In this document: positions 1 through 64,000 of the stretch, in pieces
Numbering within the stretch: position 1 is the stretch's first letter
How the letters are laid out: the number at the start of each line of letters is the position of its first letter
From: a virus
Taxonomy: Duplodnaviria; Heunggongvirae; Uroviricota; Caudoviricetes
Virus record (IMG/VR): IMGVR_UViG_3300021256_000063
Coordinates: 1-64,000 of that record
Direction: 5' to 3' (one strand)
Length of the DNA stretch: 64,000 nt
Made by a program: the position numbers and the translations under genes
The notes under the pieces: model-generated
Told to the model about the DNA's origin: nothing
The model's database searches: none
What the model saw: the letters and a program-made list of their open reading frames with translations, nothing else

Positions 1-435
1 GAACCAGCAATATCAATGGTTCCGTCATGCTGAAGGAATGTTGTATTTTCAAATGCAATTCTGTCATGCCCGTTAATATAGATATAGTAAGCAGCCGATG
101 CTACAAATCCCATACCTACTGTTCTAATAGGCGTCTTAGATTGTTTAAGAATATCAATAAAAAACAGTGTACTAAATAGGTCGCCACCACAACTATTAAT
201 AAGGATAGTAATAGGCTTCCTTAAATCAGGAGCGATATTCTTATCCTCTTCATTCCACTTCAAAATACGAATAGCATAGGATTCAATAATAGTACTATCA
301 ATATCTTTATTAAAGATCAGAACCCGTTTACCCGTATAAAATTTCATTAATTCATCGTATACATCTGCGCCCATTTCTTCAATATAAGAAAATTCATTTC
401 CCACTTCAGGGAGTAATGCAAGTTCAGCCATACAC
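1..435 (-). CDS. ClpP-like serine protease, N-terminal 145 aa; 3' end lies beyond the window edge
   Basis: Reverse-strand translation from the ATG at 433-435, preceded by AAAGGAGGAAACGTGT, reads MAELALLPEVG...ILINSCGGDLFSTLFFIDIL...GMGFVASAAYYIY...LQHDG. This resembles the ClpP INSPGG / GxSxG / His motifs. The ORF is not in the track because it is cut by the window edge. Confidence 0.55.
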
Positions 436-455
436 GTTTCCTCCTTTTAATTCCT

Positions 456-1262
456 TTAATCAAATAAATCAGCAAACATTTTAGAAGTCTCACTACGCAC
501 ATCTTCTGATAGATACACACACGCGAAAAGTGGATTTCCTTTAAGTTTTTCGCACATGCGTAATAAAGGGTTAAACTCAGTACTGTCTAACAATGACTGT
601 TTATAATCCCCTGAAAAATATATTTTACTATTTGTGCCCACCCTTGTTCCTACTAATTTAATTTGCTTTTCTGTCAAGTCCTCTGCTTCGTCACAAAGCA
701 TAACTGTTTCATTGTATGTTGTACCTTTCATATAATAAAGAACAGTAGAGTCAATTACCCCTTGCTGTACTAGGCTTTTATATTCAAACTCTCCCCCATT
801 TAATTGCTGAATAAACGGGAGTTGAAATAAACCTATCTTATCTGAGACATCACCGGGCAGGAAGCCAATTTCACGTCCTTCTCCCCAAGCTTCACGTACA
901 CACAATATTTTTGATTGCGTACCTTTTCTTTTAACACTGTCAAGAGCCATAGCGGTAGCAAGCATTGTCTTTCCCGACCCGTATGTTCCTAGCAAAGCAA
1001 CGGCAGTAATTTTATCATCATTTAATGCATCGAGAGCGCACCTCTGTTCTGCATTTTTCCCTTTTATATATTTGCTGTCAGGAAGTTTAAGATTCACAAA
1101 CTTATCACCTGTAAATCTCATTTCAAACTCCTGCTTAGTATCTGTATTTCTAATAATGGCATATTCATTAATACACCAATCTTTATAATTTTCAGGAGAA
1201 AGCATCAAATTGATGTACTCACTATCTCCTTCGATTCTTTTATATCCCTTGTAAAAATCCAA
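456..1262 (-). CDS. phoH: PhoH-like ATPase
   Basis: Walker A LLGTYGSGKTMLA and overall PhoH-like layout; 268 aa. Confidence 0.8.
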   Translation of the reverse strand: MDFYKGYKRIEGDSEYINLMLSPENYKDWCINEYAIIRNTDTKQEFEMRFTGDKFVNLKLPDSKYIKGKNAEQRCALDALNDDKITAVALLGTYGSGKTMLATAMALDSVKRKGTQSKILCVREAWGEGREIGFLPGDVSDKIGLFQLPFIQQLNGGEFEYKSLVQQGVIDSTVLYYMKGTTYNETVMLCDEAEDLTEKQIKLVGTRVGTNSKIYFSGDYKQSLLDSTEFNPLLRMCEKLKGNPLFACVYLSEDVRSETSKMFADLFD

Positions 1263-1323
1263 AAGAATCCTCCTTTATAATTAAGAAAGGAGTCAGCATA
1301 AAGCCGACTCCTTTCAATAATAA

Positions 1324-1866
1324 TTACTGTTGTTCCAATTTATCTATACATTGCTGGAGCGCTCTACGCTCTTTCTCAGATGAAACATTGTCCATCATGT
1401 CTTCAAGCTTTCCAATCATGCGTTCTTTTTCAGAATCACGACTTACATAGCGTCCAGTCCTTGCACTACGTCCTCTACGTTCAGAATATTCGTTATCCTG
1501 AGACGCATCATACGCACCTGCATAAGCACCATCATAGGCATGGTTATAAGTATTGCTCATTTGATCCATTGGCATTCTATAAGAATTCCCCTGATGGCTC
1601 ATATCATTATTATGATACATAAACCAAGGATAATGATTAGAATTACCACCCATGTTATTATAAGAACCACCTCTGTGACTCATTTCATATTCTTCGCTAC
1701 CACCAGACTCTTTCATAGCCTTTTCTGTCTCCATGTCAAGCATAATAGCAGACGCTTTATACAGACTATCAAGTTCCTGAGGAGTAATATCACCCTTTTT
1801 CAGAATCTTACAAATCTGATCATCAAGGAGTTCTTTGAGTTGATCATAGTGTTTAGTAAGTCCCAT
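1324..1866 (-). CDS. hypothetical protein with an N/H/Y/M-rich low-complexity centre
   Basis: 180 aa ORF, co-directional with its neighbours. Confidence 0.5.
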   Translation of the reverse strand: MGLTKHYDQLKELLDDQICKILKKGDITPQELDSLYKASAIMLDMETEKAMKESGGSEEYEMSHRGGSYNNMGGNSNHYPWFMYHNNDMSHQGNSYRMPMDQMSNTYNHAYDGAYAGAYDASQDNEYSERRGRSARTGRYVSRDSEKERMIGKLEDMMDNVSSEKERRALQQCIDKLEQQ

Positions 1867-1882
1867 ACTCTTGTCCCTCCTT

Positions 1883-2347
1883 TCAAGCCGTTCTGCTAAT
1901 ACTCAAACTACCATCAACCACATTAATTAATGGAGTAGGAGTTGTTGCCGTATCATTAACAGTGCCATTTACATATTCTACTGAAACCGTAAAACAACAT
2001 CCACGAGGAACATCTACAGTAGCCCTTGAAGTTACATTCCCATATTCATCAACGGCAGAGGGGGTAAAAATACTTCTACTGCCATCACGACTTTCCCCTG
2101 AGACCACGATAGCGGTCGCTATAGGAGTAATTGCTCCACCTTCAGGAATTGCTATATTACCTGTAAATTCAACATTATAACGTGCAAAACATGCGGTAGG
2201 ATTATTAACGATACCACGCAGAACAAAAATCCCCGTTCCACTTTGGTGAAAAATGTAACCACGATTACAGGGGATAGAATCCACAAAAGGAATTGCAGTA
2301 TTAAGCGCTACGCTTTCAACTGCATCTCTGGTTAAATATTCTGCCAT
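1883..2347 (-). CDS. hypothetical protein, possibly beta-rich structural or receptor-binding-like
   Basis: 154 aa ORF rich in T/V/G/N and predicted beta strands. Confidence 0.45.
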   Translation of the reverse strand: MAEYLTRDAVESVALNTAIPFVDSIPCNRGYIFHQSGTGIFVLRGIVNNPTACFARYNVEFTGNIAIPEGGAITPIATAIVVSGESRDGSRSIFTPSAVDEYGNVTSRATVDVPRGCCFTVSVEYVNGTVNDTATTPTPLINVVDGSLSISRTA

Positions 2348-2360
2348 AATTACACCTCCA

Positions 2361-3167
2361 TCAAGCTACGCCACAACCACATCCACATGTGCCAAAGTTT
2401 TGTCCGCAACAATTCGGGTTAGGAACTGTGTATGCAGGAACTGGAGTAGGAGCGAGGTATCTCTCAAGAGCTGCGGTCTGTGCTTCATTATTAGCCAGAA
2501 TAGCAGCCGTTTGAGCACCCTGAGACGCAGCCAGATTAGCCATTGTAAGTTGCCTTTCAAGGTCTGCGATTCTCTCATTCTTAGCATCAATCTTATCCTG
2601 ACACATAGTATCAAGAATACGCTGAATACCAGCATTCTGATTCTGAAGAATATCACGAATTCCATCATTCAGTGCTGTTCTATCTGCACAGTTTTCAGAC
2701 TGAATAACATTCTGAAGGTTAGCGGATGCTAATCTATTCTCACAGCAGCAATCTGCAAATTGCGATGCAAGCTGATTAATTCCCTGAGTTACAGCTGTTT
2801 GAGCTGTAAAAGCCTGATTCATACTAGCCATTTGACGAGCGGTTGCCGCAGTTTCAGCATTGGCAAATCCCGCACTAACACCAGCAAATCCATTACAAAG
2901 TTGAGTAGAAAGACCAGAAATACCAGACTGAATTCCAGAAACACCAGACATTACAGCAGACTGATCAAAACCACGCTGTACCTCTGCGCCCATGGAACCG
3001 CCACCATTTCCGTAGCCTCCCCAGCCGTTACCACCAAGTGCGAACAGGAATAAAAGAATAATCCACCAGCCAGACTGATCCCCCCAGCCCATGCCAGAGC
3101 CGCCATTCCCGTTCATTGGGGTTACAGGCATAACCATATCGTTACCATTTCCATCTGTTAAACTCAT
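2361..3167 (-). CDS. Gly-rich, membrane-anchored coiled-coil protein with Cys-cluster motifs
   Basis: 268 aa. The N-terminus has GNG/GG repeats and a hydrophobic WWIILLFLFALGG segment. A long A/Q-rich helical region follows. Internal CCC and a C-terminal CCGQNFGTCGCGCGVA are present. Confidence 0.5.
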   Translation of the reverse strand: MSLTDGNGNDMVMPVTPMNGNGGSGMGWGDQSGWWIILLFLFALGGNGWGGYGNGGGSMGAEVQRGFDQSAVMSGVSGIQSGISGLSTQLCNGFAGVSAGFANAETAATARQMASMNQAFTAQTAVTQGINQLASQFADCCCENRLASANLQNVIQSENCADRTALNDGIRDILQNQNAGIQRILDTMCQDKIDAKNERIADLERQLTMANLAASQGAQTAAILANNEAQTAALERYLAPTPVPAYTVPNPNCCGQNFGTCGCGCGVA

Positions 3168-3249
3168 ATTACATTTCCTCCTGACATTTAATTTATGACT
3201 GTTTGTAATATTTGAAAACCTTGCGCAATGGTTTTTTAACGAAATATAA

Positions 3250-3501
3250 TTATCTCCTGTTAATCAACATATTCTGAATTTGCGTAGCCATCTGTGACAA
3301 TTGATTGTACTGTGCTTGCGACATCCTACCACTATTTAATAATTGTTGAACTTGTTGTTTAGGATCACCATGAAAAGTTTGCCTAAACTGATTTAATTGT
3401 GAAAACATATTTGTCATCGGATTCTGCATCTGTTGCTGTCCACCTAGTAAATTAAACAAAGAGTTCATATCACTCAATCTCCTTCCTTGTAACAAAGCCA
3501 C
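3250..3501 (-). CDS. hypothetical Q/N-rich small protein
   Basis: 83 aa ORF. Confidence 0.4.
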   Translation of the reverse strand: MALLQGRRLSDMNSLFNLLGGQQQMQNPMTNMFSQLNQFRQTFHGDPKQQVQQLLNSGRMSQAQYNQLSQMATQIQNMLINRR

Positions 3502-3886
3502 TAAGAATCTCAGTAAGTTCTTCTTTCGTTACATATTGAGGAGACGTAGCTGCCTGAGCAATTTCGGTGGGCGCTCCATTCTGTTGAGTCCGTTCTGTAT
3601 AATCAAAAATTCTAAGCGGCATTGGCATACCACTATTATCTGATGATTTAATATAAAAAGTATTTGATTCACTATCCATAAGCATTACACTTTTGCCGGG
3701 AGCTACAGCCCAAGATTTTGCACCTGCTTCACCCTGAACCCACAAAATTCCATTTTCATTCGGTGTAGACGGTACAGGTTGACTTATCTGCGGTTGCACC
3801 TGTGTATAACTATAAGGATAATATTGCTGATAATTCATTGGAAATCCATTGTTATTATAAGCCATTTTATTTACTCCATTCTCCAA
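3470..3886 (-). CDS. hypothetical protein
   Basis: 138 aa ORF directly upstream of the endolysin region. Confidence 0.45.
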   Translation of the reverse strand: MENGVNKMAYNNNGFPMNYQQYYPYSYTQVQPQISQPVPSTPNENGILWVQGEAGAKSWAVAPGKSVMLMDSESNTFYIKSSDNSGMPMPLRIFDYTERTQQNGAPTEIAQAATSPQYVTKEELTEILSGFVTRKEIE

Positions 3887-4248
3887 TAATATATTGGTAC
3901 TTCATCACCAGAATCCCATGTATCATAATAATTACCGCCCATTACAGCGATAACATGAGTACCAGTTGCAAGAATACCCGAAAGTTGCGGATTATCTTGA
4001 CAAAACTGTCTTACTGTATAACAATCTGGGCACGTATCTGGAATAATATAACGTTTAAAACCATGATCAAATAAATACCGCCCCCAAACATCATTTGAGG
4101 ACGGCATATCATGCATAGCAAAACCTTGTAACATTAAACCTAAATAAGTATCTTCCCAAGATTGTTCAGTTACTTTTGATATGGCTCGTATAACACAATC
4201 ACCAACTAACTTACGAGCGGGATTCGGATTATAATTCATATAGCCCAT
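3871..4248 (-). CDS. hypothetical protein, possibly a Cys/His peptidase-like fold
   Basis: 125 aa. A Cys in GDCVIRAI and a His in GTHVIAVMGG sit at papain-like spacing. This is a weak inference. Confidence 0.4.
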   Translation of the reverse strand: MGYMNYNPNPARKLVGDCVIRAISKVTEQSWEDTYLGLMLQGFAMHDMPSSNDVWGRYLFDHGFKRYIIPDTCPDCYTVRQFCQDNPQLSGILATGTHVIAVMGGNYYDTWDSGDEVPIYYWRME

Positions 4249-4266
4249 ATCTATACCCCCATATCA

Positions 4267-5844
4267 TTACCATTTATCAATTCCAGCAAGGACATTAATT
4301 TCTTTTTGCACTACATCATACCAAGTTCCAAGAGTTTTACGTCTTTGTTCGCCAGAACCATACTTATGATCAATAGCTTTATCACCAGTATATAAGCCCT
4401 TAGCAACCTTATATACCCAATTGACTTTATTCTGTACTGCAACTGCGTCATATCCTGCTTTAGTTAATTTAGTAAAACGCTCCGATCCATCAACAGCACC
4501 ATTACCATATTTACCACGATATACGTCTGCAATGATTTCAGGCATTACTTCTTTCGTATTCTTCACAATAGCCTTATTAACTACAGGTTTAATATTCTTT
4601 TCTACGATTTTTTCAGAAACAACCTGAGATTTAGAACCAGTCTTTTCAACCTCATATTCAATCTCAAAAGCTACCTCATCATTCACACATTCAAGAATAC
4701 CATTCCAAGGATAAGAGTAATACATCTTCAAATGACTTTCGCCACGTCCGTATTGCTCATCATAATTACCTACCTGTTTCTGATCACCGACTTTGCCACC
4801 ATTTGCTGTACCCTTCTCATTAATGCTGAATTCCATTAACACATCGGGCTCAGCCGACAAACACATAGCTGTATGACATTTCTCATTAAGATAAACATCA
4901 CCCATTTGAGCAATAAAGGACATAGGACGCCATTTAAAATTTCCAGTACCTGTCATACACTGACGCATATTGCCAGTATAAGTAGCACCACCGCAACTAA
5001 TGCCAGCGGCTTCAAATGCAGATATAACAGCAGAAGAGCAATCTCTATCTCCAGATTTGATAGTATATTTATGACCATAGATATCTATAGTCTCAGTACC
5101 TGTGCCAAATCTTTTATCCATATCCTGTGTATAACCGTGATCTTTATGAGTACACAAATGTCTCATAATTAAAGCAGCCACTTCTTTCTTATACACACGA
5201 TAAATTTTCTTTTCCTTAACAGGCTGAGTATTTGATGTGTCTTTCTTCCTATTATTAAACGGGACATACCATATAGATTCATCTACATTTCCAGAAATGC
5301 CGGGAATATGTGCCCTTGAGGTAAACTGCCAACCATCCATAGGAAACGATGGTTTATATTTAGCTTCTTGCTTGCCAGAATTTGTGCCATAAGCAGGAAT
5401 CCATCTACGACATTCAAATCCTTTTAACGGATCACGCCAAAAAGCCTGTCCTGCATAAACTCCAGAATCATTACCAAATTCTTTAAGCCATGCAGTAGTT
5501 GCCTTTTTGTTTAAATGTCTTAAATTCCATTCTTCTAAATCGAGCCAATGTGATACAACATTCTTTCCTTCTGTCAATCGTTTTTCATGAGCAATTTCAC
5601 TCTTGATTTGATTCTCATTACCAGCATAACTATAAAGGTATGTTCCATAGGGAATGCCATATTTCTCACATTGTTCCACATTATATTTATAATATTTATC
5701 ATCTTGAGATTTAATATCATCTCCATATCCAGTACGAAGAATAGCACCGTCAATATAATCTTTAGCACGCTTCCAGTCAATCTTACCTTGATGCTCAGAT
5801 GCATCAATAATTCTTTCGCTCATAAGCATCCCCTTTCTATACAA
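4267..5844 (-). CDS. Endolysin: N-terminal GH25 muramidase plus a central Cys-peptidase-like (NlpC/P60 or CHAP-like) region and a C-terminal putative cell-wall-binding region
   Basis: The N-terminus IIDASEHQGKIDW...AILRTGYG matches the GH25 lysozyme signature. The mid region has DCSSAVISAFEAAGI and downstream His residues. 525 aa. Confidence 0.85.
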   Translation of the reverse strand: MYRKGMLMSERIIDASEHQGKIDWKRAKDYIDGAILRTGYGDDIKSQDDKYYKYNVEQCEKYGIPYGTYLYSYAGNENQIKSEIAHEKRLTEGKNVVSHWLDLEEWNLRHLNKKATTAWLKEFGNDSGVYAGQAFWRDPLKGFECRRWIPAYGTNSGKQEAKYKPSFPMDGWQFTSRAHIPGISGNVDESIWYVPFNNRKKDTSNTQPVKEKKIYRVYKKEVAALIMRHLCTHKDHGYTQDMDKRFGTGTETIDIYGHKYTIKSGDRDCSSAVISAFEAAGISCGGATYTGNMRQCMTGTGNFKWRPMSFIAQMGDVYLNEKCHTAMCLSAEPDVLMEFSINEKGTANGGKVGDQKQVGNYDEQYGRGESHLKMYYSYPWNGILECVNDEVAFEIEYEVEKTGSKSQVVSEKIVEKNIKPVVNKAIVKNTKEVMPEIIADVYRGKYGNGAVDGSERFTKLTKAGYDAVAVQNKVNWVYKVAKGLYTGDKAIDHKYGSGEQRRKTLGTWYDVVQKEINVLAGIDKW

Positions 5845-5958
5845 AAAATGCCTACCAAGACTTTGACATCTTGATAGGCTCTATTTATTCGATATTCAAT
5901 TGTCTATATACCTATCGTGGTACGCTTGTTTTTACAGAGGCGTGATAGGTTCCGTTAT

Positions 5959-6234
5959 TCAGTTCGCCGCATCCTTGAGCGCCTTGCCAATCTTGGCAGA
6001 GACCTTCTTACGTGCGGGAATCTGAATCGTCTCACCAGTCATAGGATTGCGACCGACTCTTGCAGCAACATCCTTAACAGACAGAGTAAGACCATTCATC
6101 AGACGAATATCCTCATGCTCACCCATGACATCAAAAATAACATCCTCCATACCCTGAAGGAATGCCTTAGTGTCAACCTTTGTGAAGCCAGTCTTCTCTG
6201 CAATCTTAGAAATAAAATCCTGCTTGTTTACCAT
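5959..6234 (-). CDS. hup: HU/IHF-family DNA-binding protein
   Basis: MVNKQDFISKIAEKTGFTKVDTKAF...RNPMTGETIQIPARKKV is a typical HU sequence. The AAAGGAG site favours the MVNKQ start at 6234, not 6255. Confidence 0.85.
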   Translation of the reverse strand: MVNKQDFISKIAEKTGFTKVDTKAFLQGMEDVIFDVMGEHEDIRLMNGLTLSVKDVAARVGRNPMTGETIQIPARKKVSAKIGKALKDAAN

Positions 6235-6400
6235 AATTTTTTCTCCTTTACTCAATGTAATCTATTTGTTTCTATATCTGAAAACGTATATGATATCATA
6301 TAAGTCTTCTTTCATATATATTTATTTTAGCATATTTAAAAAGTACTTATAATATAAGGGTTTTTTGAATGTTAAAAAAATTAGACAGATCAATACATAT

Positions 6401-9043
6401 TTAATTAACACTTTTAAAACATTCTAAAAATTGATTTGGTGAAATTGTGTAAAGCACTTTAAGTAATAGCGCACGGTTATTATTCATTTTACTTGTAACC
6501 GCTGCCCGTTTCCTTTTTAAAGATGGAGTAATATAAAAAGCACGATCTATTAAGAATGACATTAACCCCTGATATTTTTTTGTTAAACTAATTTCTTTAA
6601 TGTCATTAATTAATTCATCAAAATCATTTCTTAATAATAAAATATCTTCATCAGAATCATCTGCTATATTTTGTTGATACTGTCCCAATTTAAAACTGTA
6701 CTTTTCTATTAACTTTTCTATTTTTTTACTACGCCGCAATGGTAAATCTCTATCATGTTTAATAAAAAAATGATCCATTGGAATATCAGTATCATATGTC
6801 ATAGTAGGATTAATATCAGCATTATACAAATAATTCATAGGACAATTCAACGATGGGTTATAACGTCCTTCTTTAATCTTAGCCGTACTCATTCCAAGAC
6901 GTTTATTATTATATTTTTGAATAGGTTTAAGAAACATGGGATATCCATTTTGTTTAATATTCAAATCTCTGCGTATCCTGTCCGTTTCCTCATTTAAATC
7001 AATATCATAAGCACGTTTGCTAGAATCTATGTATATCTGAGCAAGTACAGCCAGAATACAAACATAATCTTTATATTTTTGATCTGGAAATGAATAAGAA
7101 TAGGAGAGGGCTATTTGTGCCAAGTTACTAGACAATCCAATACCCATCTGACTTGACATTAATTTATTATCTATATATGATAAATCTAGTGCTGTATTTT
7201 TGTAGCGGGTAGTATCTTTTGGAATATTATTCTTCACAGTTGGAAAAGCCGTTTGACAATGTTTAGCATGGCCTACAATCGATAAATGGTTTAATGTTAA
7301 AATTGTGTCAGAATCCTGATCGCTGCCATTATTAGCGTCTTGAAAATCATTTTGCCTCATATTAATAGCAATACAATTCTCACCCAAATAAAAATACTTT
7401 TTCATCCTCCAATCTAAATGATTGTGTAAATACCCCAATGAATTTTGCGAATTAAATGGGCTACGAAATTCTGCTAAATATTCTCCATCTTTAAATCTTT
7501 CGCTATAACACTGAATAGCCAATTCTTCTTGTTCAAAGGTTGGATCACTTTCTGGGTCTTCTCCAACAGCAAATAACAACTCAGCATAAGGAGACCCAAC
7601 AATAACCATATTATCTCCCTCATTAATAATTCGCCCTGTTTTCGCCATTTTAGCATATGTATTAATAATTAATTTCCTACGATCTCGGAAATAACTAGAA
7701 TTAATAAAATCTGGATTGTGTTTAACCAAAGCGATCAATACTTCATAATCATTGGAAAAATTTTGTCCCTTTTTTAAATAGTCAAGAAACGCCTCGTTGT
7801 TTGTTTTTAATTCCTTAATATATTCTTTTGTACATTGGATTACATCTTCCATAATATCTTCAGACATGCAATTTACATGCTGATAACTCATTTTCTGAAC
7901 ATCACCCAACTTAGATTTCTTCGCCGTCTTAACAATTCCAAAATAACTATCATTATCTTCAATAACTCGTTGACACCAATAATCATAATTAATTCTATCA
8001 TTTATAAATTTGCACCATTTCATTGCAGATTCATGGCAAATAATTTTTACGTCTTTAACCAAATGCTCATGACCAAATATATCTGTCAGCTTCCATGTCT
8101 CATAATCAATATCATGATCAGCAGCATAATCTCTAAAAAAACCCTGAATATCTGTGTCAAAACACGCCATTTTACAAAAGTGATTTCTTAAAAGAACAAA
8201 TCCATTCGTTTTAGGAAACTGCGCATGAACAAAGTTATGATCAATTAAACCTTGCCCGTCAAACATTGAATTACCAATTTTAGCATTTTCACGTTTTACT
8301 GCATGAACATGTCCATCATCACCCTTTTCAATGCTTATAATATCTTTAAAACAAAAAGAATCATAATCATCAAGTACTAATATATCATAGGGATTAACCT
8401 TAATCTTCCCAATAATAGTACTAGTTGCCAAAGAAGAATATGCTTCAGCTTCAACCAGAAGAGGATTTTCATATTCATCTAAATCAATCCCCATATATAA
8501 ATATTCTTTAGCTATGTCATACAATTCTTCTCTAATAAAATCAACAGTTCCCTTTTTAGCCTTGCCCGGTGTCCTGAACAACCTCTTATAATGTATTGTC
8601 TGTGGTTCCTGATTTTTACGAGCGGCAGGATAAGTCACATCAACACCCTCGGTATAAACCTTATCCCTTGCTTCAGCCCGATTATATCTAACATACTTGT
8701 CCTGATTTTCTTCAGCTCTCACTAATAACTCATTAAAATATTGTATCTTTTGTGTTTTTTCTTCTTCAGTTAACTTATCATTCTTCTCTGTATCTTTAAT
8801 GCATTTCTTTAAATGCGCCTTTTCTTGTTCATAGCTACGTGTGCCATATTTAAAATCAAGAACAATTACGTCTCTGGTTGATGTATCTTTATATATATCA
8901 AGCCCATGTTTCTTCATGTAATCAAGAAAAAGACTATTACACAACATGGCGTCCGTCATATCAATATGATCACGGACACCAGCATTTTTCTCTAAAAGGC
9001 TTCCGACAACGATGTTTTTAATTTTTATTCCGTATTCACCCAT
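6401..9043 (-). CDS. large hypothetical protein (880 aa), function unknown
   Basis: Long ORF with an AAAGGAGG site. No Walker A motif, no family A or B polymerase motifs, no T7-RNAP motifs and no glycyl-radical motif were recognised. Confidence 0.6.
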   Translation of the reverse strand: MGEYGIKIKNIVVGSLLEKNAGVRDHIDMTDAMLCNSLFLDYMKKHGLDIYKDTSTRDVIVLDFKYGTRSYEQEKAHLKKCIKDTEKNDKLTEEEKTQKIQYFNELLVRAEENQDKYVRYNRAEARDKVYTEGVDVTYPAARKNQEPQTIHYKRLFRTPGKAKKGTVDFIREELYDIAKEYLYMGIDLDEYENPLLVEAEAYSSLATSTIIGKIKVNPYDILVLDDYDSFCFKDIISIEKGDDGHVHAVKRENAKIGNSMFDGQGLIDHNFVHAQFPKTNGFVLLRNHFCKMACFDTDIQGFFRDYAADHDIDYETWKLTDIFGHEHLVKDVKIICHESAMKWCKFINDRINYDYWCQRVIEDNDSYFGIVKTAKKSKLGDVQKMSYQHVNCMSEDIMEDVIQCTKEYIKELKTNNEAFLDYLKKGQNFSNDYEVLIALVKHNPDFINSSYFRDRRKLIINTYAKMAKTGRIINEGDNMVIVGSPYAELLFAVGEDPESDPTFEQEELAIQCYSERFKDGEYLAEFRSPFNSQNSLGYLHNHLDWRMKKYFYLGENCIAINMRQNDFQDANNGSDQDSDTILTLNHLSIVGHAKHCQTAFPTVKNNIPKDTTRYKNTALDLSYIDNKLMSSQMGIGLSSNLAQIALSYSYSFPDQKYKDYVCILAVLAQIYIDSSKRAYDIDLNEETDRIRRDLNIKQNGYPMFLKPIQKYNNKRLGMSTAKIKEGRYNPSLNCPMNYLYNADINPTMTYDTDIPMDHFFIKHDRDLPLRRSKKIEKLIEKYSFKLGQYQQNIADDSDEDILLLRNDFDELINDIKEISLTKKYQGLMSFLIDRAFYITPSLKRKRAAVTSKMNNNRALLLKVLYTISPNQFLECFKSVN

Positions 9044-9063
9044 GCATCTTTGGCCTCCTTTAT

Positions 9064-10281
9064 TTACAACATTTTAAGTTTGTTAAGTTGCGTTTGTAGA
9101 ACAAGCGTAAACAGATAAATTTCATCTTCAGTAACGTTCCTGTCCATACTAATACGAATAGTGCTATTAATCTCTTTATCTGTTAACCCAATTTCCTGCA
9201 ATACCTTACTAGGTTCTTTCACTCCTGCATGGCAAGCACTTCCAGCAGATACTTGACAACCTTCAAAAATATCCAGATTGGTTATTAACTGCTCATTATC
9301 AATTCCATTAAAAGTAACATTGACAATATTCAACAATCCGGTATAAGGGCTATTAATCTTTACGTCATATTTTGTCATTAGGAAATCCAACAAAAGACTT
9401 CTACACCTTTTCAGATTCCTATTATCTTTATCCCTATTTTCGTATGCTTGATCCATAGCCCGACCCATCATAATAATAGAGGGCGCATCTTCAGTGCCTG
9501 ACCGCATTCCTTTTTCCTGACCACCACCATGCAGAAGAGGATTAATTTCAATACCATTTCGCACATACAAGAAACCGACCCCATGAGGCGCACCAAACTT
9601 ATGACCAGACACCGACATCATATCAATACCCATATCTTGTACATCAATCTTCATATGCGTAAAAGCTTGAACTGCATCTACATGTAACACTCCATCATAC
9701 TTGTGTACAATTTTACTAATTGCCTTAATATCATTAATTGATCCAAGTTCATTATTTGCCATCATAATTGATACAAAAATTGGATATTGTTTGACATTTG
9801 GCGTATAACGAATACGCTCCTCTAATGATTCTAAATCAACCATACCGCTATCATGACATTTCACTATATTCACACTATTGGCAATCCCCATTTCATAAAG
9901 CCATACAGCGGGATTAATAACAGAAGGATGCTCAAGACTTGAGACAAAAATTGATGGTGTTAAACGATAATAATCAAACATCTTAGAAGACCCACGAGGA
10001 GCATTCCAATGATGATACTTCTCACAACACCACCCCTTAATAGCAAGATTATTAGCTTCTGTGCCACCAGATGTAAAGATAATCTTATCACCTTCTTGAC
10101 CATTAATACACTTCAAAATATCCTGTCGTACATCCTCAATAGCCTGTCGTGTCTTCATCGACCCCTGAGAGATAGAAGAGGGATTCCACCAGTATTCCTT
10201 ACACAAGGAACCATACTCCTGTATCATTTTTTCATCAGGCTGCATCGTAGCAGCATTATCAAAATAAAGTGACGCTGACAT
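9064..10281 (-). CDS. cysteine desulfurase (NifS/IscS-like class V PLP enzyme)
   Basis: DNAAT..., SGGTEANN, SGHKFGAPHGVGFLYV and the active-site loop SAGSACHAG (compare IscS SSGSACTS). Confidence 0.8.
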   Translation of the reverse strand: MSASLYFDNAATMQPDEKMIQEYGSLCKEYWWNPSSISQGSMKTRQAIEDVRQDILKCINGQEGDKIIFTSGGTEANNLAIKGWCCEKYHHWNAPRGSSKMFDYYRLTPSIFVSSLEHPSVINPAVWLYEMGIANSVNIVKCHDSGMVDLESLEERIRYTPNVKQYPIFVSIMMANNELGSINDIKAISKIVHKYDGVLHVDAVQAFTHMKIDVQDMGIDMMSVSGHKFGAPHGVGFLYVRNGIEINPLLHGGGQEKGMRSGTEDAPSIIMMGRAMDQAYENRDKDNRNLKRCRSLLLDFLMTKYDVKINSPYTGLLNIVNVTFNGIDNEQLITNLDIFEGCQVSAGSACHAGVKEPSKVLQEIGLTDKEINSTIRISMDRNVTEDEIYLFTLVLQTQLNKLKML

Positions 10282-10875
10282 TCAATCACCATGCCTTTCT
10301 GCATATCGCTTCCGAATCTTCTGAACTGTTGGTGTCAAATCTACAACAAACTCTTCCCACTCATCCTTGTCAGGAGACCACCGTCTATACCTACGTGTAA
10401 GCGGGAGAGTATGAGGAAACTGTTCTTTGCTAATCTGCTCCCAATATGCATCAGGGTCTTTATAATTCATCTTTTTAATGCATTCTTTACATACTGGCAT
10501 AATCCAACCGTCAGTACTAGGTACATCAAGTTCACCGCATGCTTCACAAATATAACCACTTATGACAGCATAATTCTCAATAATCTCATGGACTCTGCAC
10601 CTATCAGGACATCCGTTATCATACCAGCGCATTTCACCAAATTTGCTTTTAATCTGTGCAATACTGTATTCATCTGCAAAATTAAACTTTTCTAATTCTT
10701 CTTGAATTTCCTCACAAAGCAATTCCCCGAACGCTTTACGCCAGCCTTCAGACAATGCATCTAATTCAGTCCATGTATAATCATAGTCCTCAACTTTTTC
10801 ACCACTCCATTGATAATGTGGATAAAGCCAAGGATACTTTTTAATCAATGCTTTATTGTACTCAACATTATCCAT
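10282..10875 (-). CDS. Cys-rich hypothetical protein
   Basis: A GGGAGAAAAAG site precedes the internal Met (MDNVEY). Several CxxC-type pairs are present. Confidence 0.5.
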   Translation of the reverse strand: MDNVEYNKALIKKYPWLYPHYQWSGEKVEDYDYTWTELDALSEGWRKAFGELLCEEIQEELEKFNFADEYSIAQIKSKFGEMRWYDNGCPDRCRVHEIIENYAVISGYICEACGELDVPSTDGWIMPVCKECIKKMNYKDPDAYWEQISKEQFPHTLPLTRRYRRWSPDKDEWEEFVVDLTPTVQKIRKRYAERHGD

Positions 10876-11059
10876 TTCTTTTTCTCCCATACAACCCAAG
10901 AATCCACGCTCTGAACATCCCCTCTTCAACATCGTTACACCAATTAAGTCTATAGTCATGATAATACAGCCCAACCTGTTCACCCTTACGTCTTACCTCG
11001 TAATCTCCAGACTGCACACAAAAATCATAACCGTCCAGTTTCGTTTCAAACCAAGTCAT
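10868..11059 (-). CDS. small hypothetical protein
   Basis: 63 aa ORF between two genes. Confidence 0.35.
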   Translation of the reverse strand: MTWFETKLDGYDFCVQSGDYEVRRKGEQVGLYYHDYRLNWCNDVEEGMFRAWILGLYGRKRNG

Positions 11060-11397
11060 TCCTCAACCTCCACAGTGTATAATGGTTTTTTAAAATCATG
11101 TACAGACGTAAAATGTATATCTATATCTAAATATCGATTTGCTACAATTCTATATATCTTGTCTCCATGATGATTATAAGCACAATAATCATCTTGATTA
11201 ACTTCTATCTGTATATCAGGCTCAGCAATAACTTTAGAAGTAAATACCATACCATTCATTTTCAGTTTCAAATAAAATGGCTTATTCTCACTGACATCAA
11301 TAGCACTCATATCAAAATACGAAGTTCCACAATATGGACAAGTATTTAATTCTGTTTTGTATGGTGCCCCGCAATTAGGACAATTTCTCTGATTCAT
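11056..11397 (-). CDS. zinc-ribbon protein
   Basis: N-terminal CPNCG...CPYCG. Confidence 0.5.
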   Translation of the reverse strand: MNQRNCPNCGAPYKTELNTCPYCGTSYFDMSAIDVSENKPFYLKLKMNGMVFTSKVIAEPDIQIEVNQDDYCAYNHHGDKIYRIVANRYLDIDIHFTSVHDFKKPLYTVEVEE

Positions 11398-11406
11398 TTT
11401 TATTTC

Positions 11407-11664
11407 CTACTTAGCAATTAAATTTTTTTGTGGACATTTTTCTATACTCACATCGCAAAAAAGATATCTATGTGAATAACAACCATCAAGATAACTATAA
11501 TTACAATATGCGCATGGACTATTACTTAAAATAATTTTTAACCAAACAAGAGCATCAGGATAACAATAATCCGCACGTCTTAAAGCACTTATACAATCTT
11601 TAAGCTTTGCAGAAGTTTCTTCCCGCAACCTTTTAACCATTTCAGTTTTATCTTTTATTGTCAT
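11407..11664 (-). CDS. small Cys-rich protein
   Basis: 85 aa with 8 Cys. Confidence 0.45.
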   Translation of the reverse strand: MTIKDKTEMVKRLREETSAKLKDCISALRRADYCYPDALVWLKIILSNSPCAYCNYSYLDGCYSHRYLFCDVSIEKCPQKNLIAK

Positions 11665-11680
11665 AATTAATCGACCCTTT

Positions 11681-12592
11681 TCAACTGTTCATTTCACTAA
11701 CCTCTTTTTGAATCATCTGAAACATCTCGTCAACTGTTAATTCTCCAATAGGATAATGAATTTCAGAAAGACTACTTCTTGCAAATGTTCCGCTTACCAA
11801 ATCAATATAAAAAGTAACCGTTCCGTCTTCACCTGCATAATACAGTTCCCACTCTTCATCTGTAAGCTTATCTCTCATATGAAGCTGTTCAAGCGCCAAA
11901 TTATCAAAGGACACGACTTCAAATTTGTCAGCAAGTTCTACAATCCCAGACTCAAGCCATGCAATATTATCCAGAATCATTTGGTTATTATCCTTATAAT
12001 AAGGAAGACCACGACCTTTCTGCTTATATCCCAGAATAAGAATCTTCAAATCATGATCACCCAGAGCATCAATATCCTCAGGATTAATAACCCCAGCAAT
12101 TACATGGATGATAGCATTTGGAAATTCTTTGACGGCTTCAATGAATCCTTCCTGTGTGGGATCAACTAATGAAATCCCAATTCCTTTAATCAGTCCCATC
12201 TTCATAAGAAAACGCACAAACTGCCGACCGTAATCGCTCATAAAATGCTTCTGATTAATGGTGGCATTCACAAACACATTCTGTGCTTTCATGGTATACA
12301 GGAATTCCATCAAATCAGGTGGGGTAGGAAACTGAAGATTGATAGCAATCTCCGTATAAGGATGCATGGTATGCAAGAATCTCCAACTGGTCAAATCACC
12401 ATGCTTACCAGTAGGAGAGCAACCTGCATAACAAAACTCACACCCATTATCACAGCATTGTGAGATTTGTACATCACACGATTCCGCAAACTGGAAGTGA
12501 AAATCATCATCTTCTGTTACATGAATCTTTGTTCCATCATCGTAAATGGTAGTAATTGTATTACCATTCTGATATTGTGCTAACTCTTTCAT
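11681..12592 (-). CDS. radical SAM enzyme
   Basis: CDNGCEFCY (CxxxCxxC-aromatic) near the N-terminus; 303 aa; no SPASM-type extra Cys clusters. Confidence 0.75.
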   Translation of the reverse strand: MKELAQYQNGNTITTIYDDGTKIHVTEDDDFHFQFAESCDVQISQCCDNGCEFCYAGCSPTGKHGDLTSWRFLHTMHPYTEIAINLQFPTPPDLMEFLYTMKAQNVFVNATINQKHFMSDYGRQFVRFLMKMGLIKGIGISLVDPTQEGFIEAVKEFPNAIIHVIAGVINPEDIDALGDHDLKILILGYKQKGRGLPYYKDNNQMILDNIAWLESGIVELADKFEVVSFDNLALEQLHMRDKLTDEEWELYYAGEDGTVTFYIDLVSGTFARSSLSEIHYPIGELTVDEMFQMIQKEVSEMNS

Positions 12593-13626
12593 TTTTTATA
12601 CTCCTTAACCACTGCCCAGTTTGCCTCGGCAAGAAACTTATTAATCCTATCATAATCAGGATTTGCGGGAAGACTTGTATGTTCTTTCCAATATTGTAAC
12701 TTATTTTCTAAATCATCTACAATATCATAGAATTCTGCGACCGGATGATCTTCATCATCAAGATACTTACCATTCCTAATATCCATAAGAAAGTCATGCT
12801 CTTTCTCACGATAAGTAATAATCTCGCCTTTTTCAAGAATATCAAAACACATCAGATAAAGCCGAACCAGATGCATCATGTGCTTACCTAGCTTACCACG
12901 TTCAATTGCTTTACGATTCCTAGCCCCGATTTTTGCATACTCTTTAACAATCGCAAGCATCTCTGACCACATGGACTTATAATCACGAAGCGGATAGTGC
13001 TTCAAATTCACATCCATAAAAATCTCTGTGTCATAATCAGGATTTACTGCTTCATCAATATATAGCTTAATTGCGTCTTCTGGATGTTCAAAAAACTTTG
13101 CGGGGAATGTATATTTAGCATTTTCAATGCTGCGCAAAATAAACTCCTCACGCTTAGATTGCTCCATAGTTCTAGCAGCCCGATTCTCTAAACGTCTAAG
13201 CTGGCTTCCCGCATAACCTCCAAATGAATGGATGGCACGCTTAGAAAGAAACATATCTCTATTATCAATGAGCGCCTGACCGATATCTGTTACATAGAAA
13301 TACTGCCAAGGCTCAAGGCCAAGAATCTCAATTGTATTAGGATTACAATTAGAAAGAAGGTTCACAATCTTTTCAAGAGAATAAATAGTTGTATCAGTTT
13401 CCTCGTTAACCACCTGCTCAAATCCTTTACGGGTCAAAATGTCCTGAGCATTATGAGTAGCTACACCACGAATATCAATATCACTGTCTTCATTGTTAGT
13501 ACCATAGGCATAACTACCACCAAGTCCTAAAAGAACAATATTTCCCACAAGAGGCTCTTTGCCAAGAAAACTATAACGTTCATCAAAAGCCAACATATTA
13601 CCAATATCATCTCTGGTTTTAATCAT
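12589..13626 (-). CDS. Pol-beta superfamily nucleotidyltransferase (KNTase/LinB-like or CD-NTase-like) with a helical C-terminal domain
   Basis: GLGGSYAYGTNNEDSDIDIRGV fits the GS-x9-DxD pattern; 345 aa. Confidence 0.6.
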   Translation of the reverse strand: MIKTRDDIGNMLAFDERYSFLGKEPLVGNIVLLGLGGSYAYGTNNEDSDIDIRGVATHNAQDILTRKGFEQVVNEETDTTIYSLEKIVNLLSNCNPNTIEILGLEPWQYFYVTDIGQALIDNRDMFLSKRAIHSFGGYAGSQLRRLENRAARTMEQSKREEFILRSIENAKYTFPAKFFEHPEDAIKLYIDEAVNPDYDTEIFMDVNLKHYPLRDYKSMWSEMLAIVKEYAKIGARNRKAIERGKLGKHMMHLVRLYLMCFDILEKGEIITYREKEHDFLMDIRNGKYLDDEDHPVAEFYDIVDDLENKLQYWKEHTSLPANPDYDRINKFLAEANWAVVKEYKK

Positions 13627-14118
13627 TTAATCACACCCTGTCTCCAATCCAACGTACTTATTAAAAATAAACTCAACACATGCTTCAGAGTCCCAAAGGT
13701 TCACTATACAATTATCATCACACCAACCGCTACTCAGTTGCTGATGATCAAAATAATCATAGGACTCTTCCCATTTACATTCATCTACTTTAACGCCACG
13801 ACACAAAACGCCATTGTGTTCTGTTACATACTTGCCGAATGCTTCATTAAAATTATTGAAAACATATCCCTCATCTCTGATTTTTGCTTTATCAAAATCA
13901 TAATAAGCATACAACCATGTAACGATATATTTTAATTTTGTTTTCTGATTAAAGAACTGTTCTTCATCCTTGCCAAAATACTGATCCAAAGTAATATGCA
14001 CATAACCGTCTTCATGGATTTTCATGTGGCATTTCTCTAATCCTTTTTTATTGAAACAGAAACTATGCACACTACTGCTATTTGTTTCCCACACACTTAA
14101 CCTAATCTGCTTTCTCAT
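13627..14118 (-). CDS. hypothetical protein, WETNSSS-motif family, paralog 1
   Basis: N-terminal IRLSVWETNSSSVHSF is shared with the next gene. Confidence 0.5.
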   Translation of the reverse strand: MRKQIRLSVWETNSSSVHSFCFNKKGLEKCHMKIHEDGYVHITLDQYFGKDEEQFFNQKTKLKYIVTWLYAYYDFDKAKIRDEGYVFNNFNEAFGKYVTEHNGVLCRGVKVDECKWEESYDYFDHQQLSSGWCDDNCIVNLWDSEACVEFIFNKYVGLETGCD

Positions 14119-14882
14119 GACTTCACCTTCTTCTCATAAGACTTGCTAACAGAATACAAGACCTGAATCGCATCCTTATCTACAAGGCCAGCGTCCATCA
14201 TAGTGCCAAAGATACAAGTCTCATCACCATCTACTACGACCACGATATCCTTACGAATCAAATACTCTTCAATAGTAATTCCATACTTCCTAAGAAACAT
14301 CTGGAACAAGCCCATGGATTGATGATCGATACTACCAAATTTCGGCACTTCCAGATAAATCCCCATCTGCTTACGACCAGACTTACAAACTTCCTTATAA
14401 CGCCCATACTCTTTGGTCTCATCGTAGACCAAATCCTCGTAAGGAACTTCCTCATAAGTCTCGTAATCCTGCTCAACATCATCTGTTACAGTATCACTGT
14501 AAACTCTAAAGAACTCAGATTCCATTGGCATTTCAACCTCATCCACACCAGCCAACTTTTTTAATATCGGCTCAAAGGTGTACATAAACTCATTGCCAGC
14601 CTTAATATAAGTCTTTAAGTTATAGCAGTTTCCAAGCATGGCAGCCATTGCATAAGACAACTTATCCCTAAATGACGTAAGCACCCTGAATTCTCTACCA
14701 AAATCGTTGTCCCAAGAATCCAATCGAAGAATGTTTCCACGCTCCTCGTTCCAATCTTCATCAAGATAGAACTCATCCCTGATCTCTGCCTGAGTCATTG
14801 TCTGACGCTTTTTCATAATTAATAGGCTATGCATGGACGAAGAGTTCGTCTCCCAAGCGCCATTTCTTACCTGAATCTTCAT
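14115..14882 (-). CDS. hypothetical protein, WETNSSS-motif family, paralog 2
   Basis: N-terminal MKIQVRNGAWETNSSSMHSL. Confidence 0.5.
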   Translation of the reverse strand: MKIQVRNGAWETNSSSMHSLLIMKKRQTMTQAEIRDEFYLDEDWNEERGNILRLDSWDNDFGREFRVLTSFRDKLSYAMAAMLGNCYNLKTYIKAGNEFMYTFEPILKKLAGVDEVEMPMESEFFRVYSDTVTDDVEQDYETYEEVPYEDLVYDETKEYGRYKEVCKSGRKQMGIYLEVPKFGSIDHQSMGLFQMFLRKYGITIEEYLIRKDIVVVVDGDETCIFGTMMDAGLVDKDAIQVLYSVSKSYEKKVKS

Positions 14883-15064
14883 AACATATGTCTCCTTTTA
14901 ATCAACCATTCATATTTCATCCATCTAACTACAATTACATCACGACAGAGATAAAAGCGTGGTCGGATAGACCACAATATCCTGTCAAGTTCTTTGTACA
15001 ATCTGTTCATACAATCACCTCACATTTAATTATATTCTATCAAACCACGCTTATTTGTCAAGCT

Positions 15065-15451
15065 TTAATTATCACTTGCGTCAATCTTTTTATTACGTTT
15101 CTTAGTCTTCATCTCTTCCTTACGTGCCTCAGCGTATTCACGGTCAAGATCACGCTGAAGACGTCCAAACACCTTTGCGTAATGCCGATACTCGTTAGGG
15201 TCTCTGTGTTCCTTTTCAGCACGCTTTGCGCGCTCAGTCAGCCACGCCCTAGAATCCTTTTCATATGGATTCTTCTGATAAGTATATGTCTTACCCTCTT
15301 CACGGCGCTTTGCAAAATATGCAAGTTGCTTTTCGTGGCGTTCCTGCTTCTTTACCTTGTTAACTTCACGCTGTCCACTTGCTTTATAATTCTTGCACCA
15401 TTCTTTATGCTTACCATGTTTATCCTTAGCCATTTGATCTAACCTCCTCAA
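15065..15451 (-). CDS. highly charged (K/R/E-rich) protein
   Basis: 128 aa ORF. Confidence 0.45.
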   Translation of the reverse strand: MRRLDQMAKDKHGKHKEWCKNYKASGQREVNKVKKQERHEKQLAYFAKRREEGKTYTYQKNPYEKDSRAWLTERAKRAEKEHRDPNEYRHYAKVFGRLQRDLDREYAEARKEEMKTKKRNKKIDASDN

Positions 15452-15504
15452 TTACTGGTGTCACTTCGGGCGCATAATTATAACTCTTGCGCTCAAATTT
15501 CATA

Positions 15505-16467
15505 TTAATCACCTTCCTCTGTTGTAAGATTACGTGTGTCTACAATAGGAGTGGAACCACCCTGAATCTGAGGAACAGTACCATTCCACTTTTCAATTTT
15601 CTCTTTCTCAATAAGTTCTGGAGTCAACGAACCAGCAACTTTCTTGTTGGCCTCTGCCTCAGCTTCAGCAGCGATTCTCTTAGCTTCTGCATCACCCTCA
15701 GCTTTAATCTTTGCCTTTTCTGCATTAATCTTGGCTGTCTCTTTATCTTTCTCGGCATTAATAAGCGCAACTTCCTTTTCTTTTTCAGCATCTACGGAAG
15801 CTGTCTGCTTATTAATCTTGGCGACTTCCAAATCCTGCTGAGCCTGAATCTTCTTCTGAATTGCCTTATCTGTTTCCTCGTCTACATTGACATCAATCAG
15901 TGACGCACTCTCGATGATAATCCCATAAGGCTCAAATTTCTCTTTCAGATATTCAGTAAGAGCAATATTAACCGCACCACGCTGTTCACCGATGATCTCT
16001 GTCATATAATATCTGGGCGTGACTTCCTTAGTCCAAGACATTACATTTGGTCTAATAAATGTACGGAGTACTTCCTTACCAGAACGACCCTTGAACCTTG
16101 TAAAGATTTCAGCGACCCGTTCAGGATCATACCTGTAAGTAAATGTCTCATCAACCCTCAGACCTTTACCATCCTTCGAAGGAGCCTCAAAGCTATCATC
16201 GCCCTCAGAATCCCCATCGTCTCCAGCAGTAAGATAAGACTGCTCAATACCAATAGAATACAGTGTAATCTGTTTAGTAGGTGAAACAACATGCCATCCC
16301 TGAGACAAAACCTCGTCATCAATACCACCATTCATCTTATACACGACACCTACATAGCCCGCAGGAATCCTCTCTGTACATTTGAAACAACAAATAACCA
16401 CAAGGGCAATTACAATAGCCGAAAAAACGCCACCAACAATACCTTTCATCTCTTTACTCCTTTTCAT
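15505..16467 (-). CDS. SPFH/band-7 (stomatin/prohibitin-like) membrane protein
   Basis: N-terminal transmembrane segment, an SPFH core (GYVGVVYK...IIIESASLIDVN) and a C-terminal A/E/K coiled coil. Confidence 0.75.
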   Translation of the reverse strand: MKRSKEMKGIVGGVFSAIVIALVVICCFKCTERIPAGYVGVVYKMNGGIDDEVLSQGWHVVSPTKQITLYSIGIEQSYLTAGDDGDSEGDDSFEAPSKDGKGLRVDETFTYRYDPERVAEIFTRFKGRSGKEVLRTFIRPNVMSWTKEVTPRYYMTEIIGEQRGAVNIALTEYLKEKFEPYGIIIESASLIDVNVDEETDKAIQKKIQAQQDLEVAKINKQTASVDAEKEKEVALINAEKDKETAKINAEKAKIKAEGDAEAKRIAAEAEAEANKKVAGSLTPELIEKEKIEKWNGTVPQIQGGSTPIVDTRNLTTEEGD

Positions 16468-16590
16468 TCAAACTTCTCTTAATATCATTCCACATATCTA
16501 AAAGCACATCTCCAATGATTGGGAAGAAAATATTTAGTGCTCCCCAAAGAAAGATGGCAAATAGAATCACTAAAAATATAAATACAGGAT

Positions 16591-16878
16591 TCATTCGTTA
16601 TTCCCTTTATTCATTTTATTCCAATCTTCCAATAACTGCCCGTTTAAATCATATATATAAAAGAACCGATTCCAACTACCGAAATCAACTATCCACAATG
16701 GCTTACCCAATGGAGTCTTGTCACAAAGCCAACGCCTATAGCCATATTGGTCATAATTGTTATCGTCTAAATATCTATTACAAAGCGCAAATAATTCTTC
16801 TTGTGTATCCGCTTCACCATAATATTCCATTGTCTGGTCTCTGGTATTATATGCGTTACTTCCTATTAATAATATCAC
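16591..16878 (-). CDS. hypothetical protein
   Basis: 95 aa ORF. Confidence 0.4.
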   Translation of the reverse strand: MILLIGSNAYNTRDQTMEYYGEADTQEELFALCNRYLDDNNYDQYGYRRWLCDKTPLGKPLWIVDFGSWNRFFYIYDLNGQLLEDWNKMNKGNNE

Positions 16879-17369
16879 TTAATCCTCAGCCCCCTTGTCT
16901 GTACCAGATGAGCGACCCCATCCAGATTAATCCCAGCTTTTAAATCTTTCTTCATAAGTTCCTTATCAACCTTTGGCTCAACTGGTTTAAGATACCTCTC
17001 AGGGATTTTATCAATGTCCACTTCAACCGCCACACTTGGAGGATTGCTCTGTACATTGAAAGAGAAGAGTTCTGTCTTAAACTTTGTCTTACCAGTAGTC
17101 TCCATAGCGCCCTGAAGCGATTTCTTCATCCGATTAATCTTATTCTCAATAAACTTCTTCTTTTCCGTAAAACGCTTCGCCTCAGCACCACATGCCTCAG
17201 CATCATGTTCAAGCTGTCGAATTACTTTTGCGTAACCATCGGCTTTAATCTCAATCTCGCCCTCAATTCCTTCAAGAGTGTCCATAAAGACATCCTCTTC
17301 AATATCTGGGTCTTCAGCCATTTCCATGAGCATCAACCAATCGTTTGTCAGTTCATATAATGTACTCAC
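16875..17369 (-). CDS. Siphovirus Gp157-like protein
   Basis: MSTLYELTNDWLMLMEMAED...TLEGIEGEIEIKADGYAKV resembles the Gp157 family. Confidence 0.5.
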   Translation of the reverse strand: MSTLYELTNDWLMLMEMAEDPDIEEDVFMDTLEGIEGEIEIKADGYAKVIRQLEHDAEACGAEAKRFTEKKKFIENKINRMKKSLQGAMETTGKTKFKTELFSFNVQSNPPSVAVEVDIDKIPERYLKPVEPKVDKELMKKDLKAGINLDGVAHLVQTRGLRIK

Positions 17370-17529
17370 GTATCATCACCCTCTTTCAATGTTGCTTCAT
17401 CCGCAATCTTACGAATATATACTTCCTGTTCCAGAGCCTCAATCCTATCATGCAGCGACCACATTTCAGCGCCAAAAATAATATCAATTACAAACAGAAT
17501 AATTACAGCAATCTTCATTTTATATCTCC

Positions 17530-17757
17530 TTATTTAATAATAATGTGTTTATCGGGATGCTCCATAATATATTGAATCTTGTCTTCCTGACGAATGCGCT
17601 TACAATCATAAATCGTCAGCCATGTAATTGTTTCTTTGAATTTACTCTTTGCTTTACGCCGATTTGGTGCCAGAACGTAGTAAACTGGTTTATTCTCATT
17701 GTTTGGTCGATAATCAGCTGTGATAGCGAAGAGGCATTGGTCTTCATATTTAGCCAT
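17530..17757 (-). CDS. hypothetical protein
   Basis: 75 aa ORF. Confidence 0.4.
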   Translation of the reverse strand: MAKYEDQCLFAITADYRPNNENKPVYYVLAPNRRKAKSKFKETITWLTIYDCKRIRQEDKIQYIMEHPDKHIIIK

Positions 17758-18372
17758 TTAAATGTCCTCGTTAATAATGTTCATCTGACAAGATTTCATA
17801 GTCATTAATGCTGCTCTATGAAGTTCTGGAGTAGTACCAGCGCAACACGATGCATCAATAGTGATTTCAGCTTCAGGGAATGCTTGACGAATTGCGAATG
17901 CGTTAGAGACCACACAGATATCTGTACAAACACCTATGAATTCAAATTCAAGGTCTTCTCCCTTATAATCAAGAGGAACATACATATCCAAAAATGAATT
18001 CAAAAGATTAACCACCGTTCTCCAAACATTCCCCTCAATTGCGAAATTTTCTTTAACAATAGTATTATATCCTTCTTTTCCTTTAATCCATGGATGACGT
18101 CCAGTCGCATGAACAGTATCTAAAATATCATTCACGATATTCCACCCTCTATCACTTTGGCAATGTGGAATTGGTAAATAACGTCCTTCTCTTGTTTGCG
18201 AATACTCATCTTCGTCATGCATATCCATCGTAAAAATTAAACGGTCATAATCTTTAACCTTAATCTTCTCAACAACCTTTGGCACAATCACCTGTGCTTC
18301 TGGAGTACCAAGGATGCCAGTGATAAAATCGTTTTGCATATCAATTACCATTAGAATTTTCGTTTTGTTCAT
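17758..18372 (-). CDS. isochorismatase-family cysteine hydrolase, nicotinamidase PncA-like
   Basis: VIDMQNDF at the N-terminus and the catalytic Cys context GVCTDICVVSNA. Confidence 0.7.
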   Translation of the reverse strand: MNKTKILMVIDMQNDFITGILGTPEAQVIVPKVVEKIKVKDYDRLIFTMDMHDEDEYSQTREGRYLPIPHCQSDRGWNIVNDILDTVHATGRHPWIKGKEGYNTIVKENFAIEGNVWRTVVNLLNSFLDMYVPLDYKGEDLEFEFIGVCTDICVVSNAFAIRQAFPEAEITIDASCCAGTTPELHRAALMTMKSCQMNIINEDI

Positions 18373-18389
18373 TTTTAATTATACCTCAT

Positions 18390-19481
18390 TTAACTTGCAT
18401 TTGCCCATTGCCATCCAAAACCACCGCATTTTCTCCTTATACCATCACATACCTTCCTAATATTTCTTTGTGCGGCTTCAGCACTTTGTCCGGTTTCTTC
18501 TGCTACATTGCGCCCAGCATCTGCTATAGAATTAAATGTGCAAATATAACTACCGTTTATATCATATTTATTAACAGGACGCAACATACCAGAATAGTCA
18601 TCTTTTGATAACGTTGGTGGTTTTTTATCTTTAGTCCACAGAAAGCCACAAGCACTTTGAACTTCACCTCTTAAACATTGATATATACGATGTCTTGCGC
18701 CTGTATCATTAGTTTCTGTACCTAAATACAGTCTATGCACGGCTTCTCTAACATCATCATAAACTCCAATTAATTGTTTGGTATGTACATCCCAACAATA
18801 CACAATTCCATCATATGGCATCATTTGTTTAATACTGGCCTTATACTTTTTTCGTATTATATTATTTATCCCTTTTATTTCTGATTCAGGGATATCATTT
18901 CCATGTGTATCTTTATGATACCGAAATATATATTTACTAGCTCTTAATTGCCGACCTTTAACTACTTTTAATATATTAGTTTTTTTAACGCCAGTTATAT
19001 CTTGTGCTTCATTATATGTCATTGCCGTACCAAGGTATTTACCATTTAAATCAAAGTAATCTATTGGAGTTCTTTTAGCTAAATTATGTTTATTATTTCT
19101 TAATTTTTCTTTATGATCTTCTGATAGAGGAACACCAACATGTGAATAACCACCATCATCTCGATTATATCCATAAGAAGGATGTTGCCATCTGTTTAAA
19201 TTAGTTTTATATTTTTTAATATAATAGCGTTCTCGTTTACAGGCTTGTTCAAAAGAAAGTTTTTCTTCCAAAATAATATGTTTAAAATTATCCCAACCAT
19301 ATTTTTTTATTGCCCTATAAAATACAGTTTGAGTATGATATCCCTCTCCATTTGCCCATCTAACTTCAGGCTTTAATGACGTTATACCAATATACCTCTT
19401 ATCATTGGGGGCTACATGCATATAAACACAATACAACACATCCAAATAATTTTTCCATGTCTTTTTGGTATCTTCTAACAT
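18390..19481 (-). CDS. GIY-YIG homing endonuclease with NUMOD-like repeats
   Basis: VYMHVAPNDKRYIGITS...RWANG matches the GIY-YIG module. SEDHKEKLRNNKHN is NUMOD3-like. Confidence 0.75.
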   Translation of the reverse strand: MLEDTKKTWKNYLDVLYCVYMHVAPNDKRYIGITSLKPEVRWANGEGYHTQTVFYRAIKKYGWDNFKHIILEEKLSFEQACKRERYYIKKYKTNLNRWQHPSYGYNRDDGGYSHVGVPLSEDHKEKLRNNKHNLAKRTPIDYFDLNGKYLGTAMTYNEAQDITGVKKTNILKVVKGRQLRASKYIFRYHKDTHGNDIPESEIKGINNIIRKKYKASIKQMMPYDGIVYCWDVHTKQLIGVYDDVREAVHRLYLGTETNDTGARHRIYQCLRGEVQSACGFLWTKDKKPPTLSKDDYSGMLRPVNKYDINGSYICTFNSIADAGRNVAEETGQSAEAAQRNIRKVCDGIRRKCGGFGWQWANAS

Positions 19482-19756
19482 TATTCCCCCACAATCTCAT
19501 TCCAAATCTCTACATACTCATCACCAAGTTGATGACAGAACTGGCTCAACAGATATTCTTCCTCAGTATATCTGCTTTCCCAACGCTTCAGATTCTCTAA
19601 CCAGTTAGTCATAGAATCAGAAGCACGAACCCCTACCGTATAATTGTTAGCAGCGTGCTGAAAAGAATCACAGGCATACTTATAACAATGTTTAACACTA
19701 AGCAAATCATAGCACTTGCTTTTAATAAACGCTTTAAGTCTTTCTTCGTTAATCAT
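19481..19756 (-). CDS. hypothetical protein
   Basis: 91 aa ORF. Confidence 0.4.
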   Translation of the reverse strand: MINEERLKAFIKSKCYDLLSVKHCYKYACDSFQHAANNYTVGVRASDSMTNWLENLKRWESRYTEEEYLLSQFCHQLGDEYVEIWNEIVGE

Positions 19757-19760
19757 TTAA

Positions 19761-19970
19761 TTACCGTATGCCTTTCTTCTTTTTATAAAGCCGATTAAGT
19801 TCCTGCTCATACATTTTTCTCTCCATCGGAGATTTACTGTACTTAATACGTTTTTTTAAGTCAGATATCGAATATTCGATATCAGGTGGCTTGAGCGCTT
19901 CCTTAATGTCCTTGAGGTTTGCATTAGTGTCTTCCAGTGTCTGAATCAAGTTTTTCATTTCGGTTTCCAT
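19761..19970 (-). CDS. hypothetical coiled-coil protein
   Basis: 69 aa ORF. Confidence 0.4.
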   Translation of the reverse strand: METEMKNLIQTLEDTNANLKDIKEALKPPDIEYSISDLKKRIKYSKSPMERKMYEQELNRLYKKKKGIR

Positions 19971-20046
19971 GTTGTTAATACCTCGTGTTTAATTATCAAC
20001 TGTCAAAAACTATTATAGCGGGTTATGTAATAAAGTCAAGCATTTT

Positions 20047-20367
20047 TTAGCAAATAACAAATCCAACTGGATATCCTTTATCATATGAATTACCTGAATC
20101 CCCCAAAAATCGTCCAAATAACAATCTCATATGTTTACTATTACCATAATATTCGTCTGAGAGATACAGGCTTTCTCTATCCAAATCCCTAATATAATCG
20201 CATTTATTTAAAAATAATTCATCTAAATTATTAAAAGGGGTAATGGTTTCTTGTAAATCATATACCGATCCTACTTTACGAAAACAATATTTAAAATCCC
20301 CCTCAATACCATTACATAAACATAACCTATTTCTGGTATCACATGTTTCGCATATTTTATTAATCAT
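20047..20367 (-). CDS. Cys-rich hypothetical protein
   Basis: 106 aa; CETC...CLC. Confidence 0.4.
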   Translation of the reverse strand: MINKICETCDTRNRLCLCNGIEGDFKYCFRKVGSVYDLQETITPFNNLDELFLNKCDYIRDLDRESLYLSDEYYGNSKHMRLLFGRFLGDSGNSYDKGYPVGFVIC

Positions 20368-20707
20368 CGTCTACCTCATCGTCCTCTTCATCGTCATCTT
20401 CAATGTATGCAGGATACTCAGTCCTGACAGCAGAAATACCATCATCGTTTTCATCCTTGGGTTTACGTGCTCTGAAAATAACGGATGTCGGATCGTCAGA
20501 AAAGATAAGCAAATCAAGGGCATTTACATCCTCAGCGGGTGGTTTACCAGTTCGAAAAGGCCAAAGAGCGCACCCTTCTGCTGTACATTTTCTGGACTCT
20601 GCCGCACTCAATGAGCATTGTCTACAACGTGCAATAGCGGCTAATCTCCATGTCAATTTTCTAAAAGGTTTCTTGTCATCTGCCATATTTACTTCTCCAA
20701 TCTCCAA
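20360..20707 (-). CDS. hypothetical protein with a Cys cluster and an acidic tail
   Basis: 115 aa; C-terminal DDDEEDDEVDDD. Confidence 0.4.
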   Translation of the reverse strand: MEIGEVNMADDKKPFRKLTWRLAAIARCRQCSLSAAESRKCTAEGCALWPFRTGKPPAEDVNALDLLIFSDDPTSVIFRARKPKDENDDGISAVRTEYPAYIEDDDEEDDEVDDD

Positions 20708-20933
20708 TCTCCATAATCTTAGCAGCTACATTAAGTCTTAGTCCCGCAAAGGGTGGAAGAGTACTACCCGAACTGTTCTGTGCAAAAGTCATAGGATTTG
20801 CACGCCATCTTTTAATCATCTCTTCTTTACCCAACTCAATACGGTACTGTTTATTAAATAGCTTCTTAAAAAAATACTTAATCTTATTAATCAATCTCTT
20901 CCTATATACTTCTATTTTCATTTTTTCCACCAT
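20676..20933 (-). CDS. hypothetical protein
   Basis: 85 aa ORF. Confidence 0.35.
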   Translation of the reverse strand: MVEKMKIEVYRKRLINKIKYFFKKLFNKQYRIELGKEEMIKRWRANPMTFAQNSSGSTLPPFAGLRLNVAAKIMEIGDWRSKYGR

Positions 20934-21415
20934 TTTTTATAATATTCCAATGTCAAAAACATTATCAATGTATCTATACTTACAAATTTCTTATTAAGTT
21001 TGTTCTCAATCCAAGGATGAAGCGGTTCAACCAAATCCTGCTTTTCAAAAAATCCAATAATTTCTTTCCCTAGCAACCATGCCAACATAATTTCCTGACA
21101 TGTACCTACAGATGTTTTTGCTTTGTTTAAATTCACCACAAAATAATCGCAATTAATAATTCCACAAATATCATATTCATGAGCCAACTGCTGAACTTCA
21201 TCACTTTCGTCCTCAGCATTAAAAACAGTTGGATCAAAGAATTGATAATGACCCATAAAATGTTTCTCTAGAACTTCTCGCCATTCTGTCTGTTCTTTTT
21301 GCGATAATCCTGTCATAGCACCAGACAAAAAAATAGTAGGGCAATTTGTTTCTACCTTATATTTTTGAACCAAATCTTCTAATCTATCATTCCTCATTCG
21401 CTTCCTCTTTCTCAA
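20918..21415 (-). CDS. nucleoside 2-deoxyribosyltransferase-like (NDT/Rcl-like) protein
   Basis: PTIFLSGAMTG resembles the YLAG(P) motif of the NDT/Rcl fold; 165 aa. Confidence 0.5.
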   Translation of the reverse strand: MRKRKRMRNDRLEDLVQKYKVETNCPTIFLSGAMTGLSQKEQTEWREVLEKHFMGHYQFFDPTVFNAEDESDEVQQLAHEYDICGIINCDYFVVNLNKAKTSVGTCQEIMLAWLLGKEIIGFFEKQDLVEPLHPWIENKLNKKFVSIDTLIMFLTLEYYKKWWKK

Positions 21416-21487
21416 GATATATTACAAGACCAACCAACACCCCAACAAATGTTACAAATCCCCCACACAAGAATCCAATCATAAAAC

Positions 21488-21685
21488 TCATACTGTCTTC
21501 TCCTTTGTTACTGCAATTTCTTCAGTCTCTGCGTTTTCTACATCCCTTAAATAATTATCTATTGCTGATACCATTTGCTTAGCAGTTAAATCCCCCTCAA
21601 TAAGATGTCCTTTTAGAAAATATAAAATAGATTCTACATGCCACTGAGGAATATAAATATTTGGTTTCTTATTCTGACTCTCCAT
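21488..21685 (-). CDS. hypothetical protein
   Basis: 65 aa ORF. Confidence 0.35.
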   Translation of the reverse strand: MESQNKKPNIYIPQWHVESILYFLKGHLIEGDLTAKQMVSAIDNYLRDVENAETEEIAVTKEKTV

Positions 21686-21860
21686 TTAGTTTATCTCCAA
21701 TCTCTGCAACAATTTCATATGTACTGCCCACTAAACGCATAACCACATTTAATGCCTGAATTATCTTATACTCAGAAAGATTCCACGGATTAGCCATTGC
21801 TTTCTGAATCTGATCATACGCATAATCCATATCACGTTCGTACCGCTCTTTATATGTCAT
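21669..21860 (-). CDS. hypothetical protein
   Basis: 63 aa ORF. Confidence 0.35.
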   Translation of the reverse strand: MTYKERYERDMDYAYDQIQKAMANPWNLSEYKIIQALNVVMRLVGSTYEIVAEIGDKLNGESE

Positions 21861-22108
21861 TCTGTAACCCCCTCAAGATTTTTGTTCCACCAATCAATTA
21901 CTTTCTTAATTGAACGGAATTTGTGTGCATCCAGAGCATGATAACTATCCGTAGATGGATCATATTCACCTACTTCAACCTCATACCATGCGTCATCCTT
22001 ACACACATTAAAATAGAAGAGAAGAGTAGCCTCTTTATTACCCTCAAAATGTTTAGAATACAGCGTGATATCCTGAATTCCATTCTTAATATCCTCAATA
22101 GTTAACAT
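21857..22108 (-). CDS. hypothetical protein
   Basis: 83 aa ORF. Confidence 0.4.
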   Translation of the reverse strand: MLTIEDIKNGIQDITLYSKHFEGNKEATLLFYFNVCKDDAWYEVEVGEYDPSTDSYHALDAHKFRSIKKVIDWWNKNLEGVTE

Positions 22109-22476
22109 AGGCCATTCCTTTCTGCTTCCGCTTCAGCACGCATGTCACATGCAATTTTAATTGCCTGTTCTGGAGTATCAGCATAAATAATGAAGAAGCC
22201 GGGGTACTCCATTACATTTTCATAATAATAATCATAGAATCCATCATAATCATATTCGCAGACAGGGGCATTTTTCACATTAAAATCTACAGTGTATCGC
22301 AACTTCTGTGTCTGAAATTGATCTGTATCATATGGCGTATAAGTCGCGCTGTTTTTAAAAATTAATCGTCCCCCTTCAATTGCCTTGCAAATTTCTTTTG
22401 CTTTATCTTCACTATCCGTCACGCCAACCACATGACGATCACTGTATTGCCCCGTTTCTATTACATATACTAACAT
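22102..22476 (-). CDS. hypothetical protein
   Basis: 124 aa ORF. Confidence 0.45.
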   Translation of the reverse strand: MLVYVIETGQYSDRHVVGVTDSEDKAKEICKAIEGGRLIFKNSATYTPYDTDQFQTQKLRYTVDFNVKNAPVCEYDYDGFYDYYYENVMEYPGFFIIYADTPEQAIKIACDMRAEAEAERNGLC

Positions 22477-22481
22477 TTTAA

Positions 22482-22730
22482 TTATCTCCTGTCAATTAAA
22501 GATTTCCAACATTTTTCACATAAAATAAAGGAGAATTTGTAGGTTGTCTTATCATTAATAATGTCTGTCTTTATAGCAGCACCGTTTGCTTTACCACACG
22601 AATCACATGTTGCAAATTTAGTAAGATAAAACTTTGAAGACATTTTAAACATAGCTGCCCCCTGATCAATTAAAGAAGTCCAGTGATGTTGTTGCGTTAT
22701 TTGTATGTTCAAAAATAACGGTAACGCCAT
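22482..22730 (-). CDS. hypothetical Cys-containing protein
   Basis: 82 aa; CDSCG...CEKC. Confidence 0.4.
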   Translation of the reverse strand: MALPLFLNIQITQQHHWTSLIDQGAAMFKMSSKFYLTKFATCDSCGKANGAAIKTDIINDKTTYKFSFILCEKCWKSLIDRR

Positions 22731-23010
22731 CTTCCCAATCTCGACTTGGACGGATTACTGTTCTAGATGGAATAAATCCTTCAATAATAATAACATCCTT
22801 CTCATTAATAATAGCGGTATGCATAGCGCTCTTAATAATTAAACGATCAATCTTATCATCATAATAAATATCCTTAGAATGTTCATTAATTAAATTATGA
22901 GGGTTTAGTGTCTTACCCCAAACATCCAGTTCTTCTTTTGGAGTTACATGTTCTATATGCACACACTCGTATTTTTTTATCAGTGCCTCAAGTTGATCTG
23001 AAATTATCAT
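22666..23010 (-). CDS. hypothetical protein
   Basis: 114 aa ORF; an internal start is possible. Confidence 0.4.
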   Translation of the reverse strand: MIISDQLEALIKKYECVHIEHVTPKEELDVWGKTLNPHNLINEHSKDIYYDDKIDRLIIKSAMHTAIINEKDVIIIEGFIPSRTVIRPSRDWEDGVTVIFEHTNNATTSLDFFN

Positions 23011-23049
23011 ATATCATCCCCCTTGTTCGTTCGACTAAATTTAATATTA

Positions 23050-23742
23050 TTAAGTGTCAATTTGTGCGTTCGGCTCATTCCTCATTTTCTCAAAGATAGC
23101 GGCGATTTCAGGAAAATGGCGACCTGTCCTCACGCAGCTATTCTTCTTGGCACTTGTGGATATCCCGTTTTCCGTTACGAATCCGTAACAGTAAACGTCT
23201 TCTTCATTGTCGCCATAGCCAAAACCTGTCACGATAAACGGTTTCTTTTCAAACGCATTGACTTCATTCCCAATCTTGATTTCCTCTTGCTTGTCCTCAT
23301 ACTCTTTGATTTTGGCAACAACGTCAGTGGCGGTATAATACATATAGCAGTCCATTCTTGTTTCTTTGTAAAAAATCTTATGTAATGTACTTATGTCGAT
23401 TTCCCACAGCTTCCTCGCCGCCTCCCAAGCATCGGACAAGCCCTTCTGATAGAATTCTTCTTCTTTCTCATGCACAATATCTTTCCAACTTTCGTCTCCT
23501 ACGAAATATCCATCGTGATACCCCTTGTCATATGCTTCTTTCTTCACACGCTCAAGATTGGGTTCAGTATAGGGCATCAGCATATTCAATCCATTCCAAT
23601 CGAATACAAGACTGTTAAACCCTTTTACCCTAAAAAGTTTTTCAGATGTGAAACCGTCTTCGCTCAACAGCTCAAACGGTTTGTCTTCCACCTCTATAAT
23701 ATATTTTGTTCCCATATCACACCTCAATGTACCACTACACAA
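23050..23742 (-). CDS. hypothetical protein
   Basis: 230 aa ORF; the true start is probably the MGTKY Met near 23715. Confidence 0.5.
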   Translation of the reverse strand: MCSGTLRCDMGTKYIIEVEDKPFELLSEDGFTSEKLFRVKGFNSLVFDWNGLNMLMPYTEPNLERVKKEAYDKGYHDGYFVGDESWKDIVHEKEEEFYQKGLSDAWEAARKLWEIDISTLHKIFYKETRMDCYMYYTATDVVAKIKEYEDKQEEIKIGNEVNAFEKKPFIVTGFGYGDNEEDVYCYGFVTENGISTSAKKNSCVRTGRHFPEIAAIFEKMRNEPNAQIDT

Positions 23743-23874
23743 TCAATAATGTTCAAATTATAAAATGCAATCCATGCTTCATTCTTCTTTACGACAAAAA
23801 GCCCATCATTTACTTCATAATCATCCCAATATTTCTGAGGAATGACGTCAGACTTACCATCATAAAAATAAATC

Positions 23875-24066
23875 TTAATTTTCTGCTTCTTCTTTTTTGC
23901 CATATGTTACCCCCCTATTATTTAATACTAAATTAATAATTGCCAATACAATAACACCTGTATGCATTAGAATTCCTGCCAAATTATCTTTTTCTCTAAA
24001 ATTTAAACACCACAGATTAAGCACAATTATAATAAACATGACTAAATCCCAGCTTTTAGTACTCAT
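23875..24066 (-). CDS. small two-TM membrane protein
   Basis: 63 aa with hydrophobic segments. Confidence 0.4.
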   Translation of the reverse strand: MSTKSWDLVMFIIIVLNLWCLNFREKDNLAGILMHTGVIVLAIINLVLNNRGVTYGKKEEAEN

Positions 24067-24241
24067 ATATTTCTCTCCTTATTTTTCACTATGTGCTAAT
24101 GCACCCGCAGCCACAATTGCAAGAGCCAGAACTTGTGTATTCTGAGACGGGAATTTAGTAGAATGACAGAACATAATCAACATAATAACCGAAAATAGCC
24201 ACATAGCTATTATTGCTTTAAGAAATTCCATGTTTTACCTC

Positions 24242-24463
24242 TTATTTCTCTTTGTGAATCATCAGTGTTCCATCCACATTATATCGTGGACAGACGCCCA
24301 CACCATGAGACACACGTACTACCACATATTCAACGTTGGTTGCTTCATCGACAAAAACTATGATATCATCATTCCTGCTCCATCCATATTCAGCATCTTT
24401 CCATCCGCAGAGAGATAGAACAAGTAAGATAGATGCAATGATTGTTATAATAGTTTTCTTCAT
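24242..24463 (-). CDS. small lipoprotein
   Basis: MKKTIITIIASILLVLSLCGW carries a lipobox (LSLC). Confidence 0.5.
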   Translation of the reverse strand: MKKTIITIIASILLVLSLCGWKDAEYGWSRNDDIIVFVDEATNVEYVVVRVSHGVGVCPRYNVDGTLMIHKEK

Positions 24464-24474
24464 GCTCTTGCTCC

Positions 24475-24672
24475 TTATCTATTGTTCATTCTTTTAATAT
24501 TAATATTTACCACATGCGGATCGGGACATTCATGTGGTCTTACTTCTCCATAAAACCCCTGTATTGAAGTAATATAATATTCTTCTCCATTTTCATTTGT
24601 AACCGTTATTACCGCATCTTGATAAAGGGTTTCCATATCTTTTAATTGCTTAATCAACTTTTTTAATGTCAT
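24475..24672 (-). CDS. hypothetical protein
   Basis: A GGGAGGAG site precedes MTLKKLIK. Confidence 0.4.
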   Translation of the reverse strand: MTLKKLIKQLKDMETLYQDAVITVTNENGEEYYITSIQGFYGEVRPHECPDPHVVNINIKRMNNR

Positions 24673-24699
24673 ATTTCTCACTCCTCCCTCTCACTATAC

Positions 24700-24855
24700 T
24701 TATCCATCGGTTTCCTCTTCATACTTGTCACACTCTATGTAAAATCGCCAGCTCCCGTTTTTGCATGAAACAAGGTGATTACCACCCATATCAAGTCCCC
24801 ACGTTTTGAGGTTTTGGCAGGACTTACACTGCTCTGGAAGGTCATTATATCTCAT
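24700..24855 (-). CDS. small Cys-rich protein (51 aa), absent from the ORF track
   Basis: Manual translation gives MRYNDLPEQCKSCQNLKTW...CKNGSWRFYIECDKYEEETDG, preceded by a GGAGAGGAG site. Confidence 0.35.
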   Translation of the reverse strand: MRYNDLPEQCKSCQNLKTWGLDMGGNHLVSCKNGSWRFYIECDKYEEETDG

Positions 24856-24873
24856 GCTTATCACTCCTCTCCA

Positions 24874-25029
24874 TCATGTGATCGCCAAACACACTGCAAC
24901 TACAAAGCACGCAAGTGCCCAGACACAAGTTTTCGGACGGACTTCTGACACAGCGTCCCACATCAACGCACCAGCTACAAATCCAATTATTGTATGGGCG
25001 TGTGATGCTATAAAAACAGTAATATCCAT
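24874..25029 (-). CDS. small membrane protein (51 aa), absent from the ORF track
   Basis: Manual translation gives MDITVFIASHAHTIIGFVAGALMWD..., preceded by AAGGAG. Confidence 0.35.
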   Translation of the reverse strand: MDITVFIASHAHTIIGFVAGALMWDAVSEVRPKTCVWALACFVVAVCLAIT

Positions 25030-25041
25030 GCTTCTAACTCC

Positions 25042-25221
25042 TTACATGCAAAACACCGCAAAGGTAATGCCATATATTACAGACCCTATAAACCACGCAA
25101 ATATGCCCCAGTCATTTTTATCAAAATCAGTTATTACACCACCACAACATGCTGTTACAAATGCAAAAGAGAGTGCTGATGTAATAAATAATCCAATTGC
25201 GGTAAAAATATTATTACTCAA
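25042..25221 (-). CDS. small membrane protein with a TTG start (59 aa), absent from the ORF track
   Basis: GAAAGGAAGGAG then 9 nt then TTG, giving LSNNIFTAIGLFITSALSFAFVTACCGG... Confidence 0.3.
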   Translation of the reverse strand: MSNNIFTAIGLFITSALSFAFVTACCGGVITDFDKNDWGIFAWFIGSVIYGITFAVFCM

Positions 25222-25227
25222 TCCTAT

Positions 25228-25506
25228 TTACTCCTTCCTTTCGCCGTAACTGCAAAATCCGTCCAACTGTGCTGTAATCATACCGTCATCATGTGAACAA
25301 GCGTGAGGCGACATAAAATGCTTGCAGTCCCGGCATCTGACCACCTCCACAATATCTCCCCTGTTTTTATAATCCTTAAGTTCTTTAAGCCATTTTGCAA
25401 GTTGAACATGCTCTTCTCCACACTGAACACACTTTGCATTGTTTTCATTTTTAAGGTTTCGAATAGCCACTTCCTCACAATGAATAATCGCTTCGTCTAT
25501 CGTCAT
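25228..25506 (-). CDS. Cys-rich small protein, family C (C-terminal DGFCSYGERKE)
   Basis: CVQCG...CRDCKHF...FCSYGERKE; paralogous to the genes at 26393..26773 and 26967..27230. Confidence 0.5.
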   Translation of the reverse strand: MTIDEAIIHCEEVAIRNLKNENNAKCVQCGEEHVQLAKWLKELKDYKNRGDIVEVVRCRDCKHFMSPHACSHDDGMITAQLDGFCSYGERKE

Positions 25507-25539
25507 ATCCTATGCCTCCTTATATCCGAATTACATCTT

Positions 25540-25869
25540 TCAATGAAATCCATCCTGCTCACTCCTCTCCATGCTACTCAAAAAGCATCCACCCGTGTCG
25601 GGGTAAAACAGTCCGCCGTATTGCGTGCCATCTTCCTCTATGAGGATTCTGCCAACTCTTGTCATTCCTTTCGGTACTGTGACTGTCAGTGTACCGTCAG
25701 GCTCGATGGAATACGGAACAACATCTGCGGCAGGTGTTTTTAAGAGCAGAGATACTTCTTCACACCAGTCATCGCCCTCTTGTATTGTTGAACATGACTC
25801 TGGTTTGTCTACTGCGCAACTGGAGCAAATCATTTTAATCGCCGCCTGTTTCTCGATATACTCAGCCAT
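25540..25869 (-). CDS. hypothetical protein, family B (PYSIxxDGTLT motif)
   Basis: VVPYSIEPDGTLTVTVPKG...EEDGTQYGGLFY; paralog of the gene at 26712..26960. Confidence 0.5.
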   Translation of the reverse strand: MAEYIEKQAAIKMICSSCAVDKPESCSTIQEGDDWCEEVSLLLKTPAADVVPYSIEPDGTLTVTVPKGMTRVGRILIEEDGTQYGGLFYPDTGGCFLSSMERSEQDGFH

Positions 25870-26119
25870 CGGTTTCCTCCTTTACAGGAATTTCTGATAT
25901 AGCATCCCATAAATCGCTGTAATCGTTATACCCAATGCCATCTCTATTTCTGATTTCATCCAATATTTGCAAAGCGTATTCTTTTTCGCTCATATTACCC
26001 TCTTTTTTCTTCGTTAAACATCTCTTTACCATTTTCGCAGTAAAAGCATTACAATAAATATCATGCCCATCTTGTTGAATAGCAATATTCAGTTCTTCAA
26101 TAAAATCAGATAATGTCAT
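25862..26119 (-). CDS. hypothetical protein
   Basis: 85 aa ORF. Confidence 0.4.
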   Translation of the reverse strand: MTLSDFIEELNIAIQQDGHDIYCNAFTAKMVKRCLTKKKEGNMSEKEYALQILDEIRNRDGIGYNDYSDLWDAISEIPVKEETDG

Positions 26120-26403
26120 CCTTCTTTACCTCTTTTTTGATTATTTATCAGTTCAAACATTGCATAAAAACCTTCGCACATCTTGTCAAAAAGAATTTTA
26201 TCTTTCTCTGGTAAATTTTCAACTTTATCACTCACTTCTTTTATTGGGCACCACTTAGGTCTTGAATCTAAAGATACTTCAAAAGCAGTAATATCAAGTA
26301 TTTCTTTTTCTTTAGGCATAGGCATTCCGCAGATAAACAAATCATTATTTATCTGTTTCCTACTGGCGCATAAACCGCAATTAACTGGGACTTCAAATTT
26401 CAT
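26116..26403 (-). CDS. hypothetical Cys-containing protein
   Basis: Internal start MKFEVPV, chosen because AAAGGAAGGAG lies upstream. The longer track ORF would overlap the gene at 26393..26773. Confidence 0.4.
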   Translation of the reverse strand: MKFEVPVNCGLCASRKQINNDLFICGMPMPKEKEILDITAFEVSLDSRPKWCPIKEVSDKVENLPEKDKILFDKMCEGFYAMFELINNQKRGKEG

Positions 26404-26773
26404 ATGCGCTCTCCTTCCTTTCGCCGTAACTGCAAAAATCATTTTTACCCCATGCATGCCCAAAACCTTGTCCGTCTTTGGCATAGCAATAACCGTAATT
26501 ACCATCATTATCCTGCCAATATTCACACTCTCCACATCTGACCACAGGAGCCACAGCTGCGGCGGGAATGTCATGCAGTCCTTTATAAACATCTTTTGCT
26601 TTATACAAGCCTGTATCCGAGTTTGCTCCGTCAACAAGCTGTCCTATTCTGTTTACCTGATACCATGTCATGCTCTCGAAGAAGTTAATGGCATCCTCTC
26701 TGCTAATATAATCACTCTGCATAATACAATCCTCCCCAATGTGTTTCATCTTCTTGTACAAGCACTCTGTCAA
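26393..26773 (-). CDS. Cys-rich small protein, family C
   Basis: RCGECEYW...DFCSYGERKE; the start may be an internal Met. Confidence 0.5.
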   Translation of the reverse strand: MTECLYKKMKHIGEDCIMQSDYISREDAINFFESMTWYQVNRIGQLVDGANSDTGLYKAKDVYKGLHDIPAAAVAPVVRCGECEYWQDNDGNYGYCYAKDGQGFGHAWGKNDFCSYGERKESAYEI

Positions 26774-26960
26774 CTTTTATACCTCTCGGTATTGTAATTG
26801 TCAGTGTTCCGTCAGACTTAATTGAATATGGAATAACACCTGTTGCGGGAAGAGTTTTAATAGTAGGCATTGATTTAACAAGATTTGCTATCCGTTCACG
26901 GCTATCAAGTCTATCTCTCCATACATGCTCTATAAGTTCGTCAGCATCGATAACTCTCAT
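26712..26960 (-). CDS. hypothetical protein, family B
   Basis: VIPYSIKSDGTLTITIPRG...QEDETHWGGLYY. Confidence 0.5.
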   Translation of the reverse strand: MRVIDADELIEHVWRDRLDSRERIANLVKSMPTIKTLPATGVIPYSIKSDGTLTITIPRGIKVDRVLVQEDETHWGGLYYAE

Positions 26961-26966
26961 AAATTC

Positions 26967-27230
26967 TTACTTCTTTCCACAAGCACAATAAAAATCAGGT
27001 TTTACTATTCCAGCCATAAACGGGTGTTCACACCAGTCAGAATATAAATCTTCATCATAAATATGGTATTTACAGTCTTTACATTTCACGATATTAATAG
27101 TTTCTATCTTCTCAATATCTTCTACATCTACTGCTTCTACACCGCTAGGATAAGGATTTTGTACAGTATATCTATCACCATGCCAGTATGCTCCATCAAG
27201 TACGTCTTCCTTTTTTATATATTCAGCCAT
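26967..27230 (-). CDS. Cys-rich small protein, family C-like
   Basis: KCKDCKYH...DFYCACGKK. Confidence 0.45.
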   Translation of the reverse strand: MAEYIKKEDVLDGAYWHGDRYTVQNPYPSGVEAVDVEDIEKIETINIVKCKDCKYHIYDEDLYSDWCEHPFMAGIVKPDFYCACGKK

Positions 27231-27636
27231 TTTCCTCTAATTCCTCACATTCAATACTAAAAAGGCCGCTCCACATATTTGCATCTAGATCATCCCAATT
27301 ATTTGGATTAGTCACTCGCTTTACTGTATTATATTCAGCTTTTGTAAGCATCATCGTTCCGCATGTGAAATCTTCAGCAGACAGGCACAAGTCACATTTA
27401 TACTTATCATTTGTCCGCTCAGCCAGACCATATCCTAATTCATCAAGCTGCTGGATAGCTACATCACGTTCCCAAACAACCTGACCTAGTACACACAATG
27501 CATTAATTGCCTGATCAAGTGCCTCAATTTTAGGATATGGTGGGTTCTTATATAACAGCGGATTAGATCGATATTCCAACATCAGGTCTTGTCTTAAATC
27601 ATTTAACAATTTAATTGTATCTTGTTTATTTTTCAT
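27223..27636 (-). CDS. hypothetical protein
   Basis: 137 aa ORF. Confidence 0.45.
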   Translation of the reverse strand: MKNKQDTIKLLNDLRQDLMLEYRSNPLLYKNPPYPKIEALDQAINALCVLGQVVWERDVAIQQLDELGYGLAERTNDKYKCDLCLSAEDFTCGTMMLTKAEYNTVKRVTNPNNWDDLDANMWSGLFSIECEELEENG

Positions 27637-27637
27637 G

Positions 27638-27997
27638 TTAATAGCTGTCCTTTACTCTATATTTCCACATAATTCGTATAATACCGTATCTCTCGATATA
27701 ATCATCTTCTGTAACTATCTTTAAATAAATAGTACGCCATGTCACACCATGTTTAAAATCGTTATGTTCTTTTTGAATACGTGCGACAATCTTATTAGCA
27801 ATTTTCATAGCCAATTCTTTATCAGTTGTATCAATATAGAAATCAAATACTTCTGTATAATGATAATGTTCATAATCCACACGGATGCCATCTACCATTA
27901 GCACCAAGCCAGTAGGCACCGTAATATTAGGTGGAATATAAAATTGAATGTCATCTGCTTTAGTATCATGTTGCATATATTTTTCCCTCGTTTTCAT
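27638..27997 (-). CDS. hypothetical protein
   Basis: 119 aa ORF. Confidence 0.45.
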   Translation of the reverse strand: MKTREKYMQHDTKADDIQFYIPPNITVPTGLVLMVDGIRVDYEHYHYTEVFDFYIDTTDKELAMKIANKIVARIQKEHNDFKHGVTWRTIYLKIVTEDDYIERYGIIRIMWKYRVKDSY

Positions 27998-28196
27998 CTA
28001 ATACGCCACGATCACAAAATCCTGCATCTACTGTATTATCATGTATTATCCAGTCATGTTCCAAATAACCATCATCATCCCATTCCACATATTCTTCAAA
28101 ACACATAGGACAATTATCTGTACATCTATTTTTACAATTTCTGCAATACACAATGTTCAAAACTTTATTTCTCCCTTTTTTAAGCGCCGACCACAA
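27966..28196 (-). CDS. Cys-rich small protein
   Basis: 76 aa; CRNCKNRCTDNCPMC. Confidence 0.4.
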   Translation of the reverse strand: MWSALKKGRNKVLNIVYCRNCKNRCTDNCPMCFEEYVEWDDDGYLEHDWIIHDNTVDAGFCDRGVLDENEGKIYAT

Positions 28197-28465
28197 ATAG
28201 GACAGTAGTGAATATCTCTAATATAGTCAAAACCGATACCACCATCCCAATCATTCATTTCATATAAAGTGTCACCATCTTCATGATTTGCGCAAAACTC
28301 ACAATAATGATGTTTGTCTGTTTCAACATCAATAGTTGATAATGAGCGGAATCGCTTAATATCTGCACATTCTTCATCAATTACACAAGGAGAAGGAGCG
28401 TAGCCACATTCAATCGAACAAAACATTTTAATAACATCATCGAGTTTAACATATTTATCGGACAT
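28157..28465 (-). CDS. Cys-rich zinc-ribbon-like protein
   Basis: 102 aa; CEFCANH...CPICG. Confidence 0.4.
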   Translation of the reverse strand: MSDKYVKLDDVIKMFCSIECGYAPSPCVIDEECADIKRFRSLSTIDVETDKHHYCEFCANHEDGDTLYEMNDWDGGIGFDYIRDIHYCPICGRRLKKGEIKF

Positions 28466-28508
28466 TTAATTATCACCTCTCATAATATAGCATATTTTTA
28501 TGCTCATT

Positions 28509-28751
28509 TCAAGCCCTTTTATATTTCCCAATTGACCCATCTTCAAATTCAATCATAATATATTCAGGATACTTTTGTTCTTTATAAAACTTATATCCTG
28601 TAATTGGTTTCCTTGCTTTTGGTAAGATGTGTGCAGCCTCACATTTTTCTGCGGCAGACCGATCTCTATATACAATGCCACAGATTTCACACTGATATTG
28701 ATTAAGTTCTTTCATATTATATATCCTCATTACCACCTTATAATAACCCAC
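28509..28751 (-). CDS. hypothetical Cys-containing protein
   Basis: 80 aa ORF. Confidence 0.4.
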   Translation of the reverse strand: MGYYKVVMRIYNMKELNQYQCEICGIVYRDRSAAEKCEAAHILPKARKPITGYKFYKEQKYPEYIMIEFEDGSIGKYKRA

Positions 28752-28957
28752 GGCTGATTGTACTGATTTCCTGTCTGCACATCATAGCCCAATTCTTTAA
28801 GCTTCTTTATCTGAAGAGCGGTCAATGATCCTTCAAAAGAATATTCAAATTCCCCTTGTTTTGCGCATTCTTCCATCCGTTCTACCATTTCTCCAATATG
28901 AGAATCAATAAATTTTTCTGCTATTTCTCGCATCATGGCAGCTGTTTTAAAACTCAT
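28730..28957 (-). CDS. small protein, family A (C-terminal LGY-x-V...W-x-I-x-W)
   Basis: KKLKELGYDVQTGNQYNQPWVIIRW; member of a tandem paralog array. Confidence 0.5.
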   Translation of the reverse strand: MSFKTAAMMREIAEKFIDSHIGEMVERMEECAKQGEFEYSFEGSLTALQIKKLKELGYDVQTGNQYNQPWVIIRW

Positions 28958-28966
28958 ATCTTCACC

Positions 28967-29194
28967 TCACCATTCAACTACAAACCAATGATTTTCAGCG
29001 TTCTGTCCGGTTGTTACCTTAAATCCTAACAATTTTAACAATTTATTTTCATCCTTTGTAAGAATGTCATAGCAAGCATAGTTGTAATACCCGTTTAATG
29101 CGCGCTCTTTAATTTCTTTTAAAATATTATCACCTTCTTCATATTCATTAACTATATCAGCTACCCTTCTTAAATTTTCTGCCGTAACACTCAT
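28967..29194 (-). CDS. small protein, family A
   Basis: LLKLLGFKVTTGQNAENHWFVVEW. Confidence 0.5.
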   Translation of the reverse strand: MSVTAENLRRVADIVNEYEEGDNILKEIKERALNGYYNYACYDILTKDENKLLKLLGFKVTTGQNAENHWFVVEW

Positions 29195-29203
29195 ATCTAT
29201 ATC

Positions 29204-29455
29204 TCACCATCCAATCTTTGTAAATGTCTTATCACATATCTTTCGCACGTCCACTATATAGCCCATTTTTCTTAATTGCTCTATAATTGGTTCGCTTAAC
29301 TCACCCTGAAAGCCATATACAAAATTACCTTGCTTTGCCTGTTCATAGATACCCTCAAGCACGTAATCTTCAAATTCATGCGGCTCAATATATGAAGAGG
29401 CCAATTCATGCATTTTATGCGCCGATTCTAATCTCACCACTCGATCACCACCCAT
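29204..29455 (-). CDS. small protein, family A
   Basis: QLRKMGYIVDVRKI...KIGW. Confidence 0.45.
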   Translation of the reverse strand: MGGDRVVRLESAHKMHELASSYIEPHEFEDYVLEGIYEQAKQGNFVYGFQGELSEPIIEQLRKMGYIVDVRKICDKTFTKIGW

Positions 29456-29670
29456 CTAACGTCACTTTGGCTCTCAGTTACCTTATAGCCCAGTATTCTT
29501 AATGAGGCAATTGTTTCAGGTGAAATATGACTCGTTACATAATAAGAGTATTCATCGAGTGCTCGTTTCCTAATATTATTATAAATACTAGTATCTATGA
29601 GCTGTGTTTTCATTACTTTAGTTACTGCATGCATATCTCGTGCGTTTAATACATTATCTTTCAAACTCAT
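29434..29670 (-). CDS. small protein, family A
   Basis: LRILGYKVTESQSDVRWVVIEW. Confidence 0.5.
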   Translation of the reverse strand: MSLKDNVLNARDMHAVTKVMKTQLIDTSIYNNIRKRALDEYSYYVTSHISPETIASLRILGYKVTESQSDVRWVVIEW

Positions 29671-29974
29671 CTTGTAACTCCCATCTGTTTGTCTTAATTA
29701 TTCTATCCCAATTGTCCTCGACCACAGGTCGGATCACATGTATCTGTTCATTGGTCAGGTGACGCTTAAAATTAAATAAGAATCCGTGTTCTTTAAACGT
29801 CACACAATGAATCTCACACCAGCCCATATCAAGCAACGTCTCTTCAGGATGTGGTGTCCATTCTCCAATTAGTTCGTCAGCGGTCGCTAGGTATTCCATG
29901 TAATCGCATGGGTAGAAATCGCCATTCGGTGCAAGCCAGCCTGTGTCTAATTCTGTAAAAGGTTGTTTATTCAA
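29654..29974 (-). CDS. hypothetical protein
   Basis: 106 aa ORF. Confidence 0.45.
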   Translation of the reverse strand: MNKQPFTELDTGWLAPNGDFYPCDYMEYLATADELIGEWTPHPEETLLDMGWCEIHCVTFKEHGFLFNFKRHLTNEQIHVIRPVVEDNWDRIIKTNRWELQDEFER

Positions 29975-30428
29975 TGTGTAAATTCTCCTTCATCCACTGA
30001 TCATTTTCTTCTTGTTTCGCCGCTAAATCTCGCTGTAATTCTTTGATTAAATTTGCTTGAATTTCCGTTCGTTTCATTTTTTCTTTTTGCTCTTTGTAGC
30101 GTTTAATAAATTTTCTATATTTACAATAATCAAAATATGTTTTAAATGAAACGCCCTTATATTTATAATTAACACTAAATTCATTTAACCCAAAATTTTC
30201 TGGCATTATACTATATAAAGAATAGAATTCTTCAAATGTCAATTCAGGATTATCCCAATTCTTTATATAACATTCCCAATCATGTATAGAATTGCGCAAC
30301 TTGACTGTTAAGATAATTATGCCCACCATTATGCCTATCATTAGGAGCCATAACCACCACGGTTCAATTTTACAAAAAATAATTAATAACAAAACAATTT
30401 CTATAATAAGTGATATGTTTATTTTCAT
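29967..30428 (-). CDS. membrane protein, cassette copy 1 (paralog of the gene at 31611..32051)
   Basis: Two N-terminal transmembrane helices. The conserved block FEEFYSLYSIMPENF...FKTYFDYCKYRKF is followed by a coiled-coil tail. Confidence 0.55.
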   Translation of the reverse strand: MKINISLIIEIVLLLIIFCKIEPWWLWLLMIGIMVGIIILTVKLRNSIHDWECYIKNWDNPELTFEEFYSLYSIMPENFGLNEFSVNYKYKGVSFKTYFDYCKYRKFIKRYKEQKEKMKRTEIQANLIKELQRDLAAKQEENDQWMKENLHIE

Positions 30429-30439
30429 GTTAACCTCAT

Positions 30440-31120
30440 TTACCCCCAGTAATTAATAGCCTCTTGTCGTTCCATGAAAAAGTGGATACCGGGCGCACAT
30501 TCATGCCAGCGATTTTCGCAAAAATCAGGCGCCATTACGACTTTATTAGGCTCATATATAAAATGTGGATCATACGCAGAATACGCTCTATCTACAGGTT
30601 TACCGTCTAATGTTTGTACATCTAATACTATAGCTTTATTACATCTGCATTTACGATTACACGCACTACTTCGTTTAGCTTCAGCGGGGATGAAGAGTTT
30701 AATTATACATGGAATTCGTTGTCTCATAATAGGATCGACTTCTAAATCTATATGTAATTCTTTATATGCTTTCTTCCATCCAATAAAGTCGCCTTCAACT
30801 GGACAAGCCATCGGAACATAGGGCTGTGTGCCATTAAAGTCACACCAATCTACAATTGCTTTAAATGTTCCTTTAAAAGTACAATTATTAAAAACACATT
30901 CTATAAAAATATCACAAGTGTGTTCACTAAAAACGCAATAATCAAAACAGCAACCTTGAAAAGTAACTGCATTTTGCCCATCAAGACAACTATACCAAAT
31001 TTTATCAATTCTATCTAAATTAAAGCCTATAAAATTACAGCTATCATATACTATATCAAGTGAATGCCATAGGAATTCCGATGTGTAAGAAGGATATATC
31101 TTTTTATTTTTAATAATCAT
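30440..31120 (-). CDS. pentapeptide-repeat-like / Cys-rich protein, cassette copy 1 (paralog of the gene at 32048..32650)
   Basis: Shared blocks NCTFKGTF, QPYVPMACPVEGDFIGWK, RKCRCNKAIVL and GIHFFMERQEAINYW. Confidence 0.55.
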   Translation of the reverse strand: MIIKNKKIYPSYTSEFLWHSLDIVYDSCNFIGFNLDRIDKIWYSCLDGQNAVTFQGCCFDYCVFSEHTCDIFIECVFNNCTFKGTFKAIVDWCDFNGTQPYVPMACPVEGDFIGWKKAYKELHIDLEVDPIMRQRIPCIIKLFIPAEAKRSSACNRKCRCNKAIVLDVQTLDGKPVDRAYSAYDPHFIYEPNKVVMAPDFCENRWHECAPGIHFFMERQEAINYWG

Positions 31121-31123
31121 AAT

Positions 31124-31453
31124 TTAATTATAACTCCTTTCAGGCAGTGCCAGCAGCTTTGAGATCGGCATCATTAACCAGTTACCATAGTTACTTTTAC
31201 CTTTACAATCTTCTTCAGGCCAGACAATAGGACAGTATTCACATACCCCAGACACGTATTCGCATAAGAAACAATAATAACGTAAATTATTAAATCCATG
31301 ATCGATGCACCAGTTCGCTTTATATAACACTCTATCAAATGCTGATGGACAGTCACCCAAATCCCGTTGCATATCGCTCCACATCTGACGATGATAGGAG
31401 AGTGCTTGCTCTTTAGTTAATTTCATTTCATCACCCCTCTGCAGCCGCTTCAA
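31124..31453 (-). CDS. hypothetical Cys-rich protein
   Basis: 109 aa ORF. Confidence 0.45.
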   Translation of the reverse strand: MKRLQRGDEMKLTKEQALSYHRQMWSDMQRDLGDCPSAFDRVLYKANWCIDHGFNNLRYYCFLCEYVSGVCEYCPIVWPEEDCKGKSNYGNWLMMPISKLLALPERSYN

Positions 31454-31610
31454 CGATTAGTACCATATATTGTATTACTATGCCAAATAATATTGGAAAG
31501 AAAATAGCAAAAAAGTCTCTAACGTCTTTTGGGTTTATAAATACTATATTTGATATCACCCATGCCAAAATAATAGTTGCCGTCATAAATTCAATATGTA
31601 TTCGTTTCAT

Positions 31611-32051
31611 TTAATTTAGATGCTCCTTCATAAAGTAATCAATGTCTGCTTGTTCTCGTACCAGTTCGCGTTGAAGATTGGCAATTAGTTCTGCCTGATT
31701 TTGAAGCTGCTCCTGCTGAATCTGACGTTTCTCAATATTTTTATGAAAATGCCGATATCGCATTACATCAATAAACGTCTTAAAGTCTACAGCGTCACCA
31801 CTATATTTTATGTCATAATCATTAAGTATAAAATCTTCTGGCATTACATGATATAAAGCAATGAACTGGCGGTAGGTAATTCTCGGAGTGGTGGAACAGA
31901 CTATATTCCACCAAGTCATATAAAAACACAATAATACCAGATCAATGACCCAAATTATAATCATCATTAAAAGTGCAAACCCATTACCCGTACAAAGGGT
32001 AAGAACTGCGGGCGCTATAAAAAAGAATACGAATATAATTATAGCTATCAT
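31611..32051 (-). CDS. membrane protein, cassette copy 2
   Basis: Start set at MIAIIIFVFF, which has an AAGGAG site. It aligns with the gene at 29967..30428 (YRQFIALYHVMPEDF...FKTFIDVMRYRHF). Confidence 0.55.
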   Translation of the reverse strand: MIAIIIFVFFFIAPAVLTLCTGNGFALLMMIIIWVIDLVLLCFYMTWWNIVCSTTPRITYRQFIALYHVMPEDFILNDYDIKYSGDAVDFKTFIDVMRYRHFHKNIEKRQIQQEQLQNQAELIANLQRELVREQADIDYFMKEHLN

Positions 32052-32650
32052 AGATTCTCCTTGTAATAATTCACTGCTTCTTGCCGCTCCATAAAGAAAT
32101 GAATACCATGTGAACATGCGTAGTTCCTGTCATTATCAAATTGGTCAGGATATACCCATTCGTTAACTTTATAATAAAAATCAGGCGACCACCGAGAACA
32201 AGCGATCTTATCCTCTGCTGGCGTCCCATCCACATTTTGAATCTCCAATACAAACGCCTTATCACATCGGCATTTGCGCTCTCCATAAGGCGAAACACGC
32301 CTTGCATCAGCTGGGATCAGCAGCTTAATCAACCGCCCATTACAATCTACTTTCCAACCGATAAATGCACCCTCAACTGGACAGACATAGGGAATATAAG
32401 GTTGATTACCAAGAAAGTCACAGTCTACTACATGAGCATTAAATGTATTCTTAAATGTGCAATTTATAAAAATACAGTTCATAAAAAATATAGAAAACGA
32501 TTCATCGAATGTACAATATTCAAATCTACAGGATAAGAAAGTAAATGGCAGATACCATTTCTTAAAATTAACTCCAATAAAATGACAATGCGTATAACTA
32601 TCAACTATATAAGGATAAGTACCCGGAAAATATTTCTTATCTGTTATCAT
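32048..32650 (-). CDS. pentapeptide-repeat-like / Cys-rich protein, cassette copy 2
   Basis: NCTFKNTF, QPYIPYVCPVEGAFIGWK, RKCRCDKAFVL and GIHFFMERQEAVNYY. Confidence 0.55.
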   Translation of the reverse strand: MITDKKYFPGTYPYIVDSYTHCHFIGVNFKKWYLPFTFLSCRFEYCTFDESFSIFFMNCIFINCTFKNTFNAHVVDCDFLGNQPYIPYVCPVEGAFIGWKVDCNGRLIKLLIPADARRVSPYGERKCRCDKAFVLEIQNVDGTPAEDKIACSRWSPDFYYKVNEWVYPDQFDNDRNYACSHGIHFFMERQEAVNYYKENL

Positions 32651-32665
32651 TTAATTTATGCCCCC

Positions 32666-32902
32666 TTATTCCCAACTAATACAATATTCTGGCATATTAT
32701 ATTGATTACCTGTAACAATATCATAGCCCAGTTCTTCCAATTTTTTTCGAACTGCTGGTCGCAACACCCCATCCCCATAATATTTATAATATCCCTGAGC
32801 CGAATCTTTATCGATGTTTTCCATTATTTCATTAAATTGGGACTGTTCATATTTAGATATAGCTGCTTTTGCACGCTGACGTGCCTGTTCTGCTGTTATC
32901 AT
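32666..32902 (-). CDS. small protein, family A
   Basis: KKLEELGYDIVTGNQYNMPEYCISWE. Confidence 0.5.
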   Translation of the reverse strand: MITAEQARQRAKAAISKYEQSQFNEIMENIDKDSAQGYYKYYGDGVLRPAVRKKLEELGYDIVTGNQYNMPEYCISWE

Positions 32903-32917
32903 TTATTTTTACCCCTC

Positions 32918-33172
32918 CTACCATATAATATATGTTACATAACCACTGTCTGTCCAAGATGACGAATGTGTGGTTATTGTATAACCAAGGTCTTCAAATG
33001 TACTTTTTACAAAAGGAGAAAGTTCATCATAATATTCACACGATGTTTCACCTTTAACAACAGCTTCTCCAATTTTATTATTAACGGTTTCGATCTCGTC
33101 CTTATAACGATATATCATTGAATATTCTCGTGCTTTTTCTGCGCTGTACAATTCGTTCATACTTTCTCCCAA
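32918..33172 (-). CDS. small protein, family A
   Basis: FEDLGYTITTHSS...YVTYIIW. Confidence 0.45.
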   Translation of the reverse strand: MGESMNELYSAEKAREYSMIYRYKDEIETVNNKIGEAVVKGETSCEYYDELSPFVKSTFEDLGYTITTHSSSWTDSGYVTYIIW

Positions 33173-33387
33173 TTAATATATGTAATACAACCACTGTGCA
33201 AACTAATAATTCCTACATTATAACCCATGTCTATTAATATCTGTTCAGTGGCTTCGCTGATCTCTTCTTCGATTAGACAACATGTCGTGTGCTTTTCTGC
33301 TGCAGTCCTGATTTTGTCTTCAATATATTTTAATTCTTCTGGATCAACACCTTGTGCGATTTTATATGCTTCTTGTGCTGTTATCAT
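33157..33387 (-). CDS. small protein, family A
   Basis: LIDMGYNVGIISLHSGCITYINW. Confidence 0.45.
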   Translation of the reverse strand: MITAQEAYKIAQGVDPEELKYIEDKIRTAAEKHTTCCLIEEEISEATEQILIDMGYNVGIISLHSGCITYINWEKV

Positions 33388-33499
33388 TTTATTTACCCCC
33401 CCCTATCATCTTATTTACCATCGAGTACAGAATTCGTTTGCTAAACAAATAATAATTAAATAACGATGCTGATAGTATGGTAGCGTATAATGCGCCCAC

Positions 33500-33505
33500 T
33501 GTCAA
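33500..33505 (-). promoter_or_regulatory. candidate -35 box (TTGACA on the minus strand) upstream of the family A array
   Basis: The reverse complement reads TTGACAGTGGGCGC...; the -10 is unclear. Confidence 0.25.
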
Positions 33506-34467
33506 GTATTTTTAATATAAGTATCTGCACACAGGTTTATAAGCGGCGACTTAATTGGCTTACTCGTTGCCAGTGCCCAGCTATTAGCCCATGCCACCAT
33601 CATTTGGTTCAATGATACCCCGGCCTCTTCAAGCTTGCGGGTATCCCGCTCAATCTGCCGCTCCATTCCCTCTTTTGTAAATACTATTTTGATGCAGTCA
33701 AATATTTGAAGGTCTGGGTCTGCCGACAGATGATGCAGCCGATAAAGCTGTGCCGCACATTCTTTATAGAAGCGGTCGTATAGATCAGACCTAAATACCA
33801 ATTGTCCTAAATTATCTAATCCCAGTCGGTCAAGTTCATTTCGCCGCACCCCCATTATAATGTCGGCCTCATCATCAGTCGCAATTCGTGTAGTCCCGAA
33901 CTCTTTAATAAGAAAACAATCAGAATATAAAATAAAAGACTGCTGCTGAAGACGGACTAGCGCACGCCTGAATATATTATTTAATTGTGAATACGACTGA
34001 CGGAAGAATGTCTGTATATTATATTGAATAACATCTTCAGGCAGTTTCCCAAATGGATAAAGTGGTGCCAGATCAACTGAAGCTGGGAACTGAGTGGTCT
34101 TATGAGAAAGTGACAGGTATTCGGGGTTGACCATATTAAGCTGCTCCCACCATTTTTTACGTCCCAGAACGGCTGTATTATTTTCCTGTTGAAGAAGATA
34201 ATTTAGGAGCAATATTTTAATCAACTTATCATATTTAGTACTGCGCTCATCTGGAAGGGGATGAGCATAGATTTCAGTTATGTAGTAGAGGCAGTCCTTG
34301 GGATCATAAACAAAGGACGCAAACTGGGACAGACGTCTGTTAAATGCTGTTCTGGAGTTACCACCTAATTTTGGCTGATCAAATACTTTATAAATTTCAG
34401 TAGAAGAGTAAATAGTGTCAGGGATTAATTTTTGGACAGTTTCTTGTGTAATGTTATAATCTTTCAT
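33502..34467 (-). CDS. hypothetical protein, first gene of the leftward arm
   Basis: AAAGGAG then 11 nt then ATG (MKDYNIT); about 321 aa; no motif recognised. Confidence 0.55.
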   Translation of the reverse strand: MKDYNITQETVQKLIPDTIYSSTEIYKVFDQPKLGGNSRTAFNRRLSQFASFVYDPKDCLYYITEIYAHPLPDERSTKYDKLIKILLLNYLLQQENNTAVLGRKKWWEQLNMVNPEYLSLSHKTTQFPASVDLAPLYPFGKLPEDVIQYNIQTFFRQSYSQLNNIFRRALVRLQQQSFILYSDCFLIKEFGTTRIATDDEADIIMGVRRNELDRLGLDNLGQLVFRSDLYDRFYKECAAQLYRLHHLSADPDLQIFDCIKIVFTKEGMERQIERDTRKLEEAGVSLNQMMVAWANSWALATSKPIKSPLINLCADTYIKNT

Positions 34468-34579
34468 ATTTTTGTTACTCCTTTCGTTTGTATTGTACAA
34501 AATAAGGTGAATGGCGTGAATCGCCTTATTTTAATTAGTGTTTTTATATGGACACTCAAAAAGTCCAATGTTTTCAGTA

Positions 34580-34641
34580 GGGGGTGTACAAAATTTGAAT
34601 ATAGTAAATACTCTTACTATATTCATTTTTCGTACACCCCC
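34580..34641. promoter_or_regulatory. 62-bp near-perfect palindrome (cruciform or hairpin) in the divergent control region
   Basis: GGGGGTGTACAAAATTTGAATATAGTAA-ATACTC-TTACTATATTCATTTTTCGTACACCCCC. Confidence 0.6.
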
Positions 34642-34787
34642 CTCCGTAAAATAAGGGTTTTTTGATGGTCGGATTGTACTACAATTTTAAGGCTAATAAA
34701 TATAAGGGGAATTCCTATATGGAAGGTCTCCACTCCCACAATGATAGTATAACAGGTATGTGTCAAGGTGTCAATAAATAATTAAAT

Positions 34788-35098
34788 AGTGGGGAAAATG
34801 ATTGGAATGGGGGAAATGTGGATAAGTGGGAGGGGATCATTATTTTAATTAATGAAATATTGGGGGAAGTGATGTGGATAAAATGGGGATAAGGGGAGGG
34901 GATAACCAGTGGATTCGTATTTTATTTGTTTTTGGAATGGGATTGGGGTGGGGTAGAGTTGGTGAAGAGAATGGGAGGGAGGAATAAAGTGTAATAAAAT
35001 GGATATGTTTTGTGAGTGTGAAATATTGGGGTATTGAAATAAATACTATATATAGTATGGGTATATGGGAACGGTGGTGTATTTTGTGGTGTGTGGAT
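34788..35098 (+). repeat. ~310 bp G-rich, C-depleted tract with many GGGG runs and iterated motifs (ATGTGGATAA twice; GGAATGGG(G) repeats)
   Basis: The plus strand has almost no C. G4-capable runs are present: tggggaaaatg, ggaatggggg, gtgggagggg, aaggggagggg, gattggggtgggg. Confidence 0.6.
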
Positions 35099-35182
35099 GA
35101 AGCTCGTTCCCGGAAATCCCTGATTTTATGCGGATCTTCCGGTTTAAATATGCCCCCTTTTAACCAAAAACAAACTATAATT

Positions 35183-35219
35183 TGTCAATGTTGACATATA
35201 CCATGGATATGCTATTGTA
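35183..35219 (+). promoter_or_regulatory. rightward sigma70-like promoter (TTGACA-16/17-TATTGT) inside the palindrome TGTCAATGTTGACA
   Basis: -35 at 35191-35196; -10 near 35213-35219. A second TTGACA lies on the opposite strand at 35183-35188. Confidence 0.45.
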
Positions 35220-35789
35220 TGGTCAGGCCGAGGGAAAAGCCACCGGGTGACAATCTGGTACACACAAGCGAATCCCTTGTCCACCATATCGTAGCAATCC
35301 CTACCTGGCTTCCAGGCGCAAGGGTGCGGAACGCAAGTTGAGAGGAGTGCGTTCAATGAATTGACAAATGAATAGGATTGTAGGCGTATGCCGGGAGACC
35401 GACTTCAAGGCGTGCTGTTCCCCAATGCCAAACTGGGGATGTAACAAGCGTTTAGGGTCAGACTATCCTTGTCATGTAGAAATTGGCAAGGCGTCCCTTT
35501 TCAGCAGGACATGGCACTAAAAAAGCAACGAACCCTCCCTCCGTCCAAAGGAAAAAGTCGAAACCACAATCCGATTTCTATATAGGTGCTTGGACTGATG
35601 GATGGTAGGCGGTCTCACAGACTTTTTGCGCCATTTGGCGCCGTCTTGGTCAAACGTGAATCCGACTGTTCCGGACGCCGGGGGTGACAACTCGCCGTGT
35701 GTGCAAAACAAGCGTTCGGTCTCGGGACTTGTTCCCGGTTCCAATTTTCATTTCAGTTTAGGGCTATGCCCGGAAAGGATGGTAACATC
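35220..35789 (+). ncRNA. ~570-nt GC-rich untranslated leader or structured RNA upstream of the first rightward gene
   Basis: GC is about 55% against about 35% in the flanks. No ORF has a ribosome-binding site. Many potential stems are present. Confidence 0.35.
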
Positions 35790-36692
35790 ATGGCAAAAAA
35801 GAACAACAATCTTAATCCCAATCAGTTTATCCCGAGTTGCGCTTCCTACGAAGAGGGTCTCGACCTCGCCGCTTATGCGGCGGCTGTTAACGCCGAGTGG
35901 GACGACACTTTCTCTATCCTGCTCGAAGAGGTGCAGGAACTGGGTGGCAACATCACCCCTGTCTCGGACGATGGCGAGTTCTTCCTTGTCCTGTCCGGTC
36001 TGGACAAAAAGTCCCCTGAGTTCAAGGCGGCTCAGTATACCTGCGGCCTGCTCGAAGACCTGCACAACTCCATCTCCCGGATGTACAAGGACGCCAAGCG
36101 TTCTATCGCCACTATGACCGGGACTGTCCCATCGGATATGTTGGCGGCTCGTGGTGTGTATCGCCGCTCCCGTGACCTGTACGCCGGGGGGTCTTATCAG
36201 GTAGAGTGCAAGAAGACCGAGAAGAACCCTGAGGGTCTCAAGACCGTGACCGCCAAGCGTGGTCTGGCGACCGTCTATGCTGAGTGGTTGTCTGCTATCA
36301 GTGCGGACAAGGTGACCGAGAAACAGGCGGCTAAACTGGCGGCTCGTCTCATGGAAGTGACCAACTTTGGTCGGGTTAATAAGATCGCCGGGTCTCACAA
36401 GTTCAAAGAACTCGGTGCCCGTGGGGTCGCTCAGGACGCCGTTAACGGTCTGCTCGGATACCTGTACAATGGCGCTTATGGCTACCAGTTGGACGACAAG
36501 GGGAACCCTGTCAAAGACGCCAATGGTCAGTTCGTCCAGACCGTCTATGGCGGCAAGTGGGAACTGAAGAAGAGTTTCAACCAGACCAGATTCTGCGTCC
36601 TGACCAAAAACGCCAAGGGTGAGGAAGTCAACGAAGAGTGCGGCGGCACCCTGATTCCTGAGGGCTATGAGATTGTCCGCAAACAGGCGTAA
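35790..36692 (+). CDS. hypothetical protein (GC-rich island gene 1)
   Basis: GGAAAGGATGG then ATG at 35790; high-GC codon usage; 300 aa. Confidence 0.6.
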   Translation: MAKKNNNLNPNQFIPSCASYEEGLDLAAYAAAVNAEWDDTFSILLEEVQELGGNITPVSDDGEFFLVLSGLDKKSPEFKAAQYTCGLLEDLHNSISRMYKDAKRSIATMTGTVPSDMLAARGVYRRSRDLYAGGSYQVECKKTEKNPEGLKTVTAKRGLATVYAEWLSAISADKVTEKQAAKLAARLMEVTNFGRVNKIAGSHKFKELGARGVAQDAVNGLLGYLYNGAYGYQLDDKGNPVKDANGQFVQTVYGGKWELKKSFNQTRFCVLTKNAKGEEVNEECGGTLIPEGYEIVRKQA

Positions 36693-36811
36693 ATTAAATC
36701 CCGGATTCCGACTCCCGGATTGATACCAGATAGGGCACGCAAGGACTCTACATCCTTACGTGCCCGATTGTGGTAACAATCATCATATCACTATCACGAA
36801 AGGGGGGCACT

Positions 36812-37081
36812 ATGTCCAAATTCATTGTCAAGTTTGAAATCCCGTCTCGCCGTACCTACGGCATTACCTGCCAGTCTGAACCGCTCCCTCAGTGGGCAAT
36901 GGCAGATTTCATCCAGTCCCTTACAGACTCCAACTATACCCTGCTGGGGGTGGAGACCGTGGAAGAATTGCCGCCTGAGGCGGTCTATGGCGATGAGGAC
37001 GAGGAAGAACTCTGTGCCGAGGACATTGTCGAAATGGACTGGGACGAGGAGCCAGAAGAAGAAATCATGGAAGAAGAGTAA
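36812..37081 (+). CDS. small acidic protein (GC-rich island)
   Basis: AAAGGGGGG site; C-terminal DEDEEELCAEDIVEMDWDEEPEEEIMEEE. Confidence 0.55.
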   Translation: MSKFIVKFEIPSRRTYGITCQSEPLPQWAMADFIQSLTDSNYTLLGVETVEELPPEAVYGDEDEEELCAEDIVEMDWDEEPEEEIMEEE

Positions 37082-37195
37082 GGGGGATCTATAACCATGG
37101 CAACAGGCACAATTTATCTCAGTGACATTCTGGATTCGTACTCCGAGTATGCCCAATACGGGGGCTACGAGGACGCCGAGGAATGAAATACCACC

Positions 37196-37278
37196 ACCAC
37201 GAGGGGCGCAGTATAGAGCATAGGGCACACGCTCATTCCCTGTACTGCGATTCACGGGTTCGACTCCCGTGACGTGGT
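37196..37278 (+). ncRNA. T-arm and acceptor-like tRNA-fragment-like element
   Basis: ACGGG-TTCGACT-CCCGT T-arm followed by GACGTGG. The 5' partner CCACGAG pairs at 5 of 7 positions. The interior folds as one long hairpin, not a cloverleaf. Confidence 0.3.
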
Positions 37279-37375
37279 CTCTGTCCCGACTGGGACTATC
37301 AGCAACAAGCACGCAATCACTCCGACTGCGTGCTATTTTTATGCCCGATAATTTTCGGGGGAAAGGGGTAACACT

Positions 37376-38164
37376 ATGGCTATGAATCCTGTTTTGGCGC
37401 TCATTAACTGCGATTCCGAGGACAAATTCGTCCGTGATATCGCTGAGGCATATTTCCAGAACCCTATCCATGTCCGCGATCTGTTGACAGAGGACTGCAT
37501 CGAGGCGTGTCTGGATGACTATATGCGCAATCAGGACGTGATTGCAGACATCCGTGACCAGCAGTCCGATTGCAACAACGAGGCCAAGCTGTCCGCAAAA
37601 CAGCGCCGTGCAAGACGCCGTGTGCAGAACCATGCACACAAGCAGTCTGACCGTGCCCACGGGAAAAAGCGTCCGATGTCCCGAAAGGACGCAGTCCGTG
37701 CGAACGATGACCAGGCACAGATGTCCCGTCCCATCGGGATGTGGTCTCTGTATCCAAATGGAGCGTGTCACTTCAGACCGTTCCAGCGGTCAAACAGGCA
37801 CAATAACCATCTGTCTTATGGACAGGAAGTGTTGAACATGCTCAAAGTAGCGTCAAAGCGGGTGACCGCCGAAGACGTCAACTGGGCAAAAGCAGTTGTC
37901 CAGAATGCTGCCGAAGAGGGTCAGGAATGGGCGATCCATGACTACCTCGCAGAACAGCTGGACTACTGTCCGACTCCCGAAAAAGAGGTTGCACTCTTGA
38001 CAGTAATCCTGCTGTCATGGTGGACGGAACAGTTTGACGGATATGTCAGCTGTGGTCTGCCCGCTACAGAAGACTGCTTTAACAGTATCAGTCACAGCAA
38101 CTGGTACAAGTGGGCGGTTAAGCAGGAAGTGCCTCTTATGGTAGAGGCATGGAAACAGGCTTAA
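37376..38164 (+). CDS. hypothetical protein (GC-rich island)
   Basis: GGGGGAAAGGGG site; 262 aa. Confidence 0.55.
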   Translation: MAMNPVLALINCDSEDKFVRDIAEAYFQNPIHVRDLLTEDCIEACLDDYMRNQDVIADIRDQQSDCNNEAKLSAKQRRARRRVQNHAHKQSDRAHGKKRPMSRKDAVRANDDQAQMSRPIGMWSLYPNGACHFRPFQRSNRHNNHLSYGQEVLNMLKVASKRVTAEDVNWAKAVVQNAAEEGQEWAIHDYLAEQLDYCPTPEKEVALLTVILLSWWTEQFDGYVSCGLPATEDCFNSISHSNWYKWAVKQEVPLMVEAWKQA

Positions 38165-38175
38165 TCCCAGATCCC

Positions 38176-38220
38176 CGACACACAAACAGACCATAGAACG
38201 CAGAATCTGTTTGTGTGTCG
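38176..38220 (+). other. perfect 14-bp-stem hairpin CGACACACAAACAG...CTGTTTGTGTGTCG
   Basis: Lies directly after the stop of the gene at 37376..38164. No U-run follows. Confidence 0.5.
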
Positions 38221-38262
38221 TAATGTAGGATTAAACGCAAATAAAAGAAAGAGAGGTAAATC

Positions 38263-38493
38263 ATGGGACTTCACAATAATGACGGAAAGGGATACAAAAA
38301 TATCCCTGACCTTATCGAAGCTATCCGCAAGTATGTTCCGCAGTTCACCGCAACGGAACTGCGCAACATGGTCACGGAAATGCATAACTGCGGTTATGTG
38401 TTTAATGACCGTGAAAAGGAAAACATCACGGTCATTATCTGTGACAAAGGAACCTGTGGCTATTACTTTGGACTTGAGGGAATTCAGTCCTGA
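38263..38493 (+). CDS. hypothetical protein
   Basis: AGAGAGGTAAA site. Confidence 0.5.
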   Translation: MGLHNNDGKGYKNIPDLIEAIRKYVPQFTATELRNMVTEMHNCGYVFNDREKENITVIICDKGTCGYYFGLEGIQS

Positions 38494-38512
38494 AGAGAAA
38501 GGAGTAACACAA

Positions 38513-38701
38513 ATGAAAACATGGCATAATGTCGAGATGTCCGCAACTGACCCTGATACCAACAAACTGCGGACATTCTGCAAGGAAAATGACGTCTATT
38601 ATGAGGCATCCGACTGCGGATATGGTCACGTTCACTTTGAAATCCTGTGCGACAAGGAAACCGCAAACAGGATTGACAGCGAGGTGTTCGGTATATGGTA
38701 A
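38513..38701 (+). CDS. hypothetical protein
   Basis: AAGGAG site; an internal Met of the track ORF is used. Confidence 0.5.
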   Translation: MKTWHNVEMSATDPDTNKLRTFCKENDVYYEASDCGYGHVHFEILCDKETANRIDSEVFGIW

Positions 38702-38882
38702 AAGCAAACGAACACCCTGTCCATGTTGTTCTACGTGATTGGTCTAAATCTAAAAAGACAAATAATTCGGTCACAATTGCAGAAACCCACACTCACAAAA
38801 ATAAAAAAAGAAACAAATCAATGATTGAGGTTGAGGGCTACATGTGCTATGAACCGTGGGATGTATAAAGGAAATAGTTGTT

Positions 38883-38912
38883 ATTGACAATATATAATTA
38901 AATAATAAAATA
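38883..38912 (+). promoter_or_regulatory. sigma70-like promoter TTGACA-16-TAAAAT
   Basis: gttattgacaatatataattaaataataaaat. Confidence 0.4.
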
Positions 38913-38943
38913 AATACACAATAGAAAGGAAAGGTATTATATT

Positions 38944-40740
38944 ATGTTCAACTTTACAGCAAACAACAGAAACTTTTTCATGACCGAGGGAACCGCTCTG
39001 CTGAACAAGTACGGTCACGAGACCGCTGAAAAGGGCATGACCGCCATCTGGGAAGAGTATTCCCTGAATAAGGCACCTGTAGCAGATATTCTGTCTCGTC
39101 ATCCCAACTGGGATCCCGACACCCTGTCTGTCCATCTGACAGAAGAATATTCTACCTCTATCGATCACGACAAGGTAGAAGCATTCTGCGGATTCCTTCA
39201 GCGCAGACTGCGTGACTGGTGCAAAACAAGAGAAATCAAAATCGCTGGAATGAGTGGCGAAGAGGTTTGCTACGCTCGTGACCGACTGAGAGAGGTTATG
39301 CAACACATGAATTCCATTCCACAGCAATATCAGCCCGTTACCTGTGCGGGTCGCACCATGTCAGATTTACAGGAAGATCTGACCAGGCTGAACGAACTGA
39401 ACCGGCGTTTCTACTTCGAAACAGAAACGATGTGCGGATATAGCATCTCAAACGACAATTACAAAAAGGCAAGTGCAATTAAAAATATTGTCCGCTATAT
39501 CTCACATCATACGGAAAACGTTCTGGACGAATCTTTTGCGGAAGCACTCAATAACTGCGCCGTTTACTTTTTCCCCGTGGACGAAAACGGAGAAGTCATT
39601 AAGAAAGCCCGTTTCTCTGCGGGTATGAAGACCAGTAAAGCGGTCTCCAAGTTCTTCTCTCTTGCAGGAGACCACTTTGTAAAGTTTAAAGACATACAAG
39701 AAACCGTTTGGATGGATCAGAGTGGGAATTTCCATACCAGAGAAAAGGACATGGGCTGGAATCACTTCTTCAGCGCTTACGCAGATGGAATTAATCCCAT
39801 CAAGGTAAAGCGTCATACATATATAAGTGTTAACCCGCTAGACTACCTGACCATGTCTTTCGGCAATGGCTGGGCGTCCTGCCATACAATCGATCATAAC
39901 AACAATCGACCCAACAACGGAAGACATACATATGAGGGTTGCTACCAGTCTGGCACCCTTAGTTATATGCTTGACGGGTCTTCCATCGTTATGTATACAA
40001 CCAAGGAAGATATTGACACAACCTGCCCTTGGGAAGCAGATAAGATCAACAGGTGTATGTTCCACCTTGGCGAAGAGAAGTTTGTTCAGGGCAGAACATA
40101 TCCTGACGGAAGAGACAACCCTGATAATGAGGAGGCAGTTACTATTGCTTCCACATTCAGGAATATCTTCCAGAGAGTCATCTCTGAATGCCTTGATGTG
40201 CCCAACATGTGGGTCATCAAGAGAAACAACGGCGATTACACAGCCAGCTTTGGTACGCATTACAGAGACTATCTCTGCTATAGCGACACACTGACATGTA
40301 TTCTCAAGGGGAATGAAAACAATGAGATTATCCGCATTGGGCATGATCCGATTTGCCCTGTGTGTGGTGAAGAGCATAGCAACGAATCGTCTCTGCATTG
40401 TGGAGACGATCATGAATGCTACCACAACGGAAACTATGTTTTCTGTGAGCGTTGTGGCGCTCGTATCAATCTTGATCACGATGATTATATTCGTGATGAA
40501 GACACAGGAGATTATTACTGTGACTACGAGTGTGCCGAGGCTCGTGACGTATTCTACTGTGCGAATGTCGATGAAGCGCACAGCGAAGACGTCTATTATG
40601 ACGAGTATGCTGAGGAATGGTTCTATGATCCAAATGAAGAGCATGTCATAACGGAAAATGGTTACCACTTCATGACAGAAGATAATGCCATTGAAGCTGG
40701 CTACATTCAGGACGAAGACGGGGATTGGGTCAGAGCATAA
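38944..40740 (+). CDS. large hypothetical protein with a C-terminal multi-Cys (zinc-ribbon-like) region
   Basis: 598 aa; CPVCGEEH...CGDDHECYH...CERCGAR. Confidence 0.6.
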   Translation: MFNFTANNRNFFMTEGTALLNKYGHETAEKGMTAIWEEYSLNKAPVADILSRHPNWDPDTLSVHLTEEYSTSIDHDKVEAFCGFLQRRLRDWCKTREIKIAGMSGEEVCYARDRLREVMQHMNSIPQQYQPVTCAGRTMSDLQEDLTRLNELNRRFYFETETMCGYSISNDNYKKASAIKNIVRYISHHTENVLDESFAEALNNCAVYFFPVDENGEVIKKARFSAGMKTSKAVSKFFSLAGDHFVKFKDIQETVWMDQSGNFHTREKDMGWNHFFSAYADGINPIKVKRHTYISVNPLDYLTMSFGNGWASCHTIDHNNNRPNNGRHTYEGCYQSGTLSYMLDGSSIVMYTTKEDIDTTCPWEADKINRCMFHLGEEKFVQGRTYPDGRDNPDNEEAVTIASTFRNIFQRVISECLDVPNMWVIKRNNGDYTASFGTHYRDYLCYSDTLTCILKGNENNEIIRIGHDPICPVCGEEHSNESSLHCGDDHECYHNGNYVFCERCGARINLDHDDYIRDEDTGDYYCDYECAEARDVFYCANVDEAHSEDVYYDEYAEEWFYDPNEEHVITENGYHFMTEDNAIEAGYIQDEDGDWVRA

Positions 40741-40764
40741 AATAACAGAAAGGAGATAATTAAA

Positions 40765-41760
40765 ATGGCGAGCGCAAAAACTTTCAATGCGGTTGCAGTC
40801 CGCAAAAACGAAACGGATTATCCCGATTTTGTAAACGTCTGTTTAAAATCACAGATGGAATTAAAAGAATATCTGTATAAGGTGTTGATGGATTTTTATC
40901 CAGAGACAACAGAAACCGGAGATGGCTACCTTTATGCAAAGGGAACCATCCCTGTTTTATTAACGGCTCATATAGATACCGTACACAAAGATTTGATCCA
41001 AGATTTCTTTGAACATAAGACCAAAGAAGGAAGAACGATTATTAATTCTCCACAGGGAATTGGTGGGGACGATCGTTGCGGAGTATACATGATTCTCCAG
41101 ATTCTGCGGACAACAGAAATGAGACCATTCATTCTGTTCTGCGAAGATGAAGAGATTGGCGGTATTGGCAGCGACAAATTTTGTTCAACGGATTTTGTTG
41201 ATGATTTGAATGAAATGAAATTCTTGATCGAATTAGATCGCGCAAATGCTTTTGACGCGGTCTTTTATGAGGATGATAATGCAGATTTCCATGAGTGGAT
41301 TACAAAGGAAACGGGTTACCGTGAAGAATGGGGGTCATTCTCTGATATATGTAACTTGTCTCCAGTCTGTGGAATCGCATCGGTGAATTTAAGTTGTGGA
41401 TACTATAATGCACATACCACAAATGAATTCGTTGTGGTAGAAGAAATGCTTCACACAATTGAAACGGTAAAGCATCTGCTTACTAAGGCAAATGAAATCG
41501 AAGCGTTTGAATATGTCGAGGTTGTTTATAGTCCACGTTACAACTATGGCTATGGTTACTATGGTGGCTGGGCTTTGAATAATTATACAACAAGGAAAAC
41601 AAGTATCATTGAAGTTTACTTCATTGATCCAAAAACCAACGAGAAACTGGTCTGGTCAAAGGAAGTTAAATCTGAAGACGAGGGATGGAAAGAATTCTTC
41701 TTTGATCAGGCTCATGTATGCATGGATAATGTGTACGATTATGATTTTTATAATATTTAA
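40765..41760 (+). CDS. M42/M28-family metallopeptidase-like protein
   Basis: LLTAHIDTVH, GGDDRCGVY, FCEDEEIGGIGS and later conserved D and H residues at aminopeptidase-like spacing. Confidence 0.55.
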   Translation: MASAKTFNAVAVRKNETDYPDFVNVCLKSQMELKEYLYKVLMDFYPETTETGDGYLYAKGTIPVLLTAHIDTVHKDLIQDFFEHKTKEGRTIINSPQGIGGDDRCGVYMILQILRTTEMRPFILFCEDEEIGGIGSDKFCSTDFVDDLNEMKFLIELDRANAFDAVFYEDDNADFHEWITKETGYREEWGSFSDICNLSPVCGIASVNLSCGYYNAHTTNEFVVVEEMLHTIETVKHLLTKANEIEAFEYVEVVYSPRYNYGYGYYGGWALNNYTTRKTSIIEVYFIDPKTNEKLVWSKEVKSEDEGWKEFFFDQAHVCMDNVYDYDFYNI

Positions 41761-41777
41761 AAGGAGACAAAAAAGAA

Positions 41778-42035
41778 ATGAAAGTGTGGCTTGTAGAATA
41801 TGTGGAAATGGAAGAAGAAGACATTCACCGCACACTTATGCGAATCTGTGATTCATACGATAAGGCAAAAGCATATATCGAAAGACAATATGAGGATGCC
41901 CGTGCGCATATAGATAAAGAATATGATTCAATTACAGAACTGAATGTTGTTCACAGAGAAACGAACGATCAGTTTTGGTGGTATGAAAATGATGAAGCAT
42001 GTATATATTTCGTCTCTTGTAAAGCGGTTATGTGA
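41778..42035 (+). CDS. hypothetical protein
   Basis: AAGGAG site. Confidence 0.5.
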   Translation: MKVWLVEYVEMEEEDIHRTLMRICDSYDKAKAYIERQYEDARAHIDKEYDSITELNVVHRETNDQFWWYENDEACIYFVSCKAVM

Positions 42036-42086
42036 GTCCTAATCACATCCCACACATACAATCCACAAGAGAAATAAGGAGATAAT

Positions 42087-42260
42087 ATGACAAAAAACAG
42101 AGCAAAAGAAATTATAAATAATCTCATTGATCACTTGGCAATAGCAATGGACACTCAGGAACAAATTGAAGCATTGGTTAATATCGGCTTCACTAAAAAG
42201 GAGTTAAAAGAATTCCATTATAGTGAAGTCGATATAGAACAATATTATCCTGAGTCCTAA
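42087..42260 (+). CDS. small hypothetical protein (57 aa), absent from the ORF track
   Basis: AAGGAGATAAT then ATG; ends at TAA 42258-42260. Confidence 0.4.
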   Translation: MTKNRAKEIINNLIDHLAIAMDTQEQIEALVNIGFTKKELKEFHYSEVDIEQYYPES

Positions 42261-42389
42261 TCACATACACCGCACACAGTCCACAAGAGAAAGCAGAATG
42301 GATTGTGTGCGTTAATGTGGAGAGGACTTCCACAGAAACAAATTATAATTATTTTATCTATCGGGCATAGCCCAGAAAGGAAAACCACT

Positions 42390-43595
42390 ATGGCAAACTT
42401 CGGAAACATCGCTAACTTTGATCGCAACGCAAACAACGCACAGAGAGTAGAAGGAGAAGTTATGACTACACCCGTTATCTTTGGCAACGCAAATGTATTT
42501 CAGGCACCGATGAACAAGCCTGTGACCGTCCCGACCATCATCGTCCCCGAAGACAAACAGCTTGAAGCTAAAATACTTCTTGAGCAGTTGGGACAGGATT
42601 GGCAGACCGCAAGGCAGACAAGCGGCATGTACGGCATGTACAGAGACCGCACGATTTTGACAACCCATTGGGACTGGGAGAATAGAAGAGATGTTACTCT
42701 TGTCGGTGCTCCTGTTCCTGAGGGAATGAAAGATTTAGACATGGTGCGCAAACTGTGTGACCATGATTGGGACGTAGAAGAGAATCCCGTCTCCGATGAT
42801 TACGGAGAACTCGCAGGATTCAAGTCTATTCGCAGATCTGACCACGTAAAAGGGAAAGATAAACGCGGTCTTCTCCATGTTGCAAATGGTAAATATACCT
42901 GCATCACAAATGAAACCTTTTATAAGTTCGCTCAGGAACTGATCAATTTTGGTTTCAATTGCAGGAATGGTGGTACGTTCAACGATGGACAGATGCTGTT
43001 TCTCAGCATGAAAGCAGATGGATATCAGATTTGCGGAGAACCGTTCGAAAACTATGCGGTTCTGTCCAACAGTTTTAATGGAATGAAACCGTTCGCCCTG
43101 TATTTCACGGATGTACGGATCATTTGCCTGAACACGTACATGTGTGCTACTCAGGCAAAGAATGCGGTATTCAGCGTGCGTCACACCGCCAACGCAGATT
43201 GGTATATCGAGGCCGCTGTTGAAGCCATGAGAACGCAGAACGATCACAAGTTGGAGTTCAAGCGGAACATGGAATCGCTTGCTATGAAACCTGTACAAGA
43301 CGCAGACATTTGGGAAATGGCAAAAGCTGCTTTCCCCATCAAAAGGGAAGATGAAAACAAAGTGCGTGCATTGAAGTCTACTATGGATGCACGAAATGAA
43401 TTCATGTTCCGCTATCTTGAAGCGCCCGATCTTGCAGAACACAGAGGGACGGCATATGCGGCACTTGGTGCAGCTACTGATTATGCTGACCATAGAAACA
43501 GAAAGGCAACTAAAAACAGCGAAAGCAATCAGTTCAGAGATATGCTTGGACGCCCCACGTTTGGTGCATGGGCGTATGATTACCTGACAAGGTAA
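42390..43595 (+). CDS. hypothetical protein, possibly DUF932-like
   Basis: GAAAGGAAAACCACT then ATG; 401 aa. Confidence 0.5.
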   Translation: MANFGNIANFDRNANNAQRVEGEVMTTPVIFGNANVFQAPMNKPVTVPTIIVPEDKQLEAKILLEQLGQDWQTARQTSGMYGMYRDRTILTTHWDWENRRDVTLVGAPVPEGMKDLDMVRKLCDHDWDVEENPVSDDYGELAGFKSIRRSDHVKGKDKRGLLHVANGKYTCITNETFYKFAQELINFGFNCRNGGTFNDGQMLFLSMKADGYQICGEPFENYAVLSNSFNGMKPFALYFTDVRIICLNTYMCATQAKNAVFSVRHTANADWYIEAAVEAMRTQNDHKLEFKRNMESLAMKPVQDADIWEMAKAAFPIKREDENKVRALKSTMDARNEFMFRYLEAPDLAEHRGTAYAALGAATDYADHRNRKATKNSESNQFRDMLGRPTFGAWAYDYLTR

Positions 43596-43738
43596 GTGAA
43601 ACCAATGTCCACTATTATTAACCAATGCCCATGTTGTGTTAATAATAGTGGACATTATATACAACTAAATACAGAGAACAAAATAAAATTAAAACAAATA
43701 AAATAAACTTTTAAAAAAGAGAAAGAGAGGATTATCTA

Positions 43739-44722
43739 ATGACTACTATCACTGCTAATTTCATGAACAACGCAAACGTAACCAACATCAACGCACAGCT
43801 TTTTGAGGGCGTTATGAACAACGTTCAGAAGATTGGTAACAAATACTTCGCATATGTTTACACATGTCTGCTGACTTCTGATACCACTTATCAGAGAGAC
43901 GATGATGTAAACCCCCGCAAGTTAAAGAAACTTGCCGATAATTGGGAAGATGACCTGTGCGATCCTATTCAGGTATCTCCTCATCCTGAGGAAAATAAAT
44001 TTTATGTGTATGAAGGTATGCATAGAACTATTGTTCAGATGAACATGGGACGGAATATGGTTGTTTGTGAAATTAACATGGCGTTTGCAAATATGGAACC
44101 TGAAGCACGCCGCAAGGCAGAAGCAAGACTGTTCGCTAAGCAGTATGATTGCGTTGATCGTCTGACAAATATGCAGAGACATAAGGTAAATGTTCTTCTG
44201 AATGTACCGGAAGATGTGTATATTCATGAGTTATGCCTGAAACATGGTATCAATGATGATAAAACAGGCATTGGTAATCGTTCTAAGGCAATTAGAACTC
44301 TTACTGGAATGAGCACAGCACGGAGATTGGCAAAATCAAAAGAAAATTATCTTGCAGAGACTTTTGAAACTGTTATTAGATGCGGATGGGCTGATGCAGG
44401 AACTGGTTTCATGGGACATGTCCTGTATGCTTTTGAACACATCTTTGCTACGCATCCCGATAGAACGGAATTGATTATTGAAACACTTGTAGATTGGCTC
44501 AGACCTCATGCCAATGATAATGGAAAAGACGATCATGGTATTAGTGAAAAAGATATTAGAAATGCTGCACGAAAAAGATATGAGTCATATGACGGCAAAT
44601 CGCTTCAGATGGCTCTGTATATGGAAGATTATCTGCATGAGAAAATTAAATTGCCTTACGGATACACCGGTAATGGGGTTAATGTAAATAACAAAACTTT
44701 GCTTGTCAGGAAAGGAGCATAA
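43739..44722 (+). CDS. ParB/Srx-like nuclease-domain protein
   Basis: VSPHPEENKFYVYEGMHRTIV resembles the ParB N-terminal GxHR motif. Confidence 0.5.
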   Translation: MTTITANFMNNANVTNINAQLFEGVMNNVQKIGNKYFAYVYTCLLTSDTTYQRDDDVNPRKLKKLADNWEDDLCDPIQVSPHPEENKFYVYEGMHRTIVQMNMGRNMVVCEINMAFANMEPEARRKAEARLFAKQYDCVDRLTNMQRHKVNVLLNVPEDVYIHELCLKHGINDDKTGIGNRSKAIRTLTGMSTARRLAKSKENYLAETFETVIRCGWADAGTGFMGHVLYAFEHIFATHPDRTELIIETLVDWLRPHANDNGKDDHGISEKDIRNAARKRYESYDGKSLQMALYMEDYLHEKIKLPYGYTGNGVNVNNKTLLVRKGA

Positions 44723-44894
44723 GTTAAATGAAAGAATTTATTTCAGAACTCATGGAAGCCCTTGACTACAGAAACGAATTTTCTACGAAAGAATTCGTTC
44801 TGTATTCGATCCTTGCCACAGCGTGTTTGGTAATCGCATGCTGTGGCGAGAGTATTATAAACATGATGTAATTAAATGAAAGGAGCGAAAAGAA

Positions 44895-45101
44895 ATGAAT
44901 AATATTTACAATCTGGATGACAACATGATGACAGCGTTTGAAGCGCTGTCTACATCGTTACCAATCTTCAAACAGATTGACAACAAAGATCATACGTTTG
45001 AAAGTGCAATACTCACACTGATTACAGAGTATGCAAAAGAAAGAGGAGAAGACAGAAAGGAAATCATTTCCAATCTGTATGAGGCAGTGATATCGATTTA
45101 A
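44895..45101 (+). CDS. hypothetical protein
   Basis: AAAGGAG site. Confidence 0.45.
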   Translation: MNNIYNLDDNMMTAFEALSTSLPIFKQIDNKDHTFESAILTLITEYAKERGEDRKEIISNLYEAVISI

Positions 45102-45120
45102 AAGAAAGAGAGGGAAACAA

Positions 45121-45486
45121 ATGGTAGCATACAAATTACTGAGATTACTTAGAAACGGGGAACTCCATCCCCTGTTTATTAACAAATCCGTCCCTACACC
45201 AATAGGGAAATGGATGGACGCCGAATGTCACCCGACAAAAGGATTCGCAGTTCGTTGTGGATGGCATTGTTGCTTTATTCCGTATGCTCCGCACCTGAAG
45301 CTGACCCTTGCCAACGGAGAAACAAGGGTATGGTGTGAAGTAGAAATTGAAAATTGGTCTTCGTATGATCGCCCTGAATCACAAGGCGGGGCTTGGATAC
45401 TGGCACAGAAAATGAAAGTAAATCGGATACTGACGATTGGAGAAGTCATTGATCTTCTCAAGGAAAACGGAAAGGAAGTGGCGTAA
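45121..45486 (+). CDS. hypothetical protein
   Basis: 121 aa. Confidence 0.45.
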   Translation: MVAYKLLRLLRNGELHPLFINKSVPTPIGKWMDAECHPTKGFAVRCGWHCCFIPYAPHLKLTLANGETRVWCEVEIENWSSYDRPESQGGAWILAQKMKVNRILTIGEVIDLLKENGKEVA

Positions 45487-45800
45487 TGAAAAAGTATATT
45501 CCTGTTAAAGCAAACAACAACGGAACCACCGATCTGCGTGTTGAACTCACCTATGATCTGGGCGGTTACAACATGTTCGATTACACACCAAAGGCAAGAG
45601 GTTACTATCTTGTTGTCACTCCCGTAACAAGGGAGAGAGGTATGGAGTCGTTCACTGCATTTACAGGATTGCGGAGATGTATCAAGGAGGTAAAAAGAAA
45701 ATCTAAAGGCGCTGAACTTGCGGCTATCAAGGATGCAGAACTGGTAGAGAAAGCAATGATCGGCAGAGTGTTGGCAAGTAACCATCTGGAACTTGCTTAA
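45486..45800 (+). CDS. hypothetical protein
   Basis: 104 aa; start overlaps the previous stop. Confidence 0.45.
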   Translation: MKKYIPVKANNNGTTDLRVELTYDLGGYNMFDYTPKARGYYLVVTPVTRERGMESFTAFTGLRRCIKEVKRKSKGAELAAIKDAELVEKAMIGRVLASNHLELA

Positions 45801-45834
45801 ATTAAATACAACAGAAAGGAAGAGGTAAAACACA

Positions 45835-46602
45835 ATGGCAATGATTATTAACCGTAGCAACGACCTGAAAATTCCTGCATACAATCTGTATCTCGATCCT
45901 GAAACACAGATTCACATCTCTGACGGAAATGATAAAATGGGTAAGGGTGTATATAGTATCAGTCTTCTGCCCAGTTCTGGTTATCTCCGTTTCAGGGGAA
46001 CAGGAAAATTCTGTAAAGGAAAAATGTTGACAAACATCAAGGGAACTTGCGGTGGTGTGTGCGAAAAATGTAAATGTATGAAAGAGTGCTATGCTATCAA
46101 GGTACTCATGCGTAAGCACAATACATGTACAAAGGCTTGGGGCGAGAACACACTCCTTGCAAGGGAAGACAGAAATAGATTCTTCTCTGAACTGGACAGA
46201 TTTATGTGGTTGAATCTTGTCCCTGTATTTCGTTGGCATGTAAGTGGAGAAATTATGGATGAAGAATATTTCTTCAATATGATTCAGCTTGCAGAAAAGC
46301 ATCCAGAAACACAGTTTTATGTCTATACAAAGGCATATGAAATTGTAGAGACTGTAGGAAAAGACATGGAAGGATTTAAGGAGAACTTCCATGTTCTGGT
46401 TTCTATCTGGCATAAGAATTATAGTAATCCTTTTGGACTGCCAGAATTCATTTATGATGACGGAACAGAACCGGAACTTGAAACTGTTCCTCATTGTCCC
46501 GCCGTCAACAAAGATGGAAAGGAAACTGGTGTGACATGTGCAACATGTAGAAAATGCTGGCATGTTAAAAATGGTGACAAGATCGCAGTCTACGCACACT
46601 GA
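45835..46602 (+). CDS. Cys-rich hypothetical protein
   Basis: 255 aa; CGGVCEKCKCMKEC...CATCRKC. Confidence 0.5.
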   Translation: MAMIINRSNDLKIPAYNLYLDPETQIHISDGNDKMGKGVYSISLLPSSGYLRFRGTGKFCKGKMLTNIKGTCGGVCEKCKCMKECYAIKVLMRKHNTCTKAWGENTLLAREDRNRFFSELDRFMWLNLVPVFRWHVSGEIMDEEYFFNMIQLAEKHPETQFYVYTKAYEIVETVGKDMEGFKENFHVLVSIWHKNYSNPFGLPEFIYDDGTEPELETVPHCPAVNKDGKETGVTCATCRKCWHVKNGDKIAVYAH

Positions 46603-46716
46603 AGATAATTAAATCCACAACAGAAATGTTCATAAAATGTTCACAATTACGTGAGTATTTTTGTGATATGATTAATAGACAAGTGAAAATTAAATCAAAA
46701 TGAAAGGAGCGCACAA

Positions 46717-46980
46717 ATGAAACCCGTATTCACAGAAAATGGAAAGGCAGTTGTTAAAGACTTTATCGCAAATCTTACAGCACTTCAGAAAGAAGTTGTA
46801 GACGCAGGAAAGGGTACTGTGGGAGATGTGGAAATCCCCACAGAAGAGGACATTCTTCAGGACATCCTTTTCTTTGAAGATGATTTTGAGAATGGAATTT
46901 GGTATCCCGCTGTTGAAGAAAACGGTGATTATGGAGAATGGTTATTCCTCAAATACGGAACCGATTATATTTGGGAATAA
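46717..46980 (+). CDS. hypothetical protein
   Basis: GAAAGGAG site. Confidence 0.45.
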   Translation: MKPVFTENGKAVVKDFIANLTALQKEVVDAGKGTVGDVEIPTEEDILQDILFFEDDFENGIWYPAVEENGDYGEWLFLKYGTDYIWE

Positions 46981-46997
46981 GAAAGGAGCGAAATAAA

Positions 46998-47192
46998 ATG
47001 AAAGAATTAGTAACAATTGAAATTAAAGTAACACCTGATGAAGCAGCAACGTTGTGTAATATCCTTGCAAAAGGAATTAAGTATTATACAAATAATCGTT
47101 ACACCGAACCCGTTACTCCTGTATGGTTGTGGGGATTGATGAATGATGTTAGTAAGGCGGTATATGAGCAGAATGTAAATCAGGAGGGCTAA
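46998..47192 (+). CDS. hypothetical protein
   Basis: GAAAGGAG site; internal Met of the track ORF. Confidence 0.45.
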   Translation: MKELVTIEIKVTPDEAATLCNILAKGIKYYTNNRYTEPVTPVWLWGLMNDVSKAVYEQNVNQEG

Positions 47193-47195
47193 GTA

Positions 47196-47453
47196 ATGGT
47201 TACTATTTCAAAAATGACAGGGTCATTTATGTATTCCGACAACAACAAAATGGGTATCCTTATCGTTGCTCTGGATAAGGCAAAGGAAGGAGAGATTTAC
47301 GCAGTAGCATCCAAGGCATACAGAGATTGGATGTCCTGTGAAAATGATTCAGAATATTATGCAATCGGTGATTGGGTAATGAAACAGTTGGCGATTGCTG
47401 GATTCAAAAAGGAAGAAGATTATTACATGCTGTATGACAGCGATTGGGATTGA
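47196..47453 (+). CDS. hypothetical protein
   Basis: AGGAGG site. Confidence 0.45.
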   Translation: MVTISKMTGSFMYSDNNKMGILIVALDKAKEGEIYAVASKAYRDWMSCENDSEYYAIGDWVMKQLAIAGFKKEEDYYMLYDSDWD

Positions 47454-47469
47454 AAGAAAGGGGTATGTA

Positions 47470-47658
47470 ATGAGCAAAAGATACATGATTGAATATGGAA
47501 ATGACATTTTGAGAAGAAAAAAGGAAATGTTTTATTCCAAAGACGAACTGGCAAGAATGAAAACCAGAATAAATAAAATTATAGTATTATACAACAAGGG
47601 CTATCTTACCGTAGCAGAAACGATGAGAGAACTTGTTGATATTGATAACGATTATTGA
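47470..47658 (+). CDS. hypothetical protein
   Basis: Internal Met (MSKRY). Confidence 0.4.
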   Translation: MSKRYMIEYGNDILRRKKEMFYSKDELARMKTRINKIIVLYNKGYLTVAETMRELVDIDNDY

Positions 47659-47670
47659 AAGGAGAACACA

Positions 47671-47862
47671 ATGGGAAATGGTTATAGAATTAATGTAGCG
47701 CACAACGGAAGACATTTCTTTGCCACTGATCCTGAGTCGGCATGGACTAAGGAAAAAGCAAAAGAATTGTATGAAACCATTAAAAAGAAATTCCCTGAAT
47801 CTGAGGGATATACAATCATGGTAACTTATTGGCATTCAATTGGAGAGCATGTTGAGTTTTAA
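47671..47862 (+). CDS. hypothetical protein
   Basis: GAAAGGAG site. Confidence 0.45.
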   Translation: MGNGYRINVAHNGRHFFATDPESAWTKEKAKELYETIKKKFPESEGYTIMVTYWHSIGEHVEF

Positions 47863-47877
47863 AAGAAAGGAGACACC

Positions 47878-48189
47878 ATGGAAAAGAAAATGTACAAAGC
47901 AGTTATCGAAGAACGCAGACGCAAAGTAATCTTCATCGAAGCACCTGATGAAGAACTCGCTACAAGCCAGTACGATGCTGGCGTGTTTGGCGATCTTCCT
48001 GAAAAAGATAATAAAAAATTCATTTTCACAGATACTGATGATGGTGTTGAATACGCAAACCGTTTAATCAGCATTAAAGAAGCTAATATGGAAAAAGAAG
48101 AGGAATATACAGAAAGATATTATGCATATCCTGAAGTTGTTTATTGGGATGATGAAATGAACTGCCAGACAAGCGGTTGGAATAAATAA
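47878..48189 (+). CDS. hypothetical protein
   Basis: GAAAGGAG site. Confidence 0.45.
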   Translation: MEKKMYKAVIEERRRKVIFIEAPDEELATSQYDAGVFGDLPEKDNKKFIFTDTDDGVEYANRLISIKEANMEKEEEYTERYYAYPEVVYWDDEMNCQTSGWNK

Positions 48190-48209
48190 AAGAAAGCGAG
48201 GTAAAAGAA

Positions 48210-48605
48210 ATGAGTGAACTTGAAAAAATCTTACAGCCCCTGATGGAGATCGCAGACGATGAAACGTTCTGCATTCAGGAATACGAAGCTATTAAAGACT
48301 ACATCGAAGAGAAAGATTTTATCAATGTAACGACAGAAGACTGGCAGGAGATTGCTGCCCGTGGCTATGATGTAGGTTGGTTGATTGAATGCTACGTTCC
48401 TGAACTTCCAAAAGAAAAGAAATTAAATATGGCTAAACAGATTTGGGAAGAACTTGCAGATGTGCCCACAGTAGAAGACAAATGGAATCTGCTCATTGAC
48501 GCAGATTTCAGATGTTGGCATAAGGGAGTGACCGTTGAGGAATTGTGGCAGGATATTGAACACTGGTTTGGGATTAGCATTGCGGTTGATTTGATGAATA
48601 TGTAA
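48210..48605 (+). CDS. hypothetical protein, EDW-motif family
   Basis: TTEDWQEIAARGYDVGW...KQIWEELADV; paralogs at 48620 and 50304. Confidence 0.5.
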   Translation: MSELEKILQPLMEIADDETFCIQEYEAIKDYIEEKDFINVTTEDWQEIAARGYDVGWLIECYVPELPKEKKLNMAKQIWEELADVPTVEDKWNLLIDADFRCWHKGVTVEELWQDIEHWFGISIAVDLMNM

Positions 48606-48619
48606 AAGAGGTAAATAAA

Positions 48620-49399
48620 ATGAGTGACTTTACAGAAACACTTACAAAAATTGAAACAATCAAAAATACACATGAACGTGTAGATGTAAGTAACTTCTAT
48701 GTGAGCAATCATGTAAGAGAAAATGATTGCTGTATTCCATCAGAGGATTGGGAAATGATTCTGTATTATGATTTCGATCCTTGGTGTTTGATTGACGACA
48801 TTACAGAACACTGGACACCAGAGCTGAAACGAAAAGTAGCTAAGATTTGGTGGGAAGAATTTAAAAAGGTAAACACAGATGACTATGGTCAAACAACAGA
48901 ACCGTTTATGTTCTGGTCTGAGGGAACTGATCAGTTCGATATTATGGAAGCATTTAAAGACTTCTTTGATATTGATGTAATAGAAGACAAGGAGTTTATG
49001 GGCATGATTGGATTTGCAAATGGAGATTATTTGGTAAACGCACTTAAAAGAAATCAGAAGGAAAAAGAAATGACAAAAGATGAAGATTATAAAACAAAAA
49101 TAACGGACGCAAATAAAAAGGATAATGAAGAAAATCATCCAATGACTTCATATGGCAATTATATGAATCTTTGGACAACAGGTGGCGACTATGATGTGTT
49201 CATTATAATGAATGAAGCTGAATCACAAGGCAATTTTGAGAAAATCTTCAATAGCAACGTAGAAGATACTTGCCATAGTATTTTACAAAACAGCAATCTG
49301 TCCATAAAAGAAAAGAAAGATATAATTCAAACAATATTTGATGCATACACTGATTACGGGATTCAATTTTTTTATGTAAAGAAAGAAGGTGATGATTAA
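48620..49399 (+). CDS. hypothetical protein, EDW-motif family
   Basis: IPSEDWEMILYYDFDPW...KIWWEEFKKV. Confidence 0.5.
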   Translation: MSDFTETLTKIETIKNTHERVDVSNFYVSNHVRENDCCIPSEDWEMILYYDFDPWCLIDDITEHWTPELKRKVAKIWWEEFKKVNTDDYGQTTEPFMFWSEGTDQFDIMEAFKDFFDIDVIEDKEFMGMIGFANGDYLVNALKRNQKEKEMTKDEDYKTKITDANKKDNEENHPMTSYGNYMNLWTTGGDYDVFIIMNEAESQGNFEKIFNSNVEDTCHSILQNSNLSIKEKKDIIQTIFDAYTDYGIQFFYVKKEGDD

Positions 49400-49401
49400 A
49401 C

Positions 49402-49734
49402 ATGGCAATTCTTACAAAACATGCTTCAATGAGAATGATGCAGAGATGTGGTGTACAAAAGAAAGCGCAAGCAAAAATTATTCGCCGTGTATGGAGGCAT
49501 GGCGTTACACACTCTGAAACAACAGAAAGCATTAATTTAAAGAAATGGGTCGATGGCTTGTATTTATCACAACGTAAGCCAAACAAAATCCTGCTTTACG
49601 GAAACGGCGCTTATCTGTTTAAGGATGAGACGCTGATTACAGTAATTAATATTCCCGATAATCTGCAAGCTGAAGTAAACAGATTAAGAGGATTAAAAGG
49701 AAATCATATTAACGGAAAGGAGTATACAACATGA
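49402..49734 (+). CDS. hypothetical protein
   Basis: 110 aa. Confidence 0.45.
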   Translation: MAILTKHASMRMMQRCGVQKKAQAKIIRRVWRHGVTHSETTESINLKKWVDGLYLSQRKPNKILLYGNGAYLFKDETLITVINIPDNLQAEVNRLRGLKGNHINGKEYTT

Positions 49735-50009
49735 GAATGTATAATTGCACAGCAGTTGCCAACTTCATTGAACGCTACAGAAGAGAATGTGAAGCTGTCC
49801 ACAAGGAACCTGATATTATTACACTTCGAGAAGGAACGCTTGGTTACGGAAACATGGTTCTGATGTGTGATGGATTCAAGACCGCAATCATTCAGGAGCG
49901 TTACCTGAATTGCTGGTCAAGCGGTCACACAATCCGGTTGTACAACAAAACACCAAAGAAATACTTAATGCTTGTAGCAAGAAAGGAAGAAGAATATGGA
50001 GATGATTAA
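49731..50009 (+). CDS. hypothetical protein
   Basis: GGAAAGGAG site. Confidence 0.45.
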   Translation: MRMYNCTAVANFIERYRRECEAVHKEPDIITLREGTLGYGNMVLMCDGFKTAIIQERYLNCWSSGHTIRLYNKTPKKYLMLVARKEEEYGDD

Positions 50010-50301
50010 TTATGACAGTCGTCAACCTTGGGAAGACTTGGCTAACGGAATTATTATTCAAGCAACACACGATTACAAGGGAGCGTTGAAATATCTCCAT
50101 AATCCAAAATCAATTGATGGCAAATGGAGAGCAATTACAACAATCCATTCTATTAATCGATTCTTCAGGTCACACTGGTTTACGTTCCTGACGCAAGTTG
50201 ATCCTGAATACATCATTGAACAGCTTTGGATTCTGAATGGTAATGATGAAATAAAAGAAACAGTTAACGCAACCGCAATTAAAGCAACAGAAAGGATTTG
50301 A
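49996..50301 (+). CDS. hypothetical protein
   Basis: 101 aa. Confidence 0.45.
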   Translation: MEMINYDSRQPWEDLANGIIIQATHDYKGALKYLHNPKSIDGKWRAITTIHSINRFFRSHWFTFLTQVDPEYIIEQLWILNGNDEIKETVNATAIKATERI

Positions 50302-50303
50302 AC

Positions 50304-50669
50304 ATGACAGAAAGACTTATGAGTATCTGGAAACACGTTGACCGCATTGGTGACCCTGACCTTGCAGATGCGATTGAAGCATCGCTGGTCAATGAATATC
50401 TTGAAGAGAAATACTACATTATCCCTGAAGAAGATTGGGATGAAATTCAGACAAGAGGATATGATATTGAGCAAATGTGTGCTAATGCAGATGAAGCACA
50501 TGAAGAAGATACTGCTTGGATCGAGACAGTATGCGATAGTTTGTTTGATTATATGAGCGAAACAGAACCCTCATATTTAACAGATTTTTGGCGAGGATAC
50601 AACGCAGGAACAGAAATCTTTGATATTTCAATTCCTGCTTTAGGAATAGATGGCGAGTGTCTGTGTTAA
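50304..50669 (+). CDS. hypothetical protein, EDW-motif family
   Basis: IIPEEDWDEIQTRGYDIEQM; ATG at 50304 (the track's start at 50298 is TTG). Confidence 0.5.
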   Translation: MTERLMSIWKHVDRIGDPDLADAIEASLVNEYLEEKYYIIPEEDWDEIQTRGYDIEQMCANADEAHEEDTAWIETVCDSLFDYMSETEPSYLTDFWRGYNAGTEIFDISIPALGIDGECLC

Positions 50670-50714
50670 GATGTTAAGAGAAAAGGAGATTAATTAATAA
50701 AGGAGACGAACGCT

Positions 50715-51101
50715 ATGACAAAAGAAGAAGCAATTGAATTACTTGTAGATTTTGCAGGTTATTTTGACCATGATGAGATCGGAACCCCTGCAATGGAATT
50801 CTGGATTAAAGACCTCATGGAAATGAAACTTGGTACTGAGTGCTATGCAGACATTGATCGGCACGCATGGTTGAATACCTTGTTCGGTTATGATATTGGA
50901 TTCTATCCCGCAATGAAAATTGATAATTGGCTCTGGGGTAGTAAAGATGAGAATGGTGAATATAGGGATATCGAAACGCTGGACATTGGTTATAAAGATA
51001 AGTCAATTATCCAGACATGCGTAAAAGAACTTGGTCTTGACCTGTCATTTGATAAGTGGGCAACAAAAGAACCTGATGTATATAGATATGAGTTTGATTA
51101 A
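50715..51101 (+). CDS. hypothetical protein
   Basis: AAAGGAG site. Confidence 0.45.
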   Translation: MTKEEAIELLVDFAGYFDHDEIGTPAMEFWIKDLMEMKLGTECYADIDRHAWLNTLFGYDIGFYPAMKIDNWLWGSKDENGEYRDIETLDIGYKDKSIIQTCVKELGLDLSFDKWATKEPDVYRYEFD

Positions 51102-51117
51102 AGAAAGGAAGTAAATT

Positions 51118-51567
51118 ATGAAGAATGCAAAACTTATTCCTGTAACTATCTACTGTGATTCCACTGGCCTGTTCAGCGAAGAAGAATGTAATACCGACAA
51201 TCTTACAGACATGCTTTTTCCCGGATGGATTGTTGAGGCATGGTACAAGGAAAACGAAATAGTTTTTGCCTCTGAATGTGAAGCCGAGGGGTATGAGGCC
51301 AATCCCTATAACTGGTATACAGAGGTATATACAGCAAATGATACAGATGGTCTGTATGATTTTGCTGTAGAAAAGGGATACGATCCTATGTTTGATATGC
51401 CCGTTAACACACAAGATGCAGTTATTTATGAGAATTTAGAATATGAAACCGTAGTTGTTTTCACAGGAGATTATCTTGAATGTCGTAAATGGGCAAGGGC
51501 ACACGATTGGAAAATCACAATCGGTCATAGTGATACAGAAGTTGATCTGGACATTCTGTTTCATTAA
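51118..51567 (+). CDS. hypothetical protein
   Basis: GAAAGGAAG site. Confidence 0.45.
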   Translation: MKNAKLIPVTIYCDSTGLFSEEECNTDNLTDMLFPGWIVEAWYKENEIVFASECEAEGYEANPYNWYTEVYTANDTDGLYDFAVEKGYDPMFDMPVNTQDAVIYENLEYETVVVFTGDYLECRKWARAHDWKITIGHSDTEVDLDILFH

Positions 51568-51587
51568 TTAGAAGGGAGATAATTAAA

Positions 51588-51878
51588 ATGACCTACGCAG
51601 AAATTACTAAGAAAGACGTTGATGCTCTGACACTAAAAGAACAGAAAATTCGGATTGATACAGAAACACTTTACTACAGAGATAGAGTAGAACAGTTAAG
51701 GGAACAGGGAATTGAAGATTATAAAATTGGTGCTTATCTTCATGACCTTTACCATGAATACGTTATTTTTGATGATGTTGAGTTAGCTGATGCATATGGT
51801 ATTTCCGATGATGATTGGGAAAAAGCACTTGATTATTATTGGAATGATATGTTTGAAGAGAATCCGTTAATGGACTAA
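51588..51878 (+). CDS. hypothetical protein
   Basis: GAAGGGAG site. Confidence 0.45.
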   Translation: MTYAEITKKDVDALTLKEQKIRIDTETLYYRDRVEQLREQGIEDYKIGAYLHDLYHEYVIFDDVELADAYGISDDDWEKALDYYWNDMFEENPLMD

Positions 51879-51898
51879 ATAGAAGGGAGATAAAAGAA

Positions 51899-52222
51899 AT
51901 GATTACATTCGATCCTAAAATTAGTGGTGTGCGAGTTACTGGAAGTGAAATCGATGATGTAATGTACAATATCATCTTCCCCTCACAGTTTATTTCCTTG
52001 AAAGATTGCATTCGTAAAATTCGCCGTCAGGAATCAATGAACTGGCTGCTTGACACATTACGATTCAGTAAGGGAGAGCGTGCTGGTGACTGGTGTGCAA
52101 TTATTGATTGGGATTCAAACGCTAAAATAACTATCTTAGAGAAATATCCTGAGGTAGAGAAACAGTTCATTGAATACTTCGGTGAGAACTGGATGGAATA
52201 TTATATTAGATTTAATCATTAA
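51899..52222 (+). CDS. hypothetical protein
   Basis: GAAGGGAG site. Confidence 0.45.
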   Translation: MITFDPKISGVRVTGSEIDDVMYNIIFPSQFISLKDCIRKIRRQESMNWLLDTLRFSKGERAGDWCAIIDWDSNAKITILEKYPEVEKQFIEYFGENWMEYYIRFNH

Positions 52223-52238
52223 TTAAAGGAGAGCGCAA

Positions 52239-52580
52239 ATGATTAAAAAAGAATATAAGAAAATCTGTAAACGGTTTGATGGTGTGATGTGGGATATCGG
52301 TTGTGAATATCTCGCATTGTCCGATGGAGAGAGCGAAATCTTTTCTGATCGCCGTTATTATAATGTCGAAAAAGGAGTTACATTACAGTGGATGCATGAT
52401 AAAGCATCGTACTGGCTCAGCTGCTATTACGAACCCGGTCATTGCCGTTGTGATGACAAGCATGACGGAAAAGAGGGATACAAAATCTGGGTCTCAGAAA
52501 CTGGGAAGTTAAAAAGACTTCTTAAAGCAATAGAGAAATTTGGAGACCTTAATGTTTGTGTGGAAGAGAAAGGGGATTAA
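52239..52580 (+). CDS. hypothetical Cys/His-containing protein
   Basis: AAAGGAG site. Confidence 0.45.
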   Translation: MIKKEYKKICKRFDGVMWDIGCEYLALSDGESEIFSDRRYYNVEKGVTLQWMHDKASYWLSCYYEPGHCRCDDKHDGKEGYKIWVSETGKLKRLLKAIEKFGDLNVCVEEKGD

Positions 52581-52581
52581 T

Positions 52582-53085
52582 ATGAAGATTTCTGAAATGA
52601 TGGAAAAGAATTATGACGCAATCATTAAGACCATGAAACAGGCATACAGCGATGTGCTCCATGATCCCGTTTATATTACTCGTGTGGGGATTCATCCTGA
52701 AACAGGAGAAATTGATGTCTTCTATTTCACAGATTATAATTCGTGGATTCCAGACTGGCACACAATCTATACATTTGACTACAGAAATGAAGACCCGATT
52801 AAAATTGCAGAAGATAATTGGAGTGGTGAAATCTTCTGGGATGAATTCTACCCGATGTTAGATGAAGATGGTCGTAAGGTATGTGAAGAATATCTGAATG
52901 ACGGAAATAATTATTCAGAACTGCTTGATTTTATTAAATGGCGCTTTGAAGACGTCTATGAAATTTATAAAGAGAAACTAATTAAAGAAATCATCGATAG
53001 TACGGAAGAGGATTTCTTTACAGATATTCTTGACTATGTAATCAGTGATGCACAGGAATATGAAGATGCAGATTGGGAGGACTAA
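52582..53085 (+). CDS. hypothetical acidic protein
   Basis: ATG immediately after the previous stop (MKISEMMEK). Confidence 0.45.
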   Translation: MKISEMMEKNYDAIIKTMKQAYSDVLHDPVYITRVGIHPETGEIDVFYFTDYNSWIPDWHTIYTFDYRNEDPIKIAEDNWSGEIFWDEFYPMLDEDGRKVCEEYLNDGNNYSELLDFIKWRFEDVYEIYKEKLIKEIIDSTEEDFFTDILDYVISDAQEYEDADWED

Positions 53086-53089
53086 GAGA

Positions 53090-53416
53090 ATGAAGAATTA
53101 CAGATACGTTATTTATCAGGTTAGAGCGAATGTTCCTTTTGCTTTCTTGAATTGGAAACTGGCTAATAAAATGGCAGATTGGTCTTTCAAGCCTTACCGT
53201 TCTGTTTGGAACGGATATGAAGAAGCAGTTAACGATATGGATTTGCTTGGGTATCTTTTTGAGATGTTCAATATTGACCATCCAGAAGGATACAGAGCGC
53301 ATTCAATGAGTGTAAGCGATGTTGTCCTTGTTCAGGATATAGAGACAAACGAAAAGAAATATTATTATTGTGACAGCATTGGTTGGAAAGATATTACAAA
53401 GGAGATTAAAGAATGA
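53090..53416 (+). CDS. hypothetical protein
   Basis: Internal Met MKNYRYV. Confidence 0.45.
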   Translation: MKNYRYVIYQVRANVPFAFLNWKLANKMADWSFKPYRSVWNGYEEAVNDMDLLGYLFEMFNIDHPEGYRAHSMSVSDVVLVQDIETNEKKYYYCDSIGWKDITKEIKE

Positions 53417-53506
53417 GTGATATGTTTTCGGTCTTGATGAAGTCTCTCAGAGCGAAAACGGAAATGTGCTTGTGACAATGCCTATTTAAAAGAAAGGAAT
53501 ATAATA

Positions 53507-53716
53507 ATGACAATTTATATTTATGATAATGGAGATGGAACCGTTACTTTTAAATTCTGGACAAGTGACTTTGCAGCAGTAGAAGAAGTGTTTAATAATT
53601 ATTTTGAAGGAAGTCCGATGTGTAATAAGGAAGATGTCTTTGAAGTTATGGAAGAAATTGATAACTGGTATATGGATAATTATAATGAAGGCTGTGTAAG
53701 GTTCGAATTTGGCTAA
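53507..53716 (+). CDS. hypothetical protein
   Basis: 69 aa. Confidence 0.4.
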   Translation: MTIYIYDNGDGTVTFKFWTSDFAAVEEVFNNYFEGSPMCNKEDVFEVMEEIDNWYMDNYNEGCVRFEFG

Positions 53717-53821
53717 TTTTGAAGGATGCGTATTTACCCTACCATTTATACCAAAACATACTCAGACAGAAATAAATATGCGAAAAACGCACTTATTTTG
53801 AACACAGAAAGGGAGATAGAT

Positions 53822-54172
53822 ATGGGATATGAAAGTAAATTATATGTAGTTGATAAACATCGTTTTAGCGAATCGTATGTTTGGGGTGAGGTAATTGCCA
53901 CATTTGATCTTTGCTGTGTGCCGAGTTTAAGTTTCAATCGGTATCCTAATACTAATTGTTATATTATAGCAGACGATGGTAACACAGAAATAAAAGAAGA
54001 TCGCTACGGTGACCCGTTGAAGGAAGTCCCTATTCAGGATGCGATTAAAATGATTGAAAAGGCAATTGAAACGGAAGATTACTACAGGAGATATAAACCT
54101 TGTCTGGATATGTTGAAAGGATTTAATCCAGATAATTGGGGAAATCTAGTAGTATTACATTATGGTCACTAA
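53822..54172 (+). CDS. hypothetical protein
   Basis: AGGGAGATAGAT then ATG (MGYESKLYVV). Confidence 0.45.
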   Translation: MGYESKLYVVDKHRFSESYVWGEVIATFDLCCVPSLSFNRYPNTNCYIIADDGNTEIKEDRYGDPLKEVPIQDAIKMIEKAIETEDYYRRYKPCLDMLKGFNPDNWGNLVVLHYGH

Positions 54173-54190
54173 AGAAATAAAAATTAAATA

Positions 54191-54219
54191 TTGACAAAAT
54201 AATATTTTATTATTATAAT
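54191..54219 (+). promoter_or_regulatory. consensus sigma70 promoter TTGACA-17-TATAAT
   Basis: ttgacaaaataatattttattattataat is an exact match to consensus. Confidence 0.6.
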
Positions 54220-54221
54220 TA

Positions 54222-54319
54222 GTGGGTGGCGGGAGGGTTAAGATAATAATATATATTGGTATTAATATATTATAGAAATATATATTATATTATTAGTATC
54301 ACCCGCCCCGTCCACCCTC
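54222..54319 (+). other. GC-clamp imperfect inverted repeat (GTGGGTGGCGGGAGGG ... CACCCGCCCCGTCCACCCTC) enclosing a 60-nt AT-only loop
   Basis: Lies immediately downstream of the consensus promoter at 54191-54219. It could be a hairpin RNA, an attenuator or a DNA-unwinding element. Confidence 0.45.
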
Positions 54320-54430
54320 TATTATACAGGATAAAAAACATTTTGTAAATAGATAATTAAAGAAGATAATTATTAAAAAAATATAAACAATAGAAAATTA
54401 AATATGAAGCTATATAATGCTTGACAAGTA

Positions 54431-54460
54431 AGGCATGTAAATGTTATAGTTTATACACAA
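54431..54460 (+). promoter_or_regulatory. sigma70-like promoter TTGACA-18-TATAGT
   Basis: Lies upstream of the gene at 54488. Confidence 0.45.
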
Positions 54461-54487
54461 ACAAATTGTTAGAAAGGAGTTGGTTAT

Positions 54488-55039
54488 ATGATTGGACTGA
54501 TCATTATTCTTGTTTTTCCGTTTATATATTTCTATACACAAATGAATAATTTTAATGAAAAGACGGGGGCTATTAGAAAAGCGATTGAAGAGGGAAAAGA
54601 GACTTATATTGATACAGTCGATATGTGTGAACGTTGGACAGTAACTGGCGAAAAAGTATATCATTGCAAATGGGTATATACCAGCAAGAAAACGGAAGAT
54701 GCTATTGAAGGTGACAGTGTTCTAATGGGACTTAATACGCATAAGGTATACAGAAACTATTCAAAAGAAAAATATATAGCAGATATTCAATGGCGAATGG
54801 ATCATGGGATATGTTGGTGTTGGGAAAGACATGCGTTTAATGAAAAAACAAAAGAAGATTATCTTCTCCATTATCATATGAAAGACAAATATTTTTATCG
54901 ACTTGGCTGGGACAACGCAACTCATAATTATTGTATTACATATCATAACACTGATAAAAAAGAAATTATTTCTTATGAAAAGTATAAAGAATATGGCGGT
55001 TTTGATATAAAAGATAGAACAAGGGGGTACAGAAGATGA
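54488..55039 (+). CDS. hypothetical protein with an N-terminal TM segment
   Basis: GAAAGGAG site; 183 aa. Confidence 0.5.
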   Translation: MIGLIIILVFPFIYFYTQMNNFNEKTGAIRKAIEEGKETYIDTVDMCERWTVTGEKVYHCKWVYTSKKTEDAIEGDSVLMGLNTHKVYRNYSKEKYIADIQWRMDHGICWCWERHAFNEKTKEDYLLHYHMKDKYFYRLGWDNATHNYCITYHNTDKKEIISYEKYKEYGGFDIKDRTRGYRR

Positions 55040-56082
55040 CGGGTAAACAGTTAGATAACGAAATGTTTGATAAGAAAATTGCCGATGTCATTAGTAAGAA
55101 TCCAGATAAGCCTTATTTAGAAGGGTTTAAGAACTGGGCAAAAAGTGGTACAAAACGATCACGTAGAACCATTTACAACTATCTGTTATATGTACTTCAT
55201 TTTTTAAATTATGTACAGAAGGATATAACAGAAATTGAATTGGATGATTACACAAGCTACGCAGATGCTCAGAGTAAATTATCATCTTCCAACCAGATTG
55301 CAAAATACTCTGCAATTAAGTGTTTTGCGAAGTATTTAAAAGCATCCAGAAAAATTAAATATAACTTTATGGAAGATGCAGAGCGCCCTAAATTTATTGA
55401 GAGTCAGGAAACAAAAGAGAAAAGACAAAGAAAACACTTGACCATTAAACAGATGCATCAAATGTTCAGGAACATTGAAATTGGTGTTGGTAATGAACGG
55501 GCACTCTGGTTACAAAATGAATACCGATCCAGAGATATGGCAATTGTTATGGTGTTCTTAACAACTGGAATTCGTATTACCGCTCTTAAAAACATGAATG
55601 TTTCAGATGTGGATTTTGAAAATAGCTGCATCAGAGTTACAGATAAAGGTGATAAAGTAAATTTGCACAACATCCCAGAGGAAACAAAAACTGTATTAAG
55701 AAAATGGTTGCTTAAAAGGGAAGAAATTCTTACTAAAGCAAATAAAATGGATGAGCAAGCGCTGTTTATTTCAAATGAAAAGAGACGACTGTCTGACACA
55801 GGAATCCGTTCTGTAGTTGACAAATATTCCAGATCAATTACTGATGGAGATGAAAAAATCACGCCACATGCTCTTCGTGCTACTTTTGGGACACTTCTTT
55901 ATGACAGAACACACGATATTGAATTGGTGAGACAACAGATGAATCATGAATCTGTTGCCACAACGCAAAGATATATCCGTGGTAATGAAGAAGCCAACAG
56001 AAAAAGAACCGCAGATGTTATGGGTAGTATCATTTCTTCTGGAAAGAAGAGAGACACAGGCAGCTTATTTGGAGAGGAGTAA
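55036..56082 (+). CDS. tyrosine recombinase / phage integrase family
   Basis: TGIRITAL (Arg), HALRATFGT (HxxR) and ATTQRYI (Tyr) at the C-terminus. Confidence 0.8.
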   Translation: MTGKQLDNEMFDKKIADVISKNPDKPYLEGFKNWAKSGTKRSRRTIYNYLLYVLHFLNYVQKDITEIELDDYTSYADAQSKLSSSNQIAKYSAIKCFAKYLKASRKIKYNFMEDAERPKFIESQETKEKRQRKHLTIKQMHQMFRNIEIGVGNERALWLQNEYRSRDMAIVMVFLTTGIRITALKNMNVSDVDFENSCIRVTDKGDKVNLHNIPEETKTVLRKWLLKREEILTKANKMDEQALFISNEKRRLSDTGIRSVVDKYSRSITDGDEKITPHALRATFGTLLYDRTHDIELVRQQMNHESVATTQRYIRGNEEANRKRTADVMGSIISSGKKRDTGSLFGEE

Positions 56083-56087
56083 TAGTT

Positions 56088-56492
56088 ATGTTTCAAACGA
56101 CTTTTTATAGATTTGAACCAGTAACTATAGATGATATGGAAGAAATCCGTAATAGAGATGGATTGGGATTTGTTATTAAAGCGGACACAACAGAAGAAAT
56201 TCAAAAATATGTTGATTGGCTTAGTTCTTTAACACCGTATGAAGATCATATGGCAACTTATATTATTATTACTGGAGAAATACTTAATAAATATTATAGT
56301 ACAATATGGAACTATAAAAAATTGTATCCAAATAATATGATACTCCTTGGATTTTACTTGGATGAAATGGAAGATAGAGACGCCGTAATAGACGCACTTA
56401 AAATTGATGATCTTCTTTGGTTAGAAGATATTATTAGAGGGTTTTATATTAATGAAGTTATTGATAAATGGAGAAAAATAAATGACCTTTAA
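56088..56492 (+). CDS. hypothetical protein
   Basis: GGAGAGGAG site. Confidence 0.45.
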   Translation: MFQTTFYRFEPVTIDDMEEIRNRDGLGFVIKADTTEEIQKYVDWLSSLTPYEDHMATYIIITGEILNKYYSTIWNYKKLYPNNMILLGFYLDEMEDRDAVIDALKIDDLLWLEDIIRGFYINEVIDKWRKINDL

Positions 56493-56778
56493 TGAAATGA
56501 CACGACAGATATACGACATATCTCATAAGCATCATATTAATCATGAAACAAAAACACTGGCTCAGTTCCGTAAAGAATTGTCCTCATATTTTGAACAGGC
56601 ACCCCGGTTACCAACGCAAATCGCTTTTGAGATGGAAATGAAAGATGGATACTGGTATTGTGTAGCTATCAAATCGGCTTGGGGCTACGACTACTACATT
56701 CCTGACACACGTAAAGATGAAGAACGATTAAAAAAGGAAACAGGCTATTATGACACCTCAACAGATACGTATAAATAA
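56482..56778 (+). CDS. hypothetical protein
   Basis: 98 aa. Confidence 0.4.
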   Translation: MTFNEMTRQIYDISHKHHINHETKTLAQFRKELSSYFEQAPRLPTQIAFEMEMKDGYWYCVAIKSAWGYDYYIPDTRKDEERLKKETGYYDTSTDTYK

Positions 56779-56941
56779 TCTTTTAGATCTTATGACTATG
56801 CTTGATAATGCAATTATAGCAGAGATAAGAGAAACTAATCGAGATAAAGGACATTCAGCAGAAAGAATAGAAGAAACACTTAAATATTGGATTGATGATA
56901 GAATCGCTTTTATGAAACGAGAGGAAGAAAATAATGACTGA
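56750..56941 (+). CDS. hypothetical protein
   Basis: 63 aa. Confidence 0.35.
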   Translation: MTPQQIRINNLLDLMTMLDNAIIAEIRETNRDKGHSAERIEETLKYWIDDRIAFMKREEENND

Positions 56942-57116
56942 TAAACGAATCAAAATGGAATGTCCGTTTTGTCACTGTCCACCAGAACAAATACAACTTA
57001 TACCTTTAAGCAAAATAGCTAATAATGGATGGCGAGTTAAATGTCCCAACTGTCGTGCTACATTTGATACTTGGACAAACAAACAAGAAGCAATCAATAT
57101 GTGGAATAGAAGATAA
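56934..57116 (+). CDS. zinc-ribbon small protein
   Basis: CPFCHC...CPNC. Confidence 0.4.
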   Translation: MTDKRIKMECPFCHCPPEQIQLIPLSKIANNGWRVKCPNCRATFDTWTNKQEAINMWNRR

Positions 57117-57133
57117 AAAAGGAGATTAAAAGA

Positions 57134-57517
57134 ATGAATAACCAGAGAAGAAAAGAACTTAACAACATCACTGCTACTATGGAGAACGTCTCTACGCCTG
57201 TTGATATTGAACAGCTTGAGGGAATTAAATCTGACATCGAAATGGTGCTCATGGATGAAGAAATGGCTTTTGATTCCATGCCTGAGAATCTTCAGTATAG
57301 CATGCGTGGTGAAATGAGTCAGGAAGCACAGGATAATATGAACGAAGCCATTGATGCAATTGATGAGTTCATTTCTGAGTATGAGGATTATGAGACTGAT
57401 CAGATTCATGACCTCGATGAAAACGAGGACGAGGATGACGATGAAAGCGAAATTGAAGACAGACTTCAGGATCTGATTAATGACGTGGTTGAGTATCTGG
57501 AGGCCGCGGCTGAATAA
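57134..57517 (+). CDS. acidic hypothetical protein
   Basis: AAAGGAG site; D/E-rich. Confidence 0.45.
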   Translation: MNNQRRKELNNITATMENVSTPVDIEQLEGIKSDIEMVLMDEEMAFDSMPENLQYSMRGEMSQEAQDNMNEAIDAIDEFISEYEDYETDQIHDLDENEDEDDDESEIEDRLQDLINDVVEYLEAAAE

Positions 57518-57531
57518 TATAAGGAGAATAC

Positions 57532-57861
57532 ATGGCTTTACCAAAATCAGAAAAGCAAAAAATTTTTGATATAGTAAGAAGACTTACGAACGAATATAGA
57601 AAAGAATGTAAAGTAGAAATATCTACTATTCGTGATGCAAATGGCAATTTGAAATTAATAATGGAAGATGAATATGTGCAAGCTGTTGCATCTTATTCAG
57701 TACAAGATTTCGAATATATAGGGTATTATATTATGCGACAGCATCCCGGAGATTTAGCTCTTTATTTTGGAATATACTGGCAAAACGAATTAAAAAAATT
57801 ACATTCGATTTATTTTAAAAAATTAAAAGAACAAGCTTTTGAAGTAATGGGGTGGTCTTAA
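57532..57861 (+). CDS. hypothetical protein
   Basis: AAGGAG site. Confidence 0.45.
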   Translation: MALPKSEKQKIFDIVRRLTNEYRKECKVEISTIRDANGNLKLIMEDEYVQAVASYSVQDFEYIGYYIMRQHPGDLALYFGIYWQNELKKLHSIYFKKLKEQAFEVMGWS

Positions 57862-58091
57862 TGAAAGGAATCAGATATCTTGAAGGAAAATATGGAATCA
57901 AAGTAATAGATGATAGTTTTTATAACCCTTTTACAAAGAAGTGGCGTAAATTATATAAAATTTATACCGCTGATGGTTGCCTGTGGAAAAACGGGCTAAC
58001 ATATCGGGGACTCCAGCAAGAGATCAAAGCATCGGCAAATATATTCTTACAAATTAAAGCAAATACATTGACAGAAAATATAATTATATGA
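57852..58091 (+). CDS. hypothetical protein
   Basis: 79 aa. Confidence 0.4.
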   Translation: MVLMKGIRYLEGKYGIKVIDDSFYNPFTKKWRKLYKIYTADGCLWKNGLTYRGLQQEIKASANIFLQIKANTLTENIII

Positions 58092-58121
58092 TACCATTCC
58101 AGTATAGAAAGGAGGCTTCAA

Positions 58122-64000: not shown

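Follow-up and report, generated by a model that had tools for sequence, protein, structure and literature searches.

The gene array at positions 9064-14882 of the window, a 64-kb stretch of phage DNA analysed here, contains only one evolutionarily obligatory unit, a radical SAM enzyme together with one or more TNSSS-domain proteins. This pair is an undescribed two-part system that is found in hundreds of phages. The cysteine desulfurase and the nucleotidyltransferase encoded in the same array are lineage-specific additions and not part of the core. A sequence-only reading of this DNA had proposed a self-contained, sulfur-dependent pathway made up of all these genes, which their distribution does not support: of 29 radical SAM clusters, the desulfurase is found in 2, the nucleotidyltransferase in 3, the zinc-ribbon protein in 1 and the 233-aa Cys-rich protein in 3. 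The suggestion that the module may be novel holds for the radical SAM-TNSSS pair, which is new.

Organization of the gene array

The array lies on the minus strand as a single tightly packed block, and all of the open reading frames described previously were recovered at the same positions (Table 1). Adjacent genes overlap by 4 nt at 14115-14118, where the start of the mid-class TNSSS gene runs into the stop of its upstream paralog, and again at 12589-12592 and 11056-11059, while the remaining gaps are 0-20 nt. The hairpin in the leader, before the first gene, is the only terminator-like one within the array, and the next are downstream of it at 6161-6143 and 5879-5850. The leader had no match in Rfam; its short open reading frame spans 14879-15010 and is preceded by the ribosome-binding site GAGGTG. 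The array is best explained as a single co-directional operon, early or middle, of a phage of ~140-160 kb whose host is probably Gram-positive.

Table 1. Features of the array and its leader
Feature	Position	Strand	Length	Remarks
Upstream leader	14883..15064	-		sigma-70-like promoter 15061-15034, hairpin 14976-14958, 43-aa ORF
TNSSS-domain protein, long class	14115..14882	-	255 aa	motifs MKIQVRNGAWETNSSSMHS, FGR, SIDHQS, VDGDE
TNSSS-domain protein, mid class	13627..14118	-	163 aa	motifs MRKQIRLSVWETNSSSVHS, YFG, FDHQQ; C-terminal TGCD
RlaP-family Pol-beta nucleotidyltransferase	12589..13626	-	345 aa	Pfam PF10127
Divergent radical SAM enzyme	11681..12592	-	303 aa	CxxxCxxC at C47/C51/C54
Small Cys-rich protein	11407..11664	-	85 aa	variable accessory gene
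Zinc-ribbon protein	11056..11397	-	113 aa	Zn_ribbon_3, 1.2e-6; variable accessory
Small ORF	10868..11059	-	63 aa	kept only in close relatives
Cys-rich protein	10282..10890	-	~197-202 aa	CxxC pairs; variable accessory
Class I (IscS/NifS-type) cysteine desulfurase	9064..10281	-	405 aa	Pfam Aminotran_5

Radical SAM and TNSSS proteins form a conserved pair

To compare the array with its relatives we used 122 related loci, which comprise 29 radical SAM clusters. Neighbour clustering of the loci seeded with the enzyme found the radical SAM gene in 32 of 32 and an adjacent TNSSS gene in 31, the lone exception being a cut contig. In the reciprocal test, seeded with the TNSSS motif, the enzyme was present in 77 of 80 loci at a median gap of 24 nt. 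TNSSS proteins accompany the enzyme in all 29 clusters, and in Ma-LMM01, the Lak megaphages and all IMG/VR and genome loci examined the radical SAM homolog adjoins TNSSS open reading frames on the same strand. One radical SAM enzyme is accompanied by between one and five TNSSS paralogs. The two are also fused into one polypeptide in approximately ten independent protein clusters, and in both orders, with TNSSS preceding radical SAM in P0252, P0391/P0392/P0394, P0397/P0398, P0400, P0403, P0406 and P0407 and following it in P0393.

The radical SAM enzyme

The sequence-only reading correctly placed a radical SAM enzyme in the cluster. Its CxxxCxxC motif is invariant in 18 close and 13 diverse homologs, and its predicted fold is the partial (beta/alpha)6 TIM barrel of the radical SAM superfamily. 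The window protein has no match to the Pfam radical SAM family PF04055 at E < 0.1; a precomputed match to this family is found in more distant fused relatives. An N-terminal beta-rich extension of ~40 aa is kept in every TNSSS-linked enzyme, and in the RM378 homolog both this extension and the TNSSS neighbour are missing. Conserved cysteines are confined to residues 39-58, leaving none for a SPASM or twitch auxiliary cluster. The nearest structural neighbours are mostly radical SAM enzymes that modify peptides or proteins (SuiB, anSME, EpeE/YydG, PqqE, ChlB and SkfB). A viperin-like modification had been proposed, but the enzyme matches no viperin/pVip, QueE or MiaB-like model in Pfam, NCBIfam or PADLOC, the UPF0004 and TRAM domains of MiaB included, nor do the MoaA models match it; the QueE and MiaB-like models likewise have no match among the other window proteins.

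The TNSSS proteins

The two uncharacterised paralogs noted previously for their WETNSSS sequence are indeed related, as BLASTP aligns their first 40 residues at 1e-7 with MxxQ[IV]R...WETNSSSxHS in common. The N-terminal consensus of the family is MKxQ[IV]Rxxx[FW]ETNSSSxH[ST], within which the segment R-x4-[E/A]-T-N-S-S-S-x-H is invariant, even though paralogs elsewhere are only ~22-29% identical. In all related loci examined the motif lies at a constant distance from the start codon, so its conservation is far beyond chance. In the full-length paralogs the remaining, more variable body has the conserved polar motifs FG[RWK], DH and G[DNC][DEN], and the full-length classes retain the DH and GxD motifs.

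TNSSS proteins are 100-290 aa in length and have a confident predicted fold (AF2, pLDDT 82). The sole low-confidence part of the monomer model is the N-terminal motif region, with pLDDT < 50 at residues 1-14, which in such a model would suit a docking segment and a modified substrate segment equally well. None of the TNSSS sequences inspected contains the sulfatase motif (C/S)xPxR, and the glycyl-radical motif RVxG[FWY] is likewise lacking in all. A RiPP biosynthetic system was considered and rejected, on the grounds of the size and confident fold of these partners and of a Pfam search in which no array protein matched an RRE or PqqD domain.

The cysteine desulfurase

By sequence the 9064-10281 protein is a genuine class I IscS/NifS-type desulfurase, as had been proposed from its SAGSAC loop. 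It matches Aminotran_5 (PF00266) at 6.7e-60, and contains the catalytic Cys loop 'VSAGSACHAG' and the PLP lysine in 'SGHK'; both 'SGHK' and 'SAGSAC' align at corresponding positions with the best PDB match, A. fulgidus IscS2 (7.7e-62). The protein falls below every equivalog cut-off, scoring 298 against 530 bits for TIGR03402 (NifS), 253 against 480 for TIGR03235 and 242 against 643 for TIGR02006. Given these low scores and the absence of the cognate partners (NifU/IscU; DndCDE; SspBCD), assignment as a NifS, IscS, DndA or SspA ortholog was rejected. Profile searches also confirmed the earlier statement that no Dnd or 7-deazaguanine signature is present, and the 64-kb window encodes neither a PP-loop sulfurtransferase nor any other recognisable acceptor of sulfur.

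The desulfurase is absent from 27 of the 29 clusters and is therefore not required for the core reaction. Eight loci of the window lineage have it at 36-95% identity, 0-2.3 kb downstream of the radical SAM gene. A second lineage, independent of the first (L052/L053; 33-34% identity), also has it next to the pair, beside an RNA ligase, and this recurrence makes it plausible that the desulfurase has a supporting part in supplying sulfur or Fe-S clusters.

Small accessory genes

The zinc-ribbon and Cys-rich small proteins are present as described (11056-11397, 11407-11664 and 10282-10983), but these genes are variable filler. The zinc-ribbon gene occurs in 10 of the 122 loci, all within one radical SAM cluster. 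Among close relatives the 85-aa protein is found only in the window and L006, and its only family match is a weak one to the N-terminus of EF-Ts. The largest Cys-rich open reading frame spans 10282-10983 (233 aa), but relatives align only from residue 33-38, so the true start is probably M32 or M37. This protein has no match in Pfam or PHROG and is missing in L008, L009 and L010.

The nucleotidyltransferase and its RNA-repair context

The 345-aa nucleotidyltransferase had been described with a GS-x9-DxD motif, and CD-NTase and KNTase models had been suggested for checking it. The gene and the family motif stand, the Pol-beta signature hG[GS]...DxD being present as 'GGSYAYGTNNEDSDID', but this reads GGS-x10-DID, a spacing of x10 and not x9. 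Its profile matches place it in the RlaP RNA-repair family (PF10127, 2.7e-22; 80.1 bits, gathering cut-off 23) and not among the CD-NTases or KNTases, and it also matches phrog_388 at 6e-54. In vitro, RlaP enzymes from Pseudomonas extend damaged RNA 3' ends (3'-OH) by 1-2 NMPs (PMC12776372). The gene separates the TNSSS genes from the radical SAM gene as an insert specific to this lineage; it is absent in L006 and lies 3-8 kb away in L009, L010, L017, L022 and L028.

An RNA-repair or RNA-quality-control neighbour of the pair occurs in approximately 9-10 of the 29 clusters, the types being RtcB, RNA ligase, CCA-adding enzyme, P-loop kinases with or without HD, DHH phosphoesterases and TROVE-like proteins. 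RtcB is found 240 nt downstream in L014 (1.6e-64), RlaP and a CCA-adding enzyme directly upstream in L022 and L028, the latter also with DHH, and an RNA ligase (6e-25) two genes upstream in L053. An HD+AAA_33 protein lies 18 nt upstream in L044 with an RNA_ligase match nearby, RNase HII overlaps the fused gene in L041 with RlaP nearby, and a TROVE-like DUF2828 protein is near the pair in four clusters. Searches of the 64-kb window with RtcB and a few other queries found no RtcB or RNA ligase, and ~80-100 kb of the genome lies outside it. Large phages quite often carry RNA-repair genes, which makes this enrichment only suggestive. Approximately two thirds of the lineages have no recognisable RNA-repair gene within 7-10 kb of the pair, and instead have DNA methylases, dUTPase, DNA polymerase, SHMT or dCMP deaminase as neighbours, so that the common theme could be general nucleic-acid metabolism.

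Proposed mechanism and alternatives

The reading we tentatively prefer, at a little less than an even chance, is a two-subunit radical enzyme whose target is RNA, probably tRNA, and which receives sulfur or an Fe-S cluster from the desulfurase. From its CxxxCxxC motif and predicted fold, the radical SAM enzyme would bind a [4Fe-4S] cluster and cleave SAM to give a 5'-deoxyadenosyl radical. Strict adjacency and the repeated fusions in both orders suggest that it acts in a physical complex with TNSSS proteins, whose invariant N-terminal segment may dock at, or help form, the radical SAM active site, while the variable body would provide substrate binding or a second catalytic step. RNA is the likely substrate, probably tRNA that has been damaged or repaired, since genes for RNA healing and sealing repeatedly surround the pair. 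Here the operon has gained the RlaP gene, for a putative RNA 3'-end nucleotidyltransferase, whose translation would be coupled to that of the radical SAM gene. The desulfurase, added in this lineage, would most likely give persulfide sulfur to build or repair the Fe-S cluster of the enzyme, and is less likely to be the sulfur donor of the reaction.

It is also conceivable, although rather unlikely, that the radical SAM enzyme is an activase whose substrate is the TNSSS loop, where a serine might be oxidised, epimerised or cross-linked, or a cofactor generated, to activate the paralogous enzymes. anSME activates sulfatases in this manner, and glycyl-radical activases their partners. The peptide- and protein-modifying structural neighbours, the service of one enzyme to 1-5 paralogs with only a short invariant motif in common, and the low confidence of that motif alone in the AF2 model are all consistent with an activase. 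However, the auxiliary-cluster cysteines and the sulfatase and glycyl-radical motifs are absent, the partners are folded proteins rather than peptides, and fusion of enzyme to substrate in both orientations would be unusual for such systems. Alternatively, the target of the pair could be phage DNA or a free nucleotide, modified by a viperin-, MoaA- or BlsE-like reaction on a nucleotide and then a hydrolase-like step; the neighbouring RNA-repair genes would in that case reflect no more than the general clustering of phage nucleic-acid genes. This we regard as improbable: the neighbours named above, together with adenylosuccinate synthetase, and a nucleoside 2-deoxyribosyltransferase in the window (20918-21415) fit such a pathway, but no single nucleotide-metabolism family accounts for more than 2 of the 149 neighbours sampled, RNA-repair genes are more frequent as immediate neighbours, and the pVip, QueE and MoaA models do not match.

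More improbable still, in our view, is a single sulfur pathway made up of the desulfurase, the radical SAM enzyme, the nucleotidyltransferase and the Cys-rich proteins, with thiolation or hypermodification of DNA, tRNA or a nucleotide as its outcome. Tight packing in one operon, the position of the desulfurase in the eight loci and its recurrence in an independent lineage argue for this, and in Firmicutes a class I desulfurase typically serves one dedicated acceptor next to it. Yet the desulfurase is missing from nearly all clusters, the nucleotidyltransferase from 26 of 29 and the small Cys-rich genes from nearly all; no PP-loop ATPase, DndC/D/E, SspB-D, ThiI, MnmA or TtcA was found, nor a MiaB-type second cluster or TRAM domain, and the radical SAM enzymes known to insert sulfur differ from this one, which has only one cluster motif.

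More broadly, the pair might be a new radical system for phage RNA repair or counter-defence, operating by modification of the TNSSS loop or by direct chemistry on tRNA, an idea that we hold to be unlikely. Were the loop modified, the enzyme would install a protein-derived cofactor or modification in it, defining a new class of radical-SAM-activated enzymes. Were tRNA the target, the two-subunit complex would itself act on damaged tRNA by radical chemistry and might, for instance, protect a repaired junction from host anticodon nucleases; where a phage desulfurase is present, it would give the sulfur.

Comparison with known systems

Among the closest known systems are anSME/AtsB with their sulfatase substrates and the RiPP radical SAM maturases (SuiB, PqqE/PqqD, SkfB and EpeE/YydG). 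The latter act on leader-core peptides within biosynthetic clusters that include a transporter and a protease, whereas the pair described here has folded 100-290-aa partners, no RRE, PqqD or SPASM domain, and phage nucleic-acid genes around it. Viperins and pVips differ in that the pair is phage-encoded and not located in a defence island, as well as in the missing pVip match, and to our knowledge viperins have no TNSSS partner.

The phage desulfurase has the same fold, PLP lysine and Cys loop as the dedicated desulfurase-acceptor pairs (NifS-NifU, YrvO-MnmA, NifZ-ThiI, DndA-DndC and SspA), with strong generic matches to NifS, DndA, SspA and IscS models. Unlike them it lacks a NifU/IscU scaffold, a PP-loop enzyme and a Dnd/Ssp partner, although as in those pairs it is encoded beside a candidate client, here the radical SAM enzyme.

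In the RNA repair cassettes (RtcB-RlaP-RtcA; Pnkp/Hen1; T4 Pnk/Rnl with NrdC.11) we know of no radical SAM component within the literature reached. Most pair loci differ from these cassettes in having no recognisable ligase nearby, with none seen in the 64-kb window. As in the cassettes, an RlaP member is present here, and in several lineages the pair adjoins genes of RNA repair or quality control (RtcB, RNA ligase, CCA-adding enzyme and the other types listed above). By analogy with Hen1, the pair could be a modifying enzyme coupled to repair.

Pairing of the radical SAM enzyme with TNSSS proteins

From deposited phages, IMG/VR, GTDB genomes and metagenome contigs we gathered 122 loci with homologs of the window's radical SAM enzyme, which form 29 clusters at ≥60% identity. 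Homologs in deposited phages include those of Lak megaphages (45% identity) and Microcystis phage Ma-LMM01 (33%). In every complete locus the enzyme gene is adjoined on the same strand by one to five ORFs for TNSSS proteins, paralogs that open with MKxQ[IV]Rxxx[FW]ETNSSSxH[ST]. When the neighbours in 32 non-redundant loci were clustered all-against-all, the enzyme was present in 32/32 and the TNSSS family in 31/32, the single negative locus being a truncated contig; the third commonest family was found in only 10/32. The reciprocal search, by peptide motif alone, returned 80 loci. The enzyme is present in 77 of these, with a median spacing of 24 nt, and of the three loci that lack it two are cut contigs. 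The two proteins are also fused in about ten independent clusters that share 25–35% identity with each other. Most fusions have the TNSSS domain first; protein P0393 has the enzyme first and then a short-class TNSSS domain, and P0294 has two TNSSS units in tandem. The distant RM378 radical SAM homolog has neither an N-terminal extension nor a TNSSS neighbour. Strict co-occurrence in both search directions, the fusions and the RM378 homolog together establish that the radical SAM enzyme and the TNSSS proteins form a functional, and probably physical, partnership.

TNSSS proteins fall into long (about 240–290 aa), mid (about 160–195 aa) and short (about 100–140 aa) classes. Residues R6, T12, N13 and S14–S16 are invariant and H18 is nearly so; distant fusions have Ala in place of E11. 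In addition, the full-length classes retain FG[RWK], DH and G[DNC][DEN] motifs, and the short paralogs retain the N-terminal motif only. As one full-length copy suffices in Ma-LMM01, the enzyme and a single full-length TNSSS protein make up the minimal system. Searches of Pfam, PHROGs, NCBIfam, PADLOC and PDB sequences, including one with a profile of diverse members, gave no match to the family. By-eye comparison of the motif with the PP-loop (SGGxDS), flavodoxin phosphate loop, acetate-kinase/ASKHA PHOSPHATE-1, DEDD ExoI, PIN/NYN, Toprim, alkaline-phosphatase-superfamily and archease motifs gave no fit, and we claim none of these for TNSSS because motif order or predicted fold disagrees.

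Metagenome protein P0389 (649 aa), a homolog of the radical SAM enzyme, is interrupted by an intein, with Hint, LAGLIDADG and Intein_splicing domains. In two Clostridia/Absconditabacterales-binned contigs, L019 (8942–9943) and L021 (11690–12643), a second, unrelated radical SAM-like gene is found immediately downstream of the pair or about 3 kb from it. The only other CxxxCxxC string in a sizeable ORF of the window belongs to a GP88-family protein (PF17338, 6e-18).

Organization of the operon and the window

The window is part of a phage genome, with all genes on the minus strand from position 1 to about 34 kb. Among its genes are those for PhoH, a GH25/CW_7 endolysin, Sipho_Gp157 and a GIY-YIG homing endonuclease. 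DNA-level similarity to known or deposited phages is essentially nil, with no close relative. The interval 9064–14882 is a tightly packed minus-strand array in which genes overlap by 4 nt at start and stop or are separated by gaps of ≤20 nt. A leader upstream of the first TNSSS gene contains a strong promoter-like site with a near-consensus extended -10 (TTGACA-16-TG-TAGAAT), and it encodes a 43-aa ORF that has a strong ribosome-binding site and overlaps the start of the first TNSSS gene. The sole terminator-like hairpin within the array, GC-rich with a T-rich tail, is also in the leader, 3' of the promoter and before the first gene. An Rfam search gave no match in or near the operon, leader included. 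The tight packing, the minus-strand order and the placement of the leader promoter and hairpin thus bear out the array, with all its listed genes, that the sequence-only reading had described.

Positions of the features discussed, in window coordinates
Feature	Position	Strand	Transcription order
WETNSSS protein, 255 aa	14115-14882	-	1
WETNSSS protein, 163 aa	13627-14118	-	2
Nucleotidyltransferase, 345 aa	12589-13626	-	3
Radical SAM enzyme, 303 aa	11681-12592	-	4
Cys-rich protein, 85 aa	11407-11664	-	5
Zinc-ribbon protein, 113 aa	11056-11397	-	6
ORF, 63 aa	10868-11059	-	7
Cys-rich protein	10282 to about 10890	-	8
Cysteine desulfurase, 405 aa	9064-10281	-	9
880-aa gene	6401-9043	-	
Promoter-like site	15061-15034		
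Operon leader	14883-15064	-	
Terminator-like hairpin in leader	14976-14958		
Next terminator-like hairpins downstream of array	6161-6143, 5879-5850		
SPFH/Band-7 protein	15505-16467	-	
Isochorismatase-family protein	17758-18372	-	
GC-rich island	36001-38000		
GP88-family protein	45835-46602	+	
Tyrosine-recombinase-type genes	55036-56082, 59339-60259	+	
DUF2828 + DUF7788 + vWA protein, 517 aa	61234-62787	+	
tRNA calls (ARAGORN)	60785-60870, 63060-63134, 63750-63837		

The gene directly downstream of the desulfurase encodes an 880-aa protein (phrog_8308, function unknown) with a DQDSD (DxDxD-like) motif and no match in Pfam or PDB sequences. In loci L008 and L009 its alignment is broken between residues 573 and 574 by about 0.9–1.1 kb of inserted DNA, the pattern to be expected if an important enzyme harboured an intron, intein or homing element. 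Its conservation with the pair is confined to the wider lineage of the window (17 loci, 2 clusters). In 23 loci (3 clusters) homologs of the isochorismatase-family protein are encoded no more than about 8 kb from the pair. Just past the strand switch at about 34.5 kb is an island of 54% GC (about 36% elsewhere), with overlapping long ORFs on both strands that have no Pfam match, and with no tandem repeats. The two tyrosine-recombinase-type genes, one a Phage_integrase and the other with an MrpR N-terminal core-binding domain, stand in a genome otherwise resembling that of a large virulent-type phage.

The desulfurase and other accessory genes

The desulfurase is, as had been proposed, a genuine class I enzyme, matching Aminotran_5 (6.7e-60) and A. 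fulgidus IscS2 (7.7e-62) and carrying the SGHK PLP lysine and the SAGSAC catalytic loop. It is an ordinary member of that class with no subgroup assigned, scoring far under all NifS, IscS and DndA equivalog cut-offs, and its PADLOC matches to SspA and DndA are generic to the fold. Dnd/Ssp phosphorothioation was rejected, the desulfurase being the only matching component. The nucleotidyltransferase is an ordinary RlaP (PF10127, 80 bits against a cut-off of 23; phrog_388, 6e-54). Members of this RNA-repair family extend the 3'-OH of damaged RNA by one or two NMPs and are required to restore aminoacylation of heavily damaged tRNA (PMC12776372). Phage RlaP is predicted from comparative genomics to put back nucleotides that host RNases have removed (PMC7824862).

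Neither gene is core, and nor are those for the SPFH, zinc-ribbon, Cys-rich 233-aa and 85-aa proteins. The desulfurase is found at 15 loci (2/29 clusters), RlaP at 16 (3/29), the SPFH protein at 9 (2/29), the zinc-ribbon protein at 10 (1/29), the Cys-rich 233-aa protein at 10 (3/29) and the 85-aa protein at 3 (1/29). Locus L006, from the window's own lineage, has extra TNSSS paralogs in place of RlaP, and at L009, L010 and L017 the four small genes that separate the radical SAM enzyme from the desulfurase are absent, and the desulfurase directly follows the enzyme. No PP-loop sulfurtransferase was found on the coding strands of the 64-kb window. With so few clusters holding these genes and no such sulfurtransferase, the self-contained sulfur pathway of the sequence-only reading is unsupported as stated, and an integrated thiolation pathway is a less likely account of the operon. 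The desulfurase link to the pair is itself not negligible, because the gene recurs near the pair, at 33–34% identity, in the independent lineage L052/L053; in L053 the genes run from an HD protein through the desulfurase, an intervening gene, an RNA ligase and a further intervening gene to three TNSSS genes and the radical SAM gene.

RNA-repair genes near the pair

Genes for RNA healing, sealing or quality control are repeated immediate neighbours of the pair, in about 9–10 of the 29 clusters. RlaP sits within the operon of the window; RtcB lies 240 nt downstream in L014–L016; RlaP and a CCA-adding enzyme are directly upstream in L022 and L028, the latter also with a DHH/DHHA1 protein; and an RNA ligase is near the pair in L053. 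An HD+AAA_33 protein is found 18 nt upstream in L044, with an RNA_ligase match about 6 kb off, and in the jumbo phage locus L041 RNase HII overlaps the fused gene, with RlaP about 5 kb off. AAA_33/KTI12-like kinases and TROVE-like DUF2828-vWA proteins occur near the pair in several clusters. In the window, tblastn found no RtcB, CCA-adding enzyme or DHH protein.

The window's own DUF2828 protein lies between three tRNA calls, of which tRNA-Pro alone clears the gathering score of Rfam; those for "Gln" and "Thr" are 86–88 nt long. We take DUF2828 to be TROVE/Ro60-like, and the protein and its flanking tRNA-like genes could form a module for RNA quality control akin to Ro/Y-RNA. In 4 other clusters homologs of the protein are encoded no more than about 7 kb from the pair. 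The SPFH/Band-7 protein (PF01145, 2e-25) is encoded two genes upstream of the TNSSS genes, and L026, an independent locus, also has it near the pair. In RNA repair a scaffold role has been proposed for Band-7 modules.

An RNA link is the best-supported lead for the pair. It is not proven, because in the other lineages a mixed set of DNA and nucleotide genes surrounds the pair; modification of a nucleotide or of DNA, to which such neighbours might point, is the less likely reading.

Proposed mechanism

Gene content, motifs, predicted folds, and co-occurrence and fusion statistics form the basis of the following model. The radical-generating subunit and the TNSSS proteins would assemble into a complex, in which the invariant N-terminal segment of the latter may dock at the active site. 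The full-length paralogs could bind the substrate or carry out a second step, which may require a metal. RNA or tRNA is the probable substrate, in the setting of repair that follows attack by host nucleases, and in the two lineages that have it the desulfurase may aid Fe-S cluster assembly or donate sulfur. The main rival is an activase model, in which the radical SAM enzyme acts on the TNSSS proteins themselves; the computational evidence is compatible with both. RNA repair is thought to comprise healing, sealing and nucleotide addition. If the pair acts there, a radical step would be added to this pathway, with a bearing on phage escape from tRNA-targeting defences.

Distribution and relation to known systems

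The TNSSS family comprises at least 1,575 clusters at 50% identity (E ≤1e-3), and a search for the radical SAM family returned 2,835 proteins (E ≤0.001) from a database clustered at 90% identity. Both occur in phages of Firmicutes, Bacteroidota (including Lak megaphages) and cyanobacteria (the cultivable Ma-LMM01), in jumbo phages and in at least one apparent bacterial chromosome. The last is L038, a 174-kb contig (GCA_964551225.1) whose 8001–9761 encodes the fused TNSSS-radical SAM protein P0397, with the variant motif ETSSSS. Genes for DUF7005, LRR and VWA_4 proteins flank it, and the surroundings (two-component system, Trk, Na/H exchanger, MCP) look bacterial-chromosomal; the system is therefore not restricted to phages. 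The pair is of considerable interest for its wide spread, its strong genomic signal and the experimental hosts at hand. Ma-LMM01 and the isolate genome of Eubacterium plexicaudatum ASF492, which carries the pair (L028), offer entry points for experiment.

We found no domain model, name or paper for either family, no paper in a literature search for "ETNSSS", and nothing relevant on Ma-LMM01 and radical SAM. The libraries and texts queried contain no description of the radical SAM-TNSSS pairing, of the TNSSS family or of its apparent fold. The enzyme shares membership of the radical SAM superfamily and falls outside the SPASM, viperin, QueE and MiaB groups; an anSME identity was likewise rejected on membership. 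A radical SAM enzyme with a dedicated partner is a known kind of arrangement. Strictly conserved enzyme-partner pairs with an invariant motif and natural fusions have been an earlier route to new radical SAM chemistry, and the present pair, with its strict conservation, invariant seven-residue motif and natural fusions, shows such a signature and could be similarly informative.

What the first reader, a model, noticed from the sequence alone, without database searches (positions are those of the whole stretch)
29654..32650. Diverged segmental duplication of a two-gene cassette (pentapeptide-like Cys-rich protein plus two-TM membrane protein)
The pair at 30440-31120 and 29967-30428 is repeated at 32048-32650 and 31611-32051. 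Long blocks are conserved in both proteins: QPY(V/I)P..CPVEG.FIGWK, RKCRC.KA.VL and GIHFFMERQEA(I/V)NY in one, and the LY..MPE.F motif in the other. Conserved pairing of a soluble repeat protein with a membrane partner suggests a functional two-component unit, such as toxin/immunity, superinfection exclusion or a receptor-modifying pair.
Basis: seen in the sequence. Interest (0 to 1): 0.6.

Follow-up and report, generated by a model that had tools for sequence, protein, structure and literature searches.

The report
Duplicated phage gene pair, loosely linked
An uncultured large phage carries two old, diverged copies of a gene pair, a soluble beta-helix protein with the uncharacterised DUF5758 domain followed by a small membrane-anchored protein; related phages show the two genes are neighbours in a fast-changing accessory region, not an obligate two-part system.

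Summary
The protein at 30440-31120 and the one at 32048-32650 are paralogues (44% identity, E 2e-52). So are the proteins at 29967-30428 and 31611-32051 (36% identity, E 3e-22). All four genes lie on the minus strand, and each pair is close enough to be translationally coupled.

The soluble proteins have a short, degenerate pentapeptide-repeat beta-helix followed by Pfam DUF5758 (PF19062). This family is large and already catalogued in phages and bacteria, and its fold also occurs in giant viruses. Its function is unknown, and I found no solved structural relative and no paper.

The membrane proteins have a two-helix N-terminal anchor, a probably cytoplasmic domain and a coiled coil. They belong to an unnamed family with at least 354 clusters at 50% identity.

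The proposed functional two-component unit is not supported:
- Either DUF5758 gene can be missing in close relatives while its membrane partner stays intact.
- The order of the upstream pair is different in six related loci.
- The sequence divergences of the two partners do not track each other.
- No membrane-family gene lies near DUF5758 in 140 other loci.

The DUF5758 gene at 30440-31120 is a sharp recombination hotspot. The block is best read as an ancient tandem duplication inside a mosaic, probably early, accessory operon. It is a new member of known kinds and of modest interest.

The parts
32048..32650 (-). PRP2: 200-aa soluble protein. A degenerate pentapeptide-repeat beta-helix (about aa 17-85, 32396-32602) is followed by DUF5758 (aa 88-192, 32075-32389).
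31611..32051 (-). TM2: 146-aa membrane protein with an N-terminal two-helix anchor, a conserved P..T..F..LY..MPE.F...FKT..D..Y..F domain and a C-terminal coiled coil. Its start codon overlaps the PRP2 stop codon (ATGA).
   Evidence: The hydropathy scan scores one segment (aa 2-20) and merges the second, which I read from the sequence. It belongs to an unnamed family of at least 354 representatives.
31431..31610 (-). o59: 59-aa hydrophobic protein between the two pairs. It is conserved in this position in related phages.
31124..31453 (-). o109: small Cys-rich protein just upstream of PRP1. The likely real start is the ATG at 31426 (100 aa, site AGAGGTGA upstream; start and site read from the sequence). 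It is duplicated in tandem in L004, L007-L009 and L013.
   Evidence: No Pfam or PHROG hit.
30440..31120 (-). PRP1: 226-aa paralogue of PRP2. It has a degenerate beta-helix (aa 1-97) and DUF5758 (about aa 98-221, 30458-30829), with an insertion of about 16 residues after FIGWK. It is a hypervariable, replaceable slot.
   Evidence: Pfam PF19062 at E 3.9e-32. Nucleotide identity to L010 is 56-70% here, against mostly 95-100% beyond about 200 nt on either side. Protein identity is 56%. The gene is deleted in L001 and shortened to 140-154 aa in L004, L007-L009 and L011-L013.
29967..30428 (-). TM1: 153-aa paralogue of TM2. Its start lies 11 nt after the PRP1 stop codon.
   Evidence: It follows the PRP1 slot in all ten related loci, L001-type deletion included.
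29654..29974 (-). o106: 106-aa soluble protein that overlaps the end of TM1. It is a constant downstream neighbour in related phages and is not duplicated.
   Evidence: No family hit.
28730..29670 (-). Four tandem paralogues (s1-s4) of a 75-83-aa family that flank the block downstream.
   Evidence: Alignment A8; HMM E-values 1e-23 to 1e-30.
32666..33387 (-). Three more paralogues (s5-s7) of the same small family that flank the block upstream.
34746..34774 (-). Sigma-70-type promoter-like site (TTGACA, 17 nt, TATACT, with TG extension) upstream of the 332-aa first gene (33502-34500) of the leftward gene string that contains the block.
   Evidence: Consensus scan, 11 of 12 matches. Only one weak terminator-like site (7-bp stem, inside PRP2) lies between it and the block. 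GC skew changes sign at about 34-35 kb. This is a consensus match only; function is inferred.

Best explanation
I call the pair at 30440-31120 / 29967-30428 PRP1/TM1 and the pair at 32048-32650 / 31611-32051 PRP2/TM2. The block is an ancient tandem duplication of two adjacent genes. It sits in a long leftward string of small genes in an uncultured large phage (related contigs are about 130-160 kb). A host-type promoter-like site heads the string, so it is probably an early accessory region. Gene A (PRP1, PRP2) encodes a soluble protein. Its N-terminus is a short right-handed pentapeptide-repeat beta-helix of about 3.5 coils, with Cys and Phe in the inward-facing positions. Its C-terminus is DUF5758, a compact beta-rich domain ending in a helix, with invariant Cys, His and basic residues (C90, C127, C129, C179, H184, K100, R118, K126, R128, R175 in PRP2 numbering). 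I infer that the Cys and His residues form a structural zinc site, that the variable beta-helix recognises a target, and that DUF5758 is the constant module. Gene B (TM1, TM2) encodes a protein anchored by an N-terminal two-helix hairpin, with a conserved domain and coiled coil that the positive-inside rule places in the cytoplasm. The two genes are co-transcribed neighbours and are not obligate partners. The membrane genes are the stable part of the locus. The DUF5758 genes are gained, lost, truncated and swapped by recombination. That pattern fits accessory host-interaction or phage-competition genes under diversifying pressure. Shown: paralogy, domain identities, predicted folds, gene turnover and lack of co-variation. 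Inferred: early expression, zinc binding, membrane topology and any biological role.
Against: No expression, localisation or phenotype data exist. The early timing rests on one consensus promoter match. I could not inspect model coordinates, so I did not check that the Cys and His residues cluster in space. Wherever a PRP1-type gene exists in this lineage, TM1 follows it directly (nine related loci plus the window). Both window pairs are also spaced for translational coupling. Some functional cooperation therefore remains possible. In L158 a distant TM-family gene lies 1.5 kb downstream of a DUF5758 gene in the same gene string. That is weak evidence of recurrent co-residence.
Confidence: 0.6

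Rival explanations
1. One reading: each PRP/TM pair is an obligate two-component unit, for example a toxin with its immunity protein, or a membrane-tethered exclusion or receptor-modifying device. The duplication then produced two units of different specificity.
For: The repeated gene order PRP then TM appears in the window and in L010. There is a start/stop overlap or an 11-nt gap between partners. PRP1-to-TM1 adjacency is kept in L004 and L007-L013. The TM cytoplasmic domain could dock a cytoplasmic partner. A variable PRP1 next to a constant TM1 resembles a specificity subunit next to a constant subunit.
Against: TM1 stays intact after PRP1 is deleted. TM2 is present without PRP2 in L004 and next to an unrelated gene in L005/L006. 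TM2 lies upstream of PRP2 and is not adjacent to it in six loci. Partner divergences do not co-vary. There is no TM-family neighbour in 140 other DUF5758 loci. Membrane-type downstream neighbours are not enriched (2 of 57 against 12.8%). There are no meaningful PADLOC matches (one chance-level hit for TM2, E 0.011). Only the version with PRP as a dispensable effector and TM as the immunity or anchor protein survives the deletion data.
Confidence: 0.15
2. The PRP proteins are Qnr/MfpA-type DNA mimics that bind a host DNA enzyme such as gyrase or a restriction or defence nuclease. The membrane proteins are then unrelated neighbours.
Confidence: 0.1
3. The similarity is chance or compositional, and the ORFs are not real genes.
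For: The region is AT-rich (33-37% GC). The DNA copies are barely alignable.
Against: Pairwise E-values are 2e-52 and 3e-22. The Pfam hit scores four times the gathering threshold. There are hundreds to thousands of database homologues. The ORFs are conserved in syntenic relatives. Ribosome-binding sites are present.
Confidence: 0.01

Closest known systems
Pfam DUF5758 (PF19062) pentapeptide-repeat proteins, e.g. the 'pentapeptide repeat protein' of Cjw1/Porky-type mycobacteriophages (Cjw1 gene 58) and PHROG 9562
   Same: The C-terminal domain is the same, with the invariant CP..G, KCRC.KA and C..GIHFF motifs, and the architecture is an N-terminal beta-helix followed by DUF5758.
   Different: The window proteins have a degenerate, Cys/Phe-rich helix that scores below the Pfam pentapeptide thresholds. 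Identity to the mycobacteriophage proteins is only 30-44%. The family has no assigned function and no paper in the searched library.
Qnr / MfpA / AlbG / McbG pentapeptide-repeat topoisomerase protectors
Giant-virus multigene families with a DUF5758-like C-terminal fold (mimivirus L87 and L812; klosneuvirus MORN-repeat, HEAT and RING proteins)
   Same: The predicted fold of the C-terminal domain is the same (Foldseek E 1e-8 to 1e-3, TM-score normalised to the query 0.6-0.8). These families also occur as many paralogues per genome.
   Different: Sequence identity is 12-33%, the N-terminal repeat types differ, and the hosts are eukaryotic. All are uncharacterised.
Phage membrane-anchored superinfection-exclusion proteins (e.g. 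T4 Imm, P22 SieA; named from my own knowledge and the review PMC11436027)
   Same: They are small, phage-encoded, membrane-anchored proteins outside the lysis module.
   Different: There is no sequence or family match. The comparison is an analogy for a possible role of TM1 and TM2, not a membership claim.

Membership tests
Pfam DUF5758 (PF19062) | HMM score above the curated gathering threshold (26.9 bits) | tested here: met
   110.8 bits (30440-31120) and 118.9 bits (32048-32650). All invariant family residues are present.
Pentapeptide repeat proteins (PF00805 / PF13576 / PF13599) | HMM score above the gathering threshold for tandem A(D/N)LXX repeats | tested here: not met
   Best scores are 14.3 bits against 27 and 14.5 bits against 38. 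The repeats are degenerate (xCxFx pentads).
Pentapeptide repeat proteins (PF00805 / PF13576 / PF13599) | Right-handed quadrilateral beta-helix fold | tested here: met
Qnr/MfpA-type DNA mimics | Long, strongly anionic helix of DNA-like dimensions | tested here: not met
   About 3.5 coils; net charge -1 (PRP2 N-terminal domain) and -5 (PRP1 N-terminal domain).
Qnr/MfpA-type DNA mimics | Binding to or protection of DNA gyrase | not testable with these tools
   Needs biochemistry.
Toxin-immunity / toxin-antitoxin gene pair | Obligate co-occurrence and conserved adjacency of the two genes | tested here: not met
   PRP1 is deleted with TM1 intact (L001). PRP2 is absent with TM2 intact (L004). TM2 sits next to an unrelated gene (L005/L006). 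The order is reversed and interrupted in L007-L013. No TM-family neighbour occurs in 140 other DUF5758 loci.
Toxin-immunity / toxin-antitoxin gene pair | Toxicity of one partner that the other neutralises | not testable with these tools
   Needs expression experiments.
Known anti-phage defence systems (PADLOC-DB v2) | Significant match to a defence-system protein model | tested here: not met
   No hit for either PRP or for TM1. TM2 has only a hit at E 0.011 to a candidate model.
Holin / spanin lysis membrane proteins | Location in the lysis cassette next to the endolysin | tested here: not met
   The endolysin is at 4267-5844, about 24 kb away. No holin family hit.
Superinfection-exclusion membrane proteins | Membrane anchoring of a small phage protein | tested here: met
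   Hydrophobic N-terminal segments are present in TM1 and TM2 and in the wider family.
Superinfection-exclusion membrane proteins | Exclusion phenotype | not testable with these tools
   Needs a cultured host and phage.

The most novel reading that the evidence does not exclude
DUF5758 could be a constant, zinc-stabilised effector or docking module, shared by phages and giant viruses, that is combined with interchangeable repeat scaffolds (pentapeptide, MORN, HEAT). In this phage lineage it would be recruited to the inner face of the membrane by the cytoplasmic coiled-coil domain of the adjacent TM protein. The swappable PRP1 allele would set target specificity, for example against a membrane-associated host defence or an incoming competitor phage.
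Probability: 0.1. Interest if true: 0.6.

Novelty: new member of a known kind. Interest (0 to 1): 0.3.

Why it matters
On its own this is ordinary phage dark matter: paralogous accessory genes in a mosaic region. Three points give it modest value. First, DUF5758 is very widespread: at least 1402 protein clusters, 333 stretches in IMG/VR, many mycobacteriophages, a related fold in giant viruses, and a solitary chromosomal gene in Mogibacterium. Yet it has no function, no solved structural relative and no literature, so any functional handle would annotate thousands of genes. Second, PRP1 shows a very sharp allelic-replacement hotspot (56% protein identity inside DNA that is mostly 95-100% identical). 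That is the signature expected of genes in host-phage or phage-phage conflict, so this locus is a reasonable place to test DUF5758. Third, the membrane partner defines an unnamed family of at least 354 clusters at 50% identity that is missing from Pfam, PHROGs, NCBIfam and PADLOC.

Tried and rejected
- Near-identity DNA search against cultured phages found no match.
- tblastn of TM1 against cultured phages found no match. The phage is related only distantly to human-faecal phage contigs and Enterocloster phage CB457P1.
- Literature searches for DUF5758 and PF19062 found no papers. Searches combining pentapeptide repeats with phage terms gave only incidental mentions.
- The afdb50 library was unavailable.
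- The search for related loci failed with the broad TM alignment because no block was conserved enough. Single distant members gave no confirmed hit.
- I considered a lipoprotein signal in TM2 (LTLC). I rejected it because the Cys is not conserved in the family.
- I considered a link to gyrase because the Mogibacterium pumilum homologue lies near the start of the chromosome record. I rejected it because its neighbours are a penicillin-binding protein, a Na+/H+ antiporter and pyruvate:ferredoxin oxidoreductase subunits.
- I considered a holin or spanin role and rejected it because of the distance from the endolysin.
Full report
NAMES. All genes discussed are on the minus strand. PRP1 is 30440-31120 and TM1 is 29967-30428. 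PRP2 is 32048-32650 and TM2 is 31611-32051. The labels o332, o109, o106, o102, o80 and o59 name neighbouring ORFs by their length in amino acids. The labels s1 to s7 name seven small paralogues that flank the block.

1. OBSERVATION. The region is a tightly packed string of minus-strand ORFs.
- PRP1 and PRP2 align over their full lengths at 44% identity (E 2e-52).
- TM1 and TM2 align over the C-terminal 105 residues at 36% identity (E 3e-22). Their hydrophobic N-termini also align.
- The copies are nearly unrecognisable at DNA level, so the duplication is old.
- Ribosome-binding sites precede PRP2, TM2 (at the 32051 start, which overlaps the PRP2 stop codon), PRP1 and TM1 (11 nt after the PRP1 stop codon).
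- HMM searches find only these two DUF5758 genes and these two membrane genes in the 64-kb window.

2. THE SOLUBLE PROTEINS.
- Family. Both match Pfam DUF5758 (PF19062) at about four times the gathering score, and also PHROG 9562, which has no known function.
- Repeats. Their N-terminal halves score below the Pfam pentapeptide thresholds. Among at least 1402 database homologues, most carry true PF00805 repeats in that position.
- Cysteines. Written in pentads, the N-terminus reads xCxFx. Cys and Phe occupy the inward-facing positions that Ala and Leu usually hold; that repeat consensus is from my own knowledge. This explains much of the Cys-richness.
- Wider distribution of the fold. Among predicted viral structures the fold recurs in 37 proteins at E up to 1e-3. 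Most are from mimiviruses and klosneuviruses, where it sits C-terminal to pentapeptide, MORN, HEAT or RING regions. Four more are in Acidovorax phage ACP17.
- Conserved residues. The invariant or near-invariant residues are C90, P91, G94, K100, P113, R118, S120, K126, C127, R128, C129, Y160, R175, C179, G182, I183, H184, F185, F186 and A192 (PRP2 numbering). I infer a structural zinc site from the Cys and His set. I could not check their geometry.
- Literature. No paper in the searched library mentions the family.

3. THE MEMBRANE PROTEINS.
- Architecture. A hydropathy scan scores two hydrophobic segments at the N-terminus of TM1. For TM2 it scores one and merges the second, which I read from the sequence. 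A conserved domain follows (P..T..F..LY..MPE.F...Y....FKT..D..Y..F), and then a heptad-like Q..LI..LQ..L...Q segment.
- Topology. Basic residues follow the second hydrophobic segment. This suggests an N-in/C-in hairpin with a cytoplasmic C-terminal domain (inference from the positive-inside rule).
- Family size. The word-indexed search found 185 relatives, all of TM1 or TM2 type, from short to 160-kb metagenome contigs. An exhaustive HMMER search found 354 representatives at E up to 1e-3, and 58 at E up to 1e-10. These include versions with a single membrane helix and longer ones that share the motif block.
- Annotation. The family has no significant match in Pfam, PHROGs, NCBIfam or PADLOC. 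It is absent from cultured phages.

4. CONTEXT.
- The window is phage DNA. It carries an endolysin (4267-5844), a homing endonuclease, a nucleotidyltransferase and three tRNAs.
- GC skew changes sign at about 34-35 kb.
- A near-consensus sigma-70-type promoter-like site (34774-34746, minus strand, 11 of 12 matches, TG extension) lies upstream of o332 (33502-34500), the first gene of the leftward string. Only one weak terminator-like site, a 7-bp stem inside PRP2, lies between it and the block. I infer early, host-polymerase transcription from this.
- The gene order is o332, s7 s6 s5, PRP2, TM2, o59, o109, PRP1, TM1, o106, s4 s3 s2 s1, o80, o102. The seven s genes are paralogues of a 75-84-aa family.

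5. COMPARATIVE TEST OF THE PAIRING. Eleven related loci were mapped.
- L010 has the window's order.
- L001 has PRP1 deleted. It retains ATGATTATTAA at the 5' end and a remnant encoding ...EALEYYG followed by a stop codon at the 3' end. TM1 is intact and 99% identical.
- L004 lacks PRP2 and keeps TM2.
- L007-L009 and L011-L013 place TM2 upstream of PRP2. A 71-aa gene is called between them in L007-L009. In L011-L013 there is a gap of about 200 nt that I did not annotate. These loci also have a shortened PRP1 of 140-154 aa, DUF5758 only, just before TM1.
- L005 and L006 have a TM2-type gene after an unrelated 194-aa acidic protein.
- TM1 and TM2 form separate orthologous groups in all relatives (26-34% identity between groups). 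Both PRP types recur. The duplication therefore predates this phage lineage.
- Partner divergences do not co-vary. Between the window and L010, PRP1 is 56% identical and TM1 93%. Between L007 and L011, PRP1 is 69% identical and TM1 36%.
- Against L010, nucleotide identity falls to 56-70% over the PRP1 gene body (30500-31099) and is reduced (72-91%) for about 200 nt on either side. Beyond that it is mostly 95-100%, with occasional bins near 90%. This pattern indicates replacement by recombination with a divergent allele.
- Outside the lineage, a broad TM-family HMM finds no member within about 4 kb of DUF5758 in 140 other loci. The downstream neighbour of DUF5758 has a hydrophobic segment in 2 of 57 phage cases, against a background of 12.8%.
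- Of four distinct contexts of distant TM-family members, one (L158) has a DUF5758 gene 1.5 kb upstream in the same gene string, not adjacent. The other three have none on their short contigs.
- DUF5758 genes are often multi-copy (four in L017).
- DUF5758 genes also occur in gut and rumen Clostridia genomes. In Mogibacterium the gene is solitary and chromosomal, between an antiporter gene and pyruvate:ferredoxin oxidoreductase genes.
- Among cultured phages they are mostly in mycobacteriophages, where they are annotated only as 'pentapeptide repeat protein'.

6. INTERPRETATION.
- The best-supported account is an ancient tandem duplication of two adjacent genes inside a mosaic, paralogue-rich and probably early accessory operon. 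The membrane genes are the stable elements. The DUF5758 genes are the labile, recombining ones.
- The adjacency looks like synteny plus co-transcription, not an obligate partnership.
- A dispensable-effector form of the two-component idea cannot be excluded (about 0.15). TM1 always follows PRP1 where PRP1 exists, and the gene spacing suggests translational coupling.
- A Qnr-like DNA-mimic role is unlikely (about 0.1). The helix is short and not markedly acidic. It is dispensable in relatives, and other repeat types replace it in giant viruses.

7. NOVELTY AND SCORE.
- The soluble proteins are new, degenerate members of a catalogued but uncharacterised family.
- The membrane proteins belong to an uncatalogued family.
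- The pairing is specific to this lineage.
- A specialist would not be surprised to find paralogous accessory genes in a large phage. The PRP1 hotspot and the breadth of DUF5758 make the locus a reasonable entry point for studying that domain.
- Interest: 0.3.

Noticed in passing
window 28730-29670 and 32666-33387 (minus strand): Seven paralogues of a 75-84-aa protein family flank the PRP/TM block, four downstream and three upstream. Only M1, A6, G57 and the C-terminal W are invariant; a (L/M)G(Y/F) motif is typical. The family has no Pfam hit. Copy number varies from 1 to 9 across related loci, and some copies are swapped for divergent alleles in L001.
   Followed up: partly
window 31124-31453; L004 3869-4539; L007 3874-4547: The Cys-rich o109 gene just upstream of PRP1 is present as a tandem pair in several related phages (about 47-53% identity to the window copy). 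This is another paralogue expansion in the same operon.
   Followed up: no
window 30300-31300 against L010: The divergent segment is not confined to PRP1. It extends about 200 nt into the 3' half of o109 (81-83% identity) and into the 5' end of TM1 (72% identity with a 12-nt indel). The exchanged module therefore carries the ends of both neighbours.
   Followed up: partly
L123 3857-4573 (Mogibacterium pumilum ATCC 700696 chromosome) and L093, L102, L121, L127, L129, L132: A full-length pentapeptide plus DUF5758 gene (147.5 bits to PF19062) is found across Mogibacterium species. In M. pumilum, the one context I examined, it lies in an apparently non-prophage setting (penicillin-binding protein, Na+/H+ antiporter, pyruvate:ferredoxin oxidoreductase). 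DUF5758 is therefore not exclusively viral.
   Followed up: partly
L017 and L028 (same IMG/VR contig 3300045988_077386, 151.5 kb): Four DUF5758 genes lie within one 8-kb stretch, and two more lie about 10 kb away on the same viral contig. The family tends to expand within genomes.
   Followed up: no
window 34500-35600: This is a divergent-transcription region. GC skew flips sign here, and strong promoter-like sites face both ways (34774-34746 on the minus strand; 35191-35218 on the plus strand). GC content rises to 54% at 36-38 kb.
   Followed up: no
window 18390-19481 and 60785-63837: A homing-endonuclease-like ORF (PHROG 314) lies at 18390-19481. Three tRNA genes (Gln-TTG, Pro-TGG, Thr-TGT) lie at 60785-63837. 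Two of them are 86-88 nt long, which is unusual and could mean introns or miscalls.
   Followed up: no
L007 3484-3852; L008 3496-3864: Related phages carry a 122-aa YAcAr-domain (PF10686) gene between the two PRP/TM pairs. The window has no counterpart.
   Followed up: no

Follow-up and report, generated by a model that had tools for sequence, protein, structure and literature searches.

A spacer from which cytosine is nearly excluded on one strand separates the divergent gene arms of a phage genome and carries a set of co-oriented, conserved DnaA boxes, and we think it very probable that this set is a cluster of binding sites for the DnaA protein of the host. The spacer was analyzed in a 64,000-nucleotide stretch of the IMG/VR record IMGVR_UViG_3300021256_000063 (hereafter the window) and in related loci recovered from metagenomes, where the avoidance of C has persisted through extensive sequence divergence. 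As for its function, we tentatively favor a DnaA-dependent origin of phage replication, a reading to which we give slightly less than an even chance.

How extreme is the strand asymmetry? Positions 34788-35098 (311 nt) contain 94 A, 6 C, 114 G, and 97 T, which gives a GC skew of +0.90, whereas the remaining 311-nt windows of the 64 kb average -0.07 (sd 0.23) and reach at most 0.56, so that the tract stands at z ~4.1; every other 311-nt window holds at least 24 C. The GC-skew calculation proposed in an earlier note on this DNA thus bears out the asymmetry described there. The repeated motifs reported in the same note are also real, with ATGTGGATAA occurring at 34816-34825 and 34872-34881 and TTGGAATGGG at 34802 and 34932, and so is the placement of the tract between leftward and rightward arms near a 62-bp palindrome, whose core (34580-34641, 62 nt, folding with z = -7.2) lies ~150 nt to the left. 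Other short direct repeats are TGGGGGAAATG (three copies) and TGAAATATTGGGG (two copies). Taken to its natural limits, the tract spans 34776-35102, starting just past the -35 hexamer of the leftward promoter and ending with a conserved motif, GTGTGTGGATGAAG. Because its G+C content (~37-39%) is close to the genome average (~36%), the tract is a case of pure strand asymmetry and not a GC island. It includes 16 runs of three or more G, 10 of which have four or more.

Two further stretches of the window, 54170-54301 and 20845-20997, were considered as similar tracts on account of being C-poor or G-poor, but they are merely AT-rich and lack the G-richness. Neither strand of the tract has coding potential: the plus strand is filled with stop codons, and the minus strand, lacking G, offers no start codons. 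Neither G nor A/T shows periodicity in the tract, either at the helical 10-11 bp or at other periods. CsrA-type ANGGA motifs are depleted there (z -3.5), and neither AbrB-type TGGNA nor Shine-Dalgarno-like GGAGG is enriched.

The tract lies between a minus-strand arm that extends up to 34500 and a plus-strand arm that begins at ~35190-35200. The cumulative GC-skew minimum coincides with the tract; the switch in skew is confounded with gene orientation. A scan for sigma-70-type promoters predicted two strong, divergent promoters, P_L and P_R, on either side of the tract (Table 1) and none inside it; because the two flank it divergently, the tract is a spacer upstream of both. The whole ~415-bp interval between P_L and P_R is predicted to be non-transcribed. 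An AT-rich block directly upstream of P_L (34776-34790) resembles an UP element, and the segment from the boundary box to P_R has no conserved hairpin or terminator. Rfam searches at E values up to 1 returned nothing in the region other than chance miRNA matches on the palindrome; 10 related loci gave no match.

What kind of phage carries this spacer? Genes of the window encode a GH25/CW_7 endolysin, homing endonucleases, tyrosine recombinases, a ParB-like protein, a DUF932 protein, and three tRNAs. The combination of GH25 and CW_7 in the endolysin points to a Gram-positive host, and the nearest cultured relative of one window protein, a distant one, belongs to an Enterocloster phage. Judging by sample identifiers, most of the relatives described below presumably come from the rumen. 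The source is best explained as a large phage, of about 115-160 kb, infecting a Gram-positive rumen bacterium. A 140-kb relative encodes a Sak4-like annealing protein ~7 kb to the right of the window's end and, within the next ~17 kb, a DnaB-like helicase, a primase, and an exonuclease. The phage helicase and primase genes are ~35-45 kb from the tract. No initiator or helicase-loader gene was recognized near the tract. The adjacent gene on the left (33502-34500, minus strand) encodes a 332-aa protein whose sole match is PHROG 36702 (unknown function), with none in Pfam, NCBIfam, or PDB and a poor predicted structure (pLDDT 47.6). A scan of genome contigs gave no match to this gene, and hence neither a prophage copy nor a host assignment, and the first gene of the right arm is without relatives in viral contigs. 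Searches of 50,697 phage records with blastn and tblastn found no match to the region or to the adjacent gene.

Table 1. Features of the C-depleted spacer and its flanks; positions are those of the window
Feature	Positions	Strand	Observations
Predicted promoter P_L, TTGACA-17-TATACT, preceded by TG	34746-34774	-	promoter scan 11/12; hexamers kept in relatives
C-depleted, G-rich spacer	34776-35102	+	327 nt, 6 C, 116 G, skew +0.90; unique in 64 kb
DnaA box 1, TGTGGATAA	34817-34825	+	perfect reverse complement of TTATCCACA; conserved island among 11 aligned relatives
Weak box-like site AGGGGATCA	34831-34839	+	3 mismatches; contains one of the six C, as GATC
AT-rich, easily melted segment between boxes 1 and 2	34836-34861		30-bp duplex instability above the window's 97th percentile
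DnaA box 2, TGTGGATAA	34873-34881	+	perfect; 56 bp past box 1
DnaA box 3, TGGGGATAA	34884-34892	+	1 mismatch; tandem to box 2, 2-bp gap
Weak box-like site AGGGGATAA	34897-34905	+	2 mismatches
Second AT-rich, easily melted segment	35028-35069		left (5') of the terminal box
Terminal (boundary) DnaA box TGTGGATGA	35092-35100	+	1 mismatch; inside the boundary motif GTGTGTGGATGAAGC
Predicted promoter P_R, TTGACA-16-TATTGT, preceded by TG	35191-35218	+	promoter scan 10/12

The repeat ATGTGGATAA is the reverse complement of TTATCCACA, the consensus DnaA box (PMC8287927, PMC6070618). Only three perfect copies of TGTGGATAA exist in the 64 kb, and two of them are inside the tract; with one mismatch allowed, the tract has four boxes within 284 bp, all on the plus strand (boxes 1-3 and the terminal box; Table 1). 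Boxes 2 and 3 form a tandem co-oriented pair, TGTGGATAA-aa-TGGGGATAA, at 34873-34892, and the motif GTGTGTGGATGAAGC, which includes the terminal box, marks the right edge of the tract. Counting boxes with up to one mismatch, the tract is a cluster in the usual sense of at least three boxes at a mean spacing below 100 bp (PMC7561715). Clostridial DnaA is expected to recognize TTWTNCACA (PMC7561715). No further co-oriented box cluster was found in the 64 kb or in ~250 kb of related right-arm loci, the helicase/primase region included.

Beyond the boxes themselves, we looked for finer architecture. Weak boxes phased at 11-bp steps from the strong boxes were not found beyond the pairs. DnaA-trio arrays, taken as at least three trios (NAN, preferably 3'-GAT-5') within 16 nt 5' of a box on the TGTGGATAA strand, do not exceed chance near any box: the best runs, three trios at box 1 and two at box 2, were equaled or exceeded in 57-82% of shuffles, and A shows no period-3 signal. 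The orientation used in this search was verified on other IMG/VR contigs with canonical (TAG)n-GC-box-box origins, which served as a positive control. Among viral contigs, an exact-pattern scan for GTGTGGATGAAGCNCG gave 71 loci, all attributable to chance and all with an upstream C fraction of at least 0.15, and a scan for box pairs 45-47 bp apart recovered other DnaA-box clusters, with a C-free tract only in a relative that was already known.

Are the boxes and the composition shared by related phages? Using the adjacent minus-strand gene as the query, we retrieved relatives from IMG/VR, JGI/ENA metagenomes, and Logan assemblies at 65-99% protein identity, and the 13 loci that reach past the right edge of the tract form our comparison set. 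A C-poor tract occupies the same place in all 13 (176-378 nt, skew +0.75 to +1.0, G+C 0.24-0.39). The earlier note had named absence from close relatives as grounds for giving up the feature; the tract is there in every relative with enough flanking sequence. In 12 of the 13, the tract holds 3-6 boxes with at most one mismatch, compared with 0.2-0.4 in dinucleotide shuffles (a roughly 10-fold enrichment over composition-matched sequence), and not a single minus-strand box occurs in the relatives' tracts. By far the most enriched k-mer among these tracts is TGTGGAT(AA), and in most relatives sites with up to two mismatches are 2-3 times as frequent as in shuffles. GATCAGG is present in 7 of the 13 (z 8.8). 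A second enriched motif, TGTAAATT, is found in 10 of the 13, where it also occurs at about -30 of P_R; the 64-kb window does not contain it.

When 11 relatives were aligned, the conserved islands were the P_L hexamers, the AT-rich block upstream of P_L, and boxes 1 and 2. Outside these islands the sequence has diverged and yet is still C-free, and none of the window's non-box repeats is kept. The spacing of 56 bp between boxes 1 and 2 is identical in all 11 relatives with this layout, down to 65% identity of the neighboring gene, whereas the distance from box 1 to P_L ranges from 40 to 64 bp; the geometry from box to box is therefore under tighter constraint than that from box to promoter. Other lineages have an alternative layout of 3-4 abutting boxes. 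Most relatives have a third box, in tandem or nearby, and the terminal box is found in all that reach the region of 35092, as a perfect TGTGGATAA in one of them (L001). Conserved boxes amid diverged flanks are the pattern expected of functional DnaA boxes. More variable are the number of G3+ runs, from 1 to 16 per tract, and the right half of the tract, which switches along with the type of P_R.

The avoidance of C appears to be actively maintained. In close relatives, biallelic columns comprise 196 A/G, 75 G/T, and 89 A/T but only 20 C/T, 7 A/C, and 8 C/G; new C alleles are rare. If mutation were strand-symmetric and A were about as frequent as T, we estimate that the ratio of A/G to C/T columns would be ~2.5-3, against an observed ratio of ~10. 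Either new C alleles are purged or mutation, acting with a strong strand bias, eliminates them. One lineage, formed by locus L012 and the near-identical L011, has lost P_L and boxes 1-3 and retains the boundary box alone, at the end of a tract of 176 nt with zero C and 24% G. Because the C-free tract persists there, the composition does not arise as a side effect of the strong boxes, and it is the part of the region that DnaA boxes leave without explanation.

We know of no described oriC with C excluded from one strand over 300 nt, and of no origin component that would explain the exclusion of a base from a strand over hundreds of nucleotides; the rut site is, to our knowledge, the only class of element whose sole defining property is a strand composition of this sort. 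It is conceivable, although we consider it unlikely, that the strand-exclusive composition (180-380 bp) is itself a selected, sequence-independent functional property, serving as a single-stranded DNA landing pad or as an insulator. As a landing pad, the structure-free unwound strands would be chemically distinct, which could make the loading of DnaA and helicase strand-specific; as an insulator, the tract would act as a composition-coded barrier between the divergent early operons. Either version, if true, would make this an origin or promoter-spacer element of an undescribed kind.

The composition has direct consequences for folding. Since one strand lacks C and the other lacks G, inverted repeats containing G/C pairs are impossible, so the separated strands cannot fold. 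The plus strand as single-stranded DNA is essentially unstructured (minimum free energy [MFE] of -5.9 kcal/mol over 311 nt), and a hypothetical RNA of the minus strand reaches only 0 to -2.7 kcal/mol per 100 nt, against a genome average of -19.9. Two AT-rich segments within the tract should melt easily (Table 1). The first, a weak candidate for an unwinding element, falls in the gap between boxes 1 and 2, where the unstable stretch was measured at 34832-34864 and is not AT-rich in several relatives. The second contains the least stable 30-bp window of the region, at -28.3 kcal/mol compared with a window mean of -36.9.

How might these features work together? We infer that an origin is the best fit, because the box cluster has a conserved internal geometry, with AT-rich DNA inside it and a skew switch; because the spacer is predicted to be non-transcribed and could be negatively supercoiled by divergent transcription; because the loci scanned showed no second co-oriented box cluster; and because the phage has a helicase and a primase but no recognizable initiator. 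Host DnaA-ATP would bind the strong boxes and then oligomerize along the spacer, while divergent transcription from P_L and P_R would load it with negative supercoils. An AT-rich segment would then melt, and the phage's own DnaB-like helicase and primase would be loaded. The C-free spacer, we suggest, could present the unwound DNA as a clean single-stranded platform; without G/C self-complementarity, there would be no cruciforms to absorb supercoiling, and the energy would be left for melting.

Several observations count against an origin. No DnaA-trio array beyond chance, no iterons of 17-22 bp, and no recognizable initiator gene nearby were found. AT-richness in the gap from box 1 to box 2 is poorly conserved, and the L011/L012 lineage has a C-free tract without the strong boxes. 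Phage origins often lie near helicase and primase genes, which are distant in this case. With regard to the replication origin or iteron region suggested in the earlier note, the "iteron" is a DnaA box, and it is indeed clustered, co-oriented, and conserved, but iterons of the plasmid type are not what the tract contains: no 17-22-bp unit occurs three or more times, the longest repeat families (20-21 nt) have only two copies at 75-81% identity, and the only family with three copies is 11 nt long.

How does the tract compare with characterized systems? The DnaA-assisted origins P1 oriR, RK2 oriV, pSC101, and F combine the host initiator with 17-22-bp iterons for their own Rep protein, whose gene is adjacent. 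The tract resembles them in having a few high-affinity boxes, some in tandem, beside AT-rich DNA but has neither such iterons nor a recognized rep gene. As in Escherichia coli oriC, strong boxes flank weaker, co-oriented GGAT-core sites, and one of these in the tract, GGGGATCATT, resembles the GATC-containing low-affinity sites of E. coli; unlike E. coli oriC, with four sites exactly 2 bp apart, the tract has no such phasing. Arrays of low-affinity sites between the R boxes of E. coli oriC are associated with DnaA oligomerization (PMC6070618).

The basal unwinding system (BUS) of bacterial origins consists of a co-oriented box pair, a GC cluster, DnaA-trios, and an AT-rich element (PMC8287927, PMC10721633). 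The tract shares with bacterial oriC and the BUS its TTATCCACA-type boxes, two of which form a co-oriented tandem pair separated by 2 bp; it also has a GGGGG cluster and AT-rich DNA on the expected trio side of the pair and sits at a strand-switch point. It differs from the BUS in the lack of a (NAN)n trio array beyond chance and from bacterial oriC in that its boxes all have one orientation over ~280 bp and that C is excluded over 300 nt. A phage parallel is the injection-stop region (iss) of T5, which has eight boxes, in pairs 3 bp apart, in inverted repeats within the terminal repeat (bioRxiv 10.1101/866236). Both regions belong to large phages of lytic type and are long, untranslated, and close to early genes, with repeats, a palindrome, and conserved close-paired boxes. 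Unlike those of T5, the boxes here are co-oriented, in a C-free spacer between divergent promoters, and the tandem pair lies outside inverted repeats.

Would the boxes make better sense in some role other than initiation? They lie between two strong promoters, with box 1 ~43 bp upstream of the P_L -35 and the boundary box conserved ~90-100 bp upstream of P_R, and DnaA might accordingly act as a transcription factor that couples P_L and P_R to host DnaA-ATP, allowing the phage to sense the growth or replication state of the cell. DnaA control of bacterial promoters is one parallel, and there is a phage precedent in the control of early promoters of phi29-family phages by the host regulator Spo0A (PMC2731898). 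We consider this unlikely, in that no box overlaps the promoter hexamers, the variable distance from box 1 to P_L beside a fixed box-to-box spacing is a poor fit to the fixed geometry of an activator, and 300 nt of C-avoidance would be left unexplained. More doubtful is a DnaA sink or anchor, in which the boxes would sequester host DnaA and so keep the host from re-initiating, or would anchor entering phage DNA to membrane-bound DnaA, an idea put forward for the untranslated, DnaA-box-rich injection-stop region of T5 (bioRxiv 10.1101/866236). A large phage with tRNAs and homing endonucleases, and with paired boxes in an untranslated region of repeats and a palindrome beside its early genes, invites the comparison, but there are only 3-6 strong boxes per genome, they are outside inverted repeats, unlike those of T5, and the T5 model is itself only a proposal. 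We attach a similarly low probability to an array of iterons or operators for a phage-encoded protein, with the likeness to DnaA boxes secondary or with both proteins acting as in P1 oriR and RK2 oriV. The non-box direct repeats (TGGGGGAAATG, TTGGAATGGG, and TGAAATATTGGGG), the recurrence of TGTAAATT in the tracts and near the P_R of relatives, and the change of the tract's right half with P_R type would all suit such an array; against it, no unit of at least 17 bp reaches three copies, the window's non-box repeats are not conserved, TGTAAATT is missing from the window, and no candidate binding protein was found.

The remaining alternatives take the composition, and not the boxes, as their starting point. 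One is a Rho loading zone (rut): a leftward transcript of the tract would be C-rich, G-free, unstructured, and untranslatable and could insulate P_L and the left arm from antisense transcription. Rut regions likewise depend on strand composition (C-rich, G-poor, unstructured) and not on sequence over 100-300 nt, and the hypothetical minus-strand transcript (37% C, 2% G) is C-rich, G-poor, and unstructured over at least 80 nt, with the near-zero folding energies given above and with neither start codons nor Shine-Dalgarno sequences on the G-free strand; the persistence of the tract in L011/L012 without strong boxes also suits an element defined by composition and independent of sequence. What sets the tract apart from rut regions is that a leftward transcript across it is neither known nor predicted: there is no conserved leftward promoter to its right, where the scan gave only a weak 9/12 match (35489-35462), and the tract lies upstream of both predicted promoters. 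The conserved boxes would be unexplained as well, and we think a rut function very unlikely. Still less probable is the G-quadruplex or R-loop switch raised in the earlier note, or an origin primed by an R-loop, like those of ColE1, T4 (oriF), and T7 or the mitochondrial CSBII. G4Hunter, which the note had suggested running, does give scores of 1.7-2.0 in four sub-windows, and the 16 G3+ runs and a spacer that divergent transcription would keep negatively supercoiled speak for the idea. Yet the tract contains no motif of four G3+ runs, whether loops of up to 7 or of up to 12 nt are allowed, and only two-tetrad motifs are present; since the number of G runs also varies from 1 to 16 among relatives while C-depletion is constant, G-quadruplex potential is not the conserved property. 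An R-loop would need a G-rich RNA, and the scan predicts no rightward sigma-70-type promoter, either within the tract or upstream of it, to make one, although phage-specific promoters are possible. Equally hard to sustain, and if anything less probable, is a packaging (pac or cos) signal or genome terminus, also among the candidate roles of the earlier note. Five of 18 related contigs break within or beside the tract, but the other 13 continue straight through it, the breaks are explained equally well by strain-level mosaicism, in which relatives switch to unrelated sequence inside the tract, and no terminase gene was recognized among the proteins scanned.

What would these findings mean for phage biology? 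As a DnaA-box region in a mobile element, the tract is of a known kind, and its unusual part is the apparently selected, strand-exclusive composition. The analysis also removes a G-quadruplex interpretation that was attractive but unsupported. If the tract is an origin, a large phage with its own helicase and primase would still depend on host DnaA, and co-oriented TGTGGATAA boxes in a C-free spacer would mark origins in uncultured rumen phages. The broader point is that one base can be excluded from a strand over hundreds of nucleotides and, it appears, be kept out by selection while the sequence itself turns over.

What signals lie between the left gene, the minus-strand neighbor of the tract, and P_L, the predicted leftward promoter? 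In addition to a second promoter-like site, this region holds a repeated GTAC-centered motif and a long imperfect hairpin (see table). The motif occurs as TTGTACAAAAT and as the palindrome ATTGTAcTACAAT, is kept in relatives, and looks like an operator. The hairpin (z = -7.2 for ssDNA folding) is kept in 12 relatives, one compensatory AU -> GC change included. From its location, roughly 80-180 nt past the P_L start, it might act as an attenuator or a bidirectional terminator, or form the body of a small RNA transcribed from P_L.

Features of the window outside the C-depleted tract
Feature	Position	Strand	Remarks
Second promoter-like site	34520-34492	minus	directly ahead of left gene
GTAC-centered motif, repeated	34490-34503, 34587-34596, 34674-34688		between left gene and P_L
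Long imperfect hairpin	34556-34666 (62-nt core 34580-34641)		A-run and T-run on its flanks
Untranslated leader	35226-35790		560 nt, after P_R
Accessory genes	9064-10281, 12589-13626, 18390-19481, 55036-56082, 59339-60259		both arms
tRNA genes	60785, 63060, 63750		

Within the tracts of related loci, the motif TGTAAATT was found in 16 copies, distributed over 10 of the 13 relatives (L001, L002, L003, L004, L007, L009, L012, L013, L016, and L021). It also sits at about -30 of the carriers' rightward promoter, immediately upstream of the -10. The motif is not present in the window, where the predicted rightward promoter, P_R, is of a different type. TGTAAATT could function as an operator, or as an alternative type of promoter element, co-varying with the tract's right half.

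DnaA boxes and box-like sites were also seen elsewhere. Several other IMG/VR contigs (L096/L108, L100, L109, and L112) carry textbook basal-unwinding-system origins, laid out as (TAG)n, a GC cluster, and two tandem TGTGGATAA boxes; they could belong to phage-plasmids or be pieces of bacterial oriC that ended up in viral bins. In the window itself, three DnaA-box-like 9-mers, each with 1 mismatch and in mixed orientation, lie at 5114-5197 within the endolysin gene and are probably due to chance. The accessory genes of the window include a class-V aminotransferase, an RlaP-like RNA-repair nucleotidyltransferase, a GIY-YIG homing endonuclease, and two tyrosine recombinases.

Of 18 related metagenome contigs, five (L005, L008, L010, L011, and L014) terminate inside the tract or within ~50 nt of it. 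These ends fit strain-level mosaicism, since window position 34892 is a point at which relatives switch to unrelated DNA; a physical DNA end is the less likely alternative.

G+C content rises to 49-55% over window positions 35100-38200, vs. ~36% elsewhere, and the left limit of this block is exactly the right edge of the tract. The untranslated leader showed no structure above shuffled sequences (z -0.17) and no Rfam match. L003 and L019/L020 have a 600-800-nt noncoding leader downstream of P_R (in L019, for example, at upstream positions of about 600-1300 in window orientation), which is very GC-rich for a phage of ~36% G+C and contains repeated AACCCGGAACCGGGGGCGCG-like units. Because unrelated GC-rich blocks replace the window block in relatives, this stretch may be an accessory-gene hotspot immediately after the early promoter.

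Follow-up and report, generated by a model that had tools for sequence, protein, structure and literature searches.

The GC-rich block that follows the main rightward promoter in the phage DNA analysed here (a stretch of 64,000 nucleotides, below referred to as the window) is best explained, with a probability of about 0.6, as an immediate-early operon in a large phage, made up of promoter-proximal accessory genes whose C-ending codon usage is adapted to the host. A preliminary description of this DNA had proposed its recent import from a high-GC organism; most probably the block consists of swappable first-expressed genes, and such an import is improbable because GC-richness at this position is common to all related phages. 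Early timing is suggested by the location of the genes behind a sigma-70-type promoter at a divergent control region, and a Firmicutes-type host would fit their strong Shine-Dalgarno sites, while scans of genome contigs for the host gave no match.

The compositional discontinuity noticed previously is real and large: GC content reaches 53.2% across 35201-38150, compared with 36.8 ± 2.4% (mean and sd) for other segments of 2950 nt, the maximum among them being 42.9%. Codon usage is likewise foreign to the remainder of the window, as had been stated. GC3 values from g1 to g3 (Table 1) exceed those of ordinary genes in both arms (0.31-0.38), and codon fractions in the island and in the rest of the window are, respectively, 0.69 and 0.22 for AAC, 0.76 and 0.22 for GAC, 0.67 and 0.16 for ATC, 0.97 and 0.59 for CAG, and 0.62 and 0.11 for ACC. 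The GC-rich core, however, stops near 38150, at the end of g3, and not at 38701 as originally delimited, since g4 and g5 are intermediate (44-46% GC). At third positions, C and G account for 0.34 and 0.31 in the island vs 0.10 and 0.20 in the left arm; in the tail genes g4, g5, g7, and g10 C3 is elevated (0.30) and G3 stays at the background level (0.20). Since these tail genes gain C3 alone, and ACG (0.03) and TCG (0.08) are still rare in the island while ACC and TCC (0.38) rise, plain GC pressure is not the cause: the GC-richness arises mainly because C-ending codons take the place of T-ending ones, with an addition of G3 in the core. A GC content of 49-54% is likewise found in the non-coding leader and linkers, and codon selection cannot explain this, so that a second cause is needed; the candidates include RNA structure and a regional mutational or conversion bias. 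Long antisense ORFs, described earlier as confined to the block, are indeed enriched there (35748-36398, 36794-37771), but others lie opposite g7 and g10 and at 45.2-46.6 kb.

Table 1. Features of the GC-rich block and of its surroundings, in window coordinates
Feature	Position	Strand	Description
C-free, G-rich tract	34780-35010		between divergent leftward and rightward promoters; 38.5% GC; context, outside the GC island
P1	35191-35218	+	rightward sigma-70-type promoter, putatively early (promoter scan): TTGACA, 16 nt, TATTGT, TG extension
Leader (5' UTR)	35226-35789	+	non-coding; about 51% GC; three modules
g1	35790-36692	+	300-aa orphan protein, first gene, presumably early; GC 55.7%, GC3 0.69
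Linker 1	36693-36811	+	conserved intergenic; 13-bp hairpin 36733-36765; second hairpin GATTGT-GGTA-ACAATC; g2 Shine-Dalgarno site
g2	36812-37081	+	89 aa; ORF with GAAAGGGGGG Shine-Dalgarno site; GC3 0.63
g2b	37097-37186	+	29-codon ORF, visible in the sequence and conserved in relatives; GC3 0.60
tRNA-like RNA element	37197-37278	+	closing stem CCACG/CGTGG; internal arm with invariant GCATAGGG...CTCATTCCCTGT; canonical T-arm 37253-37270
Hairpin GTCCC-GACT-GGGAC	37283-37296	+	directly 3' of the tRNA-like element; overlaps GGGAC-N3-CAGCAA (37292-37305)
Intrinsic-terminator-like hairpin	37309-37342	+	GCACGCA ... TGCGTGC, then TATTTTTAT; within the operon, upstream of g3
Hairpin CCCGA..TCGGG	37344-37368	+	fused to g3 Shine-Dalgarno site (GGAAAGGGG); kept in 9/9 loci having the region
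g3	37376-38164	+	262-aa modular protein; GC3 0.61
Linker 3	38176-38220	+	g3/g4 junction; inverted repeat, perfect 15-bp hairpin CGACACACAAACAGA / TCTGTTTGTGTGTCG
g4	38263-38493	+	76 aa; 44% GC
g5	38513-38701	+	62 aa; 46% GC; ORF with AGAAAGGAG Shine-Dalgarno site
g6	38695-38868	+	57 aa; background GC (37%); last gene ahead of P2
P2	38884-38911	+	second rightward sigma-70-type promoter (promoter scan): TTGACA, 16 nt, TAAAAT; in 30-34% GC spacer

P1 lies directly upstream of the block, in agreement with the placement given before, and on the right the transcription unit ends at P2. The tract between the divergent promoters has a GC skew of up to +0.9 and ATGTGGATAA..GGGG-type repeats, and is kept in the related phage contigs L001, L012, and L018. 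The leader was correctly said to contain no ORF preceded by a ribosome-binding site, its sole start codon behind a Shine-Dalgarno-like site opening a 2-codon ORF. It is composed of a 5' stem-loop module that extends to about 35323, a middle part of 300 nt (35290-35585) swappable among relatives, and a 3' hairpin module (35586-35789), the terminal GGGC-TAT-GCCC hairpin of which adjoins the Shine-Dalgarno site; module replacement was found in L005-L007, L017, L018, and L004. Small hairpins with compensatory changes are present; still, the suggestion that the leader is a structured RNA finds no support for the leader of the window as a whole, considering its swapped core, the lack of any Rfam family at E<=10, and a fold z-score of -0.3 to -1.2, that is, no excess folding.

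Instead of the five genes counted initially, there are six ORFs with Shine-Dalgarno sites: the conserved g2b, which L005, L006, and L018 also carry as a called gene of 29 aa (80% amino-acid identity in tblastn), had been overlooked, and the supposed 162-aa GTG ORF at 38213-38701 is actually two genes in different frames. Homology searches show the island genes to be orphans. g1 is coding. The g2 product is very acidic (27 D/E vs 4 K/R, pI 4.05), and its position is occupied in relatives by other genes of 97-106 aa. The g3 alignment revealed an invariant arginine-rich helix (residues ~72-97, KQRRARRRVQNHAHKQSDRAHGK) with N- and C-terminal flanking domains swapped among homologues; none of the 22 homologues has a Pfam domain, and the AF2 model is of low confidence (pLDDT 60.6). 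Homologues of g4 occur in L001 and L003 (61-65% amino-acid identity), and a different 60-aa gene replaces it in L012.

The closest relative, L012 (a 138.7-kb contig), is 90% identical to the window at the nucleotide level up to 35185, where it has a TTGACA promoter of its own, shows no identity over 35186-36707, is 85% identical over 36708-38260, has none over g4, and is 95% identical from 38496. Promoter, leader, and g1 (35186-36707) are thus replaced as a single unit by an unrelated one, the left junction (35185/35186) falling just upstream of the P1 -35 box. L005-L007 have the same cassette at 95% identity next to a backbone of 73% identity, while L004 combines a g1 of 69% amino-acid identity with a different g2 and an 89% identical following linker. 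These alignments show cassette replacement among the phages of this group. The junctions fall within conserved, structured intergenic linkers, with no flanking direct repeats, integrase, or tRNA at them, and recombination appears to occur at these linkers. Linker 1 is conserved at 78-94% in L003, L004, L006, L012, L014, L017, and L018 despite differing flanking genes, carries a compensatory A-T to T-A change in one stem pair, and seemingly serves as a recombination junction; linker 3 is conserved at 78-93% in L002, L003, L006, L011, and L012. The fold z-scores of the linkers are -4.4 and -4.5 (the latter for linker 1), and their stems are kept on the plus strand, across unrelated flanking genes, via compensatory and G-U changes.

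Between g2b and g3 several more RNA structures are predicted. The tRNA-like element is found in 10 loci at the same place and in three sequence types; its closing stem covaries (CCACG/CGTGG vs GCACT/AGTGC, with a G-U pair in L016), and its internal motif occurs once in the window. The T-arm previously noticed within 37196-37278 was confirmed, its loop being GGTTCGACTCC and the span matching the element as we delimit it. Like a tRNA (Rfam RF00005) or a known tRNA-like structure (the plant-virus 3' TLS, the tRNA-like domain of tmRNA, mascRNA), the element has this canonical arm and a closing stem in the acceptor position, and in some members the place of the anticodon is taken by a 5-bp stem with a loop of 7 nt, CTCATTC. 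As a true tRNA it was nevertheless rejected: the Rfam model matched the T-arm alone (12.2 bits vs the gathering score of 29), ARAGORN made no call with default settings and inconsistent ones with relaxed settings, there is no consistent D-arm, anticodon identity, or CCA, and the element lies within an mRNA, between the 29-codon ORF and a terminator. Nor does the element seem to be a remnant of an integration site, a possibility raised earlier, considering its conservation in 10 loci, the covarying stem, the absence of a second copy and of an adjacent integrase, and its position away from the g1 and g4 cassette junctions. The stem of the next hairpin fully covaries in relatives (GCGCAC/GTGCGC, GTGCAT/ATGCAC, and GCGTAC/GTGCGC with a U-G pair); the overlapping GGGAC-N3-CAGCAA motif has 7 plus-strand copies vs 0.26 expected on both strands, the other six residing in the tRNA cluster. 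The terminator-like stem covaries in L006, L003, L016, and L002.

The idea that the block was lately taken up from a high-GC donor (organism or phage), at a site behind the promoter, and has yet to ameliorate would agree with the large contrast in composition and codon usage and with the orphan nature of the island genes. Moreover, L001 and L012, whose backbones are the closest, lack leader and g1, whereas another contig has both at 95% identity next to a flank of 73%, so at least that cassette moved recently; to this extent the proposed acquisition stands. A high-GC donor finds no support: in the small comparison set of about 12 informative contigs, each related phage is GC-rich at the island position (0.43-0.55 vs 0.33-0.36 in the left arm), whichever genes stand there, and unrelated first-slot genes have GC3 of 0.70 in L012, 0.62 in L016, and 0.48 in L001. 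C3 in L012, L014, and L016 is 0.25-0.31 in early genes, 0.09-0.10 in the left arm, and 0.17-0.19 further right. GC3 is 0.50-0.64 in g3 homologues (L001-L003, L011-L016; 38-96% identity) and 0.52-0.57 in those of g1 (31-69% identity), the g1 homologues at 31-34% identity having 0.57 and being preceded by the same promoter and the same 5' leader module. As synonymous sites are saturated at 31-38% amino-acid identity, this composition reflects an equilibrium, not a relic state. g1 and g3 have a handful of homologues among billions of proteins, every one with readable context within this phage group, and the search for them returned no bacterial or high-GC match. The absence of direct repeats, integrase, and tRNA at the junctions also speaks against a recent import, which we regard as very improbable; GC-richness seems to be a long-standing property of the genomic position, common to the whole phage group.

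Another explanation would make GC-richness a by-product of recombination, through GC-biased gene conversion or some other regional mutational bias acting on DNA whether coding or not. Nowhere is the genome more mosaic than at this locus, GC falls off with distance from the junction-rich zone, and the composition of leader and linkers is as a regional process predicts. However, the third positions are asymmetric (C3 is up about threefold and G3 about 1.5-fold, with C3 alone in the tail genes), the persisting rarity of ACG and TCG would not be predicted by a strand-symmetric AT-to-GC bias, and GC-biased conversion in phages is, to our knowledge, extrapolated from bacterial work and not an established process; we consider this explanation unlikely. 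Equally doubtful is selection at the level of nucleic acids, by which GC-rich, putatively first-entering DNA would escape AT-targeting nucleases or silencers, or early RNA would resist host RNases and form processing or antitermination structures. It is favoured by strongly structured leaders of relatives (z of -8.2 in L001, -6.0 in L016, and -3.7 in L012), by the covarying hairpins in the linkers, by the predicted internal terminator upstream of g3, which implies regulated read-through, and by the g3 arginine-rich helix, which resembles RNA-binding antiterminators (a resemblance only). Yet the window's own leader lacks excess folding, it is at synonymous codon positions that the signal is strongest, and no covariation links the g3 motif variants to the types of RNA element.

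An immediate-early accessory operon of the kind proposed has counterparts in known phages. The class I early region of T7 has promoters A1-A3 for host RNAP, a leader several hundred nucleotides long, and RNase III hairpins between early genes, the first of which, 0.3, encodes Ocr, an acidic DNA mimic. The island similarly has a sigma-70-type promoter followed by a long non-coding leader, small polycistronic accessory genes parted by conserved hairpins (as read from the sequence), and the very acidic small g2 protein among its first products. In contrast to T7, the promoter and leader of the island can be swapped within a cassette, and no island protein is homologous to a T7 protein in sequence or fold; we also know of no report of a GC or C3 island in the T7 early region. 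Further counterparts are the hypervariable regions of large virulent phages that serve host takeover or carry accessory genes (the SPO1 host-takeover module, the T4 'hyperplastic' regions) and the morons and boundary sequences of lambdoid phages. They share with the island small orphan genes with strong ribosome-binding sites near early promoters and mosaic relatives with breakpoints in conserved intergenic sequences; the island differs by the distinct base composition kept at its position across the phage group. As for lambda N/nut (boxB), an antitermination system, the arginine-rich helix of g3 and the small GC-stem hairpins (GUCCC-GACU-GGGAC) adjoining an intrinsic terminator in an early operon are reminiscent of it; however, g3 lacks N homology (no Pfam match) and has 262 aa with extra domains, its arginine-motif variant and hairpin type do not covary, and the comparison is no more than an analogy.

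In the T4 literature, a link is drawn between phage-encoded tRNAs and the differing codon usage of early and late genes. Early and late phage genes are known to differ in this respect (PMC5683454), and here, too, promoter-proximal genes use a distinct C-ending codon set, next to an AT-rich remainder that is accompanied by phage tRNAs for A-ending codons; unlike in that case, the contrast is unusually large (GC3 0.6-0.7 vs about 0.35) and reaches non-coding DNA. The tRNAs in the window are Gln-UUG, Pro-UGG, and Thr-UGU, and their A-ending codons CAA, CCA, and ACA have fractions of 0.03, 0.12, and 0.21 in the island and 0.41, 0.31, and 0.44 elsewhere. The link to phage tRNAs is weak, since this rarity follows from high GC3 alone and ACA is not rarer than ACT.

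We suppose that P1 drives the long leader and then six small orphan genes, which would be set apart by linkers of structured RNA (hairpins, a single internal terminator, and the tRNA-like element), and that the operon was assembled from cassettes traded within the phage group by recombination at conserved linkers. Its composition would most likely result from selection for candidate host-preferred codons and stable structured RNA in genes needed at once, before phage tRNAs exist, while the AT-rich remaining genome would rely on phage tRNAs reading A-ending codons. The downstream genes encode a DUF932/TIGR03299 protein (g10) and a ParB-like protein, and relatives also have RadC, DUF5688, and GP88; in mobile elements, all these families are typically met in regions that enter first or counteract restriction. 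The island genes themselves probably act in host takeover or counter-defence.

In 1-kb steps the GC content of the window stays within 30-44% throughout, but reaches 49-55% at 35-38 kb; at 200-nt resolution it climbs at ~35200 and drops under 45% at ~38150. The GC-rich block between these points (35201-38150) has 53.2% GC, as against a mean of 36.8% (sd 2.4, maximum 42.9%) for the remaining windows of 2950 nt. GC3 is 0.69 in g1, 0.63 in g2, 0.60 in g2b and 0.61 in g3 (the core ORFs), compared with 0.31-0.38 in ordinary genes, and the codon usage of the block differs greatly from that of the rest of the window. The distinct base composition and codon usage reported in the preliminary description are thus confirmed. 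As to the extent of the island, the GC-rich core stands, but not the end proposed at 38701: the core stops with g3, while the following g4 and g5 are intermediate in GC. The gene set also needs amendment, since the GTG ORF 38213-38701 is in fact two genes and a conserved 29-codon ORF (g2b) had been overlooked. Long antisense ORFs, said to appear only here, are indeed enriched in the island, though they are found opposite other genes of moderately high GC as well.

Coordinates of the features of the control region, the early operon and the repeated motif
Feature	Position	Strand	Remark
Leftward sigma-70-type promoter	34774-34746	-	between the arms
C-free, G-rich tract, 230 nt	34780-35010	+	lies between the divergent promoters; GC skew as high as +0.9
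Rightward promoter P1	35191-35218	+	between the arms
Leader, 570 nt	35226-35789	+	between the arms
g1	35790-36692	+	core ORF
Linker 1	36693-36811	+	13-bp hairpin at 36733-36765
g2	36812-37081	+	core ORF
g2b	37097-37186	+	conserved 29-codon core ORF
tRNA-like element	37197-37278	+	first part of the composite region
Hairpin	37283-37296	+	stem wholly different yet paired in other types
Terminator-like hairpin and T-run	37309-37342	+	stem covaries
g3	37376-38164	+	last core ORF
g4	38263-38493	+	intermediate GC
g5	38513-38701	+	intermediate GC
Second rightward promoter P2	38884-38911	+	AT-rich spacer after g6
G(G/T)GAC-N2-8-CAGCAA motif	37292, 58007, 60872, 60990, 61178, 62934, 63673	+	pattern count

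The genes of the window, which encode an endolysin, a homing endonuclease, a nucleotidyltransferase and an integrase-like protein along with tRNAs, form two divergent arms, with minus-strand genes up to 34500 and plus-strand genes from 35790. P2 lies after g6, and therefore the GC-rich block and g4-g6 make up one transcription unit. This operon stands directly behind a host-type promoter at the divergent control region, consists of small orphan genes with strong ribosome-binding sites and is mosaic among relatives; in its promoter type, its small orphan genes and its mosaicism it has the position and structure of a phage immediate-early, or host-takeover, accessory module. The C-free tract between the divergent promoters is built of repeated ATGTGGATAA..GGGG units, is kept in three related contigs (L001, L012 and L018) and could be an iteron/origin array, a protein-binding array or G-quadruplex-forming DNA.

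Related loci were collected via the left-flank gene, g1 and g3, and comprise the IMG/VR contigs L001-L003 and L011, the ENA contig L012 (138.7 kb, the closest relative) with its short duplicate L013, L014-L016, and the further short contigs L004-L007 and L017-L019. The same architecture was found in all recovered relatives. The GC content of the locus in L001-L003, L012 and L014-L016 is 0.43-0.55, that of the left arm 0.33-0.36, and the enrichment occupies the first 3-6 kb past the control region, fading with distance. C3 behaves likewise in L012, L014 and L016 (0.25-0.31 in early genes, 0.09-0.10 in the left arm, 0.17-0.19 further right). The window, L012, L016 and L001 carry mutually unrelated genes in the first slot, with GC3 of 0.69, 0.70, 0.62 and 0.48, respectively; in the g3 homologues GC3 is 0.50-0.64 in nine of nine. 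GC3 is 0.57 in g1 homologues of 31-34% identity, at which synonymous sites are saturated, and therefore the GC-rich composition is maintained and is not the fading trace of an import.

The preliminary description had suggested, from the composition of the island, its recent acquisition from a high-GC source. This reading is mostly refuted, since related phages are GC-rich at the same locus. Homologues of g1 form two clusters among 5.8 billion proteins and six among 1.84 billion representatives, those of g3 number 22, and among the g1 and g3 homologues with readable context no donor outside the phage group was found, every context read being of this group. Mobility signatures at the island borders (direct repeats, an integrase, a tRNA target) were not found either. 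The sole repeat that flanks the island consists of 20 nt, AT-rich and promoter-like, at 34769 and 38885; we rejected it as an insertion scar, as it lies within two promoters. The integrase-like gene is 18 kb away. None of 50,697 phage records was matched by blastn with 34600-39000 as the query. Among cultured phages Enterocloster phage CB457P1 comes nearest, with 26% identity in one protein; genome contigs searched for a host with g10 (DUF932) and the endolysin gave no match, and the phage group appears to be of rumen origin, judging by sample names such as SRR873604 and 'SHIW14'.

What does move at this locus are cassettes. The window and L012 are 90% identical up to 35185, share nothing across the promoter, leader and g1 (35186-36707), are 85% identical over 36708-38260, again share nothing over g4, and are 95% identical from 38496. 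The replacement unit of L012 brings a TTGACA promoter of its own, ~650 nt of leader (52% GC) and a gene for 227 aa. The junctions (35185/36708 and 38260/38496) fall in the promoter and in the linkers, the conserved intergenic sequences. In L005-L007 the leader ends and g1 are 95% identical to those of the window and the adjoining backbone 73%, with unrelated sequence of similar length in place of the leader middle (35290-35585); L004 and L018 carry other combinations of g1 variants and leader modules. These comparisons show cassette exchange within the phage group, and our confidence is high that the island, a trait of a swappable early operon, is specific to this position and common to the whole clade.

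As to the products of the operon, g1 is a real gene, because its differences from the 69%-identical copy in L004 concentrate 78/53/167 on codon positions 1/2/3. Searches of Pfam, PHROGs and NCBIfam gave no family for g1 or g3. The AF2 model of g1 is confident (pLDDT 79) and found no meaningful structural neighbour in the PDB and BFVD; that of g3 is unreliable, its confidence being too low for a structure search. The g2 product is very acidic (27 D/E vs 4 K/R). The g3 product is modular, with an invariant arginine-rich helix (K-QRRA-RRVQN--HKQSDR-HGK) and N- and C-terminal domains that vary among homologues. The helix recalls lambda N-type antitermination, but by resemblance only, and g3 has no homology to N-family proteins; binding of the motif to the neighbouring hairpin or element was rejected, as the variants of the motif do not change in step with the RNA types. 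Downstream genes encode DUF932/TIGR03299 and ParB-like proteins, and in relatives also RadC, DUF5688 and GP88, families common in the first-entering or anti-restriction regions of mobile elements, which suggests a role of the operon genes in host takeover or counter-defence. Further right, g7 (38944-40740) encodes a protein of 598 aa with a Cys/His-rich C-terminal part; the gene has 46% GC, has only a weak match in PHROGs, of unknown function, is 95% conserved in L012 and is absent from L001-L003. Upstream of g10 a 42-nt direct repeat (42033-42074 and 42251-42292; copies 218 nt apart, with 86% identity) encloses a small variable ORF and is kept in L001, L002, L011, L012 and L015.

The leader, for which a structured RNA had been envisaged, contains no credible ORF in any frame; an alternative genetic code was rejected, as all three kinds of stop occur in every frame of the six-frame translation, and so was a decayed gene or repeat, as tblastx and blastn match nothing but the homologous 5' module. 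Over the whole window Rfam 15 (including ROOL, GOLLD, HEARO, OLE and riboswitches) gave no hit at gathering score, and no family was matched in the leader at E<=10 or in the leaders of L001, L004, L006, L013 and L016 at E<=1. Homologues of the leader were not found by a 19-mer scan of viral contigs, nor by a metagenome scan with the 16-mer GGTCAGGCCGAGGGAA, a pattern too short for the purpose, which gave at least 120 chance matches and, among the matches listed, none related by blastn. The 5' module of the leader is a ~100-nt stem-loop common to L006, L017 and L018, the middle module is swappable, and the 3' module has small hairpins with a few compensatory changes, e.g., GCGCCA/TGGCGC vs GCACGC/GCGTGC (3-5 variants). 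The fold z of -1.2/-0.3 is no excess of stability over shuffled controls; as a whole the leader is not demonstrably one structured RNA. The leaders of relatives have fold z from -2.4 to -8.2 (L016 -6.0, L004 -4.2, L012 -3.7). By this measure the leaders of other cassettes appear structured, and the long GC-rich 5' UTR is a shared design feature. The leader of L001 (9100-9330, minus strand of the locus), which belongs to an alternative first cassette, contains three tandem hairpins YCCC-GAAU-GGGR (fold z = -8.2); these resemble the hairpin GUCCC-GACU-GGGAC at 37283-37296 and may be bound by an RNA-binding protein of the phage. In the leader of L012 (8088-8150) a strong Shine-Dalgarno site (AAAGGAGG) precedes a 12-codon ORF (MRRTHAHRIRPP) that could encode a leader peptide; its counterpart in the window is a 2-codon ORF only (ATG AAT TGA, 35357-35365) behind GAGAGGAG.

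The intergenic sequences of the operon are better conserved than the genes between them. Linker 1 has 78-94% identity in seven other loci and one compensatory pair, and the composite region upstream of g3 has a fold z of -4.4; the fourth part of this region is a hairpin fused to the Shine-Dalgarno site. Covariation of the stems was judged sequence by sequence in a script, because the indels set by MAFFT did not agree with the helices. The tRNA-like element, of which 10 loci hold copies that fall into three sequence types, has a T-arm at 37253-37270 (GGTTCGAnTCC loop) and a closing stem in the acceptor position (CCACG/CGTGG vs GCACT/AGTGC, with G-U in L016). G-U pairing as read on the plus strand favours a structure formed by the RNA of that strand. 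Rfam RF00005 matches the element at model positions 46-63 (the T-arm) only, with 12.2 bits vs a gathering score of 29, and the stretch searched alone in Rfam gave nothing beyond the T-arm. ARAGORN reports no tRNA here by default, and at 50-70% thresholds its calls differ between homologous copies (Tyr, Met or Glu), so that a genuine tRNA was rejected. The L001 copy is decayed, so the element is dispensable there.

The tRNA fragment had also been proposed as a possible remnant of an integration site. Neither this nor an attP core is supported: the element is single-copy in the window, with a covarying 5' strand, has no integrase next to it and is found at one and the same internal place in 10 loci, away from the junctions of the g1 and g4 cassettes. 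The motif G(G/T)GAC-N2-8-CAGCAA has 7 plus-strand copies vs 0.26 expected on both strands, one directly after the element and the other six in the tRNA cluster at 58-64 kb, where copies also directly follow tRNA-Gln and the interrupted tRNA 61052-61175. The motif, perhaps a signal for processing or a promoter specific to the phage, ties the element to the tRNA gene units of the phage itself and not to an integration site. Three plus-strand tRNA-shaped genes with insertions in the anticodon region (61052-61175, 63838-63958 and 63200-63590) are missed by default tRNA finders; the insert is ~45-50 nt in two and in the third a group I intron (Rfam RF00028, 63247-63510, 39.9 bits, E 6e-8, under gathering score). 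The tRNA-Gln (86 nt) and tRNA-Thr (88 nt) of ARAGORN are over-long too. A GIY-YIG/homing-endonuclease-like gene lies in the left arm (18390-19481, minus strand), which together with the group I intron shows that the phage carries several selfish elements.

The third-position shift of the island is mainly from T to C (C3 0.34 vs 0.10-0.15; G3 0.31 vs 0.19-0.20); ACC and TCC go up, while ACG and TCG remain rare, and in the tail genes C3 alone is raised. Preference of NNC over NNT is the usual signature of translational selection, and the pattern looks like selection for such a codon set. Differences in codon usage between early and late phage genes are documented (PMC5683454). The tRNAs encoded in the window read A-ending codons, which fits, if weakly, a dependence of the late genes on them. 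Since the leader and the linkers are GC-rich too, some further factor must be at work, which could be the structure or stability of the RNA, or else a regional conversion or mutation bias at a recombination hot spot. Our confidence in host-adapted codon usage as the cause is moderate to low, as it is for any particular cause.

The feature is of a kind already known, namely a hypervariable module of early accessory genes that has a codon usage of its own; less ordinary are its conserved compositional polarity and, along with the structured linkers, the tRNA-like element. It is a rather unlikely, speculative extension that the early operons of this phage group carry an undescribed cis-acting RNA set, i.e., a tRNA mimic before an internal terminator and GC-rich leaders swapped with the promoter; on this reading the first-expressed genes would owe their conserved C3/GC-rich composition to adaptation and not to foreign origin. 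In such a scheme the tRNA-like element, linked by GGGAC-N-CAGCAA to the partly intron-interrupted tRNA genes of the phage, could be a point of RNase P/Z processing or, alternatively, a decoy for those defences of the host that target tRNAs.

GC islands in phage genomes are usually taken for foreign DNA; here a strong one is a stable, position-specific trait of the early module, even as the individual genes of that module keep being swapped. If its cause is adaptation to host translation before phage tRNAs, composition could flag immediate-early or counter-defence blocks in uncultured phages and could also hint at their hosts. For this group of large phages, which is unstudied, the tRNA-like element and the conserved linkers offer concrete candidates for signals of antitermination or RNA processing.
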